Part shown: positions 1 through 64,000 of the stretch, one piece after another
Numbering within the stretch: the first letter of the stretch is position 1
Layout: every line of letters begins with the position of its first letter
NCBI RefSeq assembly: GCF_022846255.1
Contig: NZ_AP025682.1
Reading direction: 5' to 3' (one strand)
Source of the DNA: Escherichia coli
Lineage (GTDB): Bacteria > Pseudomonadota > Gammaproteobacteria > Enterobacterales > Enterobacteriaceae
DNA length: 64,000 bases
Program-made: the position numbers and the translations under genes
The notes under the pieces: model-generated
Database searches by the model: none
Seen by the model: the letters and a program-made list of their open reading frames with translations, nothing else
Told to the model about the DNA's origin: nothing

Positions 1-519
1 GACGTTGTTCGACGCCGACGTCCAACGCCTCGGCACCCGCACTGAAGACAATCGTCACCATGGCTTCGGCTTGCGCTTCAGTAAACGCACGCGGCATATG
101 GTTTTCGAGTTCCAGATAGTCCGCAAGTTCCGCAATGAAGTGCTGAATTTCACGCGCAACGGCGGCACGAAACGCAGCGGAGGTGCCGGAGCGTTCCCGC
201 AATAATAACCGGAAGGCGTTAGGATTATTACCGATGAACTCCATAAATGTGGAGACCGAGGTGCGGATCACACTCCCGCCTTTGGCGATACGCTGACGCG
301 CCTGGCGCATGAGTTGGCGTAGCATTAAACCGCTCTCATCAACCATGGTCAGACCCAGTTCGTCTACGTCGCGGAAATGCCGATAAAAAGAGGTGGGAGC
401 AATGCCCGCTTCACGCGCCACTTCACGCAAACTCAGGCTGGCGAAGCTGCGTTCAGCACTTAATTGGCTAAATGCGGCTTCCACCAGCGAACGGCGGGTT
501 TTTTCTTTTTGTTGCGCTC
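1..519 (-). CDS. fabR: FabR, TetR-family repressor of unsaturated fatty-acid synthesis; 5' part only, 3' end runs off the window start
   Basis: Reverse-strand translation from ~519 reads [29 protein letters not shown]...[12 protein letters not shown], recognised as E. coli FabR; not in ORF track because truncated; divergent from sthA as in E. coli. Confidence 0.85.
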
Positions 520-863
520 TTACGCCCATCACGATGTCTGAATCCTTGCCAAAAGTACTGCTGGCACTATACCAGAGAATGAACATACTGGATTGCTCCA
601 GTATTGTGAATGAACGGTAACGCAATAAAACATATTTACTGCAATTCTTTGGCCGGTTCTTTTACGTACAACGGAAACCTGCCGCTTAAACGGAGAGTAT
701 CGTCGATAAAAATCCAATAAAACGTTCAGGTCAAAAGTAAGAAACAGACAAAGCAAAGGCCGCTCACGATATAGCCAGATAAATGACGGGGATCAATTGG
801 CTTACCCGCGATAAAATGTTACTATTCTGTTGCTTTTATGTATAAGAACAGGTAAGCCCTACC

Positions 864-2264
864 ATGCCACATTCCTACGATTACGATGCCATAGTAATAG
901 GTTCCGGCCCCGGCGGCGAAGGCGCTGCAATGGGCCTGGTTAAGCAAGGTGCGCGCGTCGCAGTTATCGAGCGTTATCAAAATGTTGGCGGCGGTTGCAC
1001 CCACTGGGGTACCATCCCGTCGAAAGCTCTCCGTCACGCCGTCAGCCGCATTATAGAATTTAATCAAAACCCACTATACAGCGACCATTCCCGACTGCTC
1101 CGCTCTTCTTTTGCCGATATCCTTAACCATGCCGATAACGTGATTAATCAACAAACACGTATGCGTCAGGGATTTTACGAACGTAATCATTGTGAAATAT
1201 TGCAGGGGAACGCCCGCTTTGTTGACGATCACACGCTGGCGCTGGACTGCCCGGACGGCACGGTAGAAACGCTAACTGCAGAAAAATTTGTTATTGCCTG
1301 CGGCTCTCGTCCATATCATCCAACAGATGTTGATTTCACCCATCCACGCATTTACGACAGCGACTCAATTCTTAGCATGCACCACGAACCGCGCCATGTA
1401 CTTATCTATGGTGCTGGAGTTATCGGCTGTGAATATGCGTCGATCTTCCGCGGTATGGATGTAAAAGTGGATCTGATCAACACCCGCGATCGGCTGTTGG
1501 CGTTTCTCGATCAAGAGATGTCAGATTCTCTCTCCTATCACTTCTGGAACAGTGGCGTAGTGATTCGTCACAACGAAGAGTACGAGAAGATCGAAGGCTG
1601 TGACGACGGTGTGATCATGCATCTGAAGTCAGGTAAAAAACTGAAAGCTGACTGTCTGCTCTATGCCAACGGCCGCACCGGTAATACCGATTCGCTGGCG
1701 TTACAGAACATTGGGCTGGAAACTGACAGTCGCGGACAGCTGAAGGTCAACAGCATGTATCAGACCGCACAGCCGCACGTTTACGCGGTGGGCGACGTGA
1801 TTGGTTATCCGAGCCTGGCGTCGGCGGCCTATGACCAGGGGCGCATTGCCGCGCAGGCGCTGGTGAAAGGTGAAGCCACCGCACATCTGATTGAAGATAT
1901 CCCTACCGGTATTTACACCATCCCGGAAATCAGCTCTGTGGGCAAAACCGAACAGCAGCTGACCGCGATGAAAGTGCCGTATGAAGTGGGCCGCGCCCAG
2001 TTCAAACATCTGGCACGCGCACAAATCGTTGGCATGAACGTGGGCACGCTGAAAATTTTGTTCCATCGGGAAACGAAAGAGATTCTGGGCATTCACTGCT
2101 TTGGCGAGCGCGCTGCCGAAATTATTCATATCGGTCAGGCGATTATGGAACAGAAAGGTGGCGGCAACACTATTGAGTACTTCGTCAACACCACCTTTAA
2201 CTACCCGACGATGGCGGAAGCCTATCGGGTAGCTGCGCTAAATGGCTTAAACCGCCTGTTTTAA
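864..2264 (+). CDS. sthA: Soluble pyridine nucleotide transhydrogenase (466 aa)
   Basis: ORF-track protein [24 protein letters not shown]... with FAD/NAD Rossmann motifs; length and synteny next to oxyR match E. coli SthA. Confidence 0.95.
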
Positions 2265-3164
2265 CACTTTATCGAAATGGCCATCCATTCTTGCGCGGAT
2301 GGCCTCTGCCAGCTGCTCATAGCGGCTGCGCAGCGGTGAGCCAGGACGATAAACCAGGCCAATCGTGCGGCGAGGTTCCGGCTTAATACACGGCAAATAA
2401 ACAACCCCATCGCGTTTGCGCTCCGGCGGCACAGCCAGCGCAGGCAGTAAAGTGATCCCGCTACCTGCCGCCACCATGTTACGCAGTGTCTCCAGGCTGG
2501 TCGCGCGGAAGTGTGTATCTTCATCCGCCCCGGCTTCAAAGCAGAAACCCATTGCCTGATCGCGCAAACAGTGACCATCTTCCAGCATCAGCAGTTTTTC
2601 CCCTGCCAGATCGGCCATCGGTACGCATTCGCGGTTCGCCCACGGGTGGTCTTCATAGATAGCCAGCAACATTGGCTCATCAAACAACGGCACTTCAATG
2701 AATGCTTCGCTCTCTTTCACCAGCGCGAGGATCACGCAATCGAGTTTGCCGCTGTCCAGTTGCGCCAGTAACTGGTGGGTCTGTGCTTCATGCAGATACA
2801 TTTCCAGCTTTGGAAAGGTCTGGTGCAGCATCGGGATAATATGCGGTAGCAGGTACGGTCCAACCGTGGGAATCAAACCAATATGCAGCGGCCCGGACAT
2901 CGTCTCGCCCTGCTGGCTTGCCATCTCTTTAAGGACTTTCACCTCACGCAGTACGGTACGCGCCTGATCCACCAGCAGCATTCCCGCCTGGGTGAACAAC
3001 ACTTTACGGCTGGTCCGCTCCAGCAACATCACGCCCAACTCATCTTCCAGCTTACGAATTTGCCCGCTAAGCGTCGGCTGGCTAACGTGGCAGGAATCTG
3101 CCGCACGCCGAAAATGGCGGTGTTCGGCCAATGCCACCAGGTACTCAAGATCACGAATATTCAT
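2247..3164 (-). CDS. oxyR: OxyR, LysR-family hydrogen-peroxide-responsive regulator (305 aa)
   Basis: ORF 2247..3209 trimmed to conserved start [22 protein letters not shown]...; 18-bp convergent overlap with sthA 3' end as in E. coli. Confidence 0.95.
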
Positions 3165-3259
3165 TATCCATCCTCCATTGCCACGATAGTTCGCGGCGAT
3201 AGGTAGCATAGCAACGAACGATTATCCCTATCAAGCATTCTGACTGATAATTGCTCACA
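3165..3259. promoter_or_regulatory. Divergent oxyR/oxyS promoter region with OxyR operator
   Basis: 95-bp spacer between oxyR start codon and oxyS 5' end; established OxyR autoregulation/oxyS activation site in E. coli; individual boxes not mapped here. Confidence 0.6.
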
Positions 3260-3374
3260 GAAACGGAGCGGCACCTCTTTTAACCCTTGAAGTCACTGCC
3301 CGTTTCGAGAGTTTCTCAACTCGAATAACTAAAGCCAACGTGAACTTTTGCGGATCTCCAGGATCCGCTTTTTT
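3260..3374 (+). ncRNA. oxyS: OxyS small regulatory RNA (109 nt plus U tail)
   Basis: Sequence GAAACGGAGCGGCACCTCTTTTAACCCTTGAAGTCACTGCCCGTTTCGAGAGTTTCTCAACTCGAATAACTAAAGCCAACGTGAACTTTTGCGGATCTCCAGGATCCGC followed by T8 (intrinsic terminator) read directly; matches remembered oxyS. Confidence 0.88.
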
Positions 3375-3415
3375 TTATTCTACAGGCCCACAGCAAGAGA
3401 GCCTGATAGTAACGG

Positions 3416-4699
3416 TTACTCAATCCGATCTTTGACAATAAAGAAGTAACACAGCGCCCCGGTGAACGTCACACAGGCCGCGATAACCAGCGCCAGATTA
3501 AACGAGTGTGTGGTATCCACGACCCAACCGGTTACGATCGGAGCAAAGGAAGCAAAAACAAAACTGCCAAAGTTTTGAATCCCGGCGATGGAAGCCACTT
3601 TTGTTTCTGACACCATCACCTGCACCAGCCCCCATGCAGATGTTCCCGCGAAATGCACGCAGAACAGCGCCATTGAGATAAACGCTACCGCCTGGGCTGG
3701 CGAGGAAGATTGCACGACCAGCAACGTGCCTAATGCCGACATCATCAAACCGCAGACAATCGCCGTTTTACGCGTCTTCGCCAGGTCATAGCCTTTTTTC
3801 GCCAGCCGATCGACAACAATACCGTTAACCCACATCCCGACCGCCGCCGCGAGGAAAGGAATTGCCGCCACCCAACCGGTTTTCGCCAGACTGAAACCTT
3901 GTTCGGCCTGCAAATAACCGGGTAACCACGCGATGTAGAGCCAACCGGTATAATTGACGCCAGAGAAACCTAAAATCATCCCCCAGGTTGTCCGATGCTT
4001 AAACAGCGCCAGCCACTCGCTAAATTGTAACTGTGGACGCGGTTTAACCGGCGCGGAGAGATATGTCCGTTCTTCCTCGGTCAGGACAAACTGCGCCCGG
4101 TTGCGATACCACGCGTACCAACAGATCCCAACCAGAATCCCTGCTACGCCGATGATGACAAACATCGTCCGCCAGCCCCATGCCAGTTGCATCAATACAA
4201 GAGCAGGAGGCGCGATAGCCTGACCGATAACGGTAGATGAGTTAAAAATCCCCAGCGCCGTGCCGCGTTCTTTTTGCGCATACCAGTCGGTGATCGACTT
4301 TACTCCCGCAGGCATAAATGGCGCTTCGCCAATACCCAGACCGATACGCATTAAAATAAAGTGGCTAAAAGAATTAACCATTCCTGTTAATGCCTGCATT
4401 AATGACCAGAATATTAAGCCTGCGCCTAACACTATTCGTGGGCCAAAGCGGTCTAGCAAAATACCGGAAGGAAGTTGTGAAAAACCATAAGACAGAGAAA
4501 ATGCAGAAAGCAAAACACCAAATTCGGTAGCGGATAATCCTAACTCACCACGAATTGCTTCACCTGCCACGCTCAATGACGAACGGTCGAGAAAATTAAC
4601 GATCCCCGCCATAAATAATAAAACCAGGGTCACTGTCTGAATACGACGAATCCGTTGCGGTTTATTACCCGCAACACTGGTTGACACATCAACGTCCAT
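3416..4699 (-). CDS. MFS transporter, anion:cation symporter (sugar-acid/hexuronate-type) family, 427 aa
   Basis: 12-TM-like hydrophobic profile, MFS signature region GxLLDRFGPR, resemblance to DgoT/ExuT/YjjL-type transporters; accessory relative to my memory of K-12 (oxyS directly followed by argH). Confidence 0.8.
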   Translation of the reverse strand: MDVDVSTSVAGNKPQRIRRIQTVTLVLLFMAGIVNFLDRSSLSVAGEAIRGELGLSATEFGVLLSAFSLSYGFSQLPSGILLDRFGPRIVLGAGLIFWSLMQALTGMVNSFSHFILMRIGLGIGEAPFMPAGVKSITDWYAQKERGTALGIFNSSTVIGQAIAPPALVLMQLAWGWRTMFVIIGVAGILVGICWYAWYRNRAQFVLTEEERTYLSAPVKPRPQLQFSEWLALFKHRTTWGMILGFSGVNYTGWLYIAWLPGYLQAEQGFSLAKTGWVAAIPFLAAAVGMWVNGIVVDRLAKKGYDLAKTRKTAIVCGLMMSALGTLLVVQSSSPAQAVAFISMALFCVHFAGTSAWGLVQVMVSETKVASIAGIQNFGSFVFASFAPIVTGWVVDTTHSFNLALVIAACVTFTGALCYFFIVKDRIE

Positions 4700-4765
4700 T
4701 TTTAGCTCCTTGAGCGGAATTAATCGATTTGATGAATATTCAGAAAATAATTAAGCGAACCGCTA

Positions 4766-5980
4766 TTACCAGTTCCACAATGTGCCATCTTCCAGTCGTG
4801 CGACGGGGAGATACGCCGGGTCATACGGATATTTCGCCGCCAGTTTCTCATCGAAAGAAATACCCAGCCCCGGTTCATCGCCTGGGTGCATATAACCTTC
4901 ATCGAAGCGCCAGCTGTGCGGGAAGACTTCAAGCATTTGTTCGGAATAGCCCATGTACTCCTGAACGCCAAAGTTTGGCACCCAGAGGTCAAAATGCAGC
5001 GCCGCCGCATGGCAAACAGGCGATAAATCTGAAGGGCCATGCGAACCGGTACGTACCTGATAAAGCGATGCAAAATCGGCAATCCGTCGCATCCCGGTAA
5101 TGCCGCCTGCATGGGTAATCGTCGTGCGAATATAGTCAATCAGCTGCTCTTCGATTAACTGTTTGCAGTCCCAGATACTGTTAAACACTTCACCGACCGC
5201 AATCGGCGTCACGGTATGCTGGCGAATCAGACGAAAACATTCCTGGTTCTCGGCAGGCGTCGGATCTTCCATCCAGAACAGGCGGTAATCCTCAATGCTC
5301 CTCCCAAAGCGCGCCGCTTCGATGGGGGTCAGGCGATGGTGCATGTCATGCAACAGATGTTCGTTAAAACCGAACTTATTACGCACCGCTTCAAATAACT
5401 TCGGCGTAAAATCGAGATACTTTTCTGAAGACCACAACTGCTCTTCTGGCCACAGGCCTTTGGTTGCTGGTTCATACGCCAGTCCTTTGCCCTTCGCCAG
5501 ACCATAGGTGGTTTGCATACCCGGTACACCACACTGCACACGAATCGCCTTAAAGCCCATCTGCTGGTGCTTTGCATAGTCTTCAAGGACTTCATCAATC
5601 GTCCGCCCGGTGGTGTGGCAATAAACCATCACGCCTTCACGAGAAGCGCCACCAAGCAGTTGATACAATGGCATATTTGCCGCTTTAGCTTTGATATCCC
5701 ACAACGCCATATCAATGGCAGAAATGGCCGACATCGTGACGGGACCACGTCGCCAGTAAGCTCCTTTATAAAAGAATTGCCAGATATCTTCGATACGGCT
5801 GGCATCGCGGCCAATTAATTGAGGACAAAGATGATCTTTCAGATAAGAAGCGACCGACAATTCGCGACCATTTAACGTGGCATCTCCTAATCCACAAAGT
5901 CCGCTTTCAGTGGTTATTTTAAGCGTAACGAAATTACGCCCGGGACAAGTAACAAAAACATCCACAGCAATAATTTTCAT
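4766..5980 (-). CDS. Enolase-superfamily D-mannonate dehydratase (ManD)/RspA-like sugar-acid dehydratase (~404 aa)
   Basis: ORF 4766..6040 trimmed to [43 protein letters not shown]...; strongly resembles E. coli RspA/ManD family; exact start uncertain (5980 vs 6040). Confidence 0.85.
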
Positions 5981-6383
5981 TATTGCAATCTCCTGTATTG
6001 TAAATAGACACTTCAAACTTAATTTTACGCCTACTACCATACAAGAGAGAAAAGGTGATTATTCAACCGTGATCACATTAAAAATAAAAATTTCTACCGA
6101 GGAGAAAAAACACCCTCAAAAACCACCTGAATAATTAGCCATTATCGTTAAAACAACACGTTAAATAATCACATAACAAACTCCATTAATCATTAAAAAT
6201 GAACACAGCAATAGAAATGAATTATATTCAATTAATTAAAGTATGTATTGGCTGATGTATTGAAAATATAATTTTTATGGGGAGAGTGAAGGTAAAGAAG
6301 ACGCAAGAATAAAAAGGAATGTGACAAATAATGGTTCTGGTTGGGCGTTAAATTTAAGGTCACCAGAATGCTGACAAATTTCT

Positions 6384-6445
6384 GCCTGATGCGGCGTAAA
6401 CGCCTTATCCGCCTACGAAGTGTCACACTTTGTAGGCGTGGTAAG
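6384..6445. repeat. REP (repetitive extragenic palindrome) element(s) downstream of argH
   Basis: GCCTGATGCGGCGTAAACGCCTTATCCGCCTAC plus a second partial palindrome; typical E. coli REP consensus. Confidence 0.65.
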
Positions 6446-6477
6446 CTCCCCATTTTCAGGGGAGCAATATAAACAAA

Positions 6478-7851
6478 TTACCCCAACCGCGCCTGCGCAA
6501 AAGCAATCGCCTGCGCCACCTGTTGCGGTGAGACACCGCCTTTTGCTGCACGCTTGTCGAGGCACGATTGCAGCGACAGAATCGGATAGACATCTTCGCC
6601 AATCACCTGGCTGAATTTCTGCAACTCACTGAGCGGCAGATCTTCCAACGCTTTGCCCTGACGAATGGCTTCCACCACCGCTTCACCCACAATATGGTGC
6701 GCCTCGCGGAACGGTACGCCTTTCGCCACCAGATAATCCGCCAGTTCAGTAGCGTTGGCGTAACCCTGCTGCGCCGCTTCCTGGCAACGCGGACGTTTCA
6801 CCTGAATGCCGTCCAGCACCAGCGCCGCCATATGCAGGCAGTCCAGCCAGGTATCGAGCGCGTCGAACAGACCTTCTTTGTCTTCCTGCATATCTTTGTT
6901 GTAAGCCAGCGGCAAACCTTTCAGCGTCATCATCATGCCGGTTAACGCCCCCTGCACCCGACCGCATTTACCGCGAATCAGCTCCAGCGCATCCGGGTTT
7001 TTCTTCTGCGGCATTAATGATGAACCGGAAGTCACACGGTCAGAAAGCTCCACAAACCCCGCTTCGCCGGTGTTAAAGAAAATCAGATCTTCAGCAAAAC
7101 GCGACAGATGCACCATGCCGATAGCGGCAGCAGAAAGCAGTTCCAACACATGGTCACGGTCAGAAACGCTGTCGAGACTGTTACGGGTCGCCGAAGCAAA
7201 GCCCAGCCAGCCTGCTAACTGTTCACGGTCGATTTCATAGGCCGTTCCTGCCAGTGCGCCACAACCTAGCGGGCTGACATCCAGACGCTTAAGCGCGTCC
7301 TGCAAACGGCTTTCATCACGCGCCAGCATCTCAACGTAGGCCAGGCACCAGTGAGCGAACGTCACCGGCTGGGCGCGTTGCAGGTGAGTGTAACCCGGCA
7401 TCACCGCGTCCTGATTGTTCTGCGCGGTCTCGACCAGAGCGGATTGTAACTGCCGGTTAGCCGTCAGCAACTCGCTAACGGTATCTTTGCACCACAGTTT
7501 CAGGTCAGTTGCTACCTGATCATTACGGCTACGCCCGGTATGCAGTTTTTTGCCTAACTGACCCACTTTGTCGATCAGTTTGCCTTCCACCCAGCTATGG
7601 ATATCTTCGGCGTCGCTTTCAAGGATTTGTTGTGGCCTGGCGCGAACATCTTCCAGCAGCACGTTCAGCGCCTCTTCCAGTTGCGCCTGCTCTTCTGCGG
7701 TTAACACGCCGACCGTTACCAGGGCTTTGGACCAGGCCACAGAGCCAACAATATCCTGCTCCGCCAGACGGTAATCAAAGCGCAGTGAGTCGTTGAATTG
7801 TTTGAACCGTTGATCTGCTGCCTGGGTAAAACGCCCGCCCCAAAGTGCCAT
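6478..7851 (-). CDS. argH: Argininosuccinate lyase (457 aa)
   Basis: [44 protein letters not shown]...; fumarate-lyase signature [12 protein letters not shown]. Confidence 0.96.
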
Positions 7852-7911
7852 AACTCTGTTTCCTTATTTTGAAATTCAATGCCGGAAAGCTGCGCCTCCG
7901 GCCAACAAAAC

Positions 7912-8688
7912 TTAAGCTAAAATCCGCGTACCCATCGGCATACCGTTAAACAGTGCCGGAAGCTGTTCCGCATGACGCCAGGAGGCGATATCTACCGGAC
8001 GGCCCAACGTGCGCGCAGCATCCAGCGCCGCGTTCACTTTCACAATCATGCCGTCAGTAATAATGCCCTGCTCAATCAGTTGTTCTGCTTTCGCGGCGGT
8101 CATTTCGGCAATACGTTGCCCTTTGCCGTCGAGAATGCCGCTGACGTCAGAGAGCAAAATCAGATCCGCGCCCAGCGTTGCCGCCAGCGCCGTCGCCGCC
8201 TGGTCGGCATTGACGTTCATCAGTTGCCCTTCGTCTGTTACGCCAATGGAGCTGACCACCGGCAGATAACCGTTCTCCAGCAAGCTGTTGATAAGCTTAG
8301 GCGAACCTGGCTGCGCCAGTCCAACATGGCCTAACTCTTCATCAAGCTGGGTCACTTTGACGCTGTCGCCGTCACCGAGAAACAAACCTACGGCCGCAAT
8401 CTGATGTTTCTTCGCCCATGCCAGCAGGGTTTTATTTGCCGTTCCCGCCAGTGCTCCGGTGATAATGTCTATCTGATCCGCAGGCGTCACCCGCAGGCCA
8501 TTTTTCTTTTTCACCGGCAGATTCAGCCCTTTCATCAGCTCATCCACCACGCAACCGCCGCCGTGCACAATCACCAGCGGACGCTGATGTGACTCGCGAT
8601 AATTCACCAGTGCGCTAAACAGACGTTCCAGCGCCTCTTCACTATCCAGCAGTACGCCACCCAGTTTGATAATTAATGGATTCATCAT
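7912..8688 (-). CDS. argB: N-acetylglutamate kinase (258 aa)
   Basis: ORF 7912..8721 trimmed to [24 protein letters not shown]...; argCBH operon order. Confidence 0.93.
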
Positions 8689-8695
8689 TGCACCC

Positions 8696-9700
8696 TTAAA
8701 TAAGAGACTGCGTTTCCGCATAGCCGAAACGAATATTGGCGCACTGCACCGCTTGTGCCGCCGCGCCTTTCAGTAAGTTGTCTTCGGTCGCCACAATAAT
8801 CAGATGCTCGCCCTGAACGGCAAAACCGATATCGCAGAATGGCAGTCCAACGACATTTTTCAGCGCCGGAACGCCTTTGTCATACAGCCGCACCAGTGGT
8901 TTATGGGCATACGCCTGCTGTAACGCTTGCGCCACTTGCACCTGGCTCACACCCGGTTTCAGGCGGCAGGTAATGGTTTCGAGAATGCCGCGCGGGAAAT
9001 TGCCCAGATGCGGGGTGAAGATAACGTCAGCACCGAGGTGTGTGGCGATCTCTGGTTGATGGCGATGGGTAAAGACGCCATACGGTTGCAGGCTAACTTC
9101 ACAAAAACTATTTGAAATCGCTGCCTTACGTCCTGCACCGCTCACGCCGCTGGTGGCGTTGATCACCGGCCACTGATTGAGGTCAAGAAGATCGGCATCA
9201 ATCAACGGTTTCAGCGCCAGCTGTGCTGCCGTCGGATAACAGCCTGGCACGGCAATCAAGTTCGCTTCTTTTAATTTATTACCGCACCACTCCGCCAGAC
9301 CGTAGGCTGCCTGTTCCAGCAGTTCCGGGTATTGATGGGTAAAGCCGTAATATTTTTCATAGAAGGCGACATCGTTAACACGAAACGCGCCGGAAAGGTC
9401 GAACACCACACAGCCTGCTTCAAGAAATTGCGGCGCTAAATCGTGGCTGACTTCATGGGCGGTGGCGAGAAACACCACGTCCACCCCTGGGCTAAACTCG
9501 CTGATATCCGACATCGGCTGCAACGGCAGATCAACGATGCCTTTTAGCTGCGGATGCAAATCGGAGATTAACTTTCCCGCATCATTGCTTTGCGCTGAAA
9601 CAGTCAAAGCGGTTATGTTCATATGCGGATGGCGATTTACATAGGTCACTAGCTCTGCGCCAGCGTAGCCGCTGGCACCCACAATCAGCGTATTCAACAT
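8696..9700 (-). CDS. argC: N-acetyl-gamma-glutamyl-phosphate reductase (334 aa)
   Basis: [35 protein letters not shown]...; first gene of argCBH. Confidence 0.95.
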
Positions 9701-9853
9701 CGGGGCTATTCACCTTCTTATGTCTGGTTGCCAGGTTAAACGTAAAACATTCACCTTACGGCTGGTGGGTTTTATTACGCTCAACGTTAGTGTATTTTTA
9801 TTCATAAATACTGCATGAATATTGATACTATCATGACCAGAGGTGTGTCAACA
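9701..9853. promoter_or_regulatory. argE/argCBH divergent control region with ARG-box-like (ArgR operator) sequences
   Basis: AT-rich spacer containing TTATTCATAAATACTGCATGAATATTGATACT (~9797..9834), resembling tandem ARG boxes (TGAAT/ATTCA cores). Confidence 0.6.
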
Positions 9854-11005
9854 ATGAAAAACAAATTACCGCCATTTATCGAGATTTACCGTGCTCTGAT
9901 TGCCACACCTTCAATAAGCGCCACGGAAGAGGCACTCGATCAAAGCAATGCAGATTTAATCACTCTGCTGGCGGACTGGTTTAAGGATTTAGGCTTCAAT
10001 GTGGAAGTACAGCCTGTGCCAGGAACTCGCAACAAATTTAATATGCTGGCCAGTTGCGGACAGGGGGCTGGCGGTTTGTTGCTGGCGGGGCATACCGATA
10101 CGGTGCCATTTGATGACGGACGCTGGACGCGCGATCCATTTACGTTGACGGAGCATGACGGCAAGCTTTACGGCTTAGGCACCGCCGACATGAAAGGCTT
10201 TTTTGCGTTTATCCTTGATGCGCTACGCGATGTCGACGTCACGAAGCTTGCAAAACCGCTCTACATTCTGGCGACTGCCGATGAAGAAACCAGTATGGCC
10301 GGAGCGCGTTATTTTGCCGAAACTACCGCCCTGCGCCCGGATTGCGCCATCATTGGCGAGCCAACGTCGCTGCAACCGGTACGCGCCCATAAAGGTCATA
10401 TCTCTAACGCCATCCGTATTCAGGGCCAGTCGGGCCACTCCAGCGATCCAGCACGCGGAGTTAACGCTATCGAACTGATGCACGACGCCATCGGGCATAT
10501 TTTGCAATTGCGCGATAACCTGAAAGAACGTTATCACTACGACGCGTTTACCGTGCCATACCCCACACTCAACCTCGGGCATATCCACGGTGGCGACGCT
10601 TCTAACCGTATTTGTGCTTGCTGTGAGTTGCATATGGATATTCGTCCGCTGCCAGGCATGACACTCAATGAACTTAATGGTTTGCTCAACGATGCATTAG
10701 CTCCAGTGAGCGAACGCTGGCCGGGTCGTCTGACGGTCGACGAGCTGCATCCGCCGATCCCTGGCTATGAATGCCCACCGAATCATCAACTGGTTGAAGT
10801 GGTTGAGAAATTGCTCGGAGCAAAGACCGAAGTGGTGAATTACTGTACCGAAGCGCCGTTTATTCAAACGTTATGCCCGACGCTGGTTCTGGGCCCTGGC
10901 TCAATTAATCAGGCTCATCAGCCTGATGAATATCTGGAGACGAGGTTTATCAAGCCCACCCGCGAACTGATCACCCAGGTGATTCACCATTTTTGCTGGC
11001 ATTAA
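9854..11005 (+). CDS. argE: Acetylornithine deacetylase (383 aa)
   Basis: ORF 9815..11005 trimmed to [23 protein letters not shown]...; M20 peptidase motifs. Confidence 0.93.
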
Positions 11006-11020
11006 AACGTAGGCCAAACA

Positions 11021-11058
11021 ATGTCGGATGCGATGCTTACGCATCTTATCCGACCTAC
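11021..11058. repeat. REP element downstream of argE
   Basis: ATGTCGGATGCGATGCTTACGCATCTTATCCGACCTAC palindromic REP. Confidence 0.6.
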
Positions 11059-11306
11059 ACCTTTGGTGTTACTCGAGGCGATTTTTTAACATTCCCATAA
11101 GTTACGCTTATTTAAAGCGTCGTGAATTTAATGGCGTAAATTCCTGCTATTTATTCGTTTGCTGAAGCGATTTCGCAGCATTTGACGTCACCGCTTTTAC
11201 GTGGCTTTATAAAAGACGACGAAAAGCAAAGCCCGAGCATATTCGCGCCAATGCGACGTGAAGGATACAGGGCTATCAAACGATAAGATGGGGTGTCTGG
11301 GGTAAT

Positions 11307-13958
11307 ATGAACGAACAATATTCCGCATTGCGTAGTAATGTCAGTATGCTCGGCAAAGTGCTGGGAGAAACCATCAAGGATGCGTTAGGAGAACACATTC
11401 TTGAACGCGTAGAAACTATCCGTAAGTTGTCGAAATCTTCACGCGCTGGCAATGATGCTAACCGCCAGGAGTTGCTCACCACCTTACAAAATTTGTCGAA
11501 CGACGAGCTGCTGCCCGTTGCGCGTGCGTTTAGTCAGTTCCTGAACCTGGCCAACACCGCCGAGCAATACCACAGCATTTCGCCGAAAGGCGAAGCTGCC
11601 AGCAACCCGGAAGTGATCGCCCGCACCCTGCGTAAACTGAAAAACCAGCCGGAACTGAGCGAAGATACCATCAAAAAAGCAGTGGAATCGCTGTCGCTGG
11701 AACTGGTCCTCACGGCTCACCCAACCGAAATTACCCGTCGTACACTGATCCACAAAATGGTGGAAGTGAACGCCTGCTTAAAACAGCTCGATAACAAAGA
11801 TATCGCTGACTACGAACACAACCAGCTGATGCGCCGCCTGCGCCAGTTGATCGCCCAGTCATGGCATACCGATGAAATCCGTAAGCTGCGTCCAAGCCCG
11901 GTAGATGAAGCCAAATGGGGCTTTGCCGTAGTAGAAAACAGCCTGTGGCAAGGCGTACCGAATTACCTGCGCGAACTGAACGAACAACTGGAAGAGAACC
12001 TCGGCTACAAACTGCCCGTCGAATTTGTTCCGGTACGTTTTACCTCGTGGATGGGCGGTGACCGCGACGGCAACCCGAACGTCACTGCCGATATCACCCG
12101 CCACGTCCTGCTACTCAGCCGCTGGAAAGCCACCGATTTGTTCCTGAAAGATATTCAGGTTCTGGTTTCTGAACTGTCGATGGTTGAAGCCACCCCTGAA
12201 CTGCTGGCGCTGGTTGGCGAAGAGGGTGCCGCAGAACCGTATCGCTATCTGATGAAAAACCTGCGTTCTCGCCTGATGGCGACACAGGCATGGCTGGAAG
12301 CGCGCCTGAAAGGCGAAGAACTGCCAAAACCAGAAGGCCTGCTGACACAAAACGAAGAACTGTGGGAACCGCTCTACGCTTGCTACCAGTCACTTCAGGC
12401 GTGTGGCATGGGTATTATCGCCAACGGCGATCTGCTCGACACCCTGCGCCGCGTGAAATGTTTCGGCGTACCGCTGGTCCGTATTGATATCCGTCAGGAG
12501 AGCACGCGCCATACCGAAGCGCTGGGCGAGCTGACCCGCTACCTCGGTATCGGCGACTACGAGAGCTGGTCAGAAGCCGACAAACAGGCGTTCCTGATCC
12601 GCGAACTGAACTCCAAACGTCCGCTTCTACCGCGCAACTGGCAACCAAGCGCCGAAACGCGCGAAGTGCTCGATACCTGCCAGGTGATTGCCGAAGCGCC
12701 GCAAGGCTCCATTGCCGCCTACGTGATCTCGATGGCGAAAACGCCGTCCGACGTGCTGGCTGTCCACCTGCTGCTGAAAGAAGCGGGTATCGGGTTTGCA
12801 ATGCCGGTTGCTCCGCTCTTTGAAACCCTCGATGACCTGAACAACGCCAACGATGTCATGACCCAGCTGCTCAATATCGACTGGTATCGTGGCCTGATTC
12901 AGGGCAAACAGATGGTGATGATTGGCTATTCCGACTCAGCAAAAGATGCGGGCGTGATGGCGGCTTCCTGGGCGCAATATCAGGCACAGGATGCATTAAT
13001 CAAAACCTGCGAAAAAGCGGGTATTGAGCTGACGTTGTTCCACGGTCGCGGCGGTTCCATTGGTCGCGGCGGCGCACCTGCCCATGCGGCGCTGCTGTCA
13101 CAACCGCCAGGAAGCCTGAAAGGTGGCCTGCGCGTGACCGAACAGGGCGAGATGATCCGCTTTAAATATGGTCTGCCAGAAATCACCGTCAGCAGCCTGT
13201 CGCTGTACACTGGGGCGATTCTGGAAGCCAACCTGCTGCCACCGCCTGAGCCGAAAGAGAGCTGGCGTCGTATTATGGATGAACTGTCTGTTATCTCTTG
13301 CGATGTCTACCGCGGCTACGTACGTGAAAACAAAGATTTTGTGCCTTACTTCCGCTCCGCTACGCCGGAACAAGAATTGGGTAAACTGCCGTTGGGTTCA
13401 CGTCCGGCGAAACGTCGCCCAACCGGCGGCGTCGAGTCACTGCGCGCTATTCCGTGGATTTTCGCCTGGACGCAAAACCGCCTGATGCTCCCCGCCTGGC
13501 TGGGTGCAGGTACGGCGCTGCAAAAAGTGGTCGAAGATGGCAAACAGAGCGAGCTGGAAGCCATGTGCCGCGATTGGCCATTCTTCTCGACGCGTCTCGG
13601 CATGCTGGAGATGGTCTTCGCCAAAGCAGACCTGTGGCTGGCGGAATACTATGACCAACGCCTGGTAGACAAAGCACTGTGGCCGTTAGGTAAAGAGTTA
13701 CGCAATCTGCAAGAAGAAGACATCAAAGTGGTGCTGGCGATTGCCAACGATTCTCACCTGATGGCCGATCTGCCGTGGATTGCAGAGTCTATTCAGCTAC
13801 GGAATATTTACACCGACCCGCTGAACGTATTGCAGGCCGAGTTGCTGCACCGCTCCCGCCAGGCAGAAAAAGAAGGCCAGGAACCGGATCCTCGCGTCGA
13901 GCAGGCGTTAATGGTCACTATTGCCGGGATTGCGGCAGGTATGCGTAATACCGGCTAA
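11307..13958 (+). CDS. ppc: Phosphoenolpyruvate carboxylase (883 aa)
   Basis: [30 protein letters not shown]... ; catalytic motifs [22 protein letters not shown]; ends ...GMRNTG. Confidence 0.97.
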
Positions 13959-13973
13959 TCTTCCTCTCCTGCA

Positions 13974-14001
13974 AACCCTCGTGCTTTTGCGCGAGGGTTT
14001 T
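13974..14001 (+). terminator. Intrinsic terminator after ppc
   Basis: Hairpin AAACCCTCGTGC-TTTT-GCGCGAGGGTTTT immediately after ppc stop. Confidence 0.6.
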
Positions 14002-14140
14002 CTGAAATACTTCTGTTCTAACACCCTCGTTTTCAATATATTTCTGTCTGCATTTTATTCAAAATCTGGATATCCCTTCAGATATCCTTAAGGAATTGTC
14101 GTTACATTCGGCGATATTTTTTTCAAGACAGGTTCTTACT

Positions 14141-15874
14141 ATGCATTCCACAGAAGTCCAGGCTAAACCCCTTTTTAGCTGGAAAGCCCTGGGTTGGGCA
14201 CTGCTCTACTTTTGGTTTTTCTCTACTCTGCTACAGGCCATTATTTACATCAGTGGTTATAGTGGCACTAACGGCATTCGCGACTCGCTGTTATTCAGTT
14301 CGCTGTGGTTGATCCCGGTATTCCTCTTTCCGAAGCGGATTAAAATTATTGCCGCAGTGATCGGCGTGGTGCTATGGGCGGCCTCTCTGGCGGCGCTGTG
14401 CTATTACGTCATCTACGGTCAGGAGTTCTCGCAGAGCGTTCTGTTTGTGATGTTCGAAACCAACACCAACGAAGCCAGCGAGTATTTAAGCCAGTATTTC
14501 AGCCTGAAAATTGTGCTTATCGCGCTGGCCTATACGGCGGTGGCAGTTCTGCTGTGGACACGCCTGCGCCCGGTCTATATTCCAAAGCCGTGGCGTTATG
14601 TTGTCTCTTTTGCCCTGCTTTATGGCTTGATTCTGCATCCGATCGCCATGAATACGTTTATCAAGAACAAGCCGTTTGAGAAAACGTTGGATAACCTGGC
14701 ATCGCGTATGGAGCCTGCCGCACCGTGGCAATTCCTGACCGGCTATTATCAGTATCGTCAGCAACTAAACTCGCTAACAAAGCTACTGAATGAAAATAAT
14801 GCCTTGCCGCCGCTGGCTAATTTCAAAGATGAATCGGGTAACGAACCGCGCACCTTAGTGCTGGTAATTGGCGAATCGACCCAGCGTGGACGCATGAGTC
14901 TGTACGGTTATCCGCGTGAAACCACGCCGGAGCTGGATGCGCTGCATAAAACCGATCCGAATCTGACCGTGTTTAATAACGTGGTTACGTCTCGTCCGTA
15001 CACCATTGAAATCCTGCAACAGGCGCTGACCTTTGCCAATGAAAAGAACCCGGATCTGTATCTGACGCAGCCGTCGCTGATGAACATGATGAAACAGGCG
15101 GGTTATAAAACCTTCTGGATCACCAACCAGCAGACGATGACCGCCCGCAATACCATGCTGACGGTATTTTCGCGCCAGACCGACAAGCAGTACTACATGA
15201 ACCAGCAACGTACGCAGAGTGCGCGTGAATACGACACCAACGTGCTGAAGCCGTTCCAGGAAGTGCTGAAGGACCCTGCGCCGAAGAAACTGATCATCGT
15301 TCATCTGCTGGGTACGCATATCAAGTACAAGTACCGTTATCCGGAAGATCAGGGCAAATTTGACGGTAATACAGAGCATGTTCCACCGGGATTAAACGCA
15401 GAAGAGCTGGAGTCATATAATGATTATGACAATGCTAACCTGTACAACGATCACGTGGTTGCCAGCCTGATTAAAGACTTTAAAGCGACCGATCCGAACG
15501 GTTTCCTGGTTTATTTCTCTGACCACGGTGAAGAGGTTTACGACACGCCGCCGCACAAAACTCAGGGGCGTAATGAAGACAACCCGACGCGTCATATGTA
15601 CACCATTCCGTTCCTGCTGTGGACGTCAGAAAAATGGCAAGCGACTCATCCGCGTGATTTCTCACAGGATGTTGATCGTAAATACAGCCTGGCGGAACTG
15701 ATCCACACCTGGTCAGATTTGGCGGGCTTATCTTACGACGGTTACGATCCAACCCGTTCAGTGGTGAATCCGCAGTTCAAAGAAACTACCCGCTGGATTG
15801 GTAACCCGTATAAGAAAAACGCACTGATCGATTACGACACTCTGCCGTATGGCGATCAGGTGGGTAATCAGTAA
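14141..15874 (+). CDS. eptC: Phosphoethanolamine transferase EptC (YijP), 577 aa
   Basis: ORF 14096..15874 trimmed to MHSTEVQAKPLFSWKALGWALLYFWFF...; N-terminal TM segments + sulfatase-like domain. Confidence 0.9.
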   Translation: MHSTEVQAKPLFSWKALGWALLYFWFFSTLLQAIIYISGYSGTNGIRDSLLFSSLWLIPVFLFPKRIKIIAAVIGVVLWAASLAALCYYVIYGQEFSQSVLFVMFETNTNEASEYLSQYFSLKIVLIALAYTAVAVLLWTRLRPVYIPKPWRYVVSFALLYGLILHPIAMNTFIKNKPFEKTLDNLASRMEPAAPWQFLTGYYQYRQQLNSLTKLLNENNALPPLANFKDESGNEPRTLVLVIGESTQRGRMSLYGYPRETTPELDALHKTDPNLTVFNNVVTSRPYTIEILQQALTFANEKNPDLYLTQPSLMNMMKQAGYKTFWITNQQTMTARNTMLTVFSRQTDKQYYMNQQRTQSAREYDTNVLKPFQEVLKDPAPKKLIIVHLLGTHIKYKYRYPEDQGKFDGNTEHVPPGLNAEELESYNDYDNANLYNDHVVASLIKDFKATDPNGFLVYFSDHGEEVYDTPPHKTQGRNEDNPTRHMYTIPFLLWTSEKWQATHPRDFSQDVDRKYSLAELIHTWSDLAGLSYDGYDPTRSVVNPQFKETTRWIGNPYKKNALIDYDTLPYGDQVGNQ

Positions 15875-15892
15875 TTATCAGCCAGATGTTAT

Positions 15893-15985
<93 letters not shown>

Positions 15986-16099
15986 CGACTGAAACTGCCG
16001 CAATGTTTACATCTCACTCCCATCAGGCCACACTTTTCAGGTGGCCTTTTTTCATAATGCCAGTTACTGTTTTCCCGTCTACATACCTAAGGGAATAAC

Positions 16100-16951
16100 A
16101 TGTATCACGACGTCAGCTATCTGCTCTCCCGCCTGATCAACGGCCCGCTGTCCCTGCGCCAGATTTACTTTGCCAGCAGCAACGGCCCGGTGCCCGATCT
16201 TGCGTATCAGGTCGATTTTCCACGGCTGGAAATTGTGCTGGAAGGTGAGTTTATTGATACCGGCGCTGGAGCAGCGTTAGTTCCCGGCGATGTGCTGTAC
16301 GTCCCTGCTGGTGGCTGGAATTTTCCACAATGGCAAGCCCCCGCCACCACCTTTAGCGTGCTGTTTGGCAAACAGCAACTCGGCTTCAGCGTTGTGCAAT
16401 GGGATGGCAAACAATATCAAAATCTGGCGAAGCAACACGTCGCCCGACGCGGCCCGCGCATTGGTTCTTTTCTGCTACAAACGCTCAATGAAATGCAAAT
16501 GCAGTCGCAGGAGCAGCAAACGGCCAGACTTATCGTCGCCAGCCTGCTTAGCCACTGCCGCGATTTGCTCGGCAGCCAAATACAGACCGCCTCACGCAGC
16601 CAGGCTCTATTCGAAGCTATTCGTGATTATATCGACGAACGCTATGCCTCCGCACTTACCCGCGAATCTGTCGCACAGGCGTTCTATATTTCGCCAAATT
16701 ACCTCTCGCACCTGTTTCAAAAAACGGGGGCCATTGGTTTTAACGAATACCTGAATCACACGCGACTGGAGCACGCTAAGACATTATTGAAAGGCTATGA
16801 CCTGAAGGTAAAAGAAGTGGCGCACGCCTGCGGCTTTGTCGACAGCAACTACTTCTGCCGTCTGTTTCGTAAAAATACCGAACGCTCGCCGTCGGAATAT
16901 CGTCGGCAGTACCACAGCCAACTGACAGAAAAACCGACTACTCCAGAATAA
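16100..16951 (+). CDS. yijO: AraC-family transcriptional regulator YijO (283 aa)
   Basis: MYHDVSYLLSRLINGPLSLRQIYFASSNGP...; C-terminal AraC HTH. Confidence 0.88.
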   Translation: MYHDVSYLLSRLINGPLSLRQIYFASSNGPVPDLAYQVDFPRLEIVLEGEFIDTGAGAALVPGDVLYVPAGGWNFPQWQAPATTFSVLFGKQQLGFSVVQWDGKQYQNLAKQHVARRGPRIGSFLLQTLNEMQMQSQEQQTARLIVASLLSHCRDLLGSQIQTASRSQALFEAIRDYIDERYASALTRESVAQAFYISPNYLSHLFQKTGAIGFNEYLNHTRLEHAKTLLKGYDLKVKEVAHACGFVDSNYFCRLFRKNTERSPSEYRRQYHSQLTEKPTTPE

Positions 16952-17279
16952 GATGGGTTTGCTGCGGCGCAGAAAGCACTTTGCGCACTGCGCTCATCAC
17001 CCTCTGCGGCTCACGCAGGAAAGCGTAGATACTGCATTGCACGTAGCGACAATGTTCAAAACGCTCGGCACCGGCAAGCTCGATATCCGTAATTAACAGC
17101 GCAACATCCGCCCGGCGGATATCCTCGTCCGCTAAACGATTCTCCGTTCCCAACGCGCCCTGAGTTTCAATGCTAACGCCCCACTTCTCTAACTGGCACA
17201 ACTTTTCCAGCCGTTCCGCCGCCATATAAGTATGCGCCACGCCGCTTACGCAGGCGGTTACTGCCACCAGATATGCCAT
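16938..17279 (-). CDS. frwD: PTS fructose-like EIIB component FrwD (113 aa)
   Basis: ORF 16938..17342 trimmed to MAYLVAVTACVSGVAHTYMAAERLEK...; PTS IIB Cys motif. Confidence 0.9.
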   Translation of the reverse strand: MAYLVAVTACVSGVAHTYMAAERLEKLCQLEKWGVSIETQGALGTENRLADEDIRRADVALLITDIELAGAERFEHCRYVQCSIYAFLREPQRVMSAVRKVLSAPQQTHLILE

Positions 17280-17280
17280 T

Positions 17281-18159
17281 TTAACCTCCCACGGTAACCT
17301 GAAATCCGGCCCGTTCTGCCATTTCACGCATCGTTGCCACATCGGCTGACGACGGCGCAGAAACCTCTTTCATCGACCATGTTTTCCCCAGCAGGCGGTA
17401 TTTCGGCTCGCCGTACTGATGAAACGGTAACAGATGGATCTGCTTGATATTCAGCGGGATCAGCACGTCAAGCGCCTGCTGCATATTCTCCCGGCTGAGC
17501 GTGAAACCAGGGATCAGCGGTAAACGCGGGATCACGTTGACACCCTCACTCACCAGCAAACGCAGATTCTCCAGCACGCGTTGCAGGTTCATCTTCACCA
17601 CATCCCGCGCCTGAGCCGCATCCATAATTTTTAAATCGAACAACACTTCATCGCACAATTTCGCCAGCGGTAACAGCTTGCTGGCTGGCGCGTCTCCGGC
17701 AGTTTCGATGGCGCATGACACACCCCATAGCCGCAGTCGCTGTAAAAAACGGGTCGCAAACTCCGCCTGCATTAACACTTCGCCGCCAGAAAGCGTGACG
17801 CCACCGCCGGACGTGCGAAAGAAAATGTCATCTTTCATCACTTCCCGTTCCAGAGCGTCAAGGCTGATATCGCGACCAATCCGTTCAAATGCCCCGGAGG
17901 GGCATTCATCCGCATCACGCAAACATTTCGCGCAGTGCAGACATTTCGCCTCTCTGCGCACCGTCTGGATTTTGCCGGAGATCGACTCCGGATTAGCACA
18001 CCATGGGCAAAGATGCGGACAGCCTTTAAAAAAGACCACCGTACGAATGCCCTCGCCGTCATTCAGTGAATAACGCTGAATGTTGAAAATGCGCGCCACA
18101 TCATTGCGGCGCGTTTCCACAACGTTACAGCTGATGCGCTGTCCGGCGGATGATGTCAT
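17281..18159 (-). CDS. pflC: Glycyl-radical enzyme activating protein PflC (radical SAM), 292 aa
   Basis: ORF 17281..18228 trimmed to MTSSAGQRISCNVVETRRNDVARIFNIQRYSLNDGEGIRTVVFFKGCPHLCPWCANPE (CxxxCxxC radical-SAM motif). Confidence 0.9.
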   Translation of the reverse strand: MTSSAGQRISCNVVETRRNDVARIFNIQRYSLNDGEGIRTVVFFKGCPHLCPWCANPESISGKIQTVRREAKCLHCAKCLRDADECPSGAFERIGRDISLDALEREVMKDDIFFRTSGGGVTLSGGEVLMQAEFATRFLQRLRLWGVSCAIETAGDAPASKLLPLAKLCDEVLFDLKIMDAAQARDVVKMNLQRVLENLRLLVSEGVNVIPRLPLIPGFTLSRENMQQALDVLIPLNIKQIHLLPFHQYGEPKYRLLGKTWSMKEVSAPSSADVATMREMAERAGFQVTVGG

Positions 18160-20422
18160 CCTGGATCTCCTTCGACAGTTCGACAAAGAAGGCGCTGTAT
18201 CCGGCAACGCGCACCACCAGCCCGGCATAATCTTGTGGGCGCTGTTGCGCTTCCCGTAACGTGTCGGCGTTCACCACGTTAAACTGAATATGCTGCAACT
18301 TAAGCTGGGTAAACGCCCGTAAGAAGTCGGCTAGTTTGCGTAATCCCGCTTCACCTTCCAGGGTCGCCGGAGTGAATTTCACGTTCAGCAACGTACCGTT
18401 AGACAGCAGCGTATTATCGAGCTTACTGACTGATTTCAGCACCGCCGTTGGCCCTTGTGCATCCTGACCCAGCATGGGTGACAAGCCACCGTCTGCCAGT
18501 TGTTCCCCGGCAAAACGACCGTCTGGCGTCGCGCCAACCACCGATCCCAACGGGACGTGAGCAGAAACGGTATACGATCCTGGCGTGAAGTAGCCGCCGC
18601 GCGGGTTCTGGTATTTTTCCACTTCTTTGCAGTAGTGGCGTAACAGTTCGGCGCTGATGTTATCCACCTCGTCGATATCGTTACCGTATTTCTCGAAGCG
18701 GTTAATTAAGCGAGCGCGGACTTTTTCGCCTTCTGGCGTGGCGAAGTTGGCTTTTAATACCGACAGCAATTCGTCAAAACTTAAACGCTGTTGATCAAAA
18801 ATCATCCCTTTCAACGCATGGAGAGAATCGCTCAGGTTGGCGATACCGATCCCCTGTACGCCGGAGAAGTTATAACGCGCGCCGCCGTCAGTAATATCGC
18901 GGCCTTTTTCCAGACAATCGCTGATAAAAGACGAGAGTAGCGGTACAGGTGCCCAGTCGCGATGGCCGATATCACAAATATTGCTGCCCTCAACCATCAG
19001 GGTGATGTAGTGGCTGATCTTGGCGCGGATCTGTTCCAGTAAACCTTCATAAGTCAGCGCAGCGTTGCCTTCATTTTCATGCAGGCAGATTTCCATCACT
19101 TTCAGCAGGTTAAACATCGCGATGTCATGCAAGCCGTAGGTTCTGCCGGGAATAGATAATTCCACACAGCCCACTACGGAATAGTCGCGCGCATCTTCCA
19201 GCGAAACGCCACGGTTGAGGAACGCTGGCACCACCACTTCATCGTTAAAGATTTGCGGAATACCGGTGCCGAGGCGAATGGTTTCTGCGGTTTTCATCAG
19301 GAACGGCGTGTCGATCAAGGCGTTAGTGCGCACGCCGAGGTTCGGTTGCGGTAATTGCACGCTTTGATAAGCGTCAAGGCAAAGGAACGAAAGCACGTTC
19401 ACCGCGCTACGTCCGTTCTCGGTTAACCCGCCGAGCAGTGCGGTATAGCCGGTAGGGAAACCTGCGAAATAACGCGCGCTACTGGTGGAGCGCAACAGCA
19501 CGATGTCGTTGCATTTCACCCATAAAGATTCGAGCAGTTCTTTCAGGAATGCCGGATCTTCGCCCTGGGTTAATGATGCCTGATAGAACGGCAACATATA
19601 CTGGTCGAAGCGCCCCAACGATAGCGAACTGGCGTTGGATTCGTATTGCAGAATGATGTTCATGTACCAGAATAACTGGCACGCCTGCCAGAACGTCTGC
19701 GGCTTATGTTCGGCGTTATGGCGGGAGATCTCCGCAATGGTCAGCAGTTCTTCGCGACGCGGGCCATCAGTGCAGCTTGCCGCCATCGTTTCCGCCAGTT
19801 CGGCGTAACGCAAAATATGTTTCTGCGAGGCTTCCAGCAGTAACAGCGCTGCCTGATAAAAGTGATTCTCCGGCTGTTGCTGACAATGTTGCTGCATCTG
19901 TGCCACCAGCTCCCCCAGCCCGTGATTCAGCAGGCGCGGGTAATCAATAATAATGTGCCCCTGGCCTTTATCCGTCTGGTTGATGCTGAAAATCTGCGTG
20001 CTGGTCGCGGCTTTTACTTCATCCGTCATCTGCCCGTTGATGAAATCTTTCATCGAACGTTTTTCCCAGTACGGGAACAACTCTTCGCGGTAGATACGTT
20101 TATCTTCTTCGCTGATAGCAAAGCGGTCCTGCGGACGCGTCGGGAATTGATCCAGCTCTTTCAGCAGCCAGTAAGGGTCCATTTCCGGCGACATAATCCC
20201 GGCGCGTGGTTTTACGGTGCGGTTACCGGCAATCAGTTCTTCATCACGAATCGAAATTTCAACGTGTTCAAGGATATACGCTGTTGCTTTCGCCCGACGC
20301 ATTATCACCGGCTCCCCTTCGGTTTGCCGATGGCTGGCGGTATAAAGCAACGCCCGCTCCAGCGAGATTTCACGGGTATTGGCAAACAGTGCAGTTTTGA
20401 GGCGAGAGATACGATTCGTCAT
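18125..20422 (-). CDS. pflD: Glycyl-radical enzyme (pyruvate formate-lyase-like) PflD, 765 aa
   Basis: MTNRISRLKTALFANTREISLERALLY...; C-terminal glycyl radical motif RVAGYSAFF. Confidence 0.95.
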   Translation of the reverse strand: MTNRISRLKTALFANTREISLERALLYTASHRQTEGEPVIMRRAKATAYILEHVEISIRDEELIAGNRTVKPRAGIMSPEMDPYWLLKELDQFPTRPQDRFAISEEDKRIYREELFPYWEKRSMKDFINGQMTDEVKAATSTQIFSINQTDKGQGHIIIDYPRLLNHGLGELVAQMQQHCQQQPENHFYQAALLLLEASQKHILRYAELAETMAASCTDGPRREELLTIAEISRHNAEHKPQTFWQACQLFWYMNIILQYESNASSLSLGRFDQYMLPFYQASLTQGEDPAFLKELLESLWVKCNDIVLLRSTSSARYFAGFPTGYTALLGGLTENGRSAVNVLSFLCLDAYQSVQLPQPNLGVRTNALIDTPFLMKTAETIRLGTGIPQIFNDEVVVPAFLNRGVSLEDARDYSVVGCVELSIPGRTYGLHDIAMFNLLKVMEICLHENEGNAALTYEGLLEQIRAKISHYITLMVEGSNICDIGHRDWAPVPLLSSFISDCLEKGRDITDGGARYNFSGVQGIGIANLSDSLHALKGMIFDQQRLSFDELLSVLKANFATPEGEKVRARLINRFEKYGNDIDEVDNISAELLRHYCKEVEKYQNPRGGYFTPGSYTVSAHVPLGSVVGATPDGRFAGEQLADGGLSPMLGQDAQGPTAVLKSVSKLDNTLLSNGTLLNVKFTPATLEGEAGLRKLADFLRAFTQLKLQHIQFNVVNADTLREAQQRPQDYAGLVVRVAGYSAFFVELSKEIQDDIIRRTAHQL

Positions 20423-20472
20423 GAGGAACTCCTGTGGGAAAGCGAACCCGCCCTTGCGGGCGGGGTAAGAAC

Positions 20473-20793
20473 TTAAGCGGTTTGTGCCAGGTGAGCTTCA
20501 ATTTTGCTCATAATGGCGTCAGCACGTTTTACCGCGTCGCTGATGTTGACACGCACGATAGTCTTGCCAGCAAAACGCTCTTCAAATTTGATGCCGATAT
20601 CTTTGGTCAAAATCACCATATCGGCGCTTGCCACGTCTTCCGCAGTCAGTTCATTTTCCAGACCAATCGACCCCTGGGTTTCTACTTTCACTTCCCAGCC
20701 TTTCGCTTTCGCGGCGCTTTCCAGCGCCTCTGCCGCCATATAAGTATGGGCAACACCTGAAGGACATGCGGTTACTGCGATAATTTTCGTCAT
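20473..20793 (-). CDS. frwB: PTS fructose-like EIIB component FrwB (106 aa)
   Basis: MTKIIAVTACPSGVAHTYMAAEALESAAKAKGWEVKVETQG... Confidence 0.92.
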   Translation of the reverse strand: MTKIIAVTACPSGVAHTYMAAEALESAAKAKGWEVKVETQGSIGLENELTAEDVASADMVILTKDIGIKFEERFAGKTIVRVNISDAVKRADAIMSKIEAHLAQTA

Positions 20794-20807
20794 GGCTCGT
20801 TCCTCAA

Positions 20808-21887
20808 TTAATTAATTTCAAAATCCAGATCCAGGTCGTCTTCCTTCTCTTCAGTTGAAGACCCATTTTTACGCGCCAGACTTTTCAGCACGTTCACGCA
20901 GACTGCCGTCACAACCGCCCCGACAGCCACTGCCGCGATGTAACCCAACTTACCTTCAACCACCGGCAGCACAATCAGACCACCCCAGCCTGCATAGCAC
21001 TGCGCACCGACCAGCGCCGCAGTTACCGCACCACAAACTGAACCGACCATGATGGAAGGAATGACACGCAGCGGATCGGCAGCGGCGAAAGGAATCGCCC
21101 CTTCAGTAACGCCAACACAGCCCATCACCAGTGCCGCCTTGCCGGTTTCGCGCTCTTCTGCGGAGAAATTTTTACGACCAATCAGCGTCGCCAACCCCAT
21201 CCCCAGCGGCGGGATACAAATACCCACGGCAGCAATGGCCACCACGGTATATACACCCTGAGCAACGCAAATCAGCATGAAGGCATAGGCCACTTTGTTA
21301 ACCGGACCGCCCATATCGAACGCCAGCATCAGCCCCATGATCACCGCCAGCATAACAATGCTGCCCTGCTGCATCCCCTGTAGCCACTGAGTCAGGCTGT
21401 TGGTCAACGCCCCTACAGGCTCGCCCAGCCCCCACATCATGACGCCAGCGGTAATCAGTGTGCCGACGATAGGAATGATGAAGATTGGCATCACCGAGCG
21501 CAGAACTTTATGCACCGGAATTTTCTTCAGGTAATGCACCACGATGCCGCCGATAATCCCGGCGATCAGTGCACCAAAGAAGCCCGCACCAAAGCTGTTA
21601 CCAACCCAGGCACCGATAGCGCATGGAGCCAGCGCAGAACGTTCTGCAATGGAATAACCGATGTAAGCGGCGAGGAAAGGCACCATCAGCGTCAAACCTG
21701 CAACGCCGATATCAAACAGTTTTTTCAGATTCGGATCGGCTACGGCATCCGGCACTGCGCCTTTGCCATACAACATGACGGAAACCGCCAGCAAAATACC
21801 GCCCGATACCACGAAGGGAATCATGTGTGAAACGCCCGTCATTAAATGCTGACGGGTATTTTTCAGGATCTGCACCAACTCATTCAT
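20808..21887 (-). CDS. frwC: PTS fructose-like EIIC permease FrwC (359 aa)
   Basis: ORF 20808..22007 trimmed to MNELVQILKNTRQHLMTGVSHMIPFVV...; polytopic membrane protein. Confidence 0.9.
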   Translation of the reverse strand: MNELVQILKNTRQHLMTGVSHMIPFVVSGGILLAVSVMLYGKGAVPDAVADPNLKKLFDIGVAGLTLMVPFLAAYIGYSIAERSALAPCAIGAWVGNSFGAGFFGALIAGIIGGIVVHYLKKIPVHKVLRSVMPIFIIPIVGTLITAGVMMWGLGEPVGALTNSLTQWLQGMQQGSIVMLAVIMGLMLAFDMGGPVNKVAYAFMLICVAQGVYTVVAIAAVGICIPPLGMGLATLIGRKNFSAEERETGKAALVMGCVGVTEGAIPFAAADPLRVIPSIMVGSVCGAVTAALVGAQCYAGWGGLIVLPVVEGKLGYIAAVAVGAVVTAVCVNVLKSLARKNGSSTEEKEDDLDLDFEIN

Positions 21888-22195
21888 AAGCTGCTCCCGG
21901 GCTTGCGAAAGCCCATGTCCATATTTTTGATGGAAGAAACAATAGGCAATCGCAGGCGGAGCAAACAGTGGATAAAAAGGCCATTTACTGGACTTTTGTA
22001 ATATCAATACAAAAATGCGATCCGCCTCATAACTTGCGATAATCCGGAAGTACGCCGCAAAACGGCGTCTTGTGAGACGCGTCGCAAATTGACGGTTACA
22101 TTACATTTGTCCAGCTTTTGGCAGATTTGTCACATGGCAGGCCGTTGCCGTGCGCTCTTATCCTGTAAACAGAAAACCGTACCGGGAGAAAGGCA

Positions 22196-24697
22196 ATGGC
22201 CCTGATTGTGGAATTTATTTGTGAGCTACCTAACGGCGTACATGCGCGTCCGGCAAGCCACGTTGAAACGCTGTGTAATACTTTTTCATCACAAATTGAG
22301 TGGCATAACCTGCGCACTGACCGCAAGGGCAACGCCAAAAGCGCCCTTGCGCTGATTGGCACCGACACGCTGGCGGGCGATAACTGCCAGTTACTGATTT
22401 CCGGGGCCGACGAACAGGAAGCGCACCAGCGTTTAAGCCAATGGCTGCGCGATGAATTCCCCCACTGCGATGCGCCGCTGGCAGAAGTTAAATCTGACGA
22501 ACTGGAACCACTGCCGGTTTCACTGACCAATCTGAATCCGCAAATTATCCGCGCCCGCACCGTGTGCAGCGGTAGCGCAGGCGGCATTCTGACGCCGATC
22601 TCTTCTTTAGATCTCAATGCGCTGGGTAATCTTCCCGCAGCCAAAGGCGTTGACGCCGAACAATCCGCACTGGAAAACGGTCTGACGCTGGTACTGAAAA
22701 ACATAGAGTTTCGTCTGCTGGATAGCGACGGTGCTACCAGCGCGATTCTGGAAGCGCACCGATCCCTGGCTGGCGATACTTCCCTGCGCGAACATTTACT
22801 GGCAGGTGTCAGCGCCGGATTAAGCTGCGCCGAAGCGATTGTTGCCAGTGCGAATCACTTTTGCGAAGAGTTCGCCCGTTCCAGCAGCAGCTACCTGCAA
22901 GAACGTGCCCTGGACGTACGCGACGTCTGCTTCCAGTTACTCCAGCAAATCTACGGTGAGCAACGCTTCCCGGCACCGGGCAAACTGACGCAGCCCGCCA
23001 TTTGTATGGCTGATGAACTGACCCCCAGCCAGTTCCTCGAACTGGATAAAAATCATCTCAAAGGTCTGTTACTGAAAAGTGGCGGCACCACATCACATAC
23101 GGTGATCCTTGCCCGTTCGTTCAACATTCCGACGCTGGTAGGTGTGGATATTGCTGCCCTTACTCCGTGGCAGCATCAGACGATTTATATCGACGGCAAC
23201 GCAGGGGCGATTGTGGTTGAGCCAGGGGAATCCGTGGCCCGTTATTATCAGCAAGAAGCCCGCGTACAGGACGCTCTGCGTGAGCAACAGCGTGTCTGGC
23301 TGACCCAGCAAGCGCGTACCGCAGACGGTATCCGCATTGAAATTGCCGCTAACATCGCTCACTCCGTGGAAGCGCAGGCCGCATTCGGCAATGGTGCGGA
23401 AGGCGTTGGTTTGTTCCGCACTGAAATGCTCTATATGGATCGCACCAGTGCACCGGGTGAAAGCGAGCTGTACAACATTTTTTGTCAGGCGCTGGAGTCT
23501 GCCAACGGACGCAGCATTATTGTGCGCACTATGGACATTGGCGGTGATAAACCCGTTGATTATCTGAACATTCCGGCAGAAGCTAACCCGTTCCTCGGTT
23601 ATCGCGCGGTGCGTATTTATGAAGAATACGCGTCGTTGTTTACCACACAACTACGGTCGATCCTGCGCGCCTCTGCTCACGGCAGCCTGAAAATCATGAT
23701 CCCGATGATCTCCTCAATGGAAGAGATCTTATGGGTGAAAGAAAAACTGGCGGAAGCCAAACAGCAACTGCGTAACGAACACATTCCGTTTGATGAGAAG
23801 ATCCAGCTCGGCATCATGCTGGAAGTGCCGTCGGTGATGTTCATCATCGATCAATGCTGCGAAGAGATTGATTTCTTTAGTATCGGTAGTAATGACCTGA
23901 CGCAATATCTGCTGGCAGTGGATCGCGATAACGCTAAGGTTACTCGTCACTATAACAGCCTGAATCCAGCATTCTTGCGGGCGCTCGATTACGCCGTGCA
24001 GGCGGTGCATCGCCAGGGCAAATGGATTGGTCTGTGCGGTGAACTGGGAGCGAAAGGTTCCGTGCTGCCGTTGCTGGTCGGTTTAGGGCTGGATGAGCTG
24101 AGCATGAGCGCACCGTCAATTCCGGCGGCGAAAGCGCGAATGGCGCAACTTGATAGCCGTGAGTGCCGCCAGTTGCTCAACCAGGCAATGGCCTGCCGTA
24201 CTTCGCTGGAAGTGGAACACCTGCTGGCACAATTCCGCATGACACAACAAGACGCACCGCTGGTCACCGCCGAGTGCATCACACTGGAAAGCGACTGGCG
24301 CAGCAAAGAAGAAGTGCTCAAAGGCATGACCGATAACCTGCTGCTGGCGGGCCGCTGTCGCTATCCGCGTAAACTGGAAGCCGACTTGTGGGCGCGCGAG
24401 GCCGTTTTCTCTACCGGTCTGGGCTTTAGTTTTGCCATTCCCCACAGCAAATCAGAACACATTGAGCAATCCACCATCAGCGTGGCGCGTTTGCAAGCGC
24501 CGGTGCGCTGGGGCGATGATGAAGCGCAATTCATCATTATGTTAACCCTGAACAAACATGCTGCGGGCGATCAGCACATGCGCATTTTCTCGCGCCTCGC
24601 TCGTCGCATCATGCACGAAGAATTCCGTAACGCGCTGGTTAACGCCGCCTCTGCCGACGCTATCGCCAGCCTGCTGCAACATGAACTGGAACTGTAA
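22196..24697 (+). CDS. ptsA: Multiphosphoryl transfer protein PtsA/FrwA (HPr-EI-EIIA fusion), 833 aa
   Basis: [30 protein letters not shown]... (HPr-like N-terminus), EI-like core with [23 protein letters not shown]-terminal IIA-like domain. Confidence 0.92.
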
Positions 24698-24708
24698 AAG
24701 GAAACATC

Positions 24709-25371
24709 ATGGAACTGTATCTGGACACCGCTAACGTCGCAGAAGTCGAACGTCTGGCACGCATATTCCCGATTGCCGGGGTGACAACTAACCCGAGCAT
24801 TATCGCTGCCAGCAAGGAGTCCATCTGGGAAGTGCTGCCGCGCCTTCAAAAAGCGATCGGTGATGAGGGAATTCTGTTTGCTCAGACCATGAGCCGCGAC
24901 GCGCAGGGTATGGTGAAAGAAGCGAAACACCTGCGCGACGCTATTCCGGGCATTGTGGTGAAAATTCCGGTAACCTCTGAAGGTCTGGCAGCAATTAAAA
25001 TGCTGAAGAAAGAAGGCATTACTACGCTGGGAACCGCAGTGTACAGCGCCGCGCAAGGATTACTGGCGGCGCTGGCTGGAGCCAAATACGTTGCTCCATA
25101 CGTTAACCGCGTAGATGCCCAGGGCGGTGACGGCATTCGTACTGTACAGGAGTTGCAAGCGTTACTGGAAATGCATGCGCCAGAAAGCATGGTGCTGGCT
25201 GCCAGCTTTAAAACACCACGTCAGGCGCTGGATTGTTTGCTGGCTGGATGTGAATCCATCACACTGCCCTTAGATGTAGCGCAACAAATGCTTAACACCC
25301 CTGCGGTAGAGTCAGCTATAGAGAAGTTCGAGCACGACTGGAATGCCGCATTTGGCACTACTCATCTCTAA
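24709..25371 (+). CDS. fsaB: Fructose-6-phosphate aldolase 2 (220 aa)
   Basis: [37 protein letters not shown]...; transaldolase-like fold. Confidence 0.93.
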
Positions 25372-25381
25372 AGGAGTAATT

Positions 25382-26485
25382 ATGGACCGCATTATTCAAT
25401 CACCAGGTAAATACATCCAGGGCGCAGATGTAATTAATCGTCTGGGCGAGTACCTGAAGCCACTGGCGGAACGCTGGTTAGTGGTGGGTGACAAATTTGT
25501 TTTAGGTTTTGCTCAATCCACTGTCGAGAAAAGCTTTAAAGATGCTGGACTGGTAGTAGAAATTGCGCCGTTTGGCGGTGAATGTTCGCAAAATGAGATC
25601 GACCGTCTGCGTGGCATCGCGGAGACTGCGCAGTGTGGCGCAATTCTCGGTATCGGTGGCGGAAAAACCCTCGATACTGCCAAAGCACTGGCACATTTCA
25701 TGGGTGTTCCGGTAGCGATCGCACCGACTATCGCTTCCACCGACGCACCGTGCAGCGCATTGTCTGTTATCTACACCGATGAGGGTGAGTTTGACCGCTA
25801 TCTGCTGTTGCCAAATAACCCGAATATGGTCATTGTCGACACCAAAATCGTCGCTGGCGCGCCCGCGCGTCTGTTAGCGGCGGGTATTGGCGATGCGCTG
25901 GCAACCTGGTTTGAAGCGCGTGCCTGTTCCCGTAGCGGCGCGACCACCATGGCGGGTGGCAAGTGCACTCAGGCAGCGCTGGCACTGGCTGAACTGTGCT
26001 ACAACACCCTGCTGGAAGAAGGCGAAAAAGCGATGCTTGCCGCCGAACAGCATGTAGTGACTCCGGCGCTGGAGCGCGTGATTGAAGCGAACACCTATTT
26101 GAGTGGCGTTGGTTTTGAAAGCGGCGGGCTGGCGGCGGCACACGCGGTACATAACGGCCTGACCGCTATCCCGGACGCGCATCACTATTATCATGGTGAA
26201 AAAGTGGCATTCGGTACGCTGACGCAGCTGGTTCTGGAAAACGCGCCGGTGGAGGAAATCGAAACCGTAGCTGCGCTTAGCCATGCGGTAGGTTTGCCAA
26301 TAACTCTCGCTCAACTGGATATTAAAGAAGATGTCCCGGCGAAAATGCGAATTGTGGCAGAAGCGGCATGTGCAGAAGGTGAAACCATCCACAACATGCC
26401 TGGCGGCGCGACGCCAGATCAGGTTTACGCCGCACTGCTGGTAGCCGACCAGTATGGTCAGCGTTTCCTGCAAGAGTGGGAATAA
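25382..26485 (+). CDS. gldA: Glycerol dehydrogenase (367 aa)
   Basis: ORF 25343..26485 trimmed to [37 protein letters not shown]... Confidence 0.93.
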
Positions 26486-26529
26486 CCTACTCCAAACTCC
26501 CGGCTTGTCCGGGAGTTTGAACGCAAAAT

Positions 26530-26632
26530 TGCCTGATGCGCTACGCTTATCAGGCCTACGCAATCTCTGCAATATAGTAAATTTATGTACTTTTGTAGGC
26601 CGGATAAGGCGTTCACGCCGCATCCGGCACGC
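26530..26632. repeat. BIME/REP cluster downstream of gldA
   Basis: GCCTGATGCGCTACGCTTATCAGGCCTAC ... GTAGGCCGGATAAGGCGTTCACGCCGCATCCGGCA; preceded by hairpin AAACTCCCGGCTTGTCCGGGAGTTT (26495..26519). Confidence 0.7.
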
Positions 26633-26760
26633 TGTGCCAGTAATCTGAAACTTCCACCTTGTTCGGGTGTTTTTTTATCCGCTTCTGGACATTTTCTCCA
26701 CAGAACAATCGTTAGCCCGGAAGGTCGAATCTGTGACTCTTATTTTCACGGACGAAACAG

Positions 26761-27378
26761 ATGAAAGCTTCACTGGCGTTATTCAGTCTTCTGACGTTAT
26801 TTACCAGTTACTCCTTAAAATCTCCCGCCGTTCCACCAACCGTGGTACAAATCCAGGCTAACACCAATCTTGCCATCGCAGACGGCGCCAGACAGCAAAT
26901 CGGCAGCACGCTATTTTACGATCCGGCGTATGTGCAGCTTACCTATCCTGGCGGTGATGTCCCGCAAGAACGCGGCGTATGTTCCGATGTGGTGATCCGT
27001 GCATTGCGCAGCCAGAAGGTCGATTTGCAGAAACTGGTGCACGAAGATATGGCGAAGAATTTTGCTGCGTACCCGCAAAAATGGCAGTTAAAGCGCCCGG
27101 ACAGCAACATCGATCACCGTCGGGTGCCTAATCTGGAAACCTGGTTTACCCGCCACGATAAAACACGCCCCACCAGCAAGAACCCCAGTGACTATCAAGC
27201 GGGCGATATTGTCTCCTGGCGATTAGATAACGGGCTGGCACATATTGGGGTGGTGTCAGATGGCTTCGCCCGCGACGGTACGCCGCTGGTGATACATAAC
27301 ATTGGCGCAGGCGCGCAGGAAGAAGATGTACTGTTTAGCTGGCGGATGGTGGGGCACTATCGGTATTTTGCTAAATAA
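26761..27378 (+). CDS. yijF: DUF1287-family secreted protein YijF (205 aa)
   Basis: MKASLALFSLLTLFTSYSLKSPAVPPTVVQIQ... signal peptide; matches E. coli YijF. Confidence 0.85.
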   Translation: MKASLALFSLLTLFTSYSLKSPAVPPTVVQIQANTNLAIADGARQQIGSTLFYDPAYVQLTYPGGDVPQERGVCSDVVIRALRSQKVDLQKLVHEDMAKNFAAYPQKWQLKRPDSNIDHRRVPNLETWFTRHDKTRPTSKNPSDYQAGDIVSWRLDNGLAHIGVVSDGFARDGTPLVIHNIGAGAQEEDVLFSWRMVGHYRYFAK

Positions 27379-27404
27379 GAGATCTCCCCACATGAAGAAA
27401 AAAT

Positions 27405-28310
27405 TCAGATCCTTTTTACACTGACGGCTTCTTTTTTCTTACGGCTCACCAGCGCCAGTGCCAGCACAATCAGCACAATACCGCTACCTTCAACTGCCCC
27501 CGGATTCTCACCGAGCAGCCACCAGGAAAAGAGTACGCCGCAAACGGGAACGGCCAGTGTGCTTAAGCTGGCAATACTGGCAGGCAAGTTTTTCAATACA
27601 AACAACCATAAGCTCCACGCCAGCGCTGTCGCCAGAATCGCACTGTAGGCCAGCGCCCAGAACACGGTGGGTTGCCAGTCAATTTCACGTTGCGGCACCA
27701 GTAAAGCGACCACGCTCATCACCAGCGCCGCATACAGCATCTGCCAGGATGTTAGCGACAATAAATCCACGCGCGGATGGCGGGCATACAGACGTTTAGC
27801 AACAATCGCGCTCGCCCCCCAACTCACACCGGAGAGGATTGCCAGCATGGCACTTTTCATCGAAGAGAAATCGAGTTGCCACGGCTGCAACACCAAAAAT
27901 AAGCCGAAAGCGGCAATCAGTATCGCGAAATATTGCCCACGTCGCAGGCGTTCACCGAGAAACAACGCGGCGAAAATTACCACCCAGAACGGCATGGTAT
28001 AGCTCAGGATTGCCACCTTCCCCGCTCCGCCGCTGACCAGCGCCCACTGTGCCAGGCCAACCATCCCGCAGGTTTGTAACAGGGCAATGGCTAAGGTGTA
28101 TTTAAACGGCGTCGGGCGCATTCCGCGACCACGTAATAAAAGGACGATGAATAAAACGAGAGCGCCGAAAATGCAGCGTAAGGCGGTGAAGTCGAAGGCA
28201 CCGATGTAGCTGGTGACTTGCTTCATGAAAATCCAGCTATAACTCCAGATAAGTGTGAGCACAACCAGGCCACTGATTGCCAGTGGGTTGCTCTTTCCTG
28301 CGGCAGACAT
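27405..28310 (-). CDS. yijE: EamA/DMT-family transporter YijE (301 aa)
   Basis: ORF 27405..28376 trimmed to [30 protein letters not shown]...; 10-TM DMT-like. Confidence 0.85.
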
Positions 28311-28362
28311 GAGAGATCCAGTGTGTAGTTTTCCTGTGGACACTATACGCCGGTAAAGAAAC

Positions 28363-28393
28363 TTCAGCGACTGCATGAAAGGCAGTCGCTGAA
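28363..28393 (-). terminator. Candidate intrinsic terminator downstream of katG
   Basis: Inverted repeat TTCAGCGACTGC-ATGAAAG-GCAGTCGCTGAA just 3' of katG stop. Confidence 0.5.
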
Positions 28394-28403
28394 GAAGGTC
28401 AGA

Positions 28404-30700
<2,297 letters not shown>

Positions 30701-30912
30701 TGTAGATCAAATTGATCGTAATTAAGACTTTTTGATTATGTCCGATTTAGGATAAATGCTTTATAAGAAAAGGTTTTAGCCTGGTACCCTTCAAGTAATG
30801 AAGGCGAAAACAAGGCTGATAACCTTATTTTCCCGCCCTCATTTCGAGGCAGCATTTTGTGCTCTGTTTAAAATTTGTGAACACTGTGTGATTTTCACAA
30901 AAGGCACACTAT

Positions 30913-31806
<894 letters not shown>

Positions 31807-31844
31807 TTACCTCATCAATCGCTTATCGTTATATGTTGTGTTGT

Positions 31845-31880
31845 GCACATCTATCCGTTTAGACGTCCAGATGTAAAGAT
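31845..31880. promoter_or_regulatory. MetJ operator (tandem Met boxes) upstream of metF
   Basis: Minus-strand reading CTGGACGTCTAAACGGATAGATGTG contains tandem 8-bp AGACGTCT-like Met boxes just upstream of metF start. Confidence 0.65.
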
Positions 31881-32184
31881 GAAGGAAAAGCCGAAGGGCG
31901 TCAACCGAAAAATAACCAATGATGGTGAGGAAAAATCAGGGAAGATGAAAAAAACTCATCTTAATTAGAGGCGATAAAAGATTTCTCTATAGCGCAATCC
32001 ACCTCGCACGTTTTGACTCATATTCTGACAACACAGCGACACCTGGGCTAATTCGAAAAACAACGTCCTGCCACCGGATGGTGATGTTAAGGCATCTGAT
32101 TCGGCCTGCGCCCTCGCGTAGGCCGAATACAGGATCTGCGCAATCAACGGGTAACAAACAGTTGAGTCAATTCAGTGCGCACTT

Positions 32185-33744
32185 TTATTTGATATCCTTC
32201 ACGCGCATACCGTTGAGCTGTTCATCCGTAATGGTGTTGCCCGCTTTGAAGTAATCAACCACCGCGTGATAAACGTAATAACCGCCCGTTGTGTTACGCG
32301 CTTTCCCTTCGGTAAAGGCGGTAAAACCATCTCCACCATCAGCAAGGAAACTCTGAGTAGCAATGTGATAAACCGTCGCATCTTCAATGGGTTTGCCATT
32401 CAGAGTCAGTGTGATTACCCGCTGACCAACCGGCTTGCTGCTGTCGTACTTCATTTCCAGGCCTTTCGATACCTGTAAAACGCCATTGCTTAAACTTGCG
32501 CCGTGTTCCATCAGACTGCGTAATTGTTTACCCGTGAGTTCCATCGTCACCAGTTCGTTGGGGAACGGGAACGTACTGATAACGCCGCCCATCGTGATCG
32601 CCCCTGCGGGGATCTCATTGCGGATACCACCAGAGTTTGTTAACGCCAGTTGGGTATTTTTACCCGCTGCTGCCAGTAAAGCGTCAGCCGCCAGGTTCCC
32701 GAGGGAAGCCGATTCACCATAGGCACGTTTTAATTCAACCGGCGATTGCGCCACCGTTTGTTGCACCACTTCATCAAGCTTTTTATTCCAGCCGTCGATC
32801 ACCTGTTTCGTTTGCGGATCGGGCTTCCACTCGTCAGCGTAAATGGTTTTAAGCTCGAAGTTTTTCACCGTAAAATTATGCGGCTTCTCTTTGTAGTCGA
32901 GAACCAGTTTGCCCACATCAATCCCGCCGCTGTCAGTGGAGAGGATGAGCGTATTGCCGACTTTAATCGGTTCCGGCGTACCCACATGTGCATGTCCGGT
33001 GATCAAAATATCCAGCCCTTTCACCTGACTTGCCGTCTGAATATCTTTATCCAACGCGCGACGCACATCTGTGCCTCCCATACTGGACTGGCGGGCCGGA
33101 ACACCTTCATGGATCAGGGCGACGGTCAAATCAACCTTGCCTTTAAGTTCATCGATATAACGTTGTAGCCATTTAATTTCATCACGCGCCTCAATACCCA
33201 CTCGCGTGGCAGCAGATACTGTGTCATTAAAGGCAAATACACCGTGCAAACCTATAACGCCTATTTTCACACCGTCTTTTTCGATGATGGTATAGGGCTT
33301 ATCCCAGAATGATTTACTGCTGTTCTGATAAAAAACATTGCCCTGCACAATCGGGAATTTTGCCTGACTCAACTGTAATAATGTGTTGTCCCAGCCGTGG
33401 TCAAATTCATGGTTGCCTATCGTGACGGCATCAAACGGCATAGTATTCATAATATCGATAATAGCCTTACCTTTGGTCAGGCTGCTGATATATGGCCCGG
33501 TAAAATAGTCGCCCGCATCAAAAAACCATGTCGCTTTATTTTTTGCTTTTTCTTGCTTAACCAGCGTAGTGATATTTGCCCAGCCGCCAATATCCCGTTT
33601 ACCGTTCGCAATCCACGGCACTTTATAAGGCTCTACATGTGCATGGAGGTCGTTAGTATAAATAATGGTGACATCTTTGGCGCAAGCCCAGAACGGCAAT
33701 GTTAATGCGATACCCGCAGCAAGTATTTTAATTTTCATAAACAA
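32185..33744 (-). CDS. Secreted bifunctional metallophosphatase/5'-nucleotidase (UshA/CpdB family), paralog A, 519 aa
   Basis: Signal peptide [22 protein letters not shown]; metallophosphatase motifs [26 protein letters not shown]; C-terminal 5'-nucleotidase-domain motifs NSGGIR, FPFPN, GGDGF; absent from metL-metF interval in my memory of K-12. Confidence 0.85.
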
Positions 33745-33797
33745 TCCCTTTCAGTGAGATAAAGGATTGCTACATTACGTTCTGAAAGACTTATTTA

Positions 33798-33813
33798 TGT
33801 GAGAGTAATCACA
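33798..33813. promoter_or_regulatory. CRP-type binding site (TGTGA-N6-TCACA) in divergent promoter between paralog A and the zinc-ribbon ORF
   Basis: Sequence TGTGAGAGTAATCACA read directly; perfect match to both CRP half-sites with 6-bp spacer. Confidence 0.5.
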
Positions 33814-33870
33814 TCCGCAGGGGATAGTTGCCGGACAAAATCAACGACCTTGTGAAATCGTTGGTGATAT

Positions 33871-34995
33871 ATGTCGACTCTGTTTACGATTAATGCCTGT
33901 AAAACGTTCGGTTGCCGAAATTTGGGATTGGCCTCATCGGAAGATTACAGTTGGCCAGACTATAAACTGGGTTATCCGGCACTGCACTGTCGGGCATGTG
34001 GAAGTTACCCGCCGTTGTTTGACGAACAGCAATTTCGTGACTGGTTGTCAGTTCACTTATCTACTTTTGCAACTGAGAAAGGTCATTTCTGCCCGGTATG
34101 TTATGGCACAGACATGATTTGTTATGGTCACAATCCACAGGGTTCGCAACGCATTCAATGCCGTAACTGCAAAAAAGTCTGGACGCCTAAAAAATATCAG
34201 AAAGAAATTACGCATCCCCAGGCCATTGAAACCGTTCAACTGTTCATACCCTTTCAAGGGGCCAGTGCAGTACAAAAACTGTATGTTTTAGTCAGTCTTG
34301 ACGCCACTCGTGGCAACATTCTTCATCTCTCCACGAATTATACGCAACATCAGACAGGAGACAGTCTGCGGTACAGTTACAAGGGCAACACAGAACCAAC
34401 TATGCACCATCGCGATATCGTGCAGAAGGTAGATATGCGTGAAGCGCAATTCTTGCGCCGGAGCCAGTTCGATGAAATTCAGTATGGCAGTGCTGTACTC
34501 AAGCGCAACGGTAAGGGAGCCATACTACGCCCGGTTATCACGGCACACGGGCATTTCAGAATACTGAAAATCCGCTATCCAGATGTCAAAACGCATATTA
34601 TTTCACACGAATGTTTTCTAAGAGGCGCAATTATTACAGCCTGGGCAGATCAGTTCCGCCAACAACAAGGTGAACTTTGGTTCGTAGAAGAAGAAATCAG
34701 TGACAGTAACGCTGATACGCCCTGGCATTTTAAGGGAACGACATACCATGGTTGGTGGCAAAATCAGTGGCAGCGCTGGGAGCAGGGGAATAACTGCAAG
34801 ATGGTCTGCCTACTCACGGGAGCCTGCTTAGAAAGGGGCGCAAATGTTTCTCTGGCAACCAGTCGTTGTTTTATCACATGGCTGACAGACCAACACGACT
34901 TTACCCAAAGCGCGTTATTATCCGCAGGTCGCGTAACACAAATGCTGACCTCACTGGCGTTAAAATACAATGAATCGCTCACTCCATCTTGTTAG
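33871..34995 (+). CDS. Hypothetical cytoplasmic protein with N-terminal tandem CxxC zinc ribbons (InsA-like), 374 aa; function unknown
   Basis: ATG start at 33871; four CxxC pairs in first ~100 aa (CKTFGC, CRACG, CPVCYG...QRIQCRNCKKVW); no signal peptide; long uninterrupted ORF in AT-rich island. Confidence 0.6.
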   Translation: MSTLFTINACKTFGCRNLGLASSEDYSWPDYKLGYPALHCRACGSYPPLFDEQQFRDWLSVHLSTFATEKGHFCPVCYGTDMICYGHNPQGSQRIQCRNCKKVWTPKKYQKEITHPQAIETVQLFIPFQGASAVQKLYVLVSLDATRGNILHLSTNYTQHQTGDSLRYSYKGNTEPTMHHRDIVQKVDMREAQFLRRSQFDEIQYGSAVLKRNGKGAILRPVITAHGHFRILKIRYPDVKTHIISHECFLRGAIITAWADQFRQQQGELWFVEEEISDSNADTPWHFKGTTYHGWWQNQWQRWEQGNNCKMVCLLTGACLERGANVSLATSRCFITWLTDQHDFTQSALLSAGRVTQMLTSLALKYNESLTPSC

Positions 34996-35224
34996 TCAAT
35001 ACACTCGACAAACGACCATAAATTAAGAGAGAGCACTACCTTTCATTTAATTAAATATATAAATGTATGACCGTGAAATATAATCATGGTCAATGTTTAA
35101 TTAATAACATTATTTGTTACTAAGATCACACAATACTTTTCTGAACTATGCTTACATAAAATAAGACACGATGTGTCTTTTATTTAAATAATTCAACAAA
35201 TGTAACACACCCTATCCAGGAGGG

Positions 35225-36778
35225 ATGATGAAAACTGTATTTACAACATTATCAGTCATATTCGGCGTGATATTTTCTCACAGTGTTCTAGCTCAGGACG
35301 TTACTATTTATTATACGAATGACATTCACGCACATGTCAATCCGGCAAAAATCATCGCTGTTGATAAGAACAGACTTATAGGTGGTATGGCTAATATTGC
35401 AGGCATCGTTAATGAAGCGAAGAAAAAAAGCAAAGATGTGTTTTTCTTTGATGCAGGCGACTATTTTACCGGGCCGTATATCAGCACCCTGACCAAAGGT
35501 GAAGCTATTATTGATATCATGAACACTATGCCCTTTGATGCGGTGTCTGTTGGTAATCACGAGTTCGATCACGGTGTGCCCAATATGGTGTCTCAGTTAT
35601 CAAAAGCAAAATTTCCCATTCTGCTGGGAAATATCTACTACACCGATACGAATAAACCAGTTTGGGATCATCCGTGGACCATTATCGAAAAAGATGGTTT
35701 AAAGATTGGTGTGATTGGATTGCATGGCGCATTCGCTTTCTATGATACAGTCGCGGCAAAAGCACGTGAAGGCGTAGAAGCCAGAGACGAAATTAAATAT
35801 TTAAATAAAGCACTTGCAGAATTAAAAGGTAAAGTCGACATTACCGTTTTGCTAATTCACGAAGGTGTCCCGGCGCGTCAATCAAGCTTTGGTAGTAAAG
35901 ATGTGGAGCGGCTACTACAGGCAGATATTGAGACAGCTAAAAAAGTGAATGGTGTTGATGTCTTAATTACCGGTCACGCACATGTCGGAACACCGCAACC
36001 AATAAAAGTTAATAACACATTAATTGTATCTACCGATGCATACGGCACCAACATCGGAAAACTTGTGCTTGATTACAATCCGAAAACGAAGAAAATTGAT
36101 AGTTATAATGGTGAGTTAATCACCATCTTTGCAGATCAATTTAAACCTGACACCATCGTTCAAAATACTATTGATAAATGGAGTGCAAAGCTTAACAAAA
36201 TAACACAGGAAGTTGTCGGCCATTCTCCCGTAGTTTTAACACGTGAGTATGGTAGTTCCTCTTCTACCGGCAACCTTATTCTTGATGCAATGATGGAAAA
36301 AACACCTGATGCCGTTGCCGGATTTCAAAATAGCGGTGGGATGCGAGCTGATTTTCCTAAAGGCGATATCACACTGGGAGATGTTATTAGCACATTCCCC
36401 TTTAATAATGACCTCATCGAGATGGATTTGACGGGCCGCGATCTCAAATCATTGATGACGCATGCAACCAATCTAACTAACGGTGTGTTACAAGTTTCTA
36501 AAAGTGTTGCGGTTGTCTATGACAGCAAAAAACCACTCAACCAACGGTTAATCTCTTTCACCATTAACGGCAAACCCGTGGAAGATAATCAAACATATCG
36601 TATTGCCACGCACTCCTTTTGTGCCAGTGGTGGTGACGGTTTTGAAGCATTTTTGAATGGAAAAAATGTGAAAACGATACCGGGAACAACCTCGGCGGAA
36701 TCTATCATCGATTATTTCAAAAATCACAAGCCTATCACCCCAGACTTAACTAAACGAGTCATGGACGTCGCCAAATAA
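35225..36778 (+). CDS. Secreted bifunctional metallophosphatase/5'-nucleotidase (UshA/CpdB family), paralog B, 517 aa
   Basis: Strong SD (AGGAGGG) then MMKTVFTTLSVIFGVIFSHSVLAQDVTIYYTNDIHAHV...; same motif set as paralog A (GDYFTG, GNHEFD, GHAHVG, NSGGMR, GGDGF). Confidence 0.85.
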   Translation: MMKTVFTTLSVIFGVIFSHSVLAQDVTIYYTNDIHAHVNPAKIIAVDKNRLIGGMANIAGIVNEAKKKSKDVFFFDAGDYFTGPYISTLTKGEAIIDIMNTMPFDAVSVGNHEFDHGVPNMVSQLSKAKFPILLGNIYYTDTNKPVWDHPWTIIEKDGLKIGVIGLHGAFAFYDTVAAKAREGVEARDEIKYLNKALAELKGKVDITVLLIHEGVPARQSSFGSKDVERLLQADIETAKKVNGVDVLITGHAHVGTPQPIKVNNTLIVSTDAYGTNIGKLVLDYNPKTKKIDSYNGELITIFADQFKPDTIVQNTIDKWSAKLNKITQEVVGHSPVVLTREYGSSSSTGNLILDAMMEKTPDAVAGFQNSGGMRADFPKGDITLGDVISTFPFNNDLIEMDLTGRDLKSLMTHATNLTNGVLQVSKSVAVVYDSKKPLNQRLISFTINGKPVEDNQTYRIATHSFCASGGDGFEAFLNGKNVKTIPGTTSAESIIDYFKNHKPITPDLTKRVMDVAK

Positions 36779-36818
36779 AATCTCATTTATCAGTCAATTT
36801 ATTTAACAAGGAATGTGA

Positions 36819-48396: not shown

Positions 48397-49356
48397 GTGG
48401 CACAACGAGATTATGTACGCCGCAGCCAACCGGCACCTTCGCGGCGAAAAAAGAGCACCTCACGGAAAAAGCAACGAAATCTGCCTGCGGTTTCTCCCGC
48501 TATGGTCGCTATTGCTGCCGCCGTTCTTGTGACCTTTATCGGTGGTCTGTACTTCATTACGCATCACAAGAAAGAAGAGTCCGAGACGCTGCAAAGCCAG
48601 AAAGTGACCGGAAACGGACTACCACCAAAACCAGAAGAACGCTGGCGCTACATCAAAGAGCTGGAAAGTCGCCAGCCGGGTGTGCGTGCGCCTACAGAAC
48701 CTTCTGCCGGTGGTGAAGTGAAAACGCCGGAGCAACTGACACCAGAACAACGCCAGCTTCTTGAGCAAATGCAGGCTGATATGCGCCAGCAGCCAACGCA
48801 GCTGGTTGAAGTTCCATGGAATGAACAGACGCCGGAACAGCGTCAGCAAACGCTACAGCGCCAGCGTCAGGCGCAGCAATTAGCGGAGCAGCAACGCCTG
48901 GCTCAGCAGTCGCGTACGACTGAACAAAGCTGGCAGCAGCAGACGCGTACGTCGCAAGCCGCGCCGGTACAGGCGCAACCGCGCCAGTCTAAACCGGCTT
49001 CTACTCAGCAGCCGTACCAGGATCTGCTGCAAACCCCTGCGCACACGACCGCGCAGTCGAAGCCGCAGCAAGCTGCGCCGGTTGCTCGTGCCGCTGACGC
49101 GCCAAAACCGACGGCGGAGAAAAAAGACGAACGCCACTGGATGGTGCAGTGCGGTTCGTTCAGAGGCGCGGAACAGGCAGAGACGGTACGTGCTCAGCTG
49201 GCGTTCGAAGGCTTTGACTCAAAAATTACCACCAACAATGGCTGGAATCGTGTGGTGATTGGCCCGGTGAAAGGCAAAGAGAACGCAGACAGCACCCTCA
49301 ATCGCTTGAAGATGGCGGGTCATACAAACTGCATTCGGCTCGCCGCCGGGGGTTGA
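48397..49356 (+). CDS. ftsN: Cell division protein FtsN (319 aa, GTG start)
   Basis: MAQRDYVRRSQPAPSRRKKSTSRKKQRNLPAVSPAMVAIAAAVLVTFIGG...; Q/P-rich linker and C-terminal SPOR domain. Confidence 0.94.
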   Translation: MAQRDYVRRSQPAPSRRKKSTSRKKQRNLPAVSPAMVAIAAAVLVTFIGGLYFITHHKKEESETLQSQKVTGNGLPPKPEERWRYIKELESRQPGVRAPTEPSAGGEVKTPEQLTPEQRQLLEQMQADMRQQPTQLVEVPWNEQTPEQRQQTLQRQRQAQQLAEQQRLAQQSRTTEQSWQQQTRTSQAAPVQAQPRQSKPASTQQPYQDLLQTPAHTTAQSKPQQAAPVARAADAPKPTAEKKDERHWMVQCGSFRGAEQAETVRAQLAFEGFDSKITTNNGWNRVVIGPVKGKENADSTLNRLKMAGHTNCIRLAAGG

Positions 49357-49380
49357 AACCCTCAAAATCCCCCCCATCTA
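49353..49380 (+). promoter_or_regulatory. Sigma-32 heat-shock promoter of hslVU
   Basis: TTGAAA (-35) ... CCCCCATCTA (-10) matching sigma32 consensus CTTGAAA/CCCCATNT, ~70 bp upstream of hslV. Confidence 0.75.
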
Positions 49381-49448
49381 TAATTGCATTATGCCCCGTA
49401 CTTTTGTACGGGGTTTGTACTCTGTATTCGTAACCAAGGGGTCAGCTC

Positions 49449-49979
49449 GTGACAACTATAGTAAGCGTACGCCGTAACGGCCATGTGGTCATCGCTGGTG
49501 ATGGTCAGGCCACGTTGGGCAATACCGTAATGAAAGGCAACGTGAAAAAGGTCCGCCGTCTGTACAACGACAAAGTCATCGCGGGCTTTGCGGGCGGTAC
49601 TGCGGATGCTTTTACGCTGTTCGAACTGTTTGAACGTAAACTGGAAATGCATCAGGGCCATCTGGTCAAAGCCGCCGTTGAGCTGGCGAAAGACTGGCGT
49701 ACCGATCGCATGCTGCGCAAACTTGAAGCACTGCTGGCAGTCGCGGATGAAACTGCATCGCTTATCATCACCGGTAACGGTGACGTGGTGCAGCCAGAAA
49801 ACGATCTTATTGCTATCGGCTCCGGCGGCCCTTACGCCCAGGCTGCGGCGCGCGCGCTGTTAGAAAACACTGAACTTAGCGCCCGTGAAATTGCTGAAAA
49901 GGCGTTGGATATTGCAGGCGACATTTGCATCTATACCAACCATTTCCACACCATCGAAGAATTAAGCTACAAAGCGTAA
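49449..49979 (+). CDS. hslV: ATP-dependent protease subunit HslV (176 aa)
   Basis: [38 protein letters not shown]... N-terminal Thr nucleophile. Confidence 0.97.
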
Positions 49980-49988
49980 GGATCTCCC

Positions 49989-51320
49989 ATGTCTGAAATG
50001 ACCCCACGCGAAATCGTCAGCGAACTGGATAAGCACATCATCGGCCAGGACAACGCCAAGCGTTCCGTGGCGATTGCTCTGCGTAACCGCTGGCGTCGCA
50101 TGCAGCTCAACGAAGAGCTGCGCCATGAAGTGACCCCGAAAAATATCCTGATGATCGGCCCGACCGGTGTCGGTAAAACTGAAATCGCCCGTCGTCTGGC
50201 TAAGCTGGCGAATGCGCCGTTCATCAAAGTTGAAGCGACCAAATTCACCGAAGTGGGCTATGTCGGTAAGGAAGTGGATTCTATTATTCGCGATCTGACC
50301 GATGCCGCCGTGAAAATGGTACGCGTCCAGGCTATCGAGAAAAACCGTTATCGCGCTGAAGAACTGGCAGAAGAACGTATTCTCGACGTGCTGATCCCAC
50401 CGGCTAAAAACAACTGGGGACAGACCGAACAGCAGCAGGAACCGTCCGCTGCTCGTCAGGCATTCCGCAAAAAACTGCGTGAAGGCCAGCTTGATGACAA
50501 AGAAATCGAGATCGATCTTGCCGCAGCACCGATGGGCGTTGAAATTATGGCTCCTCCGGGCATGGAAGAGATGACCAGCCAGCTGCAGTCCATGTTCCAG
50601 AACCTGGGCGGTCAGAAGCAAAAAGCGCGTAAGCTGAAAATCAAAGACGCCATGAAGCTGCTGATTGAAGAAGAAGCGGCGAAACTGGTGAACCCGGAAG
50701 AGCTGAAGCAAGATGCTATCGACGCTGTTGAGCAGCACGGGATCGTGTTTATCGACGAAATCGACAAAATCTGTAAGCGCGGCGAGTCTTCCGGTCCGGA
50801 TGTTTCTCGTGAAGGCGTTCAGCGTGACCTGCTGCCGCTGGTAGAAGGTTGCACTGTTTCCACCAAACACGGGATGGTCAAAACTGACCACATTCTGTTT
50901 ATCGCTTCTGGCGCGTTCCAGATTGCGAAACCGTCTGACCTGATCCCGGAACTGCAAGGTCGCCTGCCAATCCGCGTTGAGCTGCAGGCACTGACCACCA
51001 GCGACTTTGAGCGTATACTGACCGAGCCGAATGCCTCTATCACCGTGCAGTACAAAGCACTGATGGCAACTGAGGGCGTAAATATCGAGTTTACCGACTC
51101 CGGTATTAAGCGCATCGCGGAAGCGGCATGGCAGGTGAACGAATCTACCGAAAACATCGGTGCTCGTCGTTTACATACCGTTCTGGAGCGTTTAATGGAA
51201 GAGATTTCCTACGACGCCAGCGATTTAAGCGGTCAAACTATCACTATTGACGCAGATTATGTGAGCAAACATCTGGATGCGTTGGTGGCAGATGAAGATC
51301 TGAGCCGTTTTATCCTATAA
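49989..51320 (+). CDS. hslU: ATP-dependent protease ATPase subunit HslU (443 aa)
   Basis: [40 protein letters not shown]...; Walker A GPTGVGKT. Confidence 0.97.
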
Positions 51321-51386
51321 TCGCGTTCAATCATTTTCATCATTGTTTGATGGGGCTGAAAGGCCCCATTTTTATTGGCGCGTATT

Positions 51387-52313
51387 ATGACTGAACAACA
51401 AATTAGCCGAACTCAGGCGTGGCTGGAAAGTTTACGACCTAAAACCCTCCCCCTCGCCTTTGCTGCAATTATCGTCGGGACGGCGCTGGCATGGTGGCAA
51501 GGTCACTTCGATCCACTGGTCGCCCTGCTGGCATTGATTACCGCCGGGCTATTACAGATCCTTTCTAACCTCGCCAATGATTACGGCGATGCGGTAAAAG
51601 GCAGCGATAAACCTGACCGCATTGGGCCGCTACGCGGCATGCAAAAAGGGGTCATTACCCAGCAAGAGATGAAACGGGCGCTCATTATTACCGTTGTGCT
51701 CATCTGTCTTTCCGGGCTGGCACTGGTTGCAGTGGCGTGCCATACGCTGGCCGATTTTGTCGGTTTCCTGATTCTTGGCGGGTTGTCGATCATTGCCGCT
51801 ATCACCTACACCGTGGGCAATCGTCCTTATGGTTATATCGGTTTGGGTGATATTTCCGTACTGGTTTTCTTTGGCTGGTTGAGCGTCATGGGGAGCTGGT
51901 ATTTACAGGCTCATACATTGATTCCGGCACTGATCCTTCCGGCAACCGCATGCGGCCTGCTGGCAACGGCAGTACTGAACATTAATAACCTGCGTGATAT
52001 CAATAGCGACCGCGAAAACGGCAAAAACACGCTGGTGGTGCGCTTAGGTGCAGTAAACGCGCGTCGTTATCATGCCTGCCTGCTGATGGGCTCTCTGGTG
52101 TGTCTGGCGCTGTTTAATCTCTTTTCACTGCATAGCCTGTGGGGCTGGCTGTTCCTGCTGGCGGCACCATTACTGGTGAAGCAAGCCCGTTATGTGATGC
52201 GGGAAATGGACCCGGTGGCGATGCGACCGATGCTGGAACGCACTGTCAAGGGAGCGTTACTGACTAACCTGCTGTTTGTTTTAGGGATATTCCTAAGCCA
52301 GTGGGCAGCATAA
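51387..52313 (+). CDS. menA: 1,4-dihydroxy-2-naphthoate octaprenyltransferase (308 aa)
   Basis: ORF 51375..52313 trimmed to MTEQQISRTQAWLESLRPKTLPLAFAAIIVG...; UbiA-family prenyltransferase. Confidence 0.92.
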   Translation: MTEQQISRTQAWLESLRPKTLPLAFAAIIVGTALAWWQGHFDPLVALLALITAGLLQILSNLANDYGDAVKGSDKPDRIGPLRGMQKGVITQQEMKRALIITVVLICLSGLALVAVACHTLADFVGFLILGGLSIIAAITYTVGNRPYGYIGLGDISVLVFFGWLSVMGSWYLQAHTLIPALILPATACGLLATAVLNINNLRDINSDRENGKNTLVVRLGAVNARRYHACLLMGSLVCLALFNLFSLHSLWGWLFLLAAPLLVKQARYVMREMDPVAMRPMLERTVKGALLTNLLFVLGIFLSQWAA

Positions 52314-52405
52314 CTGACAAATATCAATTAACAATTGATGATTTTGCCAACAGCCTACATAGCGCGATATACTGAAAATTCTCGCAGCAACTGAATGTTA
52401 AGCCT

Positions 52406-52891
52406 ATGAAATACGATACTTCCGAGCTTTGTGACATCTATCAAGAAGATGTTAACGTCGTGGAACCGCTGTTCTCCAACTTTGGCGGACGGGCGTCGTT
52501 TGGCGGACAAATAATCACGGTAAAATGTTTCGAGGACAACGGGTTGCTGTACGATCTGCTCGAACAGAATGGCCGTGGTCGTGTTCTTGTCGTCGATGGC
52601 GGTGGTTCTGTTCGTCGCGCACTGGTCGATGCTGAACTGGCGCGTCTGGCAGTACAAAATGAATGGGAAGGCCTGGTCATTTACGGCGCGGTGCGTCAGG
52701 TAGATGACCTGGAAGAGCTGGATATCGGCATCCAGGCGATGGCAGCAATTCCAGTCGGTGCCGCTGGCGAAGGCATTGGCGAAAGCGATGTCCGCGTCAA
52801 TTTTGGCGGTGTCACCTTCTTCTCCGGCGACCATCTTTATGCCGACAATACCGGGATTATTCTTTCTGAAGATCCGTTGGATATTGAATGA
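52406..52891 (+). CDS. rraA: RNase E inhibitor RraA (161 aa)
   Basis: [67 protein letters not shown]... Confidence 0.95.
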
Positions 52892-52900
52892 TAAAAAAGG

Positions 52901-52912
52901 CACCGCAAGGTG
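52901..52912. repeat. IS4 target-site duplication, left copy
   Basis: CACCGCAAGGTG directly abutting IS4 left end; identical copy at 54339..54350. Confidence 0.8.
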
Positions 52913-54338
52913 TAATGCCAGTCAGTTAAGCAACTGACTGGCTCTTTTTCGGGGCTGTGGGGTATTTCCAGGGCCTCTCCTTTACCACTCTCGGGAAGGC
53001 CCTTTCCCTTCTTGTCGGTAATTTCACAAGTTGTCCCATACTTGCAAGATCGCGCATCAGCTCCGGTATACGTCCCGGTGAAGCGCCCTGCAATGTCATC
53101 AGCATTCTCATCACCATTCCACATGATTCTGAGAAACTCAGTTGATTCGGCCAGTAACCTTTCAGATGTTCCGCCATTTTAATCATCTGATATCTCACCA
53201 GATTATAAGCCAGTAAGACACCCCACAGCTCTTGCTCCACAAGCTCCGGTTTTTTACTTCTCAGCGTCAGCCTGCTCAGTTGCATCGTCTGTTTTATCTC
53301 CCTGTATCCCAGTTCGATTTCCCAGCGATGACTGTACAGATCCGCCATTTCTCCTCCGGGGAAGCGCATGGCGTCCGTCATCGACGTCAGCAGATGGCAG
53401 ACTTTTCCTTTGCGCGTCACGGTCAGCAGGCGGGCTGTCACTTCATTTCCCAGTCCCGGCCACTTTTTTCGTGCCTGCGGGCTGGTTTTCAGCTTCACCA
53501 GATGATCGCCTTTACCCAGTTTTCTGATCTCTTCATATTGCGCTCCCTTTCTGAGAGGTATCATCCAGTGGCGGTGTTCTCCCGCCAGGCTCCAGGCATT
53601 TAACAGTCCCAGTGAGTAATAACCTTTATCCATTAACGTCAGAGTGTTATCGCCGGTTTGTTCTATAAGTTGCTCAGCAAGCTCATTTTCGCTGTTCTTC
53701 ATCGTGCCGAAGGCTGCAGCCGTCAGCAGATGGCTGGTCAGTTCCATCTGGCAGACCATTTTGACCTGCGGGTAGAGCGCCGGGTTCCCGGCATGTGTCT
53801 GGCGGGGGAAGGCTGCATCGTTCTCTGGTGTATCCGGTGTGCGCCAGAACACACCATCGATGGCCAGCAGGGTCAGGCCGCACCAGTGCGGATGCGGCGT
53901 GGCGTTATGCCAGAGCTGCGCTGTTTTCGTGAACACGCGGCGGACAGCCTCACTTCCCAGGCGCTGGCGGGCCTGAATAACGGCACTGGGGGCAACGAAG
54001 GGGCGATTGCCCGGCAGCATGATGTCCAGGCGATTCACAATCTGGTGAAGAGGTTCTTTACGCTCAAGCGCCATGCCAACAATACACCAGACCATCATTT
54101 CGAGGGGAAGACGGCGCTTGCGTAGCGTTACAGTACCTGATTCGGCAAGGCAACGAGAGATGAGTTCGGGGTCGAGGTAATCCCCCAGAGAAGTCAGTGG
54201 GTTACGCAGAGAATCGTAACGGGATACCAGATCAAGAGCCTGTCCAATGTGCATAAAAAAATCCGGAAACAAGTGAGCGTTTCCGGATTCTTACACAGCC
54301 ACTGGATCGGTCAACTGATCCTTAACTGATCGGCATTA
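52913..54338 (-). mobile_element. Insertion sequence IS4 (1426 bp) with imperfect 18-bp terminal inverted repeats
   Basis: Ends TAATGCCAGTCAGTTAAG ... CTTAACTGATCGGCATTA (16/18 inverted match); length 1426 bp equals canonical IS4; single transposase ORF; 12-bp TSD. Confidence 0.9.
52926..54254 (-). CDS. insG: IS4 transposase (DDE family, ~442 aa)
   Basis: ORF 52926..54272 trimmed to [36 protein letters not shown]...; recognised IS4 transposase. Confidence 0.9.
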
Positions 54339-54350
54339 CACCGCAAGGTG
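54339..54350. repeat. IS4 target-site duplication, right copy
   Basis: CACCGCAAGGTG followed by CCTTTTTT. Confidence 0.8.
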
Positions 54351-54413
54351 CCTTTTTTCTGCGTTACCTGTTGGCCTACACAGTAAAGAAATTACGCGAA
54401 AGATGAAGTGTAA

Positions 54414-54707
<294 letters not shown>

Positions 54708-54849
54708 TTACCGGTGACGCCTTAATAAATACGAGCGCACTTTAGTTAGCTCCGATTGTATGAAGCCGCGCCATCGCTGTCCAGCGGCACGCCTTGCAGA
54801 TTACGGTTTGCCACACTTTTCATCCTTCTCCTGGTGACATAATCCACAC

Positions 54850-55010
54850 CAATCGAAAATGTTAATAAATTTGTTGCGCGAATGATCTAACAAACATGCA
54901 TCATGTACAATCAGATGGAATAAATGGCGCGATAACGCTCATTTTATGACGAAGCACACACATTTTAAGTTCGATATTTCTCGTTTTTGCTCGTTAACGA
55001 TAAGTTTACA
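54850..55010. promoter_or_regulatory. glpFKX promoter region with CRP-like and GlpR-operator-like sequences
   Basis: Repeated TCGTT/AACGA half-sites (TTTTGCTCGTTAACGATAAGTTTAC, AAGTTCGATATTTCTCGTTTTTGC) resembling GlpR operators; upstream AT-rich TGT..ACA motifs. Confidence 0.5.
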
Positions 55011-55083
55011 GCATGCCTACAAGCATCGTGGAGGTCCGTGACTTTCACGCATACAACAAACATTAACTCTTCAGGATCCGATT

Positions 55084-57460
<2,377 letters not shown>

Positions 57461-57466
57461 TGTAAA

Positions 57467-57498
57467 TGCCGGATGAAGCGTTTATGCCGCATCCGGTA
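57467..57498. repeat. REP element between glpK and glpX
   Basis: GCCGGATGAAGCGTTTATGCCGCATCCGGTAG. Confidence 0.7.
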
Positions 57499-57594
57499 GT
57501 CCTGAATCGTGCGGGGGCAACCCCGCACACATCAATAATCCCGCCCTTCCCCTGTGCTACACTTCGCGCCATTCCTTACTGCTTAGAGTTTGCT

Positions 57595-58605
57595 ATGAGA
57601 CGAGAACTTGCCATCGAATTTTCCCGCGTCACCGAATCAGCGGCGCTGGCTGGCTACAAATGGTTAGGACGCGGCGATAAAAACACCGCGGACGGCGCGG
57701 CGGTAAACGCCATGCGTATTATGCTCAACCAGGTCAACATTGACGGCACCATCGTCATTGGTGAAGGTGAAATCGACGAAGCACCGATGCTCTACATTGG
57801 TGAAAAAGTCGGTACTGGTCGCGGCGACGCGGTAGATATTGCTGTTGATCCGATTGAAGGCACGCGCATGACGGCGATGGGCCAGGCTAACGCGCTGGCG
57901 GTGCTGGCAGTAGGCGATAAAGGCTGTTTCCTCAACGCGCCAGATATGTATATGGAGAAGCTGATCGTCGGACCGGGAGCCAAAGGCACCATTGATCTGA
58001 ACCTGCCGCTGGCGGATAACCTGCGCAATGTTGCGGCGGCGCTCGGCAAACCGTTGAGCGAACTGACGGTAACGATTCTGGCAAAACCGCGCCACGATGC
58101 CGTTATCGCAGAAATGCAGCAACTCGGCGTGCGCGTATTTACTATTCCGGACGGCGACGTTGCAGCCTCAATTCTCACCTGTATGCCAGACAGCGAAGTT
58201 GACGTGCTGTACGGTATTGGTGGCGCGCCGGAAGGCGTGGTTTCTGCGGCGGTGATCCGCGCATTAGATGGTGACATGAACGGTCGTCTGCTGGCGCGTC
58301 ATGACGTCAAAGGCGACAACGAAGAGAATCGTCGCATTGGCGAGCAGGAGCTGGCACGCTGCAAAGCGATGGGCATCGAAGCCGGTAAAGTATTGCGTTT
58401 GGGCGATATGGCGCGCAGCGACAACGTCATCTTTTCTGCCACCGGCATCACCAAAGGTGATCTGCTGGAAGGTATTAGCCGCAAAGGCAATATCGCCACC
58501 ACCGAAACGCTGCTGATCCGTGGTAAATCACGCACCATTCGTCGCATTCAGTCCATCCACTATCTGGATCGTAAAGACCCGGAAATGCAGGTGCACATCC
58601 TCTGA
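57595..58605 (+). CDS. glpX: Fructose-1,6-bisphosphatase class II GlpX (336 aa)
   Basis: ORF 57466..58605 trimmed to MRRELAIEFSRVTESAALAGYKWLGRGDKNTADGAAVNAMR... Confidence 0.95.
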   Translation: MRRELAIEFSRVTESAALAGYKWLGRGDKNTADGAAVNAMRIMLNQVNIDGTIVIGEGEIDEAPMLYIGEKVGTGRGDAVDIAVDPIEGTRMTAMGQANALAVLAVGDKGCFLNAPDMYMEKLIVGPGAKGTIDLNLPLADNLRNVAAALGKPLSELTVTILAKPRHDAVIAEMQQLGVRVFTIPDGDVAASILTCMPDSEVDVLYGIGGAPEGVVSAAVIRALDGDMNGRLLARHDVKGDNEENRRIGEQELARCKAMGIEAGKVLRLGDMARSDNVIFSATGITKGDLLEGISRKGNIATTETLLIRGKSRTIRRIQSIHYLDRKDPEMQVHIL

Positions 58606-58626
58606 TTGATTTGATCGATTGAGCCT

Positions 58627-58655
58627 TCCAGTCCTTCGGGACTGGAATTTTTTTG
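58627..58655 (+). terminator. Intrinsic terminator after glpX
   Basis: TTCCAGTCCTTCGGGACTGGAA hairpin followed by T7. Confidence 0.8.
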
Positions 58656-58701
58656 TTCGGAGAACGAAGATAAGGCAAGTCAATCAAAACAGGAGAAAAA
58701 C

Positions 58702-59448
58702 ATGGCTGATTGGGTAACAGGCAAAGTCACTAAAGTGCAGAACTGGACCGACGCCCTGTTTAGTCTCACCGTTCACGCTCCCGTGCTTCCGTTTACCGCC
58801 GGGCAATTCACCAAACTTGGCCTTGAAATTGAAGGCGAACGCGTTCAGCGCGCCTACTCCTATGTTAACTCGCCCGATAATCCGGATCTGGAGTTTTACC
58901 TGGTCACCGTCCCCGATGGCAAATTAAGTCCACGACTGGCGGCACTGAAACCGGGCGATGAAGTGCAGGTGGTTAGCGAAGCCGCTGGCTTCTTTGTGCT
59001 GGATGAAGTACCAGATTGCGAAACGCTATGGATGCTGGCAACCGGTACAGCGATTGGCCCTTATTTATCGATTCTGCAATTGGGCAAAGATTTAGAACGC
59101 TTCAAAAACATGGTGCTGGTTCACGCCGCACGATATGCCGCCGACTTAAGCTATCTACCTCTGATGCAGGAACTGGAAAAACGCTACGAGGGGAAACTGC
59201 GCATTCAGACGGTGGTCAGTCGGGAAACGGCTGTGGGTTCGCTCACTGGGCGATTACCGGCGTTAATTGAAAGTGGTGAACTGGAAAGCGCGGTTGGCCT
59301 GCCGATGAATAAAGAAACCAGCCATGTGATGCTGTGCGGCAATCCACAGATGGTGCGCGATACACAACAGTTGCTGAAGGAGACCCGGCAGATGACGAAA
59401 CATTTACGTCGCCGACCGGGCCATATGACAGCGGAGCATTACTGGTAA
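58702..59448 (+). CDS. fpr: Ferredoxin/flavodoxin-NADP+ reductase (248 aa)
   Basis: MADWVTGKVTKVQNWTDALFSLTVHAPVLPFTAGQFTKLGL... Confidence 0.95.
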   Translation: MADWVTGKVTKVQNWTDALFSLTVHAPVLPFTAGQFTKLGLEIEGERVQRAYSYVNSPDNPDLEFYLVTVPDGKLSPRLAALKPGDEVQVVSEAAGFFVLDEVPDCETLWMLATGTAIGPYLSILQLGKDLERFKNMVLVHAARYAADLSYLPLMQELEKRYEGKLRIQTVVSRETAVGSLTGRLPALIESGELESAVGLPMNKETSHVMLCGNPQMVRDTQQLLKETRQMTKHLRRRPGHMTAEHYW

Positions 59449-59452
59449 GCGG

Positions 59453-59881
59453 TTACTTGTCGATAAACGGCACGATCAAGAGATCCGCACTCAACTTATT
59501 GATCATCCCGCGATATGCCGGCATCAAACGGTTGATAAATGAGTGGTGATGACCACAGACAAGGAGGTCGCACTGCTCTTTTTGCATAATTTCCAGCAGT
59601 GTTTCCGGCATTTCTCCGCGTTCAATACGCAGTTTTGTCTTCGGCCATTGAATATTTTTCGTCAGTTTATACAGCTTGTTATCCGACTTATTCTTCAACA
59701 ATTGAAGAATATCTTCTGTTGCAGGGAAGTAGATACCCGGATACAACTCGCTTAAGCCATCATCAATATGAATTAACGTCAGGTGAGCGTCATTATGTCT
59801 GGCGAGCTCCAGGGCTTTATTCACCAGTAAGGCATCTTCTTCATTCCCGGAAATTGCCACGCCAATGTGTTTATAAGCCAT
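59453..59881 (-). CDS. uspD: Universal stress protein D (142 aa)
   Basis: [42 protein letters not shown]... Confidence 0.92.
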
Positions 59882-59907
59882 GTTTAACTCCTTCTAAAGC
59901 AACTCCA

Positions 59908-60207
59908 TCAAGCTAACGAACGCAGTGATAACTCAAAAATAATCATCTCGGCCTGGCATGAGAAGGTGAAGGCCGCATCAAGCTCAACTTGCCCTTCCAG
60001 ATCCTTAATCTTATAGGCCACGCTGGCCCCTTCATCTGCAGAGGATGCAGCGGCGGCAAGCTCTTTCAGTTTGGTCATAAAGGACTCTGCTTCTTCGCGG
60101 GTGGCAAAAAAGCGCGAAAACTTACTGGTACAGTTGTCGTTATCAATCACCGTACCGATATCAATCGCACATCCTTTAGTACTGCATTTATCTACGACAT
60201 CTTTCAT
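59908..60207 (-). CDS. yiiS: UPF0381 protein YiiS (99 aa)
   Basis: [54 protein letters not shown]... Confidence 0.88.
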
Positions 60208-60418
60208 AGGGCACCTCTGTATATTCGCCTCTCTGTCGATTACGACTTAAGAATAATGCGCCGTTAAAGGAAGAACAAACAAGTAATGATCTTATGGATT
60301 ACCATTTTTTTTGATATTGCTTAAGGTGAAGAGTTCAGAAGGATTTTCCGGGCATTGTCACTTGCATCGTGGAAATAACAATCCCGGAAAAAAATAGCGA
60401 TAAGAGATATATTAAAGG

Positions 60419-60859
60419 TTAATTACTTGATTTATTGTCGGCTTTATACTTCACATCCTGGGTATCTTTACCATATTTATTTTCGCCTTGTGTGCCAACA
60501 AACGCACCAAGATCGATAAGCATCATCACCAGAATCAATGTCGGGACAAAACGCCCCACCGCCCATTGCCAGACACCCGGTAAAATTGCCCAGTTACCCG
60601 CCAGCAGCATCCACGCCACAATCATCAGAAATGCCCATGCGCCGGAACGCCCGCGATCATGCAAGCGCTTAACGGTTACTGCCGCTGTTGGCCAAAGCAA
60701 GCACACAAGGCAAAACGCCGCGGTCTGAATATCGAGTAAATTTTTACCCGCCAGTGAGAAAAGCACCAGCATGCCTGCGAACCACAGGCCTATCCAAATC
60801 CAGAAATCACGGCGTCCAATACGCCCTTTAAATGAGAATAACCATTGCTGTATGGTCAT
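60419..60859 (-). CDS. yiiR: DUF805 inner-membrane protein YiiR (146 aa)
   Basis: MTIQQWLFSFKGRIGRRDFWIWIGLWFAGMLVLFSLAG... Confidence 0.88.
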   Translation of the reverse strand: MTIQQWLFSFKGRIGRRDFWIWIGLWFAGMLVLFSLAGKNLLDIQTAAFCLVCLLWPTAAVTVKRLHDRGRSGAWAFLMIVAWMLLAGNWAILPGVWQWAVGRFVPTLILVMMLIDLGAFVGTQGENKYGKDTQDVKYKADNKSSN

Positions 60860-60959
60860 GTAAGTTCCTTGATGGTTGTCTTTTCCAGGATTCTACCCTT
60901 TTGACAAGGGCGACAGATATCGTTTTAATCGGAGCCAGTCATAACAAAAGGTACTGTCA

Positions 60960-61559
60960 ATGAAGCCAGGGTGTACGCTGTTTTTTCTCTTATGTTCTGC
61001 ATTAACCGTTACAACAACGGCGCATGCACAAACACCAGATACGGCAACGACCGCGCCTTATCTGCTGGCTGGAGCCCCTACTTTCGATCTCTCCATCAGC
61101 CAGTTTCGAGAAGACTTTAACAGCCAGAATCCCAGCCTGCCACTGAACGAATTTCGTGCCATCGACAGCAGTCCCGACAAAGCCAATCTCACTCGTGCAG
61201 CAAGTAAAATTAACGAGAACTTGTATGCTTCTACTGCACTGGAGCGCGGTACCTTAAAAATCAAAAGCATTCAAATAACCTGGCTACCCATCCAGGGGCC
61301 AGAGCAAAAAGCCGCGAAAGCGAAAGCTCAGGCATACATGGCAGCGGTGATCCGCACACTCACCCCATTAATGACCAAAACTCAAAGCCAGAAAAAACTG
61401 CAGTCGCTACTAACGGCGGGGAAAAACAAACGTTATTACACCGAGACAGAAGGTGCACTGCGTTATGTTGTCGCGGACAACGGCGAAAAGGGGCTGACCT
61501 TCGCTGTTGAACCGATTAAGCTGGCGCTATCTGAATCGCTTGAAGGTTTGAATAAATGA
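60960..61559 (+). CDS. yiiQ: DUF1454 secreted protein YiiQ (199 aa)
   Basis: MKPGCTLFFLLCSALTVTTTAHAQTPDTATTAPYLLAG... signal peptide. Confidence 0.88.
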   Translation: MKPGCTLFFLLCSALTVTTTAHAQTPDTATTAPYLLAGAPTFDLSISQFREDFNSQNPSLPLNEFRAIDSSPDKANLTRAASKINENLYASTALERGTLKIKSIQITWLPIQGPEQKAAKAKAQAYMAAVIRTLTPLMTKTQSQKKLQSLLTAGKNKRYYTETEGALRYVVADNGEKGLTFAVEPIKLALSESLEGLNK

Positions 61560-61666
61560 CAAAAAGCAAAGCCTTTGTGCCGATGAATCTCTATACTGTT
61601 TCACAGACCTGCTGCCCTGCGGGGCGGCCATCTTCCTTTATTCGCTTATAAGCGTGGAGAATTAAA

Positions 61667-62434
61667 ATGCGACATCCTTTAGTGATGGGTAACTGGAAAC
61701 TGAACGGCAGCCGCCACATGGTTCACGAGCTGGTTTCTAACCTGCGTAAAGAGCTGGCAGGTGTTGCTGGCTGTGCGGTTGCAATCGCACCACCGGAAAT
61801 GTACATCGATATGGCGAAGCGTGAAGCTGAAGGCAGCCACATCATGCTGGGTGCGCAAAACGTGGACCTGAACCTGTCCGGCGCATTCACCGGTGAAACC
61901 TCTGCTGCTATGCTGAAAGACATCGGCGCACAGTACATCATCATCGGCCACTCTGAACGTCGTACTTACCACAAAGAATCTGACGAACTGATCGCGAAAA
62001 AATTCGCGGTGCTGAAAGAGCAGGGTCTGACTCCGGTTCTGTGCATCGGTGAAACCGAAGCGGAAAACGAAGCGGGCAAAACTGAAGAAGTTTGTGCACG
62101 TCAGATCGACGCGGTACTGAAAACTCAGGGTGCTGCGGCATTCGAAGGTGCGGTTATCGCTTACGAACCTGTATGGGCAATCGGTACTGGCAAATCTGCA
62201 ACTCCGGCTCAGGCACAGGCTGTTCACAAATTCATCCGTGACCACATTGCTAAAGTTGACGCTAACATCGCTGAACAAGTGATCATTCAGTACGGCGGCT
62301 CTGTAAACGCGTCTAACGCTGCAGAACTGTTTGCTCAGCCAGACATCGACGGCGCGCTGGTTGGCGGTGCTTCTCTGAAAGCTGACGCTTTCGCCGTGAT
62401 CGTTAAAGCTGCAGAAGCGGCTAAACAGGCTTAA
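61667..62434 (+). CDS. tpiA: Triosephosphate isomerase (255 aa)
   Basis: [67 protein letters not shown]... Confidence 0.97.
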
Positions 62435-62443
62435 GTCTGACAG

Positions 62444-62466
62444 GTGCCGGATTTCATATCCGGCAC
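62444..62466. terminator. Bidirectional terminator hairpin between tpiA and cdh
   Basis: GTGCCGGATTTCATATCCGGCAC perfect inverted repeat between convergent genes. Confidence 0.7.
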
Positions 62467-62488
62467 TTACTTTCCTAAACTCCTCGCC

Positions 62489-63244
62489 TTAACGCAAAAT
62501 CTCACACTGATGATCCTGGATTTCCTCGGCTGAAGCACGGTTCAGCGTCAGTAGATTTCGTTGTGTCGCCAGCAATACAAATGAGTTATCACTCTGCCGT
62601 ACCATCGCCAGCCCGTAGCTTCCCATATGTTCCCGCGCCTCAGGCACTTCTTCCGCCAGCATCATAAATGGGCTGCGTTGTACCAGTTCGCTTTCCGTTA
62701 CCCGACGCACCAGGTACTCATGCCCACGCAAACCACCTGGCAGTGGCAACCAGCGGCTACTGATGTTCGCCAGATTGTTATCCAGCTGTTCGCGCACATC
62801 AGGACGAATACAAGAAATATGAATATGAAAATGGTTTTGCGTACGCCCGGTGCGGGAGTTGATCGCCAGAGATACCGCGCGATCGGGAACAGGCTGGCCG
62901 TATTTTTGGCTCATAAAATCACGCGCCTGCCAGGCTAACCAGAAAAAATTAGGCGTTGACGGATCGGTCAACAATGGGCTTTCAGTACCGTTAATACGGT
63001 ACGTTGGCATCAACAGATATTGCAGTGGGCCATGACGATCTTTTAAAACCACGTATCCGGCGTTGGGTTTGACTTCCGCACATGGCGACGGGTTTTGGTT
63101 TTCCTGCTGGTTGGGCAAACATTGCTCAAGAACAATCTTACGTAACGTGTCTGACTCTTCACCGGTTAATTTCCAGTAACCAATACCGGCAGCCACAACG
63201 GCGATAACTATCATCACCAAAAAAAGAAGACCCGCTTTTTTCAT
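62489..63244 (-). CDS. cdh: CDP-diacylglycerol pyrophosphatase (251 aa)
   Basis: ORF 62489..63436 trimmed to [38 protein letters not shown]... Confidence 0.93.
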
Positions 63245-63350
63245 CTTTTTTTCCCTGTACCTCAAAGAGATGCAAGGGTAACGCAAAATCGTGACAAATA
63301 AAAAACCCAGTCGCGAGAAACCACCGGGCTTGATAATTATCCTGGGGAAA

Positions 63351-64000
63351 TCAGCGTTTGCTGATCTGATCGAACGTACCGCCGTTAGCAAAATGCTCTT
63401 TTTGCGCTTTCGTCCAGCCGCCGAACTCTTCATCAATGGTGAATAACTTCAATTTTGGAAACGCATTTTCGTACTTTTTCGCTACCTCAGCGTCGCGCGG
63501 ACGGTAGTAGTTTTTCGCTGCAATTTCCTGACCTTCTGGCGAGTAGAGATATTTCAGGTAGGCTTCCGCCACCTCTTTGGTGTCTTTTTTCTCGACCACT
63601 TTATCGACCACCGACACGGTTGGCTCTGCGAGGATAGACTCACTCGGCGTGACGATTTCGAATTTATCTTTCCCCAGTTCATTCGCTGCCAGCAGAGCTT
63701 CATTTTCCCAGGCAATCAGTACATCGCCAATTCCGCGCTCGACAAAAGTGTTAGTGGATCCGCGCGCGCCAGAATCCAGAACTTCGACGTTTTTATACAG
63801 TGCCCGAACAAAATCCTGTGCTTTTGCCTGATCGTTGTTGTTGTGATGCAGCGCGTAGCCCCAGGCTGCCAGGTAATTCCAGCGCGCGCCACCAGAGCTT
63901 TTCGGATTAGGCGTGATCACCGAAACACCCGGTTTAATCAGATCGTTCCAGTCATGGATCTGCTTCGGATTACCCTTACGTACCAGGAAAACAATGGTGG
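63351..64000 (-). CDS. sbp: Sulfate-binding periplasmic protein Sbp; 3' part only, 5' end beyond window end
   Basis: ORF 63351..63920 C-terminus ...[21 protein letters not shown] recognised as Sbp; full protein (~329 aa) cannot fit before the window end, so the frame is expected to continue. Confidence 0.85.

What the first reader, a model, noticed from the sequence alone, without database searches (positions are those of the whole stretch)
34996..35224. AT-rich leader upstream of the B-C-porin genes with two palindromes
Seen: the 229-bp spacer is very AT-rich and contains a near-palindrome TGACCGTGAAATATAATCATGGTCA (35068..35092) and a perfect 7-3-7 inverted repeat AAGACACGATGTGTCTT (35163..35179) about 45 bp upstream of the strong Shine-Dalgarno of paralog B. 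Inference: candidate operators for the zinc-ribbon protein or another regulator, or an attenuator/terminator for the upstream gene; AT-richness also suggests H-NS silencing of horizontally acquired DNA.
Basis: partly seen in the sequence, partly recalled or inferred. Interest (0 to 1): 0.35.

Follow-up and report, generated by a model that had tools for sequence, protein, structure and literature searches.

The report
Terminator-then-CRP-promoter spacer before nucleotidase operon

Summary
Both palindromes are at the stated coordinates and the spacer is very AT-rich (GC 0.29). Inverted repeats of these sizes arise in 21-30% of shuffles of the spacer, so they are not above chance.

Palindrome 2 (35163-35179) is perfect in only 84 of 658 E. 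coli genomes that carry the locus. It is a derived C->T change, and it is degraded to 6/7 or 5/7 pairs elsewhere with no compensation. It is probably not a functional element.

Palindrome 1 (35068-35092) is the core of a longer + strand RNA hairpin (35060-35099, -14.6 kcal/mol, z -5.3). Its outer stem survives allele divergence through one compensatory change and three wobble-compatible changes. It is most likely a 3' hairpin or weak terminator of the upstream gene.

Only three sites this good occur in the 64 kb. A second, perfect and conserved across genera, sits in the island's other promoter spacer. An extended -10 (TGcTTACAT) would place CRP at -41.5.

The upstream "zinc-ribbon protein" has a DDE-transposase fold, and nothing links it to the palindromes. 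This is an ordinary, previously unannotated promoter region of low interest.

The parts
34996..35227 (+). Spacer between the stop of the transposase-like gene (hyp374) and the RefSeq start codon of 5'-nucleotidase paralog B. GC is 0.29.
35021..35052 (+). First predicted RNA hairpin after the hyp374 stop (AAUUAAG.GAGAG...CUUUC.UUUAAUU). 12 pairs were counted: 9 invariant, 2 change on one side and still pair, and 1 is mostly unpaired.
   Evidence: (I2)
35060..35099 (+). It has a 16-pair stem with 3 G.U pairs, which exist only on the + strand RNA, at -14.6 kcal/mol. It is a candidate 3' hairpin or weak terminator of hyp374.
35115..35130 (.). CRP-consensus core TGTTA-N6-TCACA (9/10), centred at 35122.5. 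The half-sites are invariant in the 12 sequences and two alleles compared. This is the proposed activator site of the nucB-nucC-tsx promoter.
35149..35157 (+). Candidate extended -10, TGcTTACAT. It would give a transcription start near A35164 and place CRP at -41.5. This is inferred, not mapped, and the hexamer lacks the -11 A.
   Evidence: read; geometry compared with the hyp374 promoter
35163..35179 (.). It is perfect only in a minority allele. It overlaps the -35-like hexamer AAGACA of an alternative sigma-70-like match.
35187..35192 (+). Alternative -10-like hexamer AATAAT, found with AAGACA 18 nt upstream (9/12 match in the scan). It would put CRP at about -76.5, which is out of phase for class I activation.
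35190..35206 (-). CytR-like direct repeat of octamers, AATTCAAC-A-AATGTAAC (7/8 and 8/8 to AATGYAAC, 1-bp spacer). The statistics are unusual, but the repeat lies 59 bp downstream of the CRP core.
35218..35230 (+). Shine-Dalgarno AGGAGGG followed by tandem ATG ATG. RefSeq uses the ATG at 35228.
35228..39375 (+). Downstream unit: 5'-nucleotidase B (to 36778), 5'-nucleotidase C (36819-38438) and a Tsx-family nucleoside porin (38515-39375).
33871..34995 (+). hyp374: two N-terminal Cys4 zinc ribbons (InsA/IS1-like, below threshold) plus a DDE transposase/integrase-fold core.
33798..33813 (.). Context: a perfect CRP core, TGTGAGAGTAATCACA, in the middle of the divergent nucA/hyp374 spacer. The half-sites are conserved across genera while the N6 spacer varies.

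Best explanation
The spacer is a conventional 'end of one transcript, start of the next' region inside an accessory nucleotide-scavenging island that lies between metF and metL.

Step 1 (shown as sequence and structure; function inferred). Two + strand RNA hairpins sit 25-104 nt after the hyp374 stop. The second has palindrome 1 at its core. They mark, stabilise or partly terminate the hyp374 transcript.

Step 2 (site shown; binding and activation inferred). Sixteen nucleotides downstream of the second hairpin, a single CRP site at 35115-35130 recruits RNA polymerase to a promoter that lacks a -35 element. The most likely form is a class II promoter using the extended -10 TGcTTACAT, with a start near A35164. 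The nucleotidase B, nucleotidase C and Tsx-porin genes would then be switched on when cAMP is high, as the island's other promoter appears to be.

Step 3 (shown by comparison). Palindrome 2 is not a conserved element. Its perfect form comes from a recent C->T change in a minority lineage. At most it forms a small stem at the extreme 5' end of the mRNA in those strains.
For: Context:
- The window matches E. coli of the CFT073/Nissle type. The five island genes lie between metF and metL. The island has been described as GR31, with no regulation reported (PMC12928451).

CRP site:
- TGTTACTAAGATCACA is one of only 3 sites in the 64 kb with at most 1 mismatch to TGTGA-N6-TCACA. Another of the three is a perfect site in the island's divergent nucA/hyp374 spacer.
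- Chance of a site this good in shuffles of the leader is 0.014. Chance of a perfect site in the 126-nt divergent spacer is 0.0004.
- The divergent-spacer site keeps TGTGA/TCACA perfect in 13, and within one mismatch in 17, of the 19 fetched loci that hold this spacer (Escherichia, Citrobacter, Enterobacter, Pseudocitrobacter and Phytobacter), while its N6 spacer varies; the Rahnella and Silvania loci have only a weaker match there.
- The leader site is closer to consensus than the two known deoP2 CRP sites read from K-12.
- It is the only one of 8 transcription-factor consensus sequences tested that exceeds chance.
- Its half-sites are identical in both alleles, across 12 sequences.
- In loci where nucB' lies directly downstream of nucA', there is no CRP site upstream of nucB'. 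That fits a separate promoter being needed only in this arrangement.

Hairpins:
- The extended hairpin folds at -14.6 kcal/mol, z -5.3.
- Between alleles it shows 1 compensatory C-G to U-A change, plus G.U to G-C, A-U to G.U and G.U to A-U changes that all keep pairing, against 2 broken pairs at the top of the stem.
- The scan flags it as terminator-like.

Palindrome 2:
- It is perfect in 84 of 658 genomes.
- Its two variable pairs are broken without compensation.
- Its hairpin is -6.5 kcal/mol in the window against -3.1 elsewhere.
Against: - No transcription start or 3' end data were found for this locus, so the promoter position and termination are both inferred.
- The proposed -10 (TTACAT) lacks the -11 A. 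The better hexamers TATGCT and TAAAAT would put CRP at about -36.5 or -46.5, neither of which is a standard position.
- After correcting for 8 consensus sequences tested, the leader CRP match alone is only marginal.
- Only two alleles of the leader exist in all collections searched. The 42-nt block without fixed differences (35089-35130) is not significant (P 0.35).
- The U-tract after hairpin 1 is interrupted (AAUGUUUAAUU), so it would be a poor intrinsic terminator. In the 91% allele the hairpin weakens to -8.3 kcal/mol (z -1.8).
Confidence: 0.55

Rival explanations
1. Read-through operon. hyp374, nucB, nucC and tsx are one transcript driven by the conserved CRP-dependent hyp374 promoter. 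The spacer is only an intercistronic gap whose hairpins tune relative expression or stability, and the CRP-like site in it is a chance match.
For: - All four genes are on the same strand, and hyp374 has a perfect conserved CRP site with a plausible -10 (CAAAAT) at class II spacing.
- Neither hairpin is followed by a canonical uninterrupted U-tract.
- In other genera, nucB' sits behind nucA' with only a hairpin-bearing spacer of 110-190 nt and no CRP site.
- The leader CRP match is marginal after multiple-testing correction.
Against: - A 232-nt, 29% GC spacer with a 9/10 CRP core about 105 nt before the start codon is typical of a promoter region.
- A match this good occurs in only 1.4% of shuffles.
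- The strong hairpin immediately upstream of the site fits the layout of a terminator followed by a promoter.
Confidence: 0.2
2. CytR/CRP nucleoside-regulon control, as an addition to the main explanation. The direct repeat AATTCAAC-A-AATGTAAC at 35190-35206 binds the CytR repressor and blocks transcription unless cytidine or adenosine is present, as for the chromosomal tsx, deo, udp and cdd genes.
For: - The octamers match AATGYAAC at 7/8 and 8/8 with a 1-bp spacer. That is the configuration selected by SELEX and conserved at cytR and cdd, according to PMC3454398.
- Such a pair occurs in 0.1% of leader shuffles. Scored against the fixed octamer GTTGCATT it is the only one in the 64 kb.
- It is closer to consensus than the octamers found in the K-12 deoP2 and tsx regions.
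- Both octamers are identical in the two alleles, and only the 1-bp spacer differs.
- The function fits, since Tsx is a classical CytR target.
Against: - The defining architecture, a CytR operator adjacent to or between CRP sites 10-40 bp apart (PMC3454398), is not met. The pair lies 59 bp downstream of the only good CRP core, and the adjacent CRP-like 16-mer has 4 mismatches.
- It would lie in the 5' UTR or over the transcription start.
- A comparable pair occurs inside the nucB coding sequence (window 36461-36477), so such pairs can arise without function.
- The test was made after the fact.
Confidence: 0.2
3. One reading: the two palindromes are operators for the island's zinc-ribbon protein or another dimeric regulator.
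For: - The outer dyad TGACYG...CRGTCA of palindrome 1 is kept by a compensatory change.
- hyp374 has InsA-like zinc ribbons, and transposase-type proteins do bind specific DNA ends.
Against: - Palindromes of this size are expected by chance.
- Palindrome 2 decays without compensation.
- The inner half of palindrome 1 varies (GTGA, GTTA, GAAA).
- Three of the pairing-preserving changes work only as G.U pairs in + strand RNA, not as DNA symmetry.
- No motif or inverted repeat is shared with the conserved hyp374/nucA spacer, where an autoregulator would be expected to bind.
- In most genomes hyp374 exists without this leader at all.
Confidence: 0.05
4. Palindrome 2 plus its T-run is an attenuator or terminator, possibly bidirectional, in front of nucB.
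For: - The scan flags it on both strands, with a T-rich tail TTTTATTT.
- Other genera have a strong hairpin followed by (T)TATTTAAAC or GTTTAAAC about 35 nt before the nucB' start, in an analogous position.
Against: - Its stability is only -6.5 kcal/mol in the window.
- It falls to -3.1 kcal/mol (z about -0.4) in CFT073-type sequences and in the 91% allele, which together make up about 87% of genomes with the locus.
- There is no sequence homology to the hairpins of other genera.
Confidence: 0.05
5. H-NS overlay: the AT-rich spacer nucleates H-NS and silences the acquired operon, and CRP or another factor counteracts it.
For: - GC is 0.29, in the lowest 0.3% of windows in the 64 kb.
- The island is accessory and lower in GC than its flanks.
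Against: - The best match to the H-NS nucleation motif is 8/10, which occurs in 50% of shuffles.
- No binding data are available, and low GC is usual for E. coli promoter regions.
Confidence: 0.3

Closest known systems
Class II CRP-dependent promoters with an extended -10 (galP1 type) and single-site CRP promoters of catabolic operons
   Same: - A single TGTGA-N6-TCACA-type site (9/10).
- No recognisable -35 hexamer.
- A TGn motif directly in front of a weak -10 hexamer, at the distance that puts CRP at -41.5.
- Catabolic or scavenging cargo genes.
   Different: - The transcription start is not mapped.
- The -10 hexamer TTACAT lacks the -11 A.
- CRP binding has not been tested.
- The comparison with galP1 rests on my own knowledge of that promoter, not on a tool result.
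CytR/CRP-regulated nucleoside promoters of E. coli K-12 (tsx-P2, deoP2, udp, cdd, cytR)
   Same: - The gene content is functionally related (a Tsx-family porin and nucleotide/nucleoside catabolism).
- A CRP site is present.
- A near-consensus direct repeat of CytR octamers with a 1-bp spacer is present, as at cytR and cdd (PMC3454398).
   Different: - There are no tandem CRP sites flanking the octamers.
- The octamers lie 59 bp downstream of the CRP core, near the ribosome-binding site.
- No DeoR operator is present: the best match is 11/16, P 0.23-0.24.
Rho-independent terminators / 3' stabilising hairpins
   Same: A stable stem-loop 65-104 nt after a stop codon, followed by U-rich sequence.
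   Different: - The stem is AU-rich, with 4 G-C among the inner 9 pairs.
- The U-tract is interrupted.
- The stem is weaker in the second allele.
The island's own nucA/hyp374 divergent promoter
   Same: A CRP core, and a distance from the CRP centre to the candidate -10 (29.5-30.5 nt) consistent with class II geometry.
   Different: - That site is perfect and conserved across genera.
- The leader site has one mismatch (TGTTA) and is found only in E. coli genomes with the B-C-porin unit.
- There is no sequence homology between the two regions.

Membership tests
CRP-dependent (class II) promoter | 22-bp site with a TGTGA-N6-TCACA core | tested here: met
   TGTTACTAAGATCACA matches 9/10. P is 0.014 in shuffles, and it is 1 of 3 such sites in the 64 kb.
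CRP-dependent (class II) promoter | Site centred near -41.5 from a mapped transcription start | not testable with these tools
   No start-site data were found. The geometry fits only if TGcTTACAT is the -10. The better hexamers give -36.5 or -46.5.
CRP-dependent (class II) promoter | CRP-cAMP binding and crp-dependent expression | not testable with these tools
   This needs a gel shift or footprint and crp-deletion reporter assays.
CRP-dependent (class II) promoter | Site conserved in orthologous promoters | tested here: inconclusive
   The half-sites are identical in both alleles. Only two alleles exist, and the conserved block is not significant (P 0.35). No orthologous leader exists in other genera.
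Rho-independent terminator (palindrome 1 / hairpin 35060-35099) | Stable stem-loop | tested here: met
   -14.6 kcal/mol, z -5.3 in the window. -8.3 kcal/mol, z -1.8 in the 91% allele.
Rho-independent terminator (palindrome 1 / hairpin 35060-35099) | Uninterrupted U-tract directly after the stem | tested here: inconclusive
   The tail is AAUGUUUAAUU after the inner stem and AUUAAUAACAUUAUUU after the extended stem. It passes the loose scan (5 T in 8) but is not a contiguous U run.
Rho-independent terminator / attenuator (palindrome 2) | Stable stem-loop conserved among strains | tested here: not met
   -6.5 kcal/mol in the window and -3.1 kcal/mol (z about -0.4) in CFT073 and the 91% allele. 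2 of 7 pairs are broken without compensation. The palindrome is perfect in 84 of 658 genomes.
CytR operator (CytR/CRP nucleoside regulon) | Repeats of the octamer GTTRCATT/AATGYAAC with permitted spacing | tested here: met
   AATTCAAC-A-AATGTAAC matches 7/8 and 8/8 with a 1-bp spacer. P is 0.001.
CytR operator (CytR/CRP nucleoside regulon) | Operator adjacent to or flanked by CRP sites (CRP sites 10-40 bp apart) | tested here: not met
   The pair is 59 bp from the only good CRP core, and the neighbouring CRP-like 16-mer has 4 mismatches.
DeoR operator | 16-bp palindrome TGTTAGAA.TTCTAACA (verified in K-12 deoO1/O2) | tested here: not met
   The best match is 11/16. That is reached in about 23-24% of shuffles.
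Known structured RNA (riboswitch, leader, sRNA) in Rfam | Match to an Rfam covariance model | tested here: not met
   0 matches at E <= 1 over 33700-39700, both strands.
H-NS-bound AT-rich acquired DNA | AT-rich tract in horizontally acquired DNA | tested here: met
   GC is 0.29, and the island is present in 12% of complete genomes.
H-NS-bound AT-rich acquired DNA | H-NS occupancy and hns-dependent silencing | not testable with these tools
   No ChIP data are available. The nucleation-motif match is at chance level.
Repeated or mobile element (REP, MITE, IS end) | Multiple copies per genome, or terminal inverted repeats | tested here: not met
   There is one place per genome in 658 genomes. 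There are no inverted repeats between the cassette ends or between the two flanks of hyp374.

The most novel reading that the evidence does not exclude
The island is a CRP-controlled (possibly also CytR-controlled) nucleotide/DNA-scavenging module built around a domesticated DDE-transposase-like protein, hyp374. In every genus examined, hyp374 is paired head-to-head with a periplasmic 5'-nucleotidase gene, and in nearly all of those loci the two genes share a central CRP-consensus site. In the most novel reading, hyp374 is not a dead transposase. It would be a sequence-specific DNA-binding regulator or nuclease of the module, and the conserved outer dyad TGACYG-N13-CRGTCA of palindrome 1 would be one of its binding sites.
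Probability: 0.05. Interest if true: 0.6.

Novelty: new member of a known kind. Interest (0 to 1): 0.2.

Why it matters
The metL-metF island is one of the regions shared by extraintestinal pathogenic and probiotic B2-type E. coli (CFT073, Nissle 1917, LF82, APEC). It carries three UshA-like nucleotidases and a Tsx-like porin, and its function and regulation are undescribed (PMC12928451).

CRP-consensus sites in front of both transcription units give a concrete, cheap-to-test prediction: the module is a catabolite-controlled nucleotide/nucleoside scavenging system. They also tell experimenters which bases to mutate, namely 35115-35130 rather than the palindromes.

For genome scanning, the case shows that short perfect palindromes in AT-rich spacers are weak evidence, and that a comparison between strains can dismiss them quickly.

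Tried and rejected
Structured RNA: Rfam at E <= 1 gave nothing.

Repeated or mobile element:
- There is a single copy per genome.
- There is no similarity to the rest of the window.
- There are no inverted or direct repeats between the two ends of the B-C-porin cassette or between the two flanks of hyp374.

Homologous leaders in other genera:
- A scan of 100,044 species representatives with the nucB protein returned 16 loci. All carry other arrangements, and none has sequence similar to the leader.
- A metagenome scan with the CRP-site pattern returned 67 loci. Only 2 are true copies, both of the 91% allele. A 30-nt match in L031 lies inside an unrelated ORF and is chance.

Other consensus sequences: DeoR, PhoB, FNR, Fur, ArcA, IHF and the H-NS motif all scored at chance level.

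Shared motifs between spacers:
- GTGAAAT and GACC occur in both palindrome 1 and the hyp374 5' region. This was rejected because that part is not conserved across genera.
- TTTCNGAAC occurs in both the nucA and nucB promoters. This was rejected because it is altered in the 91% allele.

A second CRP site for a tandem arrangement: none was found with fewer than 3 mismatches.

Conservation of the block 35089-35130: not significant.

Leader peptides: only 3-6 codon ORFs without a Shine-Dalgarno sequence (read).

Literature: no start-site map, locus-tag mention or regulation data for this locus.

Structure of hyp374: the first prediction, from a shallow 19-sequence alignment, failed (pLDDT 38). The 55-sequence alignment succeeded (pLDDT 94).

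Full report
**Where this is.** The window is 99.5% identical to E. coli of the CFT073 / Nissle 1917 / LF82 type over 33800-39500. The finding lies in a five-gene accessory island between metF (30913-31803, -) and metL (39593-42025, -). The five genes are:

| Gene | Coordinates | Strand |
|---|---|---|
| 5'-nucleotidase paralog A (nucA) | 32185-33738 | - |
| Cysteine-rich hypothetical protein of 374 aa (hyp374) | 33871-34995 | + |
| Nucleotidase B | 35228-36778 | + |
| Nucleotidase C | 36819-38438 | + |
| Tsx-family nucleoside porin | 38515-39375 | + |

. The three nucleotidases are 55-65% identical to each other. The island has been described as 'GR31 metL..metF' in ExPEC/APEC genomes, with a proposed nucleoside-processing role and nothing on regulation (PMC12928451).

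**Checking the observation.** RefSeq starts nucB at the second ATG (35228), so the spacer is 34996-35227. Its GC content is 0.288, and only 0.3% of 229-nt windows in the 64 kb are as low.

The palindromes are not statistically remarkable. In dinucleotide-preserving shuffles of the spacer, a perfect 7-nt-arm inverted repeat occurs in 21%. A 9-nt-arm repeat with at most one mismatch occurs in 30%, and both occur in 14%.

**What comparison with other strains shows.** The leader is found once per genome in 658 of 5426 complete E. coli genomes. It occurs as two alleles: about 99% identical (560 genomes) and about 91% identical (98 genomes). Alignments of 6 and 12 sequences were made.

*Palindrome 2.*
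- The left arm AAGACAC is invariant.
- The right arm is GTGTCTT in the window, GTGCCTT in CFT073 and TUM13773, and GTTCCTT in the 91% allele.
- The 91% allele and the common B2 allele both have C at 35176. The T that makes the palindrome perfect is therefore a derived change.
- The exact 33-mer around the palindrome occurs in 84 of 658 genomes, and 470 differ at one base.
- Two of its seven pairs are broken in most sequences with no compensation.
- As RNA, the stem is -6.5 kcal/mol in the window. It is -3.1 kcal/mol (z about -0.4) in CFT073 and in the 91% allele.
- I conclude that palindrome 2 is not a selected element.

*Palindrome 1.*
- Read as + strand RNA, it is the core of a 16-pair hairpin, UAAAUGU-A-UGACCGUGA [AAUAUAA] UCAUGGUCA-AUGUUUA, at 35060-35099.
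- The hairpin folds at -14.6 kcal/mol with z -5.3, and no shuffle of 200 folds as well.
- Three of its pairs are G.U, which exist only on this strand.
- Between alleles, one pair changes on both sides (C-G to U-A). Three change on one side and still pair (G.U to G-C, A-U to G.U, G.U to A-U). The two pairs at the top of the stem are lost, leaving -8.3 kcal/mol. One strain has GTGA changed to GTTA.
- A second, smaller hairpin at 35021-35052 behaves similarly.
- With only two lineages this is suggestive and not proof. The pattern fits an RNA hairpin better than a protein-binding DNA dyad.
- The hairpin starts 65 nt after the hyp374 stop and is flagged as terminator-like. Its U-tract is interrupted, so I regard it as a 3' hairpin or weak terminator.

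- Between the palindromes lies TGTTACTAAGATCACA (35115-35130), which matches the CRP core TGTGA-N6-TCACA at 9 of 10 positions.
- Only three sites this good exist in the 64 kb. A second of them is a perfect site, TGTGAGAGTAATCACA (33798-33813), in the middle of the divergent nucA/hyp374 spacer.
- Chance expectations are 0.014 for the leader site and 0.0004 for the perfect site.
- I fetched related loci from other species and mapped their genes. The hyp374/nucA pair is widespread, often alone between metL and metF.
- Its central CRP core keeps both half-sites perfect in 13, and within one mismatch in 17, of the 19 fetched loci that hold the spacer (Escherichia, Citrobacter, Enterobacter, Pseudocitrobacter, Phytobacter). 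The six spacer bases vary freely, which is the classic signature of a functional site. The Rahnella and Silvania loci have only a weaker match there.
- That site lies 65.5 nt from the hyp374 start codon and 67.5 nt from the nucA start codon. Conserved -10-like hexamers sit at class II distance on both sides.
- The island is therefore very probably under CRP control, and the leader site fits that pattern.
- The leader site is nearer to consensus than the two known CRP sites of deoP2, which I read from the K-12 genome.
- It is the only one of eight transcription-factor consensus sequences that exceeds chance in the leader.
- In genera where nucB' follows nucA' directly, there is no CRP site before nucB'. 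That fits a separate promoter being needed only in the arrangement seen here.

**Where the promoter is.** This is inference.
- With the CRP centre at 35122.5, a class II promoter would start near 35164. At the right place there is an extended -10, TGcTTACAT (35149-57), but its hexamer lacks the -11 A.
- The better hexamers TATGCT (35147-52) and TAAAAT (35157-62) would place CRP at about -36.5 and -46.5.
- The only match from the sigma-70 scan, AAGACA-18-AATAAT (35163-92), would place CRP at about -76.5.
- No start-site data for this locus could be found.
- If the start is near 35164, palindrome 2 would be the first 17 nt of the mRNA. That is a curiosity in the 13% of strains where it pairs.

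**CytR and other regulators.**
- The chromosomal tsx gene is a CytR/CRP/DeoR target, so I checked all three.
- The DeoR operator sequence was verified in K-12. Its best match in the leader is 11/16, at chance level.
- For CytR, the sequence AATTCAAC-A-AATGTAAC (35190-35206) is a direct repeat of the octamer AATGYAAC, matching 7/8 and 8/8 with a 1-bp spacer. This is the configuration reported from SELEX and conserved at cytR and cdd (PMC3454398).
- Such a pair occurs in 0.1% of shuffles. Scored against the fixed octamer GTTGCATT it is the only one in the 64 kb.
- It nevertheless fails the architectural requirement of lying next to or between CRP sites. It is 59 bp downstream of the CRP core, and a similar pair occurs inside the nucB coding sequence.
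- I keep it as a secondary hypothesis.

**The 'zinc-ribbon protein'.**
- hyp374 has no Pfam family. Residues 74-105 match the InsA/IS1/IS1595 zinc ribbon below threshold.
- A profile search found distant relatives of 400-570 aa.
- With a 55-sequence alignment, AlphaFold2 gave pLDDT 94 and pTM 0.93. A 19-sequence alignment had failed.
- D144, D201 and E247 are conserved among the close relatives, and E247 nearly throughout the family.
- hyp374 is therefore a transposase-like protein and not a recognisable transcription factor.
- Its two flanks share no inverted repeat. In most genomes its stop codon abuts metL with no leader at all.
- Nothing links it to the palindromes.

**Origin of the leader.**
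- I compared the window with loci that have only hyp374 and nucA. The B-C-porin unit, including the whole leader, is an insertion between about codon 367 of hyp374 and the metL stop codon.
- No terminal repeats flank the insertion.
- The leader has no detectable homologue in any other fetched locus.

**Verdict.** The spacer is an ordinary intergenic region with a hairpin followed by a promoter. Palindrome 1 is part of a probable 3' RNA hairpin. Palindrome 2 is a recent accident. The most credible regulatory signal is an unannotated CRP site between them. It is a new member of a well-known kind and of low general interest. It is useful for anyone studying this ExPEC-associated island.

Noticed in passing
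window 33798-33813 (and L001-L021, hyp374/nucA spacers): A perfect CRP core, TGTGA-N6-TCACA, lies at the centre of the divergent nucA/hyp374 spacer. It is 65.5 nt from the hyp374 start codon and 67.5 nt from the nucA start codon. The half-sites are conserved across at least five genera while the N6 spacer varies. It is probably one CRP dimer serving two class II promoters.
   Followed up: partly
[not shown]
   Followed up: partly
window 33842-33863: The dyad/hairpin CAACGACCTTGTGAAATCGTTG lies between the hyp374 -10 and its start codon. Its right half, GAAATCGTTGGTG, is nearly invariant across genera. It may be a 5' UTR structure, an operator, or part of the ribosome-binding site.
   Followed up: no
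window 33769-33790: The block TAC(A/T)TTACGTTCTGAAAG in the nucA promoter is conserved across genera beyond what a -10 hexamer would need. It contains the partial palindrome CAnnACGTnnTG and a 7/8 CytR-like octamer (GCTACATT). It may be an operator.
   Followed up: no
window 35190-35206 and 36461-36477: Two direct-repeat pairs of CytR-like octamers with 1-bp spacers. One lies just upstream of the nucB ribosome-binding site and the other inside the nucB coding sequence.
   Followed up: partly
window ~34972-35000 and 39593-39595: These are the junctions of the B-C-porin insertion relative to genomes that carry only hyp374 and nucA. The last ~7 codons of hyp374 differ. The metL stop codon is TAG here against TAA where hyp374 abuts metL.
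   Followed up: partly
L006-L011 (Citrobacter, Enterobacter, E. albertii and a second locus of E. coli SCPM-O-B-8794): An alternative gene order occurs: hyp374 divergent from nucA', then nucB' (sometimes two copies), tsx' and nucC' on one strand. Strong hairpins (-13 to -16 kcal/mol), followed by an A/T-rich tail (TTATTTAAAC, GTTTAAAC or TTTAATAAAA), lie about 35 nt before the nucB' start. One E. coli genome carries both this cluster and the metL-metF pair.
   Followed up: partly
window 38439-38514: The nucC-tsx spacer is also very AT-rich (the window 38400-38599 has GC 0.29). It contains TTATAAT (38447-38453) and ATGACA-17-AACAAT, so the porin gene may have an internal promoter.
   Followed up: no
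H1 (NZ_CP061206.1) and L003 (NZ_AP045773.1): Natural disruptions of the island exist. Strain DA61218 has an IS1 insertion within the region, and strain 23CRST013 has a truncated Tsx-like pseudogene.
   Followed up: no
window 39473-39492 (- strand): A canonical GC-rich terminator, GCCCCCGGTAATAAGGGGGC followed by TTTTGTG, lies about 100 nt downstream of the metL stop on the minus strand, between the Tsx-like gene and metL.
   Followed up: no

Follow-up and report, generated by a model that had tools for sequence, protein, structure and literature searches.

The hslVU (clpQY) control region of Escherichia coli: a sigma-32 promoter and a leader hairpin that very probably protects the mRNA from decay

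The ftsN-hslV junction and its promoter

The window, which is the whole 64-kb stretch of E. coli DNA analysed here, carries the genes priA, cytR, ftsN, hslV, hslU, menA, and rraA in this order. Between ftsN and the GTG start codon of hslV the sequence runs ...GCCGCCGGGGG-TTGAAA-CCCTCAAAATCCC-CCCCATCT-ATAATTGCATTAT-GCCCCGTAC-TTTT-GTACGGGGT-TTGTACTCTGTATTCGTAACC-AAGGGG-TCAGCTC-GTG, and the features that we recognise in it are collected in Table 1. Queries of 401 bp and 107 bp from this region match 5425/5426 complete E. coli genomes, with annotated ftsN and hslV beneath them, and K-12 MG1655 has the same promoter and leader sequence (100% identity), for which coordinates are obtained as 4171736 minus the window position.

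Table 1. Features of the ftsN-hslVU region in window coordinates
Feature	Position	Strand	Source
ftsN CDS	48397-49356	+	ORF list; RefSeq annotation of matched identical E. coli DNA
Sigma-32 -35 element TTGAAA	49353-49358	+	read from the sequence
ftsN TGA stop, inside the -35 hexamer	49354-49356	+	
C run, seven Cs, spanning spacer end and -10 start	49369-49375	+	
Sigma-32 -10 element CCCCATCT (adjoining A extends it to 49380)	49372-49379	+	read from the sequence
Published +1 (71 nt upstream of GTG)	49378	+	PMC2681174
Perfect TATAAT, overlapping 3' end of the sigma-32 -10	49379-49384	+	
Probable +1 zone	49386-49388	+	inferred from sigma-32 geometry
Antisense 3' end (Term-seq)	49389	-	Adams et al. 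2021 supplementary file 1, sheet LB 2.0: MG1655 4122347(+), 1381 reads
Leader hairpin	49393-49414	+	
RF02401 ClpQY_promoter	49394-49451	+	Rfam scan
Shine-Dalgarno AAGGGG of hslV	49436-49441	+	sequence; invariant across species in alignment
hslV (clpQ) CDS, GTG start	49449-49979	+	ORF list; RefSeq annotation
hslU (clpY) CDS, second operon gene	49989-51320	+	ORF list; RefSeq annotation

The -35 hexamer, the spacer, whose 13 nt fall within the range of about 13-15 nt for such promoters, and the -10 element CCCCATCT together have the geometry of a near-consensus sigma-32 promoter, in agreement with what a first-pass annotation of this DNA had claimed. The pattern TTGAAA-N12-15-CCCCAT occurs once in the window against 0.03 occurrences expected, and it is present as a single copy per locus in 47 of 50 loci. 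Both boxes are almost invariant across the aligned enterobacterial leaders, the -10 element being kept in 39 of 41, and TTGAAA lies at the same place in the orthologous loci. The attribution to sigma-32 dates from the first description of the operon (reference 1 of PMC2681174), and Lien, Yu, Liou and Wu (2009) found that expression of clpQ::lacZ and the clpQY mRNA are RpoH-dependent and RpoS-independent, that both rise when cells are shifted from 30 to 42 C, and that expression and its heat induction are lost in rpoH mutants (PMC2681174). Moreover, a C-to-T change in the -10 element, from CCCCATCT to CCTCATCT, lowered expression 1.7-fold and abolished the induction (PMC2681174). These experiments establish both the identity of the promoter and its dependence on RpoH. 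The canonical sigma-32 promoters (dnaK P1, groES, lon, and ibpA) are alike in having a TTGAAA -35, a spacer of 13-14 nt and a CCCCATNT -10, and the hslVU promoter shares with them RpoH dependence and heat induction; unlike them, it has a -35 in which the preceding gene, ftsN, ends with its stop codon, and a -10 whose 3' end runs into a perfect TATAAT.

At sigma-32 promoters transcription begins some 6-9 nt past the -10 element, a geometry that would place the hslVU start in the zone given in Table 1 and would yield a leader of 61-63 nt. The published +1, 71 nt upstream of the GTG (PMC2681174), falls inside CCCCATCT itself and cannot be right for a promoter that uses this sequence as its -10 element. 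The supplements of the Cappable-seq, ROSE, Shigella dRNA-seq and Romero 2014 data sets contain neither hslV nor a match to these coordinates. A start downstream of the hairpin had been named in the first-pass annotation as an outcome that would speak against its proposal; this is not the case, since the published +1 and the one expected from promoter geometry are both upstream of 49393. The hairpin is therefore part of the transcript, preceded by 5-7 unpaired nucleotides if the start lies at 49386-49388 or by 15 if it lies at 49378.

The TATAAT overlapping the sigma-32 -10 appears, from its sequence, to be a latent sigma-70/sigma-38 -10 box that is devoid of a matching -35. A sigma-70 start has been predicted about 55 nt upstream of hslV (PMC10044804). 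We rejected a sigma-70 promoter here: the promoter scan called none of this type at the hslV leader, the TATAAT has no -35, and mutation of the overlapping RpoS -10 left expression unaffected (PMC2681174). The seven-C run at the end of the spacer is the site of a 2-bp deletion in the heat-evolved strain BM28 (PMC10044804), and strain BM28 lysU (H22) matches at 98.1%.

The leader hairpin and its conservation

The hairpin, GCCCCGUAC-UUUU-GUACGGGGU in the RNA and GCCCCGTAC/TTTT/GTACGGGGT in the DNA, consists of eight Watson-Crick pairs plus a G.U pair at the foot of the stem, and starts 13 nt past the -10 element. A repeat search over 49300-49470 returned one inverted repeat, with 8-nt arms that are 100% complementary and a 4-nt loop, so that the perfect 8-bp stem reported in the first-pass annotation within ~15 bp of the promoter is indeed there, and the interval 49353-49420 that it had marked holds both promoter and hairpin. 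The predicted folding energy of the sense hairpin is -16.5 kcal/mol, compared with -4.7 +/- 2.0 in 200 shuffles (z = -5.97), none of which was as good. Its 3' end precedes the Shine-Dalgarno (SD) sequence by 21 nt, and both the SD and the start codon lie outside it. The hairpin pattern is unique in the window even with three mismatches tolerated, and a REP-like repeated or mobile element was rejected because it occurs there only once.

An Rfam scan identified the leader as RF02401 (ClpQY_promoter, Cis-reg), with a match over the full model (1-57 of 57) that scores 63.6 bits, the gathering score being 42, with E = 1.2e-12. It is this element itself and not a relative of it, as it likewise lies directly in front of hslV and has the sequence of the K-12 locus used in the experiments. 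Despite its name, the model runs from the hairpin through the GTG of hslV, and the DNA promoter boxes are outside it. Of 12 further enterobacterial loci scored with this model, all 12 passed the threshold, with 58.7-76.4 bits. Other Rfam matches nearby (mir-1205 and anti-hemB) score well short of their cut-offs and were attributed to chance. Promoter and leader hairpin are thus already known, having been characterised by Lien et al. 2009 (PMC2681174) and curated in Rfam. The discovery value is accordingly small, the stabilising role having been published in 2009, and the use of the present case is that reading of the sequence alone picked out a real, functional promoter-plus-leader element.

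For the comparative analysis, one genome per species was scanned for the SD-to-GTG block AACCAAGGGGTCNGCTCGTG; because this anchor lies outside the hairpin, it imposes no selection on the hairpin columns. We obtained 49 loci in this way, including Escherichia, Citrobacter, Salmonella, Klebsiella, Raoultella, Kosakonia, Enterobacter, and Trabulsiella, from which 41 distinct leaders were aligned. The sample comes from this single scan, anchored on an exact block, and covers Enterobacteriaceae only, so Yersinia, Serratia, and Erwinia (PMC2681174 Fig. 1B) are outside it. In the 41 leaders, 95.9% of the cells of the nine-pair stem form standard pairs, compared with 29-62% after a shift of the 3' partners by 1-3 columns. 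Compensatory changes are found at pair 33:42, which is C-G in 19 leaders, U-G in 16 and U-A in 3, and at pair 34:41, which is A-U in 32 and G-C in 8. Double-changed cells number 11, against 3.1 +/- 1.5 in shuffles, and 0 of 500 shuffles reach 11; on the same leaders, neither the count of pairs with a change on both sides nor that of further pair types exceeds the shuffles. All these data suggest that the covariation of the stem is real but modest, the support being held down by the five of nine pairs that never vary in this sample and by its restriction to Enterobacteriaceae.

In two lineages, Citrobacter amalonaticus S646 (L027) and Intestinirhabdus alba (L025), we observed ERIC-type repeats inserted at the same point, directly after CCCCATCTATA. 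These insertions separate the promoter from the hairpin, which is kept in both lineages. The stem of the C. amalonaticus leader has an A.G mismatch, and its predicted minimum-energy fold pairs CCCC with the SD.

The hairpin and the level of hslVU mRNA

The effect of the leader has been studied experimentally with deletions and substitutions. Deletion of 40 bp of it (d40) lowered both beta-galactosidase activity and mRNA, and in constructs driven by the arabinose promoter the removal of the inverted repeat (dIR, with a leader of 35 nt) or of most of the leader (dL, with 15 nt) cut mRNA, ClpQ protein and ClpQ function, the dIR mRNA also decaying faster after rifampicin (PMC2681174). When the stem was disrupted by replacing its 3' arm with Ts (S-IR) the mRNA was lower, and it was restored when both arms were swapped for a different complementary sequence (R-IR; PMC2681174). 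The level of mRNA therefore depends on the structure, and the transcript that lacks it is less stable. The same study found no effect of Hfq on hslVU and no involvement of an sRNA, and its authors found neither an RNase E nor an RNase III motif (PMC2681174). These functional data come from one laboratory and mostly from plasmid constructs with the arabinose promoter (PMC2681174). The first-pass annotation had placed the hairpin in the 5' UTR of hslV as a possible modulator of mRNA stability, and had suggested reporter fusions with stem-disrupting mutations as a check. Such fusions and mutations were in fact already in the literature, in which disruption or deletion lowers the mRNA, and deletion, disruption and restoration together bear out the proposal for a leader whose sequence is identical in K-12 (PMC2681174).

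The same annotation had mentioned, as one form that this modulation could take, an RNA thermometer-like element. According to this explanation the hairpin would melt on heat shock and raise the translation of hslV, and it could be favored because the operon is heat-induced, because some heat-shock mRNAs (rpoH, ibpA) carry thermosensors, and because a CCCC in the leader could in principle pair with the GGGG of the SD. However, the hairpin, with a predicted free energy of -18.3 kcal/mol at 30 C and -14.3 kcal/mol at 45 C, is predicted to be fully folded from 30 to 60 C, with a pair probability of 1.000 up to 50 C and still 0.944 at 90 C, and the predicted accessibility of the SD is flat (0.50-0.51 at 30, 37, 42, and 45 C), in keeping with a structure that ends short of the SD and includes neither it nor the start codon. 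ROSE, fourU and the sensor in the rpoH coding region are also structured elements of heat-shock mRNAs, but thermometers hide the SD or AUG in marginal helices, whereas this hairpin is far too stable, is SD-free, and has no predicted or reported temperature response. Furthermore, operon and protein fusions show the same heat response, rpoH or -10 mutants are no longer induced, and the 2009 authors reported no thermosensitive segment in the leader (PMC2681174). The thermometer suggestion did not stand up to these results, and we give it practically no chance of being correct.

An intrinsic terminator or attenuator, which would end ftsN transcripts or prematurely stop those of hslVU, is a highly improbable explanation as well. 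The hairpin does resemble Rho-independent terminators in its GC-rich perfect stem, its tetraloop and its position past a stop codon (37 nt past that of ftsN), and in E. coli, when the G.U pair is left uncounted, 5 of the first 8 nt of the 3' flank UUUGUACUCUGUAUU are U. It differs from them in lacking a conserved U-tract and a mapped sense 3' end: the UUUG tail after the hairpin is specific to the E. coli lineage in the alignment, the flank in most other genera being C-rich (GGGGC-CUG, GGGGC-CCC, GGGGC-GCU), and in the tables of Adams et al. 2021 neither ftsN nor hslV has an entry for a 3' end on the sense strand, be it in the three Term-seq conditions, the 5'-UTR table or the Rho table. Besides, the terminator scan did not call the hairpin, and its deletion lowers the downstream mRNA instead of raising it (PMC2681174). 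It could also be argued that the 3' arm serves mainly to keep its CCCC off the GGGG of the SD, with the effects on stability being secondary to ribosome loading. In fact, the S-IR mutant is confounded in this respect, as the CCCC that it sets free would, by prediction, pair with the SD (predicted unpaired probability 0.33 for the SD and 0.05 for the start codon), and the fold predicted for the mismatched C. amalonaticus stem is also in line with such a role. But the dIR construct, which is devoid of both arms and has no free CCCC, shows a predicted SD accessibility of 0.51, as in the wild type, and yet its mRNA and half-life fall. As the predicted SD accessibility is alike in wild type, dIR and R-IR (0.47-0.51), the dIR phenotype is not explained by masking of the SD; moreover, this proposal leaves the presence of the CCCC itself unaccounted for, and we consider it quite improbable. 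RNAalifold also proposed a long-range pairing of the CCCC of the -10 element with the SD GGGG, which we discounted: these Cs precede the site at which sigma-32 transcripts begin and would be present only in RNA reading through from ftsN.

Protection from decay and the antisense strand

The explanation that we favor, and that is very probably correct, is that this region is the heat-shock control region of hslVU (clpQY), made up of a sigma-32 promoter and a 9-bp leader hairpin that protects the mRNA from decay. In it TTGAAA-N13-CCCCATCT, overlapping the last bases of ftsN, is recognised by RNA polymerase carrying sigma-32 (RpoH), which would start a few nucleotides upstream of 49393, giving a leader of roughly 61-71 nt. 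The very stable hairpin would be the first structured element of this leader and would leave the ribosome-binding site unmasked; acting through its structure and not its sequence, it would protect the hslVU mRNA from decay and so raise the amounts of mRNA and of HslV protein, while heat induction would stem from the promoter and not from the RNA. The nuclease step would probably be a hindered 5'-end-dependent attack by RNase E, with the hairpin either limiting access to the 5' end or obstructing the scanning of the enzyme from that end toward cleavage sites farther downstream.

Classical 5'-terminal protection, as in ompA, reportedly needs a hairpin located 2-4 nt from the 5' end, and the predicted native single-stranded segment of hslVU (5-7 or 15 nt) would exceed this distance. 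Furthermore, the pBAD33 vector presumably adds about 38 nt of leader to the transcripts of the stabilisation constructs, so that the hairpin would be internal and not 5'-terminal where its effect was shown, unlike the situation in ompA. These constructs were cloned at the KpnI site of pBAD33 by the 2009 authors, who likewise compare the hslVU hairpin with the 5' stabilising stem-loops of ompA and papA (PMC2681174). Protective 5' stem-loops (Emory 1992, Arnold 1998) and the linear scanning of RNase E from the 5' end, a movement that obstacles hamper (Richards and Belasco 2019), are both covered in a review (PMC7509114). Obstruction of RNase E scanning accounts for an effect of an internal hairpin no less well than classical 5'-terminal protection does.

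The hairpin may also have a counterpart on the other strand, where a 3' end mapped by Term-seq (Table 1) sits 4 nt past the foot of the palindrome. It could be proposed that the hairpin also protects the 3' end, which it would form, of a transcript of the antisense strand running back through the hslV start, which may add antisense regulation, and the antisense hairpin is indeed predicted to fold at -15.0 kcal/mol (z = -5.5). Nevertheless, this end is found only in LB at OD 2.0, that is, in one condition of one dataset, and its read count is low relative to the neighbouring entries; the antisense flank AUAAUGCAAUU has no U-tract, and no antisense promoter-like site was found in 48900-49900. 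We therefore regard such a two-strand element as unlikely, the simplest reading being a trimming of pervasive antisense RNA as far as the stable stem.

Returning to the protective hairpin, a more specific version is conceivable, although we lean against it, in which it would act as an internal roadblock to RNase E scanning, whatever its distance from the 5' end within some range, while the palindrome may also set the antisense 3' end. The roadblock is suggested by the fact that the hairpin worked behind a vector leader, would be separated from the native +1 by 5 nt or more, and has been retained in the two lineages with ERIC insertions. If this were true, a single DNA element would act on both strands. 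Finally, loss-of-function and promoter mutations of hslVU have been selected at high temperature (PMC7750951, PMC10044804). As the level of HslVU matters for thermotolerance, the leader would be a plausible point at which this level is tuned, an incremental addition to what is known of the operon.

Transcription start and promoter of hslVU

The published hslVU +1 (PMC2681174) was placed 71 bp before the start codon, that is, at window position 49378. This position falls within the -10 element CCCCATCT and is geometrically inconsistent with it, and canonical promoter spacing predicts instead a leader of 61-63 nt starting at 49386-49388. The 5' end of the cloning primer F5 maps at 49375, compared with 49378 for the published +1. 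The hslV +1 was not found in several genome-wide TSS supplements.

At its 3' end, the sigma-32 -10 element is overlapped by a perfect TATAAT hexamer, for which no usable -35 was found at 17 bp. If this hexamer were used, transcription would start ∼1-3 nt ahead of the leader hairpin; a latent sigma-70 start ∼55 nt upstream of hslV has been predicted (PMC10044804). In the heat-evolved BM28 strains described in the same paper, the promoter's seven-C run has lost 2 bp, which shortens the -35/-10 spacing to a value absent among known sigma-32 promoters. The BM28 lysU genome (NZ_CP102379.1) matched our region with 98.1% identity, the lowest among the E. coli matches listed.

Features in and around the hslV leader
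Feature	Sequence	Position	Strand	Basis or remark
Run of seven Cs in hslVU promoter	window	49369-49375	+	sequence
Perfect TATAAT hexamer	window	49379-49384	+	overlaps 3' end of sigma-32 -10 element
Predicted CCCC/GGGG pairing	window	49372-49375 with 49438-49441		RNAalifold, alignment A2 columns 3-6 with 74-77
ERIC/IRU-type insert	L027, Citrobacter amalonaticus S646	4371-4492		bounds approximate
ERIC/IRU-type insert	L025, Intestinirhabdus alba	1171-1465		bounds approximate
L31-Gammaproteobacteria ribosomal protein leader RF03157	L024	4220-4272	-	Rfam, 60-62 bits over both loci
L31-Gammaproteobacteria ribosomal protein leader RF03157	L018	571-622	-	Rfam, 60-62 bits over both loci

Surroundings of the hairpin

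An antisense 3' end has been mapped by Term-seq at MG1655 4122347 (+), corresponding to window 49389 (- strand), with 1381 reads and only in LB at OD600 2.0 (Adams et al. 2021). The hairpin is palindromic, and this end lies 4 nt past it in the antisense reading (ACCCCGUACAAAAGUACGGGGC-AUAA). The same Term-seq listing contains no sense-strand 3' end at the hairpin, and we found no promoter-like site on the antisense strand in window 48900-49900.

Two of the orthologous hslV loci, L027 and L025, have an ERIC/IRU-type repeat inserted at one common site, directly after CCCCATCTATA, setting the hairpin apart from the sigma-32 promoter. The L027 insert contains GTGAATCCCCAGGAGC...GTGACTGGGGTG, in agreement with the cores of the ERIC1R and ERIC2 primers, and the L025 insert is composite and longer, with a hairpin of other sequence (GGCCACGC...GCGCGGCC) at the same position. 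The leaders of both loci would start with ERIC RNA, and their hairpins would lie 120-300 nt from the 5' end.

The L31 leader found in L024 and L018 is located a few kb upstream of hslV, and the window counterpart of its position is at ∼44 kb, near rpmE/priA. In the E. coli genome collection, 2 of the 5426 places matching the ftsN-hslV region were on plasmid-labelled records, one genome had two matching places and one had none; these cases possibly reflect mis-assigned replicons, or duplication and deletion of the region.

Predicted pairing of leader CCCC with the Shine-Dalgarno sequence

In S-IR, the published construct in which the 3' stem arm was changed to Ts (PMC2681174; mapped here on window 49393-49441), the CCCC of the 5' arm is freed and predicted to pair with the Shine-Dalgarno GGGG, and because of this the construct, described as structure-disrupting, may also block translation. 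The predicted unpaired probability of the Shine-Dalgarno sequence was 0.33 in S-IR, compared with 0.47-0.51 in the wild type, dIR and R-IR; that of the start codon was 0.05 in S-IR, compared with 0.31. The same alternative CCCC-Shine-Dalgarno pairing appears in the minimum-energy fold of L027, a natural variant whose stem contains an A.G mismatch.

Furthermore, RNAalifold on the aligned distinct leaders (alignment A2) paired the Shine-Dalgarno GGGG with the CCCC of the -10 box, and both are invariant in A2 except in L024 and L027, the two rows with a truncated or replaced left end. This predicted pairing could be possible only in read-through transcripts coming from ftsN and, if real, would mask the hslV ribosome-binding site in them.

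Follow-up and report, generated by a model that had tools for sequence, protein, structure and literature searches.

Why does an insertion sequence come to lie exactly in the middle of a hairpin shared by two convergent genes, and what becomes of the transcripts of those genes once it is there? Both questions are raised by the interval between rraA and zapB in a 64-kb stretch of Escherichia coli DNA (hereafter the window, meaning the whole stretch analysed), in which a copy of IS4 separates the two arms of the hairpin.

The IS4 copy and its empty site

The locus is laid out as follows, with the source of each assignment given after its description.

52406-52891, + strand: rraA coding sequence (RNase E regulator, 161 aa); ORF list, RefSeq annotation of matching genomes and K-12
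52893-52898, strand not applicable: A6 tract, left arm of the IS4 target; sequence, the position of the A-run agreeing with the IS4 left-flank profile
52899-52900: GG between the A6 tract and the left duplication copy; sequence
52901-52912: left copy of the 12-bp target-site duplication CACCGCAAGGTG; exact direct repeat D3
52913-54338, transposase on the - strand: IS4; comparison with K-12 IS4, RefSeq 'IS4-like element IS4 family transposase'
52913-52930: IS4 terminal inverted repeat, rraA side (TAATGCCAGTCAGTTAAG); part of inverted repeat I1
52926-54254, - strand: IS4 transposase (InsG), 442 aa from the ATG at 54254; ORF list, translation comparison, NCBIfam
54321-54338: IS4 terminal inverted repeat, zapB side (CTTAACTGATCGGCATTA); repeat search and end comparison
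54339-54350: right copy of the 12-bp target-site duplication CACCGCAAGGTG; repeat search
54351-54352: CC between the right duplication copy and the T6 tract; sequence
54353-54358: T6 tract, right arm of the IS4 target and original U-tract in the rraA direction; sequence, mirroring the right-flank profile
54414-54659, - strand: zapB coding sequence (81 aa), convergent with rraA; ORF list, RefSeq and K-12 annotation

The element is an intact IS4 of 1426 bp, with both ends and its reading frame preserved, and differs at 5 nt from the annotated IS4 mobile element of K-12 (NC_000913.3). Its terminal repeats are imperfect, 18 bp long and start with TAATGCC, the two ends agreeing at 16 of 18 positions. 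The transposase gene is uninterrupted and is the sole ORF of the element, its product matching the NCBIfam model NF033592 (IS4 family transposase) with 304.5 bits against a cutoff of 115 and differing from K-12 InsG by two amino acids (A304G, L326R). The exact 12-bp duplication CACCGCAAGGTG flanking the element was found both by inspection of the sequence and by repeat search. The 64-kb window contains this 12-mer at these two places and nowhere else, compared with 0.02 occurrences expected from shuffles, and none of 100 shuffles gave two or more, which rules out a chance origin. The size of the element and the exactness of its duplication, both claimed in a first-pass annotation of this DNA, were thus verified by sequence, repeat search and shuffles. 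The resident IS4 of K-12 (insG, NC_000913.3 4502090-4503515) shares the length of 1426 bp, the terminal repeats, the 442-aa transposase and a 12-bp duplication, but lies between yjgZ and nanX at an AAA-N20-TTT site without a hairpin, whereas the window copy lies in the rraA/zapB terminator hairpin. The element is an ordinary copy of E. coli IS4 (IS4 family, IS4 subgroup) at a known kind of target.

The target is set closely between the two genes, a single base separating the rraA stop codon from the A-tract, which starts 2 nt past the stop, and 55 nt separating the zapB stop codon from the T-tract. On the strand that zapB shares with the transposase gene, the zapB stop (54414) lies 160 nt upstream of the transposase ATG (54254), in agreement with the estimate of the first-pass annotation. 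An Rfam search of the locus returned no RNA family.

Excising IS4 and one copy of the duplication restores AAAAAAGGCACCGCAAGGTGCCTTTTTT, a GC-rich stem-loop located between the stops of the convergent genes, with a U-tract directly 3' of the stem in both directions; in the zapB direction this U-tract is the complement of the A6 tract. The restored hairpin folds with -18.6 kcal/mol (z = -5.1) when read in the rraA sense and with -17.3 kcal/mol (z = -4.6) when read in that of zapB. Folding was used here because a simple terminator scan, by a rule that allows A/U pairs to be taken up into the stem, misses or half-calls both the empty-site hairpin and the hairpin at the right end of IS4. The disrupted host site is thus a predicted bidirectional intrinsic (Rho-independent) terminator common to rraA and zapB. 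The description of a GC hairpin with A6 and T6 arms between convergent genes, and with IS4 at its centre, is supported by the sequence and by folding on both strands. A literature search of limited reach returned no mapped bidirectional terminator linked to either gene.

That the empty site exists in nature was seen by comparing a 700-nt IS4-free construct with 5,426 complete E. coli genomes, 4,717 of which match it in one uninterrupted piece, in agreement with the expectation that IS4-free genomes carry the reconstructed hairpin. An exact match to the 47 nt of the hairpin site, A6 allele included, is present in 1,106 genomes, and the site was also read directly in K-12 and C41(DE3), where gataAGAAAGGCACCgcaaGGTGCCtttttt contains the identical hairpin with AAGAAA as a variant of the A-tract. 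On the side that forms the U-tract in the zapB direction, the window lineage thus carries A6, and K-12 and B strains carry AAGAAA. In about 700 genomes, two ORFs of unknown function stand in place of the terminator; these gave no match in PADLOC or NCBIfam.

Recurrent insertion and the target of IS4

The same hairpin is occupied by IS4 in 25 other genomes, in 10 of them in the orientation of the window copy and in 15 in the opposite one. Carriers of this insertion show duplications of either 12 or 11 bp and three alleles of the A-tract (AAAAAA, AGAAAA and AAGAAA), and over 20 kb their sequences are 1-2% divergent from the window. Since both orientations and both duplication lengths occur, the hairpin was struck at least three times independently, and descent of all carriers from a single event is ruled out. 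The A6 allele is found in at least 19 of the 25 carriers, compared with about 23% of empty sites, a difference between lineages that are not independent; the AGAAAA and AAGAAA carriers rule out that a perfect A6 is required for insertion.

A preference beyond this locus was examined in 69 distinct left flanks of IS4, obtained by a metagenome scan, and 31 right flanks, 16 of which come from Kosakonia oryziphila. An A-run is present in 84% of the left flanks and at 9% of background positions, a hairpin of at least 4 bp anchored at the junction in 54% and 3.8%, and both features together in 45% and 0.39%, respectively. The left-flank profile shows A at position -18 in 88% and G at -1 in 86% of cases, and is mirrored by the right flanks with C at +1 and T at +18 (87% each) and a T-run in 24 of 31. 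Comparison with individual insertion sites gave the same picture, the sites at raiA/bamD, ldcC/accA and fur/chiQ each having a GC hairpin between an A-run and a T-run, and duplications, 11-13 bp long, with the loop at their centre; duplications at ten other reconstructed sites also measure 11-13 bp. For the lon and pflB promoters, where papers report insertion of IS4, no junction sequences are given. The target of IS4 therefore reads as a symmetrically cut dyad of A-tract, GC-rich palindrome and T-tract, and the suggestion that the rraA/zapB hairpin is a preferred target is borne out by the 25 further carriers in both orientations and by the flank survey. The palindrome is preferred without being required, since the K-12 resident site conforms to AAA-N20-TTT with no hairpin and about 45% of left flanks have no clean anchored stem of at least 4 bp.

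The target rule AAA-N20-TTT was reportedly described by Mayaux and colleagues in 1984 (in Gene) and by Klaer and colleagues in 1981, and IS4 is said to have been found in the attenuator terminator of pheS,T. The restored site AAAAAAGGCACCGCAAGGTGCCTTTTTT contains this consensus, with the duplication centred in it. The profiles of the 69 left and 31 right flanks reproduce the rule and probably add to it the conserved G and C at the cut positions, a strong excess of true palindromes and the observation that the sites are two-way terminators. A related preference has reportedly been described for IS231A (Hallet and colleagues, 1994), which is said to favour a bent palindromic target with a GC core and A/T-rich arms. 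The likeness to IS4 lies in the IS4 family transposase and in a palindromic GC core with A/T-rich arms; unlike IS4, IS231A is a different element of a Bacillus host and is reportedly directed to transposon ends, not terminators. The work of De Palmenaer et al. is in line with the explanation preferred here, and conserved target arms are noted for the IS4 subgroup (PMC2266710). Insertion sequences that target extragenic REP palindromes are reviewed in PMC1525189; they likewise settle behind genes, in intergenic DNA that can form hairpins, and so keep damage small, but they recognise REP/BIME repeats instead of A-tract/T-tract terminators and mostly belong to other transposase families.

It might be argued that no targeting is needed, and that IS4 inserts approximately at random, with the copies in terminators persisting because they do no harm there. 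The survey covers fixed natural copies only, so that targeting and survival of harmless insertions are not fully separable in it, and intergenic 3' regions do tolerate insertions. Selection, however, cannot explain a base-pair register in which cuts are symmetric about the loop and the bases at the cut and at the outer arms are held at 86-88%, nor the striking of one identical hairpin in both orientations with a stagger that is the same or shifted by 1 bp. The joint target features are, moreover, enriched more than 100-fold over all positions, far above the intergenic share of the genome, and a recent expansion of IS4 in Kosakonia shows the same pattern. We therefore regard survivorship as a very improbable explanation of the pattern.

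How the dyad is recognised is a separate matter. IS4 might read an extruded hairpin or cruciform, or a state associated with the terminator such as stalled RNA polymerase or single-stranded DNA, in place of the sequence or shape of the duplex given by the spacing of A- and T-tracts. In favour of this, hairpin complementarity in the duplicated segment is found in 37 of the 69 left flanks, compared with 5.5 +/- 2.2 expected from position-specific base preferences (column composition alone), and genomic positions chosen solely for an A-run, a T-run, a GC-rich core and G at -1 reach about 10%. On the other hand, A/T tracts occur without a hairpin at the K-12 site and at several more, and in the left flanks the hairpin (54%) is a less regular feature than the A-run (84%). 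Dyad-symmetric duplex targets are, furthermore, usual for dimeric DDE transpososomes, and IS231A, from the same family as IS4, reportedly prefers a bent palindromic target. Guidance by DNA structure is thus a rather unlikely, although arguable, account of the preference.

Transcription across the interrupted site

The effect on the two host genes depends on what the insertion leaves behind and on what the element brings with it. The duplicated 12 bp consist of the GCAA loop and, from each stem arm, the inner 4 bp, so that a residual CACC/GGTG mini-hairpin of 4 bp is left at either flank, and not one half of the hairpin, as had been stated before. This mini-hairpin folds with -6.5 to -7.4 kcal/mol (the left copy with -7.4). 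On both sides, the insertion has parted the complete 6-bp stem from the U-tract next to it. Incoming transcripts would thus pass the residual hairpin followed by UAAUGCC instead of U's, while the remnant facing outward at each flank would comprise the 4-bp hairpin, a 2-nt spacer and U6.

From this arrangement it had been proposed that termination of both genes is probably weakened and that read-through from zapB could raise transposase expression. The separation of stem and U-tract, the low stability of what is left and the position of zapB and the transposase gene on one strand, 160 nt apart, are all in keeping with such a loss of the two-way terminator. The ends of IS4, however, contain structures that bear on it directly.

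52917-52949, + strand: IS4 terminator-like element facing inward from the rraA side, with an 11-bp stem GCCAGTCAGTT/AACTGACTGGC, the loop AAGC, then TCTTTTT; terminator scan, inverted repeat I5, folding
54255-54292, - strand: IS4 hairpin and U-run facing inward from the zapB side, with the core stem AATCCGGAAAC/GTTTCCGGATT and a T7 ending at the transposase ATG; inverted repeat I4, folding
54287-54314, - strand: promoter-like site for the transposase, TTGACC, 16-nt spacer, TGT-AAGAAT; consensus scan, 9/12 with an extended -10 TG

Transcripts arriving from rraA or zapB would now meet these inward-facing elements. On the rraA side, the hairpin (52917-52942, then UCUUUUU) lies about 30 nt inside IS4, is called with 11 pairs by the terminator scan and folds with -18.7 kcal/mol (z = -5.6). 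On the zapB side, the hairpin (54292-54257; 11-15 bp, then U7) folds with -18.8 kcal/mol (z = -5.5); the simple scan passes over it, since pairing in the stem can continue into the U-run and then leaves a short tail. With -18.7 and -18.8 kcal/mol compared with -17.3 and -18.6 kcal/mol for the host terminator, the end hairpins are as stable as the structure that was lost. Since IS4 carries strong inward hairpin and U-tract structures at both ends, termination of rraA and zapB has probably been moved to the end hairpins and not lost. The 3' end of rraA would shift by about 40 nt and that of zapB by about 100 nt, the two genes would stay insulated from each other, and the insertion would be neutral for both.

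The zapB-side hairpin has a further predicted consequence for the transposase. An internal promoter and start site may be placed at the 9/12 consensus match, the -10 element of which overlaps the 5' arm of the hairpin, so that the native transcript would start inside it. In folding predictions, the hairpin forms in zapB read-through RNA and is absent from RNA begun at this putative start. The read-through RNA folds with -46 kcal/mol and encloses the AUG, whereas the RNA from the start suggested by the promoter match is unstructured (z = +1.4), with the AUG open. The hairpin and U7 are thus predicted to end transcription, to occlude the transposase start codon, or both, in read-through RNA. Because such RNA would fold over the start codon or terminate just before it, zapB read-through is unlikely to increase expression of the transposase. 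IS10 and IS50 are protected from outside transcription by fold-back inhibition, and the architecture of IS4 resembles theirs in that the read-through RNA is predicted to fold over the start codon and the RNA from the element's own promoter is not; unlike the protection of these elements, the case for IS4 is built on folding and on the match to a promoter consensus, the literature searched having yielded no experiment on it. A 2025-26 preprint (bioRxiv 10.1101/2025.07.22.666184) reports that insertion sequences have terminator-like sequences upstream of them and within them, between their ends and the transposase genes, and IS4 likewise has a terminator-like structure before its transposase gene. 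In the form given, the earlier proposals of weakened termination and of transposase activation by zapB are thus not supported in silico, and we consider it improbable that rraA and zapB now terminate poorly or that zapB drives the transposase.

The explanation that we hold to be highly probable is that IS4 transposed into the centre of the shared rraA/zapB terminator and that the end hairpins of the element probably took over termination. The site would have been chosen because it matches the dyad-symmetric target of IS4, which corresponds to the older AAA-N20-TTT rule and has a GC-rich palindrome of about 16-20 bp set between an A-tract and a T-tract. A staggered 12-bp cut would have been placed symmetrically around the hairpin loop. 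In enterobacterial genomes, two-way Rho-independent terminators are the main source of such targets. Within this explanation, termination at the IS4 hairpins is a prediction from folding.

Implications for IS4 and its hosts

The presence of IS4 at rraA/zapB is real but unremarkable, both the element and the kind of target being already known. The locus itself is of small importance, since IS4 has roughly 5,400 copies in the 5,426 genomes and the annotation of 25 public E. coli genomes already shows one at this site. More generally, IS4 has a strong and quantifiable preference for terminators composed of A-tract, hairpin and T-tract, together with ends that bear inward-facing terminator-like hairpins, which would explain why copies of IS4 are usually harmless. 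A bolder and tentative reading, to which we give somewhat less than an even chance, is that IS4 is a dedicated hunter of two-way terminators, which reads the dyad, possibly in an extruded or transcription-associated form, cuts symmetrically about the loop and swaps in its own inward-facing terminator pair, leaving the split remnants to face outward. If this were true, host genes and IS4 would remain transcriptionally insulated, and terminator hunting would amount to a safe-harbour strategy formally undescribed for DDE insertion sequences. The pattern predicts where new copies of IS4 land, with hotspots that include rraA/zapB, raiA/bamD, ldcC/accA and fur/chiQ, and IS4 offers an uncomplicated case, supplied by nature, in which to ask if it is the shape of DNA or its structure that a DDE transposase reads.

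The insertion, its empty site and the surrounding window

IS4 lies between the convergent genes rraA and zapB, in the following arrangement.

Features of the rraA/zapB interval, with the source of each assignment in brackets
52406-52891, plus strand: rraA (sequence reading of 52200-54900, ORF list)
52893-52898: A6 tract, one base after rraA, then GG (sequence reading)
52901-52912: first duplication copy, CACCGCAAGGTG (sequence reading, repeat finder)
52913-54338: IS4, 1426 bp (between the duplication copies)
54339-54350: second duplication copy, CACCGCAAGGTG, followed by CC
54353-54358: T6 tract after the CC (sequence reading)
54414-54659, minus strand: zapB (sequence reading, ORF list)

The 12-bp direct repeat is exact; the 64-kb window contains these two copies and no others (0.02 expected), and the repeat finder also recovered the element's terminal inverted repeats. 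The element differs from the annotated K-12 IS4 at 5 of 1426 nt, while its 442-residue transposase (minus strand, ATG at 54254) differs from that of K-12 at two residues and reaches 304.5 bits against the NCBIfam IS4 model (cutoff 115). The K-12 match, the exact repeat and the NCBIfam score therefore confirm the first-pass annotation in its description of the element, its duplication and its junctions, and sequence reading and the ORF list agree with its distance of 160 nt between the zapB stop and the transposase start. An Rfam search returned nothing at the IS4 locus.

Of 5,426 complete E. coli genomes, 4,717 give an uninterrupted match to a 700-nt construct from which IS4 and one repeat copy had been removed. 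The 47-nt site with A6 occurs exactly in 1,106 genomes, and the majority of the others differ by one or two bases. The empty site of K-12 and C41(DE3) reads AAGAAA-GGCACC-GCAA-GGTGCC-TTTTTT, and the hairpin originally reconstructed on paper is thus carried by IS4-free genomes. Folding of the restored hairpin as RNA gives -18.6 kcal/mol for rraA transcripts and -17.3 kcal/mol for zapB transcripts, values equalled by no shuffle. About 700 of the 5,426 genomes instead hold, in place of the simple hairpin, an insert of about 1.5 kb between rraA and zapB that has different terminators and a pair of hypothetical ORFs, of 224 and 208 aa, neither with a PADLOC or NCBIfam match, as in E. coli GF60 (locus L004, 2830-4350), which has its own A-run/hairpin/T-run after rraA.

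Elsewhere in the window, two segments are missing in K-12, one of 7.6 kb in the metF/metL interval (31954-39593) and one of 3.1 kb in the oxyS/argH interval (3377-6477); conversely, about 300 bp of the K-12 ppc/argE interval (K-12 4153385-4153686) are missing at 11015-11020. The three Rfam matches are as expected for the region. Positions 44000-63999 share at most 99.0% identity with any complete RefSeq E. coli genome (K-12 about 97%), and the window's lineage is, judged on sequence identity, unrepresented among the 5,426 genomes.

Further features of the window
3260-3369: OxyS sRNA (Rfam gathering threshold)
3416-4699, minus strand: putative MFS-type transporter ORF (translation read only)
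4766-6040, minus strand: enolase-superfamily dehydratase-like ORF (translation read only)
32185-33744, minus strand; 35225-36778 and 36819-38438, plus strand: three paralogous UshA-like 5'-nucleotidase ORFs (translations read)
33871-34995, plus strand: Cys-rich ORF, 374 aa (translation read)
38515-39375, plus strand: Tsx-like ORF (translation read)
44730-44782: L31 ribosomal protein leader (Rfam gathering threshold)
49394-49451: ClpQY (hslVU) promoter element (Rfam gathering threshold)

Repeated insertion and target preference

IS4 lies in this hairpin in 25 genomes, oriented as in the window in 10 and the other way round in 15. Junctions read in six carriers show the same 12-bp duplication with IS4 in both orientations, an 11-bp duplication (ACCGCAAGGTG) at one opposite-orientation copy, and three A-tract alleles (AAAAAA, AGAAAA and AAGAAA); over 20 kb, the divergence of carriers from the window is 1-2%. 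At least three independent insertions into the rraA/zapB hairpin have therefore occurred, and probably more than three. Three further copies, found through flank similarity in the raiA/bamD, ldcC/accA and fur/chiQ intervals, each interrupt an A-run/GC-hairpin/T-run, and the loop stands at the centre of their 11-13-bp duplications.

The left end of IS4, sought by exact match in metagenome contigs, gave 120 loci with 69 distinct left flanks, in which A prevails from -22 to -16 (88% at -18), -14 to -9 is C-rich, and G stands at -4 in 75% and at -1 in 86%.

Left-flank features, distinct IS4 flanks (n=69) versus background positions
A-run: 84% versus 9%
Watson-Crick hairpin of at least 4 bp anchored at the junction: 54% versus 3.8%
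A-run and anchored hairpin jointly: 45% versus 0.39%

Hairpin sites numbered 37 as against 5.5 +/- 2.2 after column shuffling, and only about 10% of genomic positions having an A-run, a T-run, a GC-rich core and G at -1 possess an anchored hairpin; flank complementarity is therefore not a by-product of base preferences, and this palindrome excess speaks for dyad symmetry playing a part over and above a half-site consensus. The right flanks (31 distinct) mirror the left profile, with C at +1 in 87%, C at +4 in 77%, T at +18 in 87% and a T-run in 24 of 31. Together with the repeated hits at the locus, the flank survey upholds the suggestion that the hairpin is a preferred IS4 target. Hairpin-plus-T-run terminators make up eight or nine of the ten distinct fully reconstructed sites, the clearest exception being the resident K-12 site, an AAA-N20-TTT without a hairpin. 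IS4 may read duplex sequence or shape, with A and T tracts phased about a GC core, or else an extruded or transcription-linked structure; the K-12 site, and an A-run more constant than the hairpin in IS4 flanks, favour the former, beside the palindrome excess that speaks for dyad symmetry.

A single draft genome, Kosakonia oryziphila REICA_142 (L132-L147), supplied 16 of the 18 loci in the right-end scan of species-representative genomes; the exact right end lies on at least 16 of its contigs (T-run in 12 of 16 flanks, C first in 15 of 16), an IS4 expansion outside Escherichia. In seven of 18 copies with both ends (L025, L044, L055, L063, L073, L078 and L118), the two flanks do not match and a duplication is absent, yet either flank on its own resembles half of a terminator-type target. 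This points to chimeric assemblies or to inversions or deletions through recombination between IS4 copies.

Termination and transposase expression at the interrupted site

The first-pass annotation held that each flank keeps only half of the hairpin. The duplicated 12 bp, however, take in the loop together with the four stem base pairs closest to it, and each flank therefore retains a CACC/GGTG mini-hairpin. After this remnant, transcripts incoming from rraA or zapB read UAAUGCC instead of U's, so that the host terminator is lost to them. On both sides hairpins at the ends of IS4 would replace it. The left-end hairpin (plus strand, 11-bp stem at 52917-52942, 4 nt inside the end, then UCUUUUU) was called by a terminator scan and folds at -18.7 kcal/mol; the right-end hairpin (minus strand, 54292-54257, -18.8 kcal/mol) is followed by a U-run ending at the transposase AUG. 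Outgoing IS4 transcripts would meet the remnant as a 4-bp hairpin, CC and U6, a weak outward terminator. On these predictions termination has most likely been relocated, by about 40 nt downstream for rraA and about 100 nt for zapB, and zapB would not activate the transposase. Of the original interpretation, the target preference stands on the flank survey; given the predicted end hairpins, neither a weakening of termination nor activation of the transposase is likely.

AACTGAYYGG, seen by eye, occurs twice at each end of IS4 (52917-52942, 54313-54334). The left-end pair is inverted and makes the hairpin; the right-end pair is in tandem. The transposase may bind these repeats, and if so the left-end "terminator" could be their by-product.

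In a consensus scan, the site most like a promoter for the transposase (TTGACC, 16 nt, TGT-AAGAAT at 54314-54287) shares sequence with the 5' arm of the right-end hairpin. A transcript starting at about 54280, as predicted, lacks this arm and would be unstructured around the AUG (z = +1.4), whereas RNA entering from zapB is predicted to enclose the AUG in a fold of -46 kcal/mol. IS10 and IS50 are protected from outside transcription, and the predicted read-through RNA of IS4 would resemble them in this respect. At the left junction, a promoter-like hybrid (52888-52916, minus strand; 9/12 consensus match only), with a -35 ATTACA from the IS4 tip and duplication and a -10 TATCAT around the stop codon of rraA, would drive transcription into that gene on the antisense strand.

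Relation to what is known of IS4

The element is IS4 itself, and its target preference, with the rule AAA-N20-TTT, has long been known; Mayaux et al. in 1984 reportedly described IS4 inserted in the pheS,T attenuator terminator. A literature search found no paper calling IS4 sites two-way terminators or analysing the palindrome excess. In the rraA/zapB insertion both the element and the type of target are already known, and the two-way-terminator identity and palindrome excess are a modest extension rather than a new kind of system, although the target statistics and the predicted self-insulating architecture of the IS4 ends may deserve a short note.
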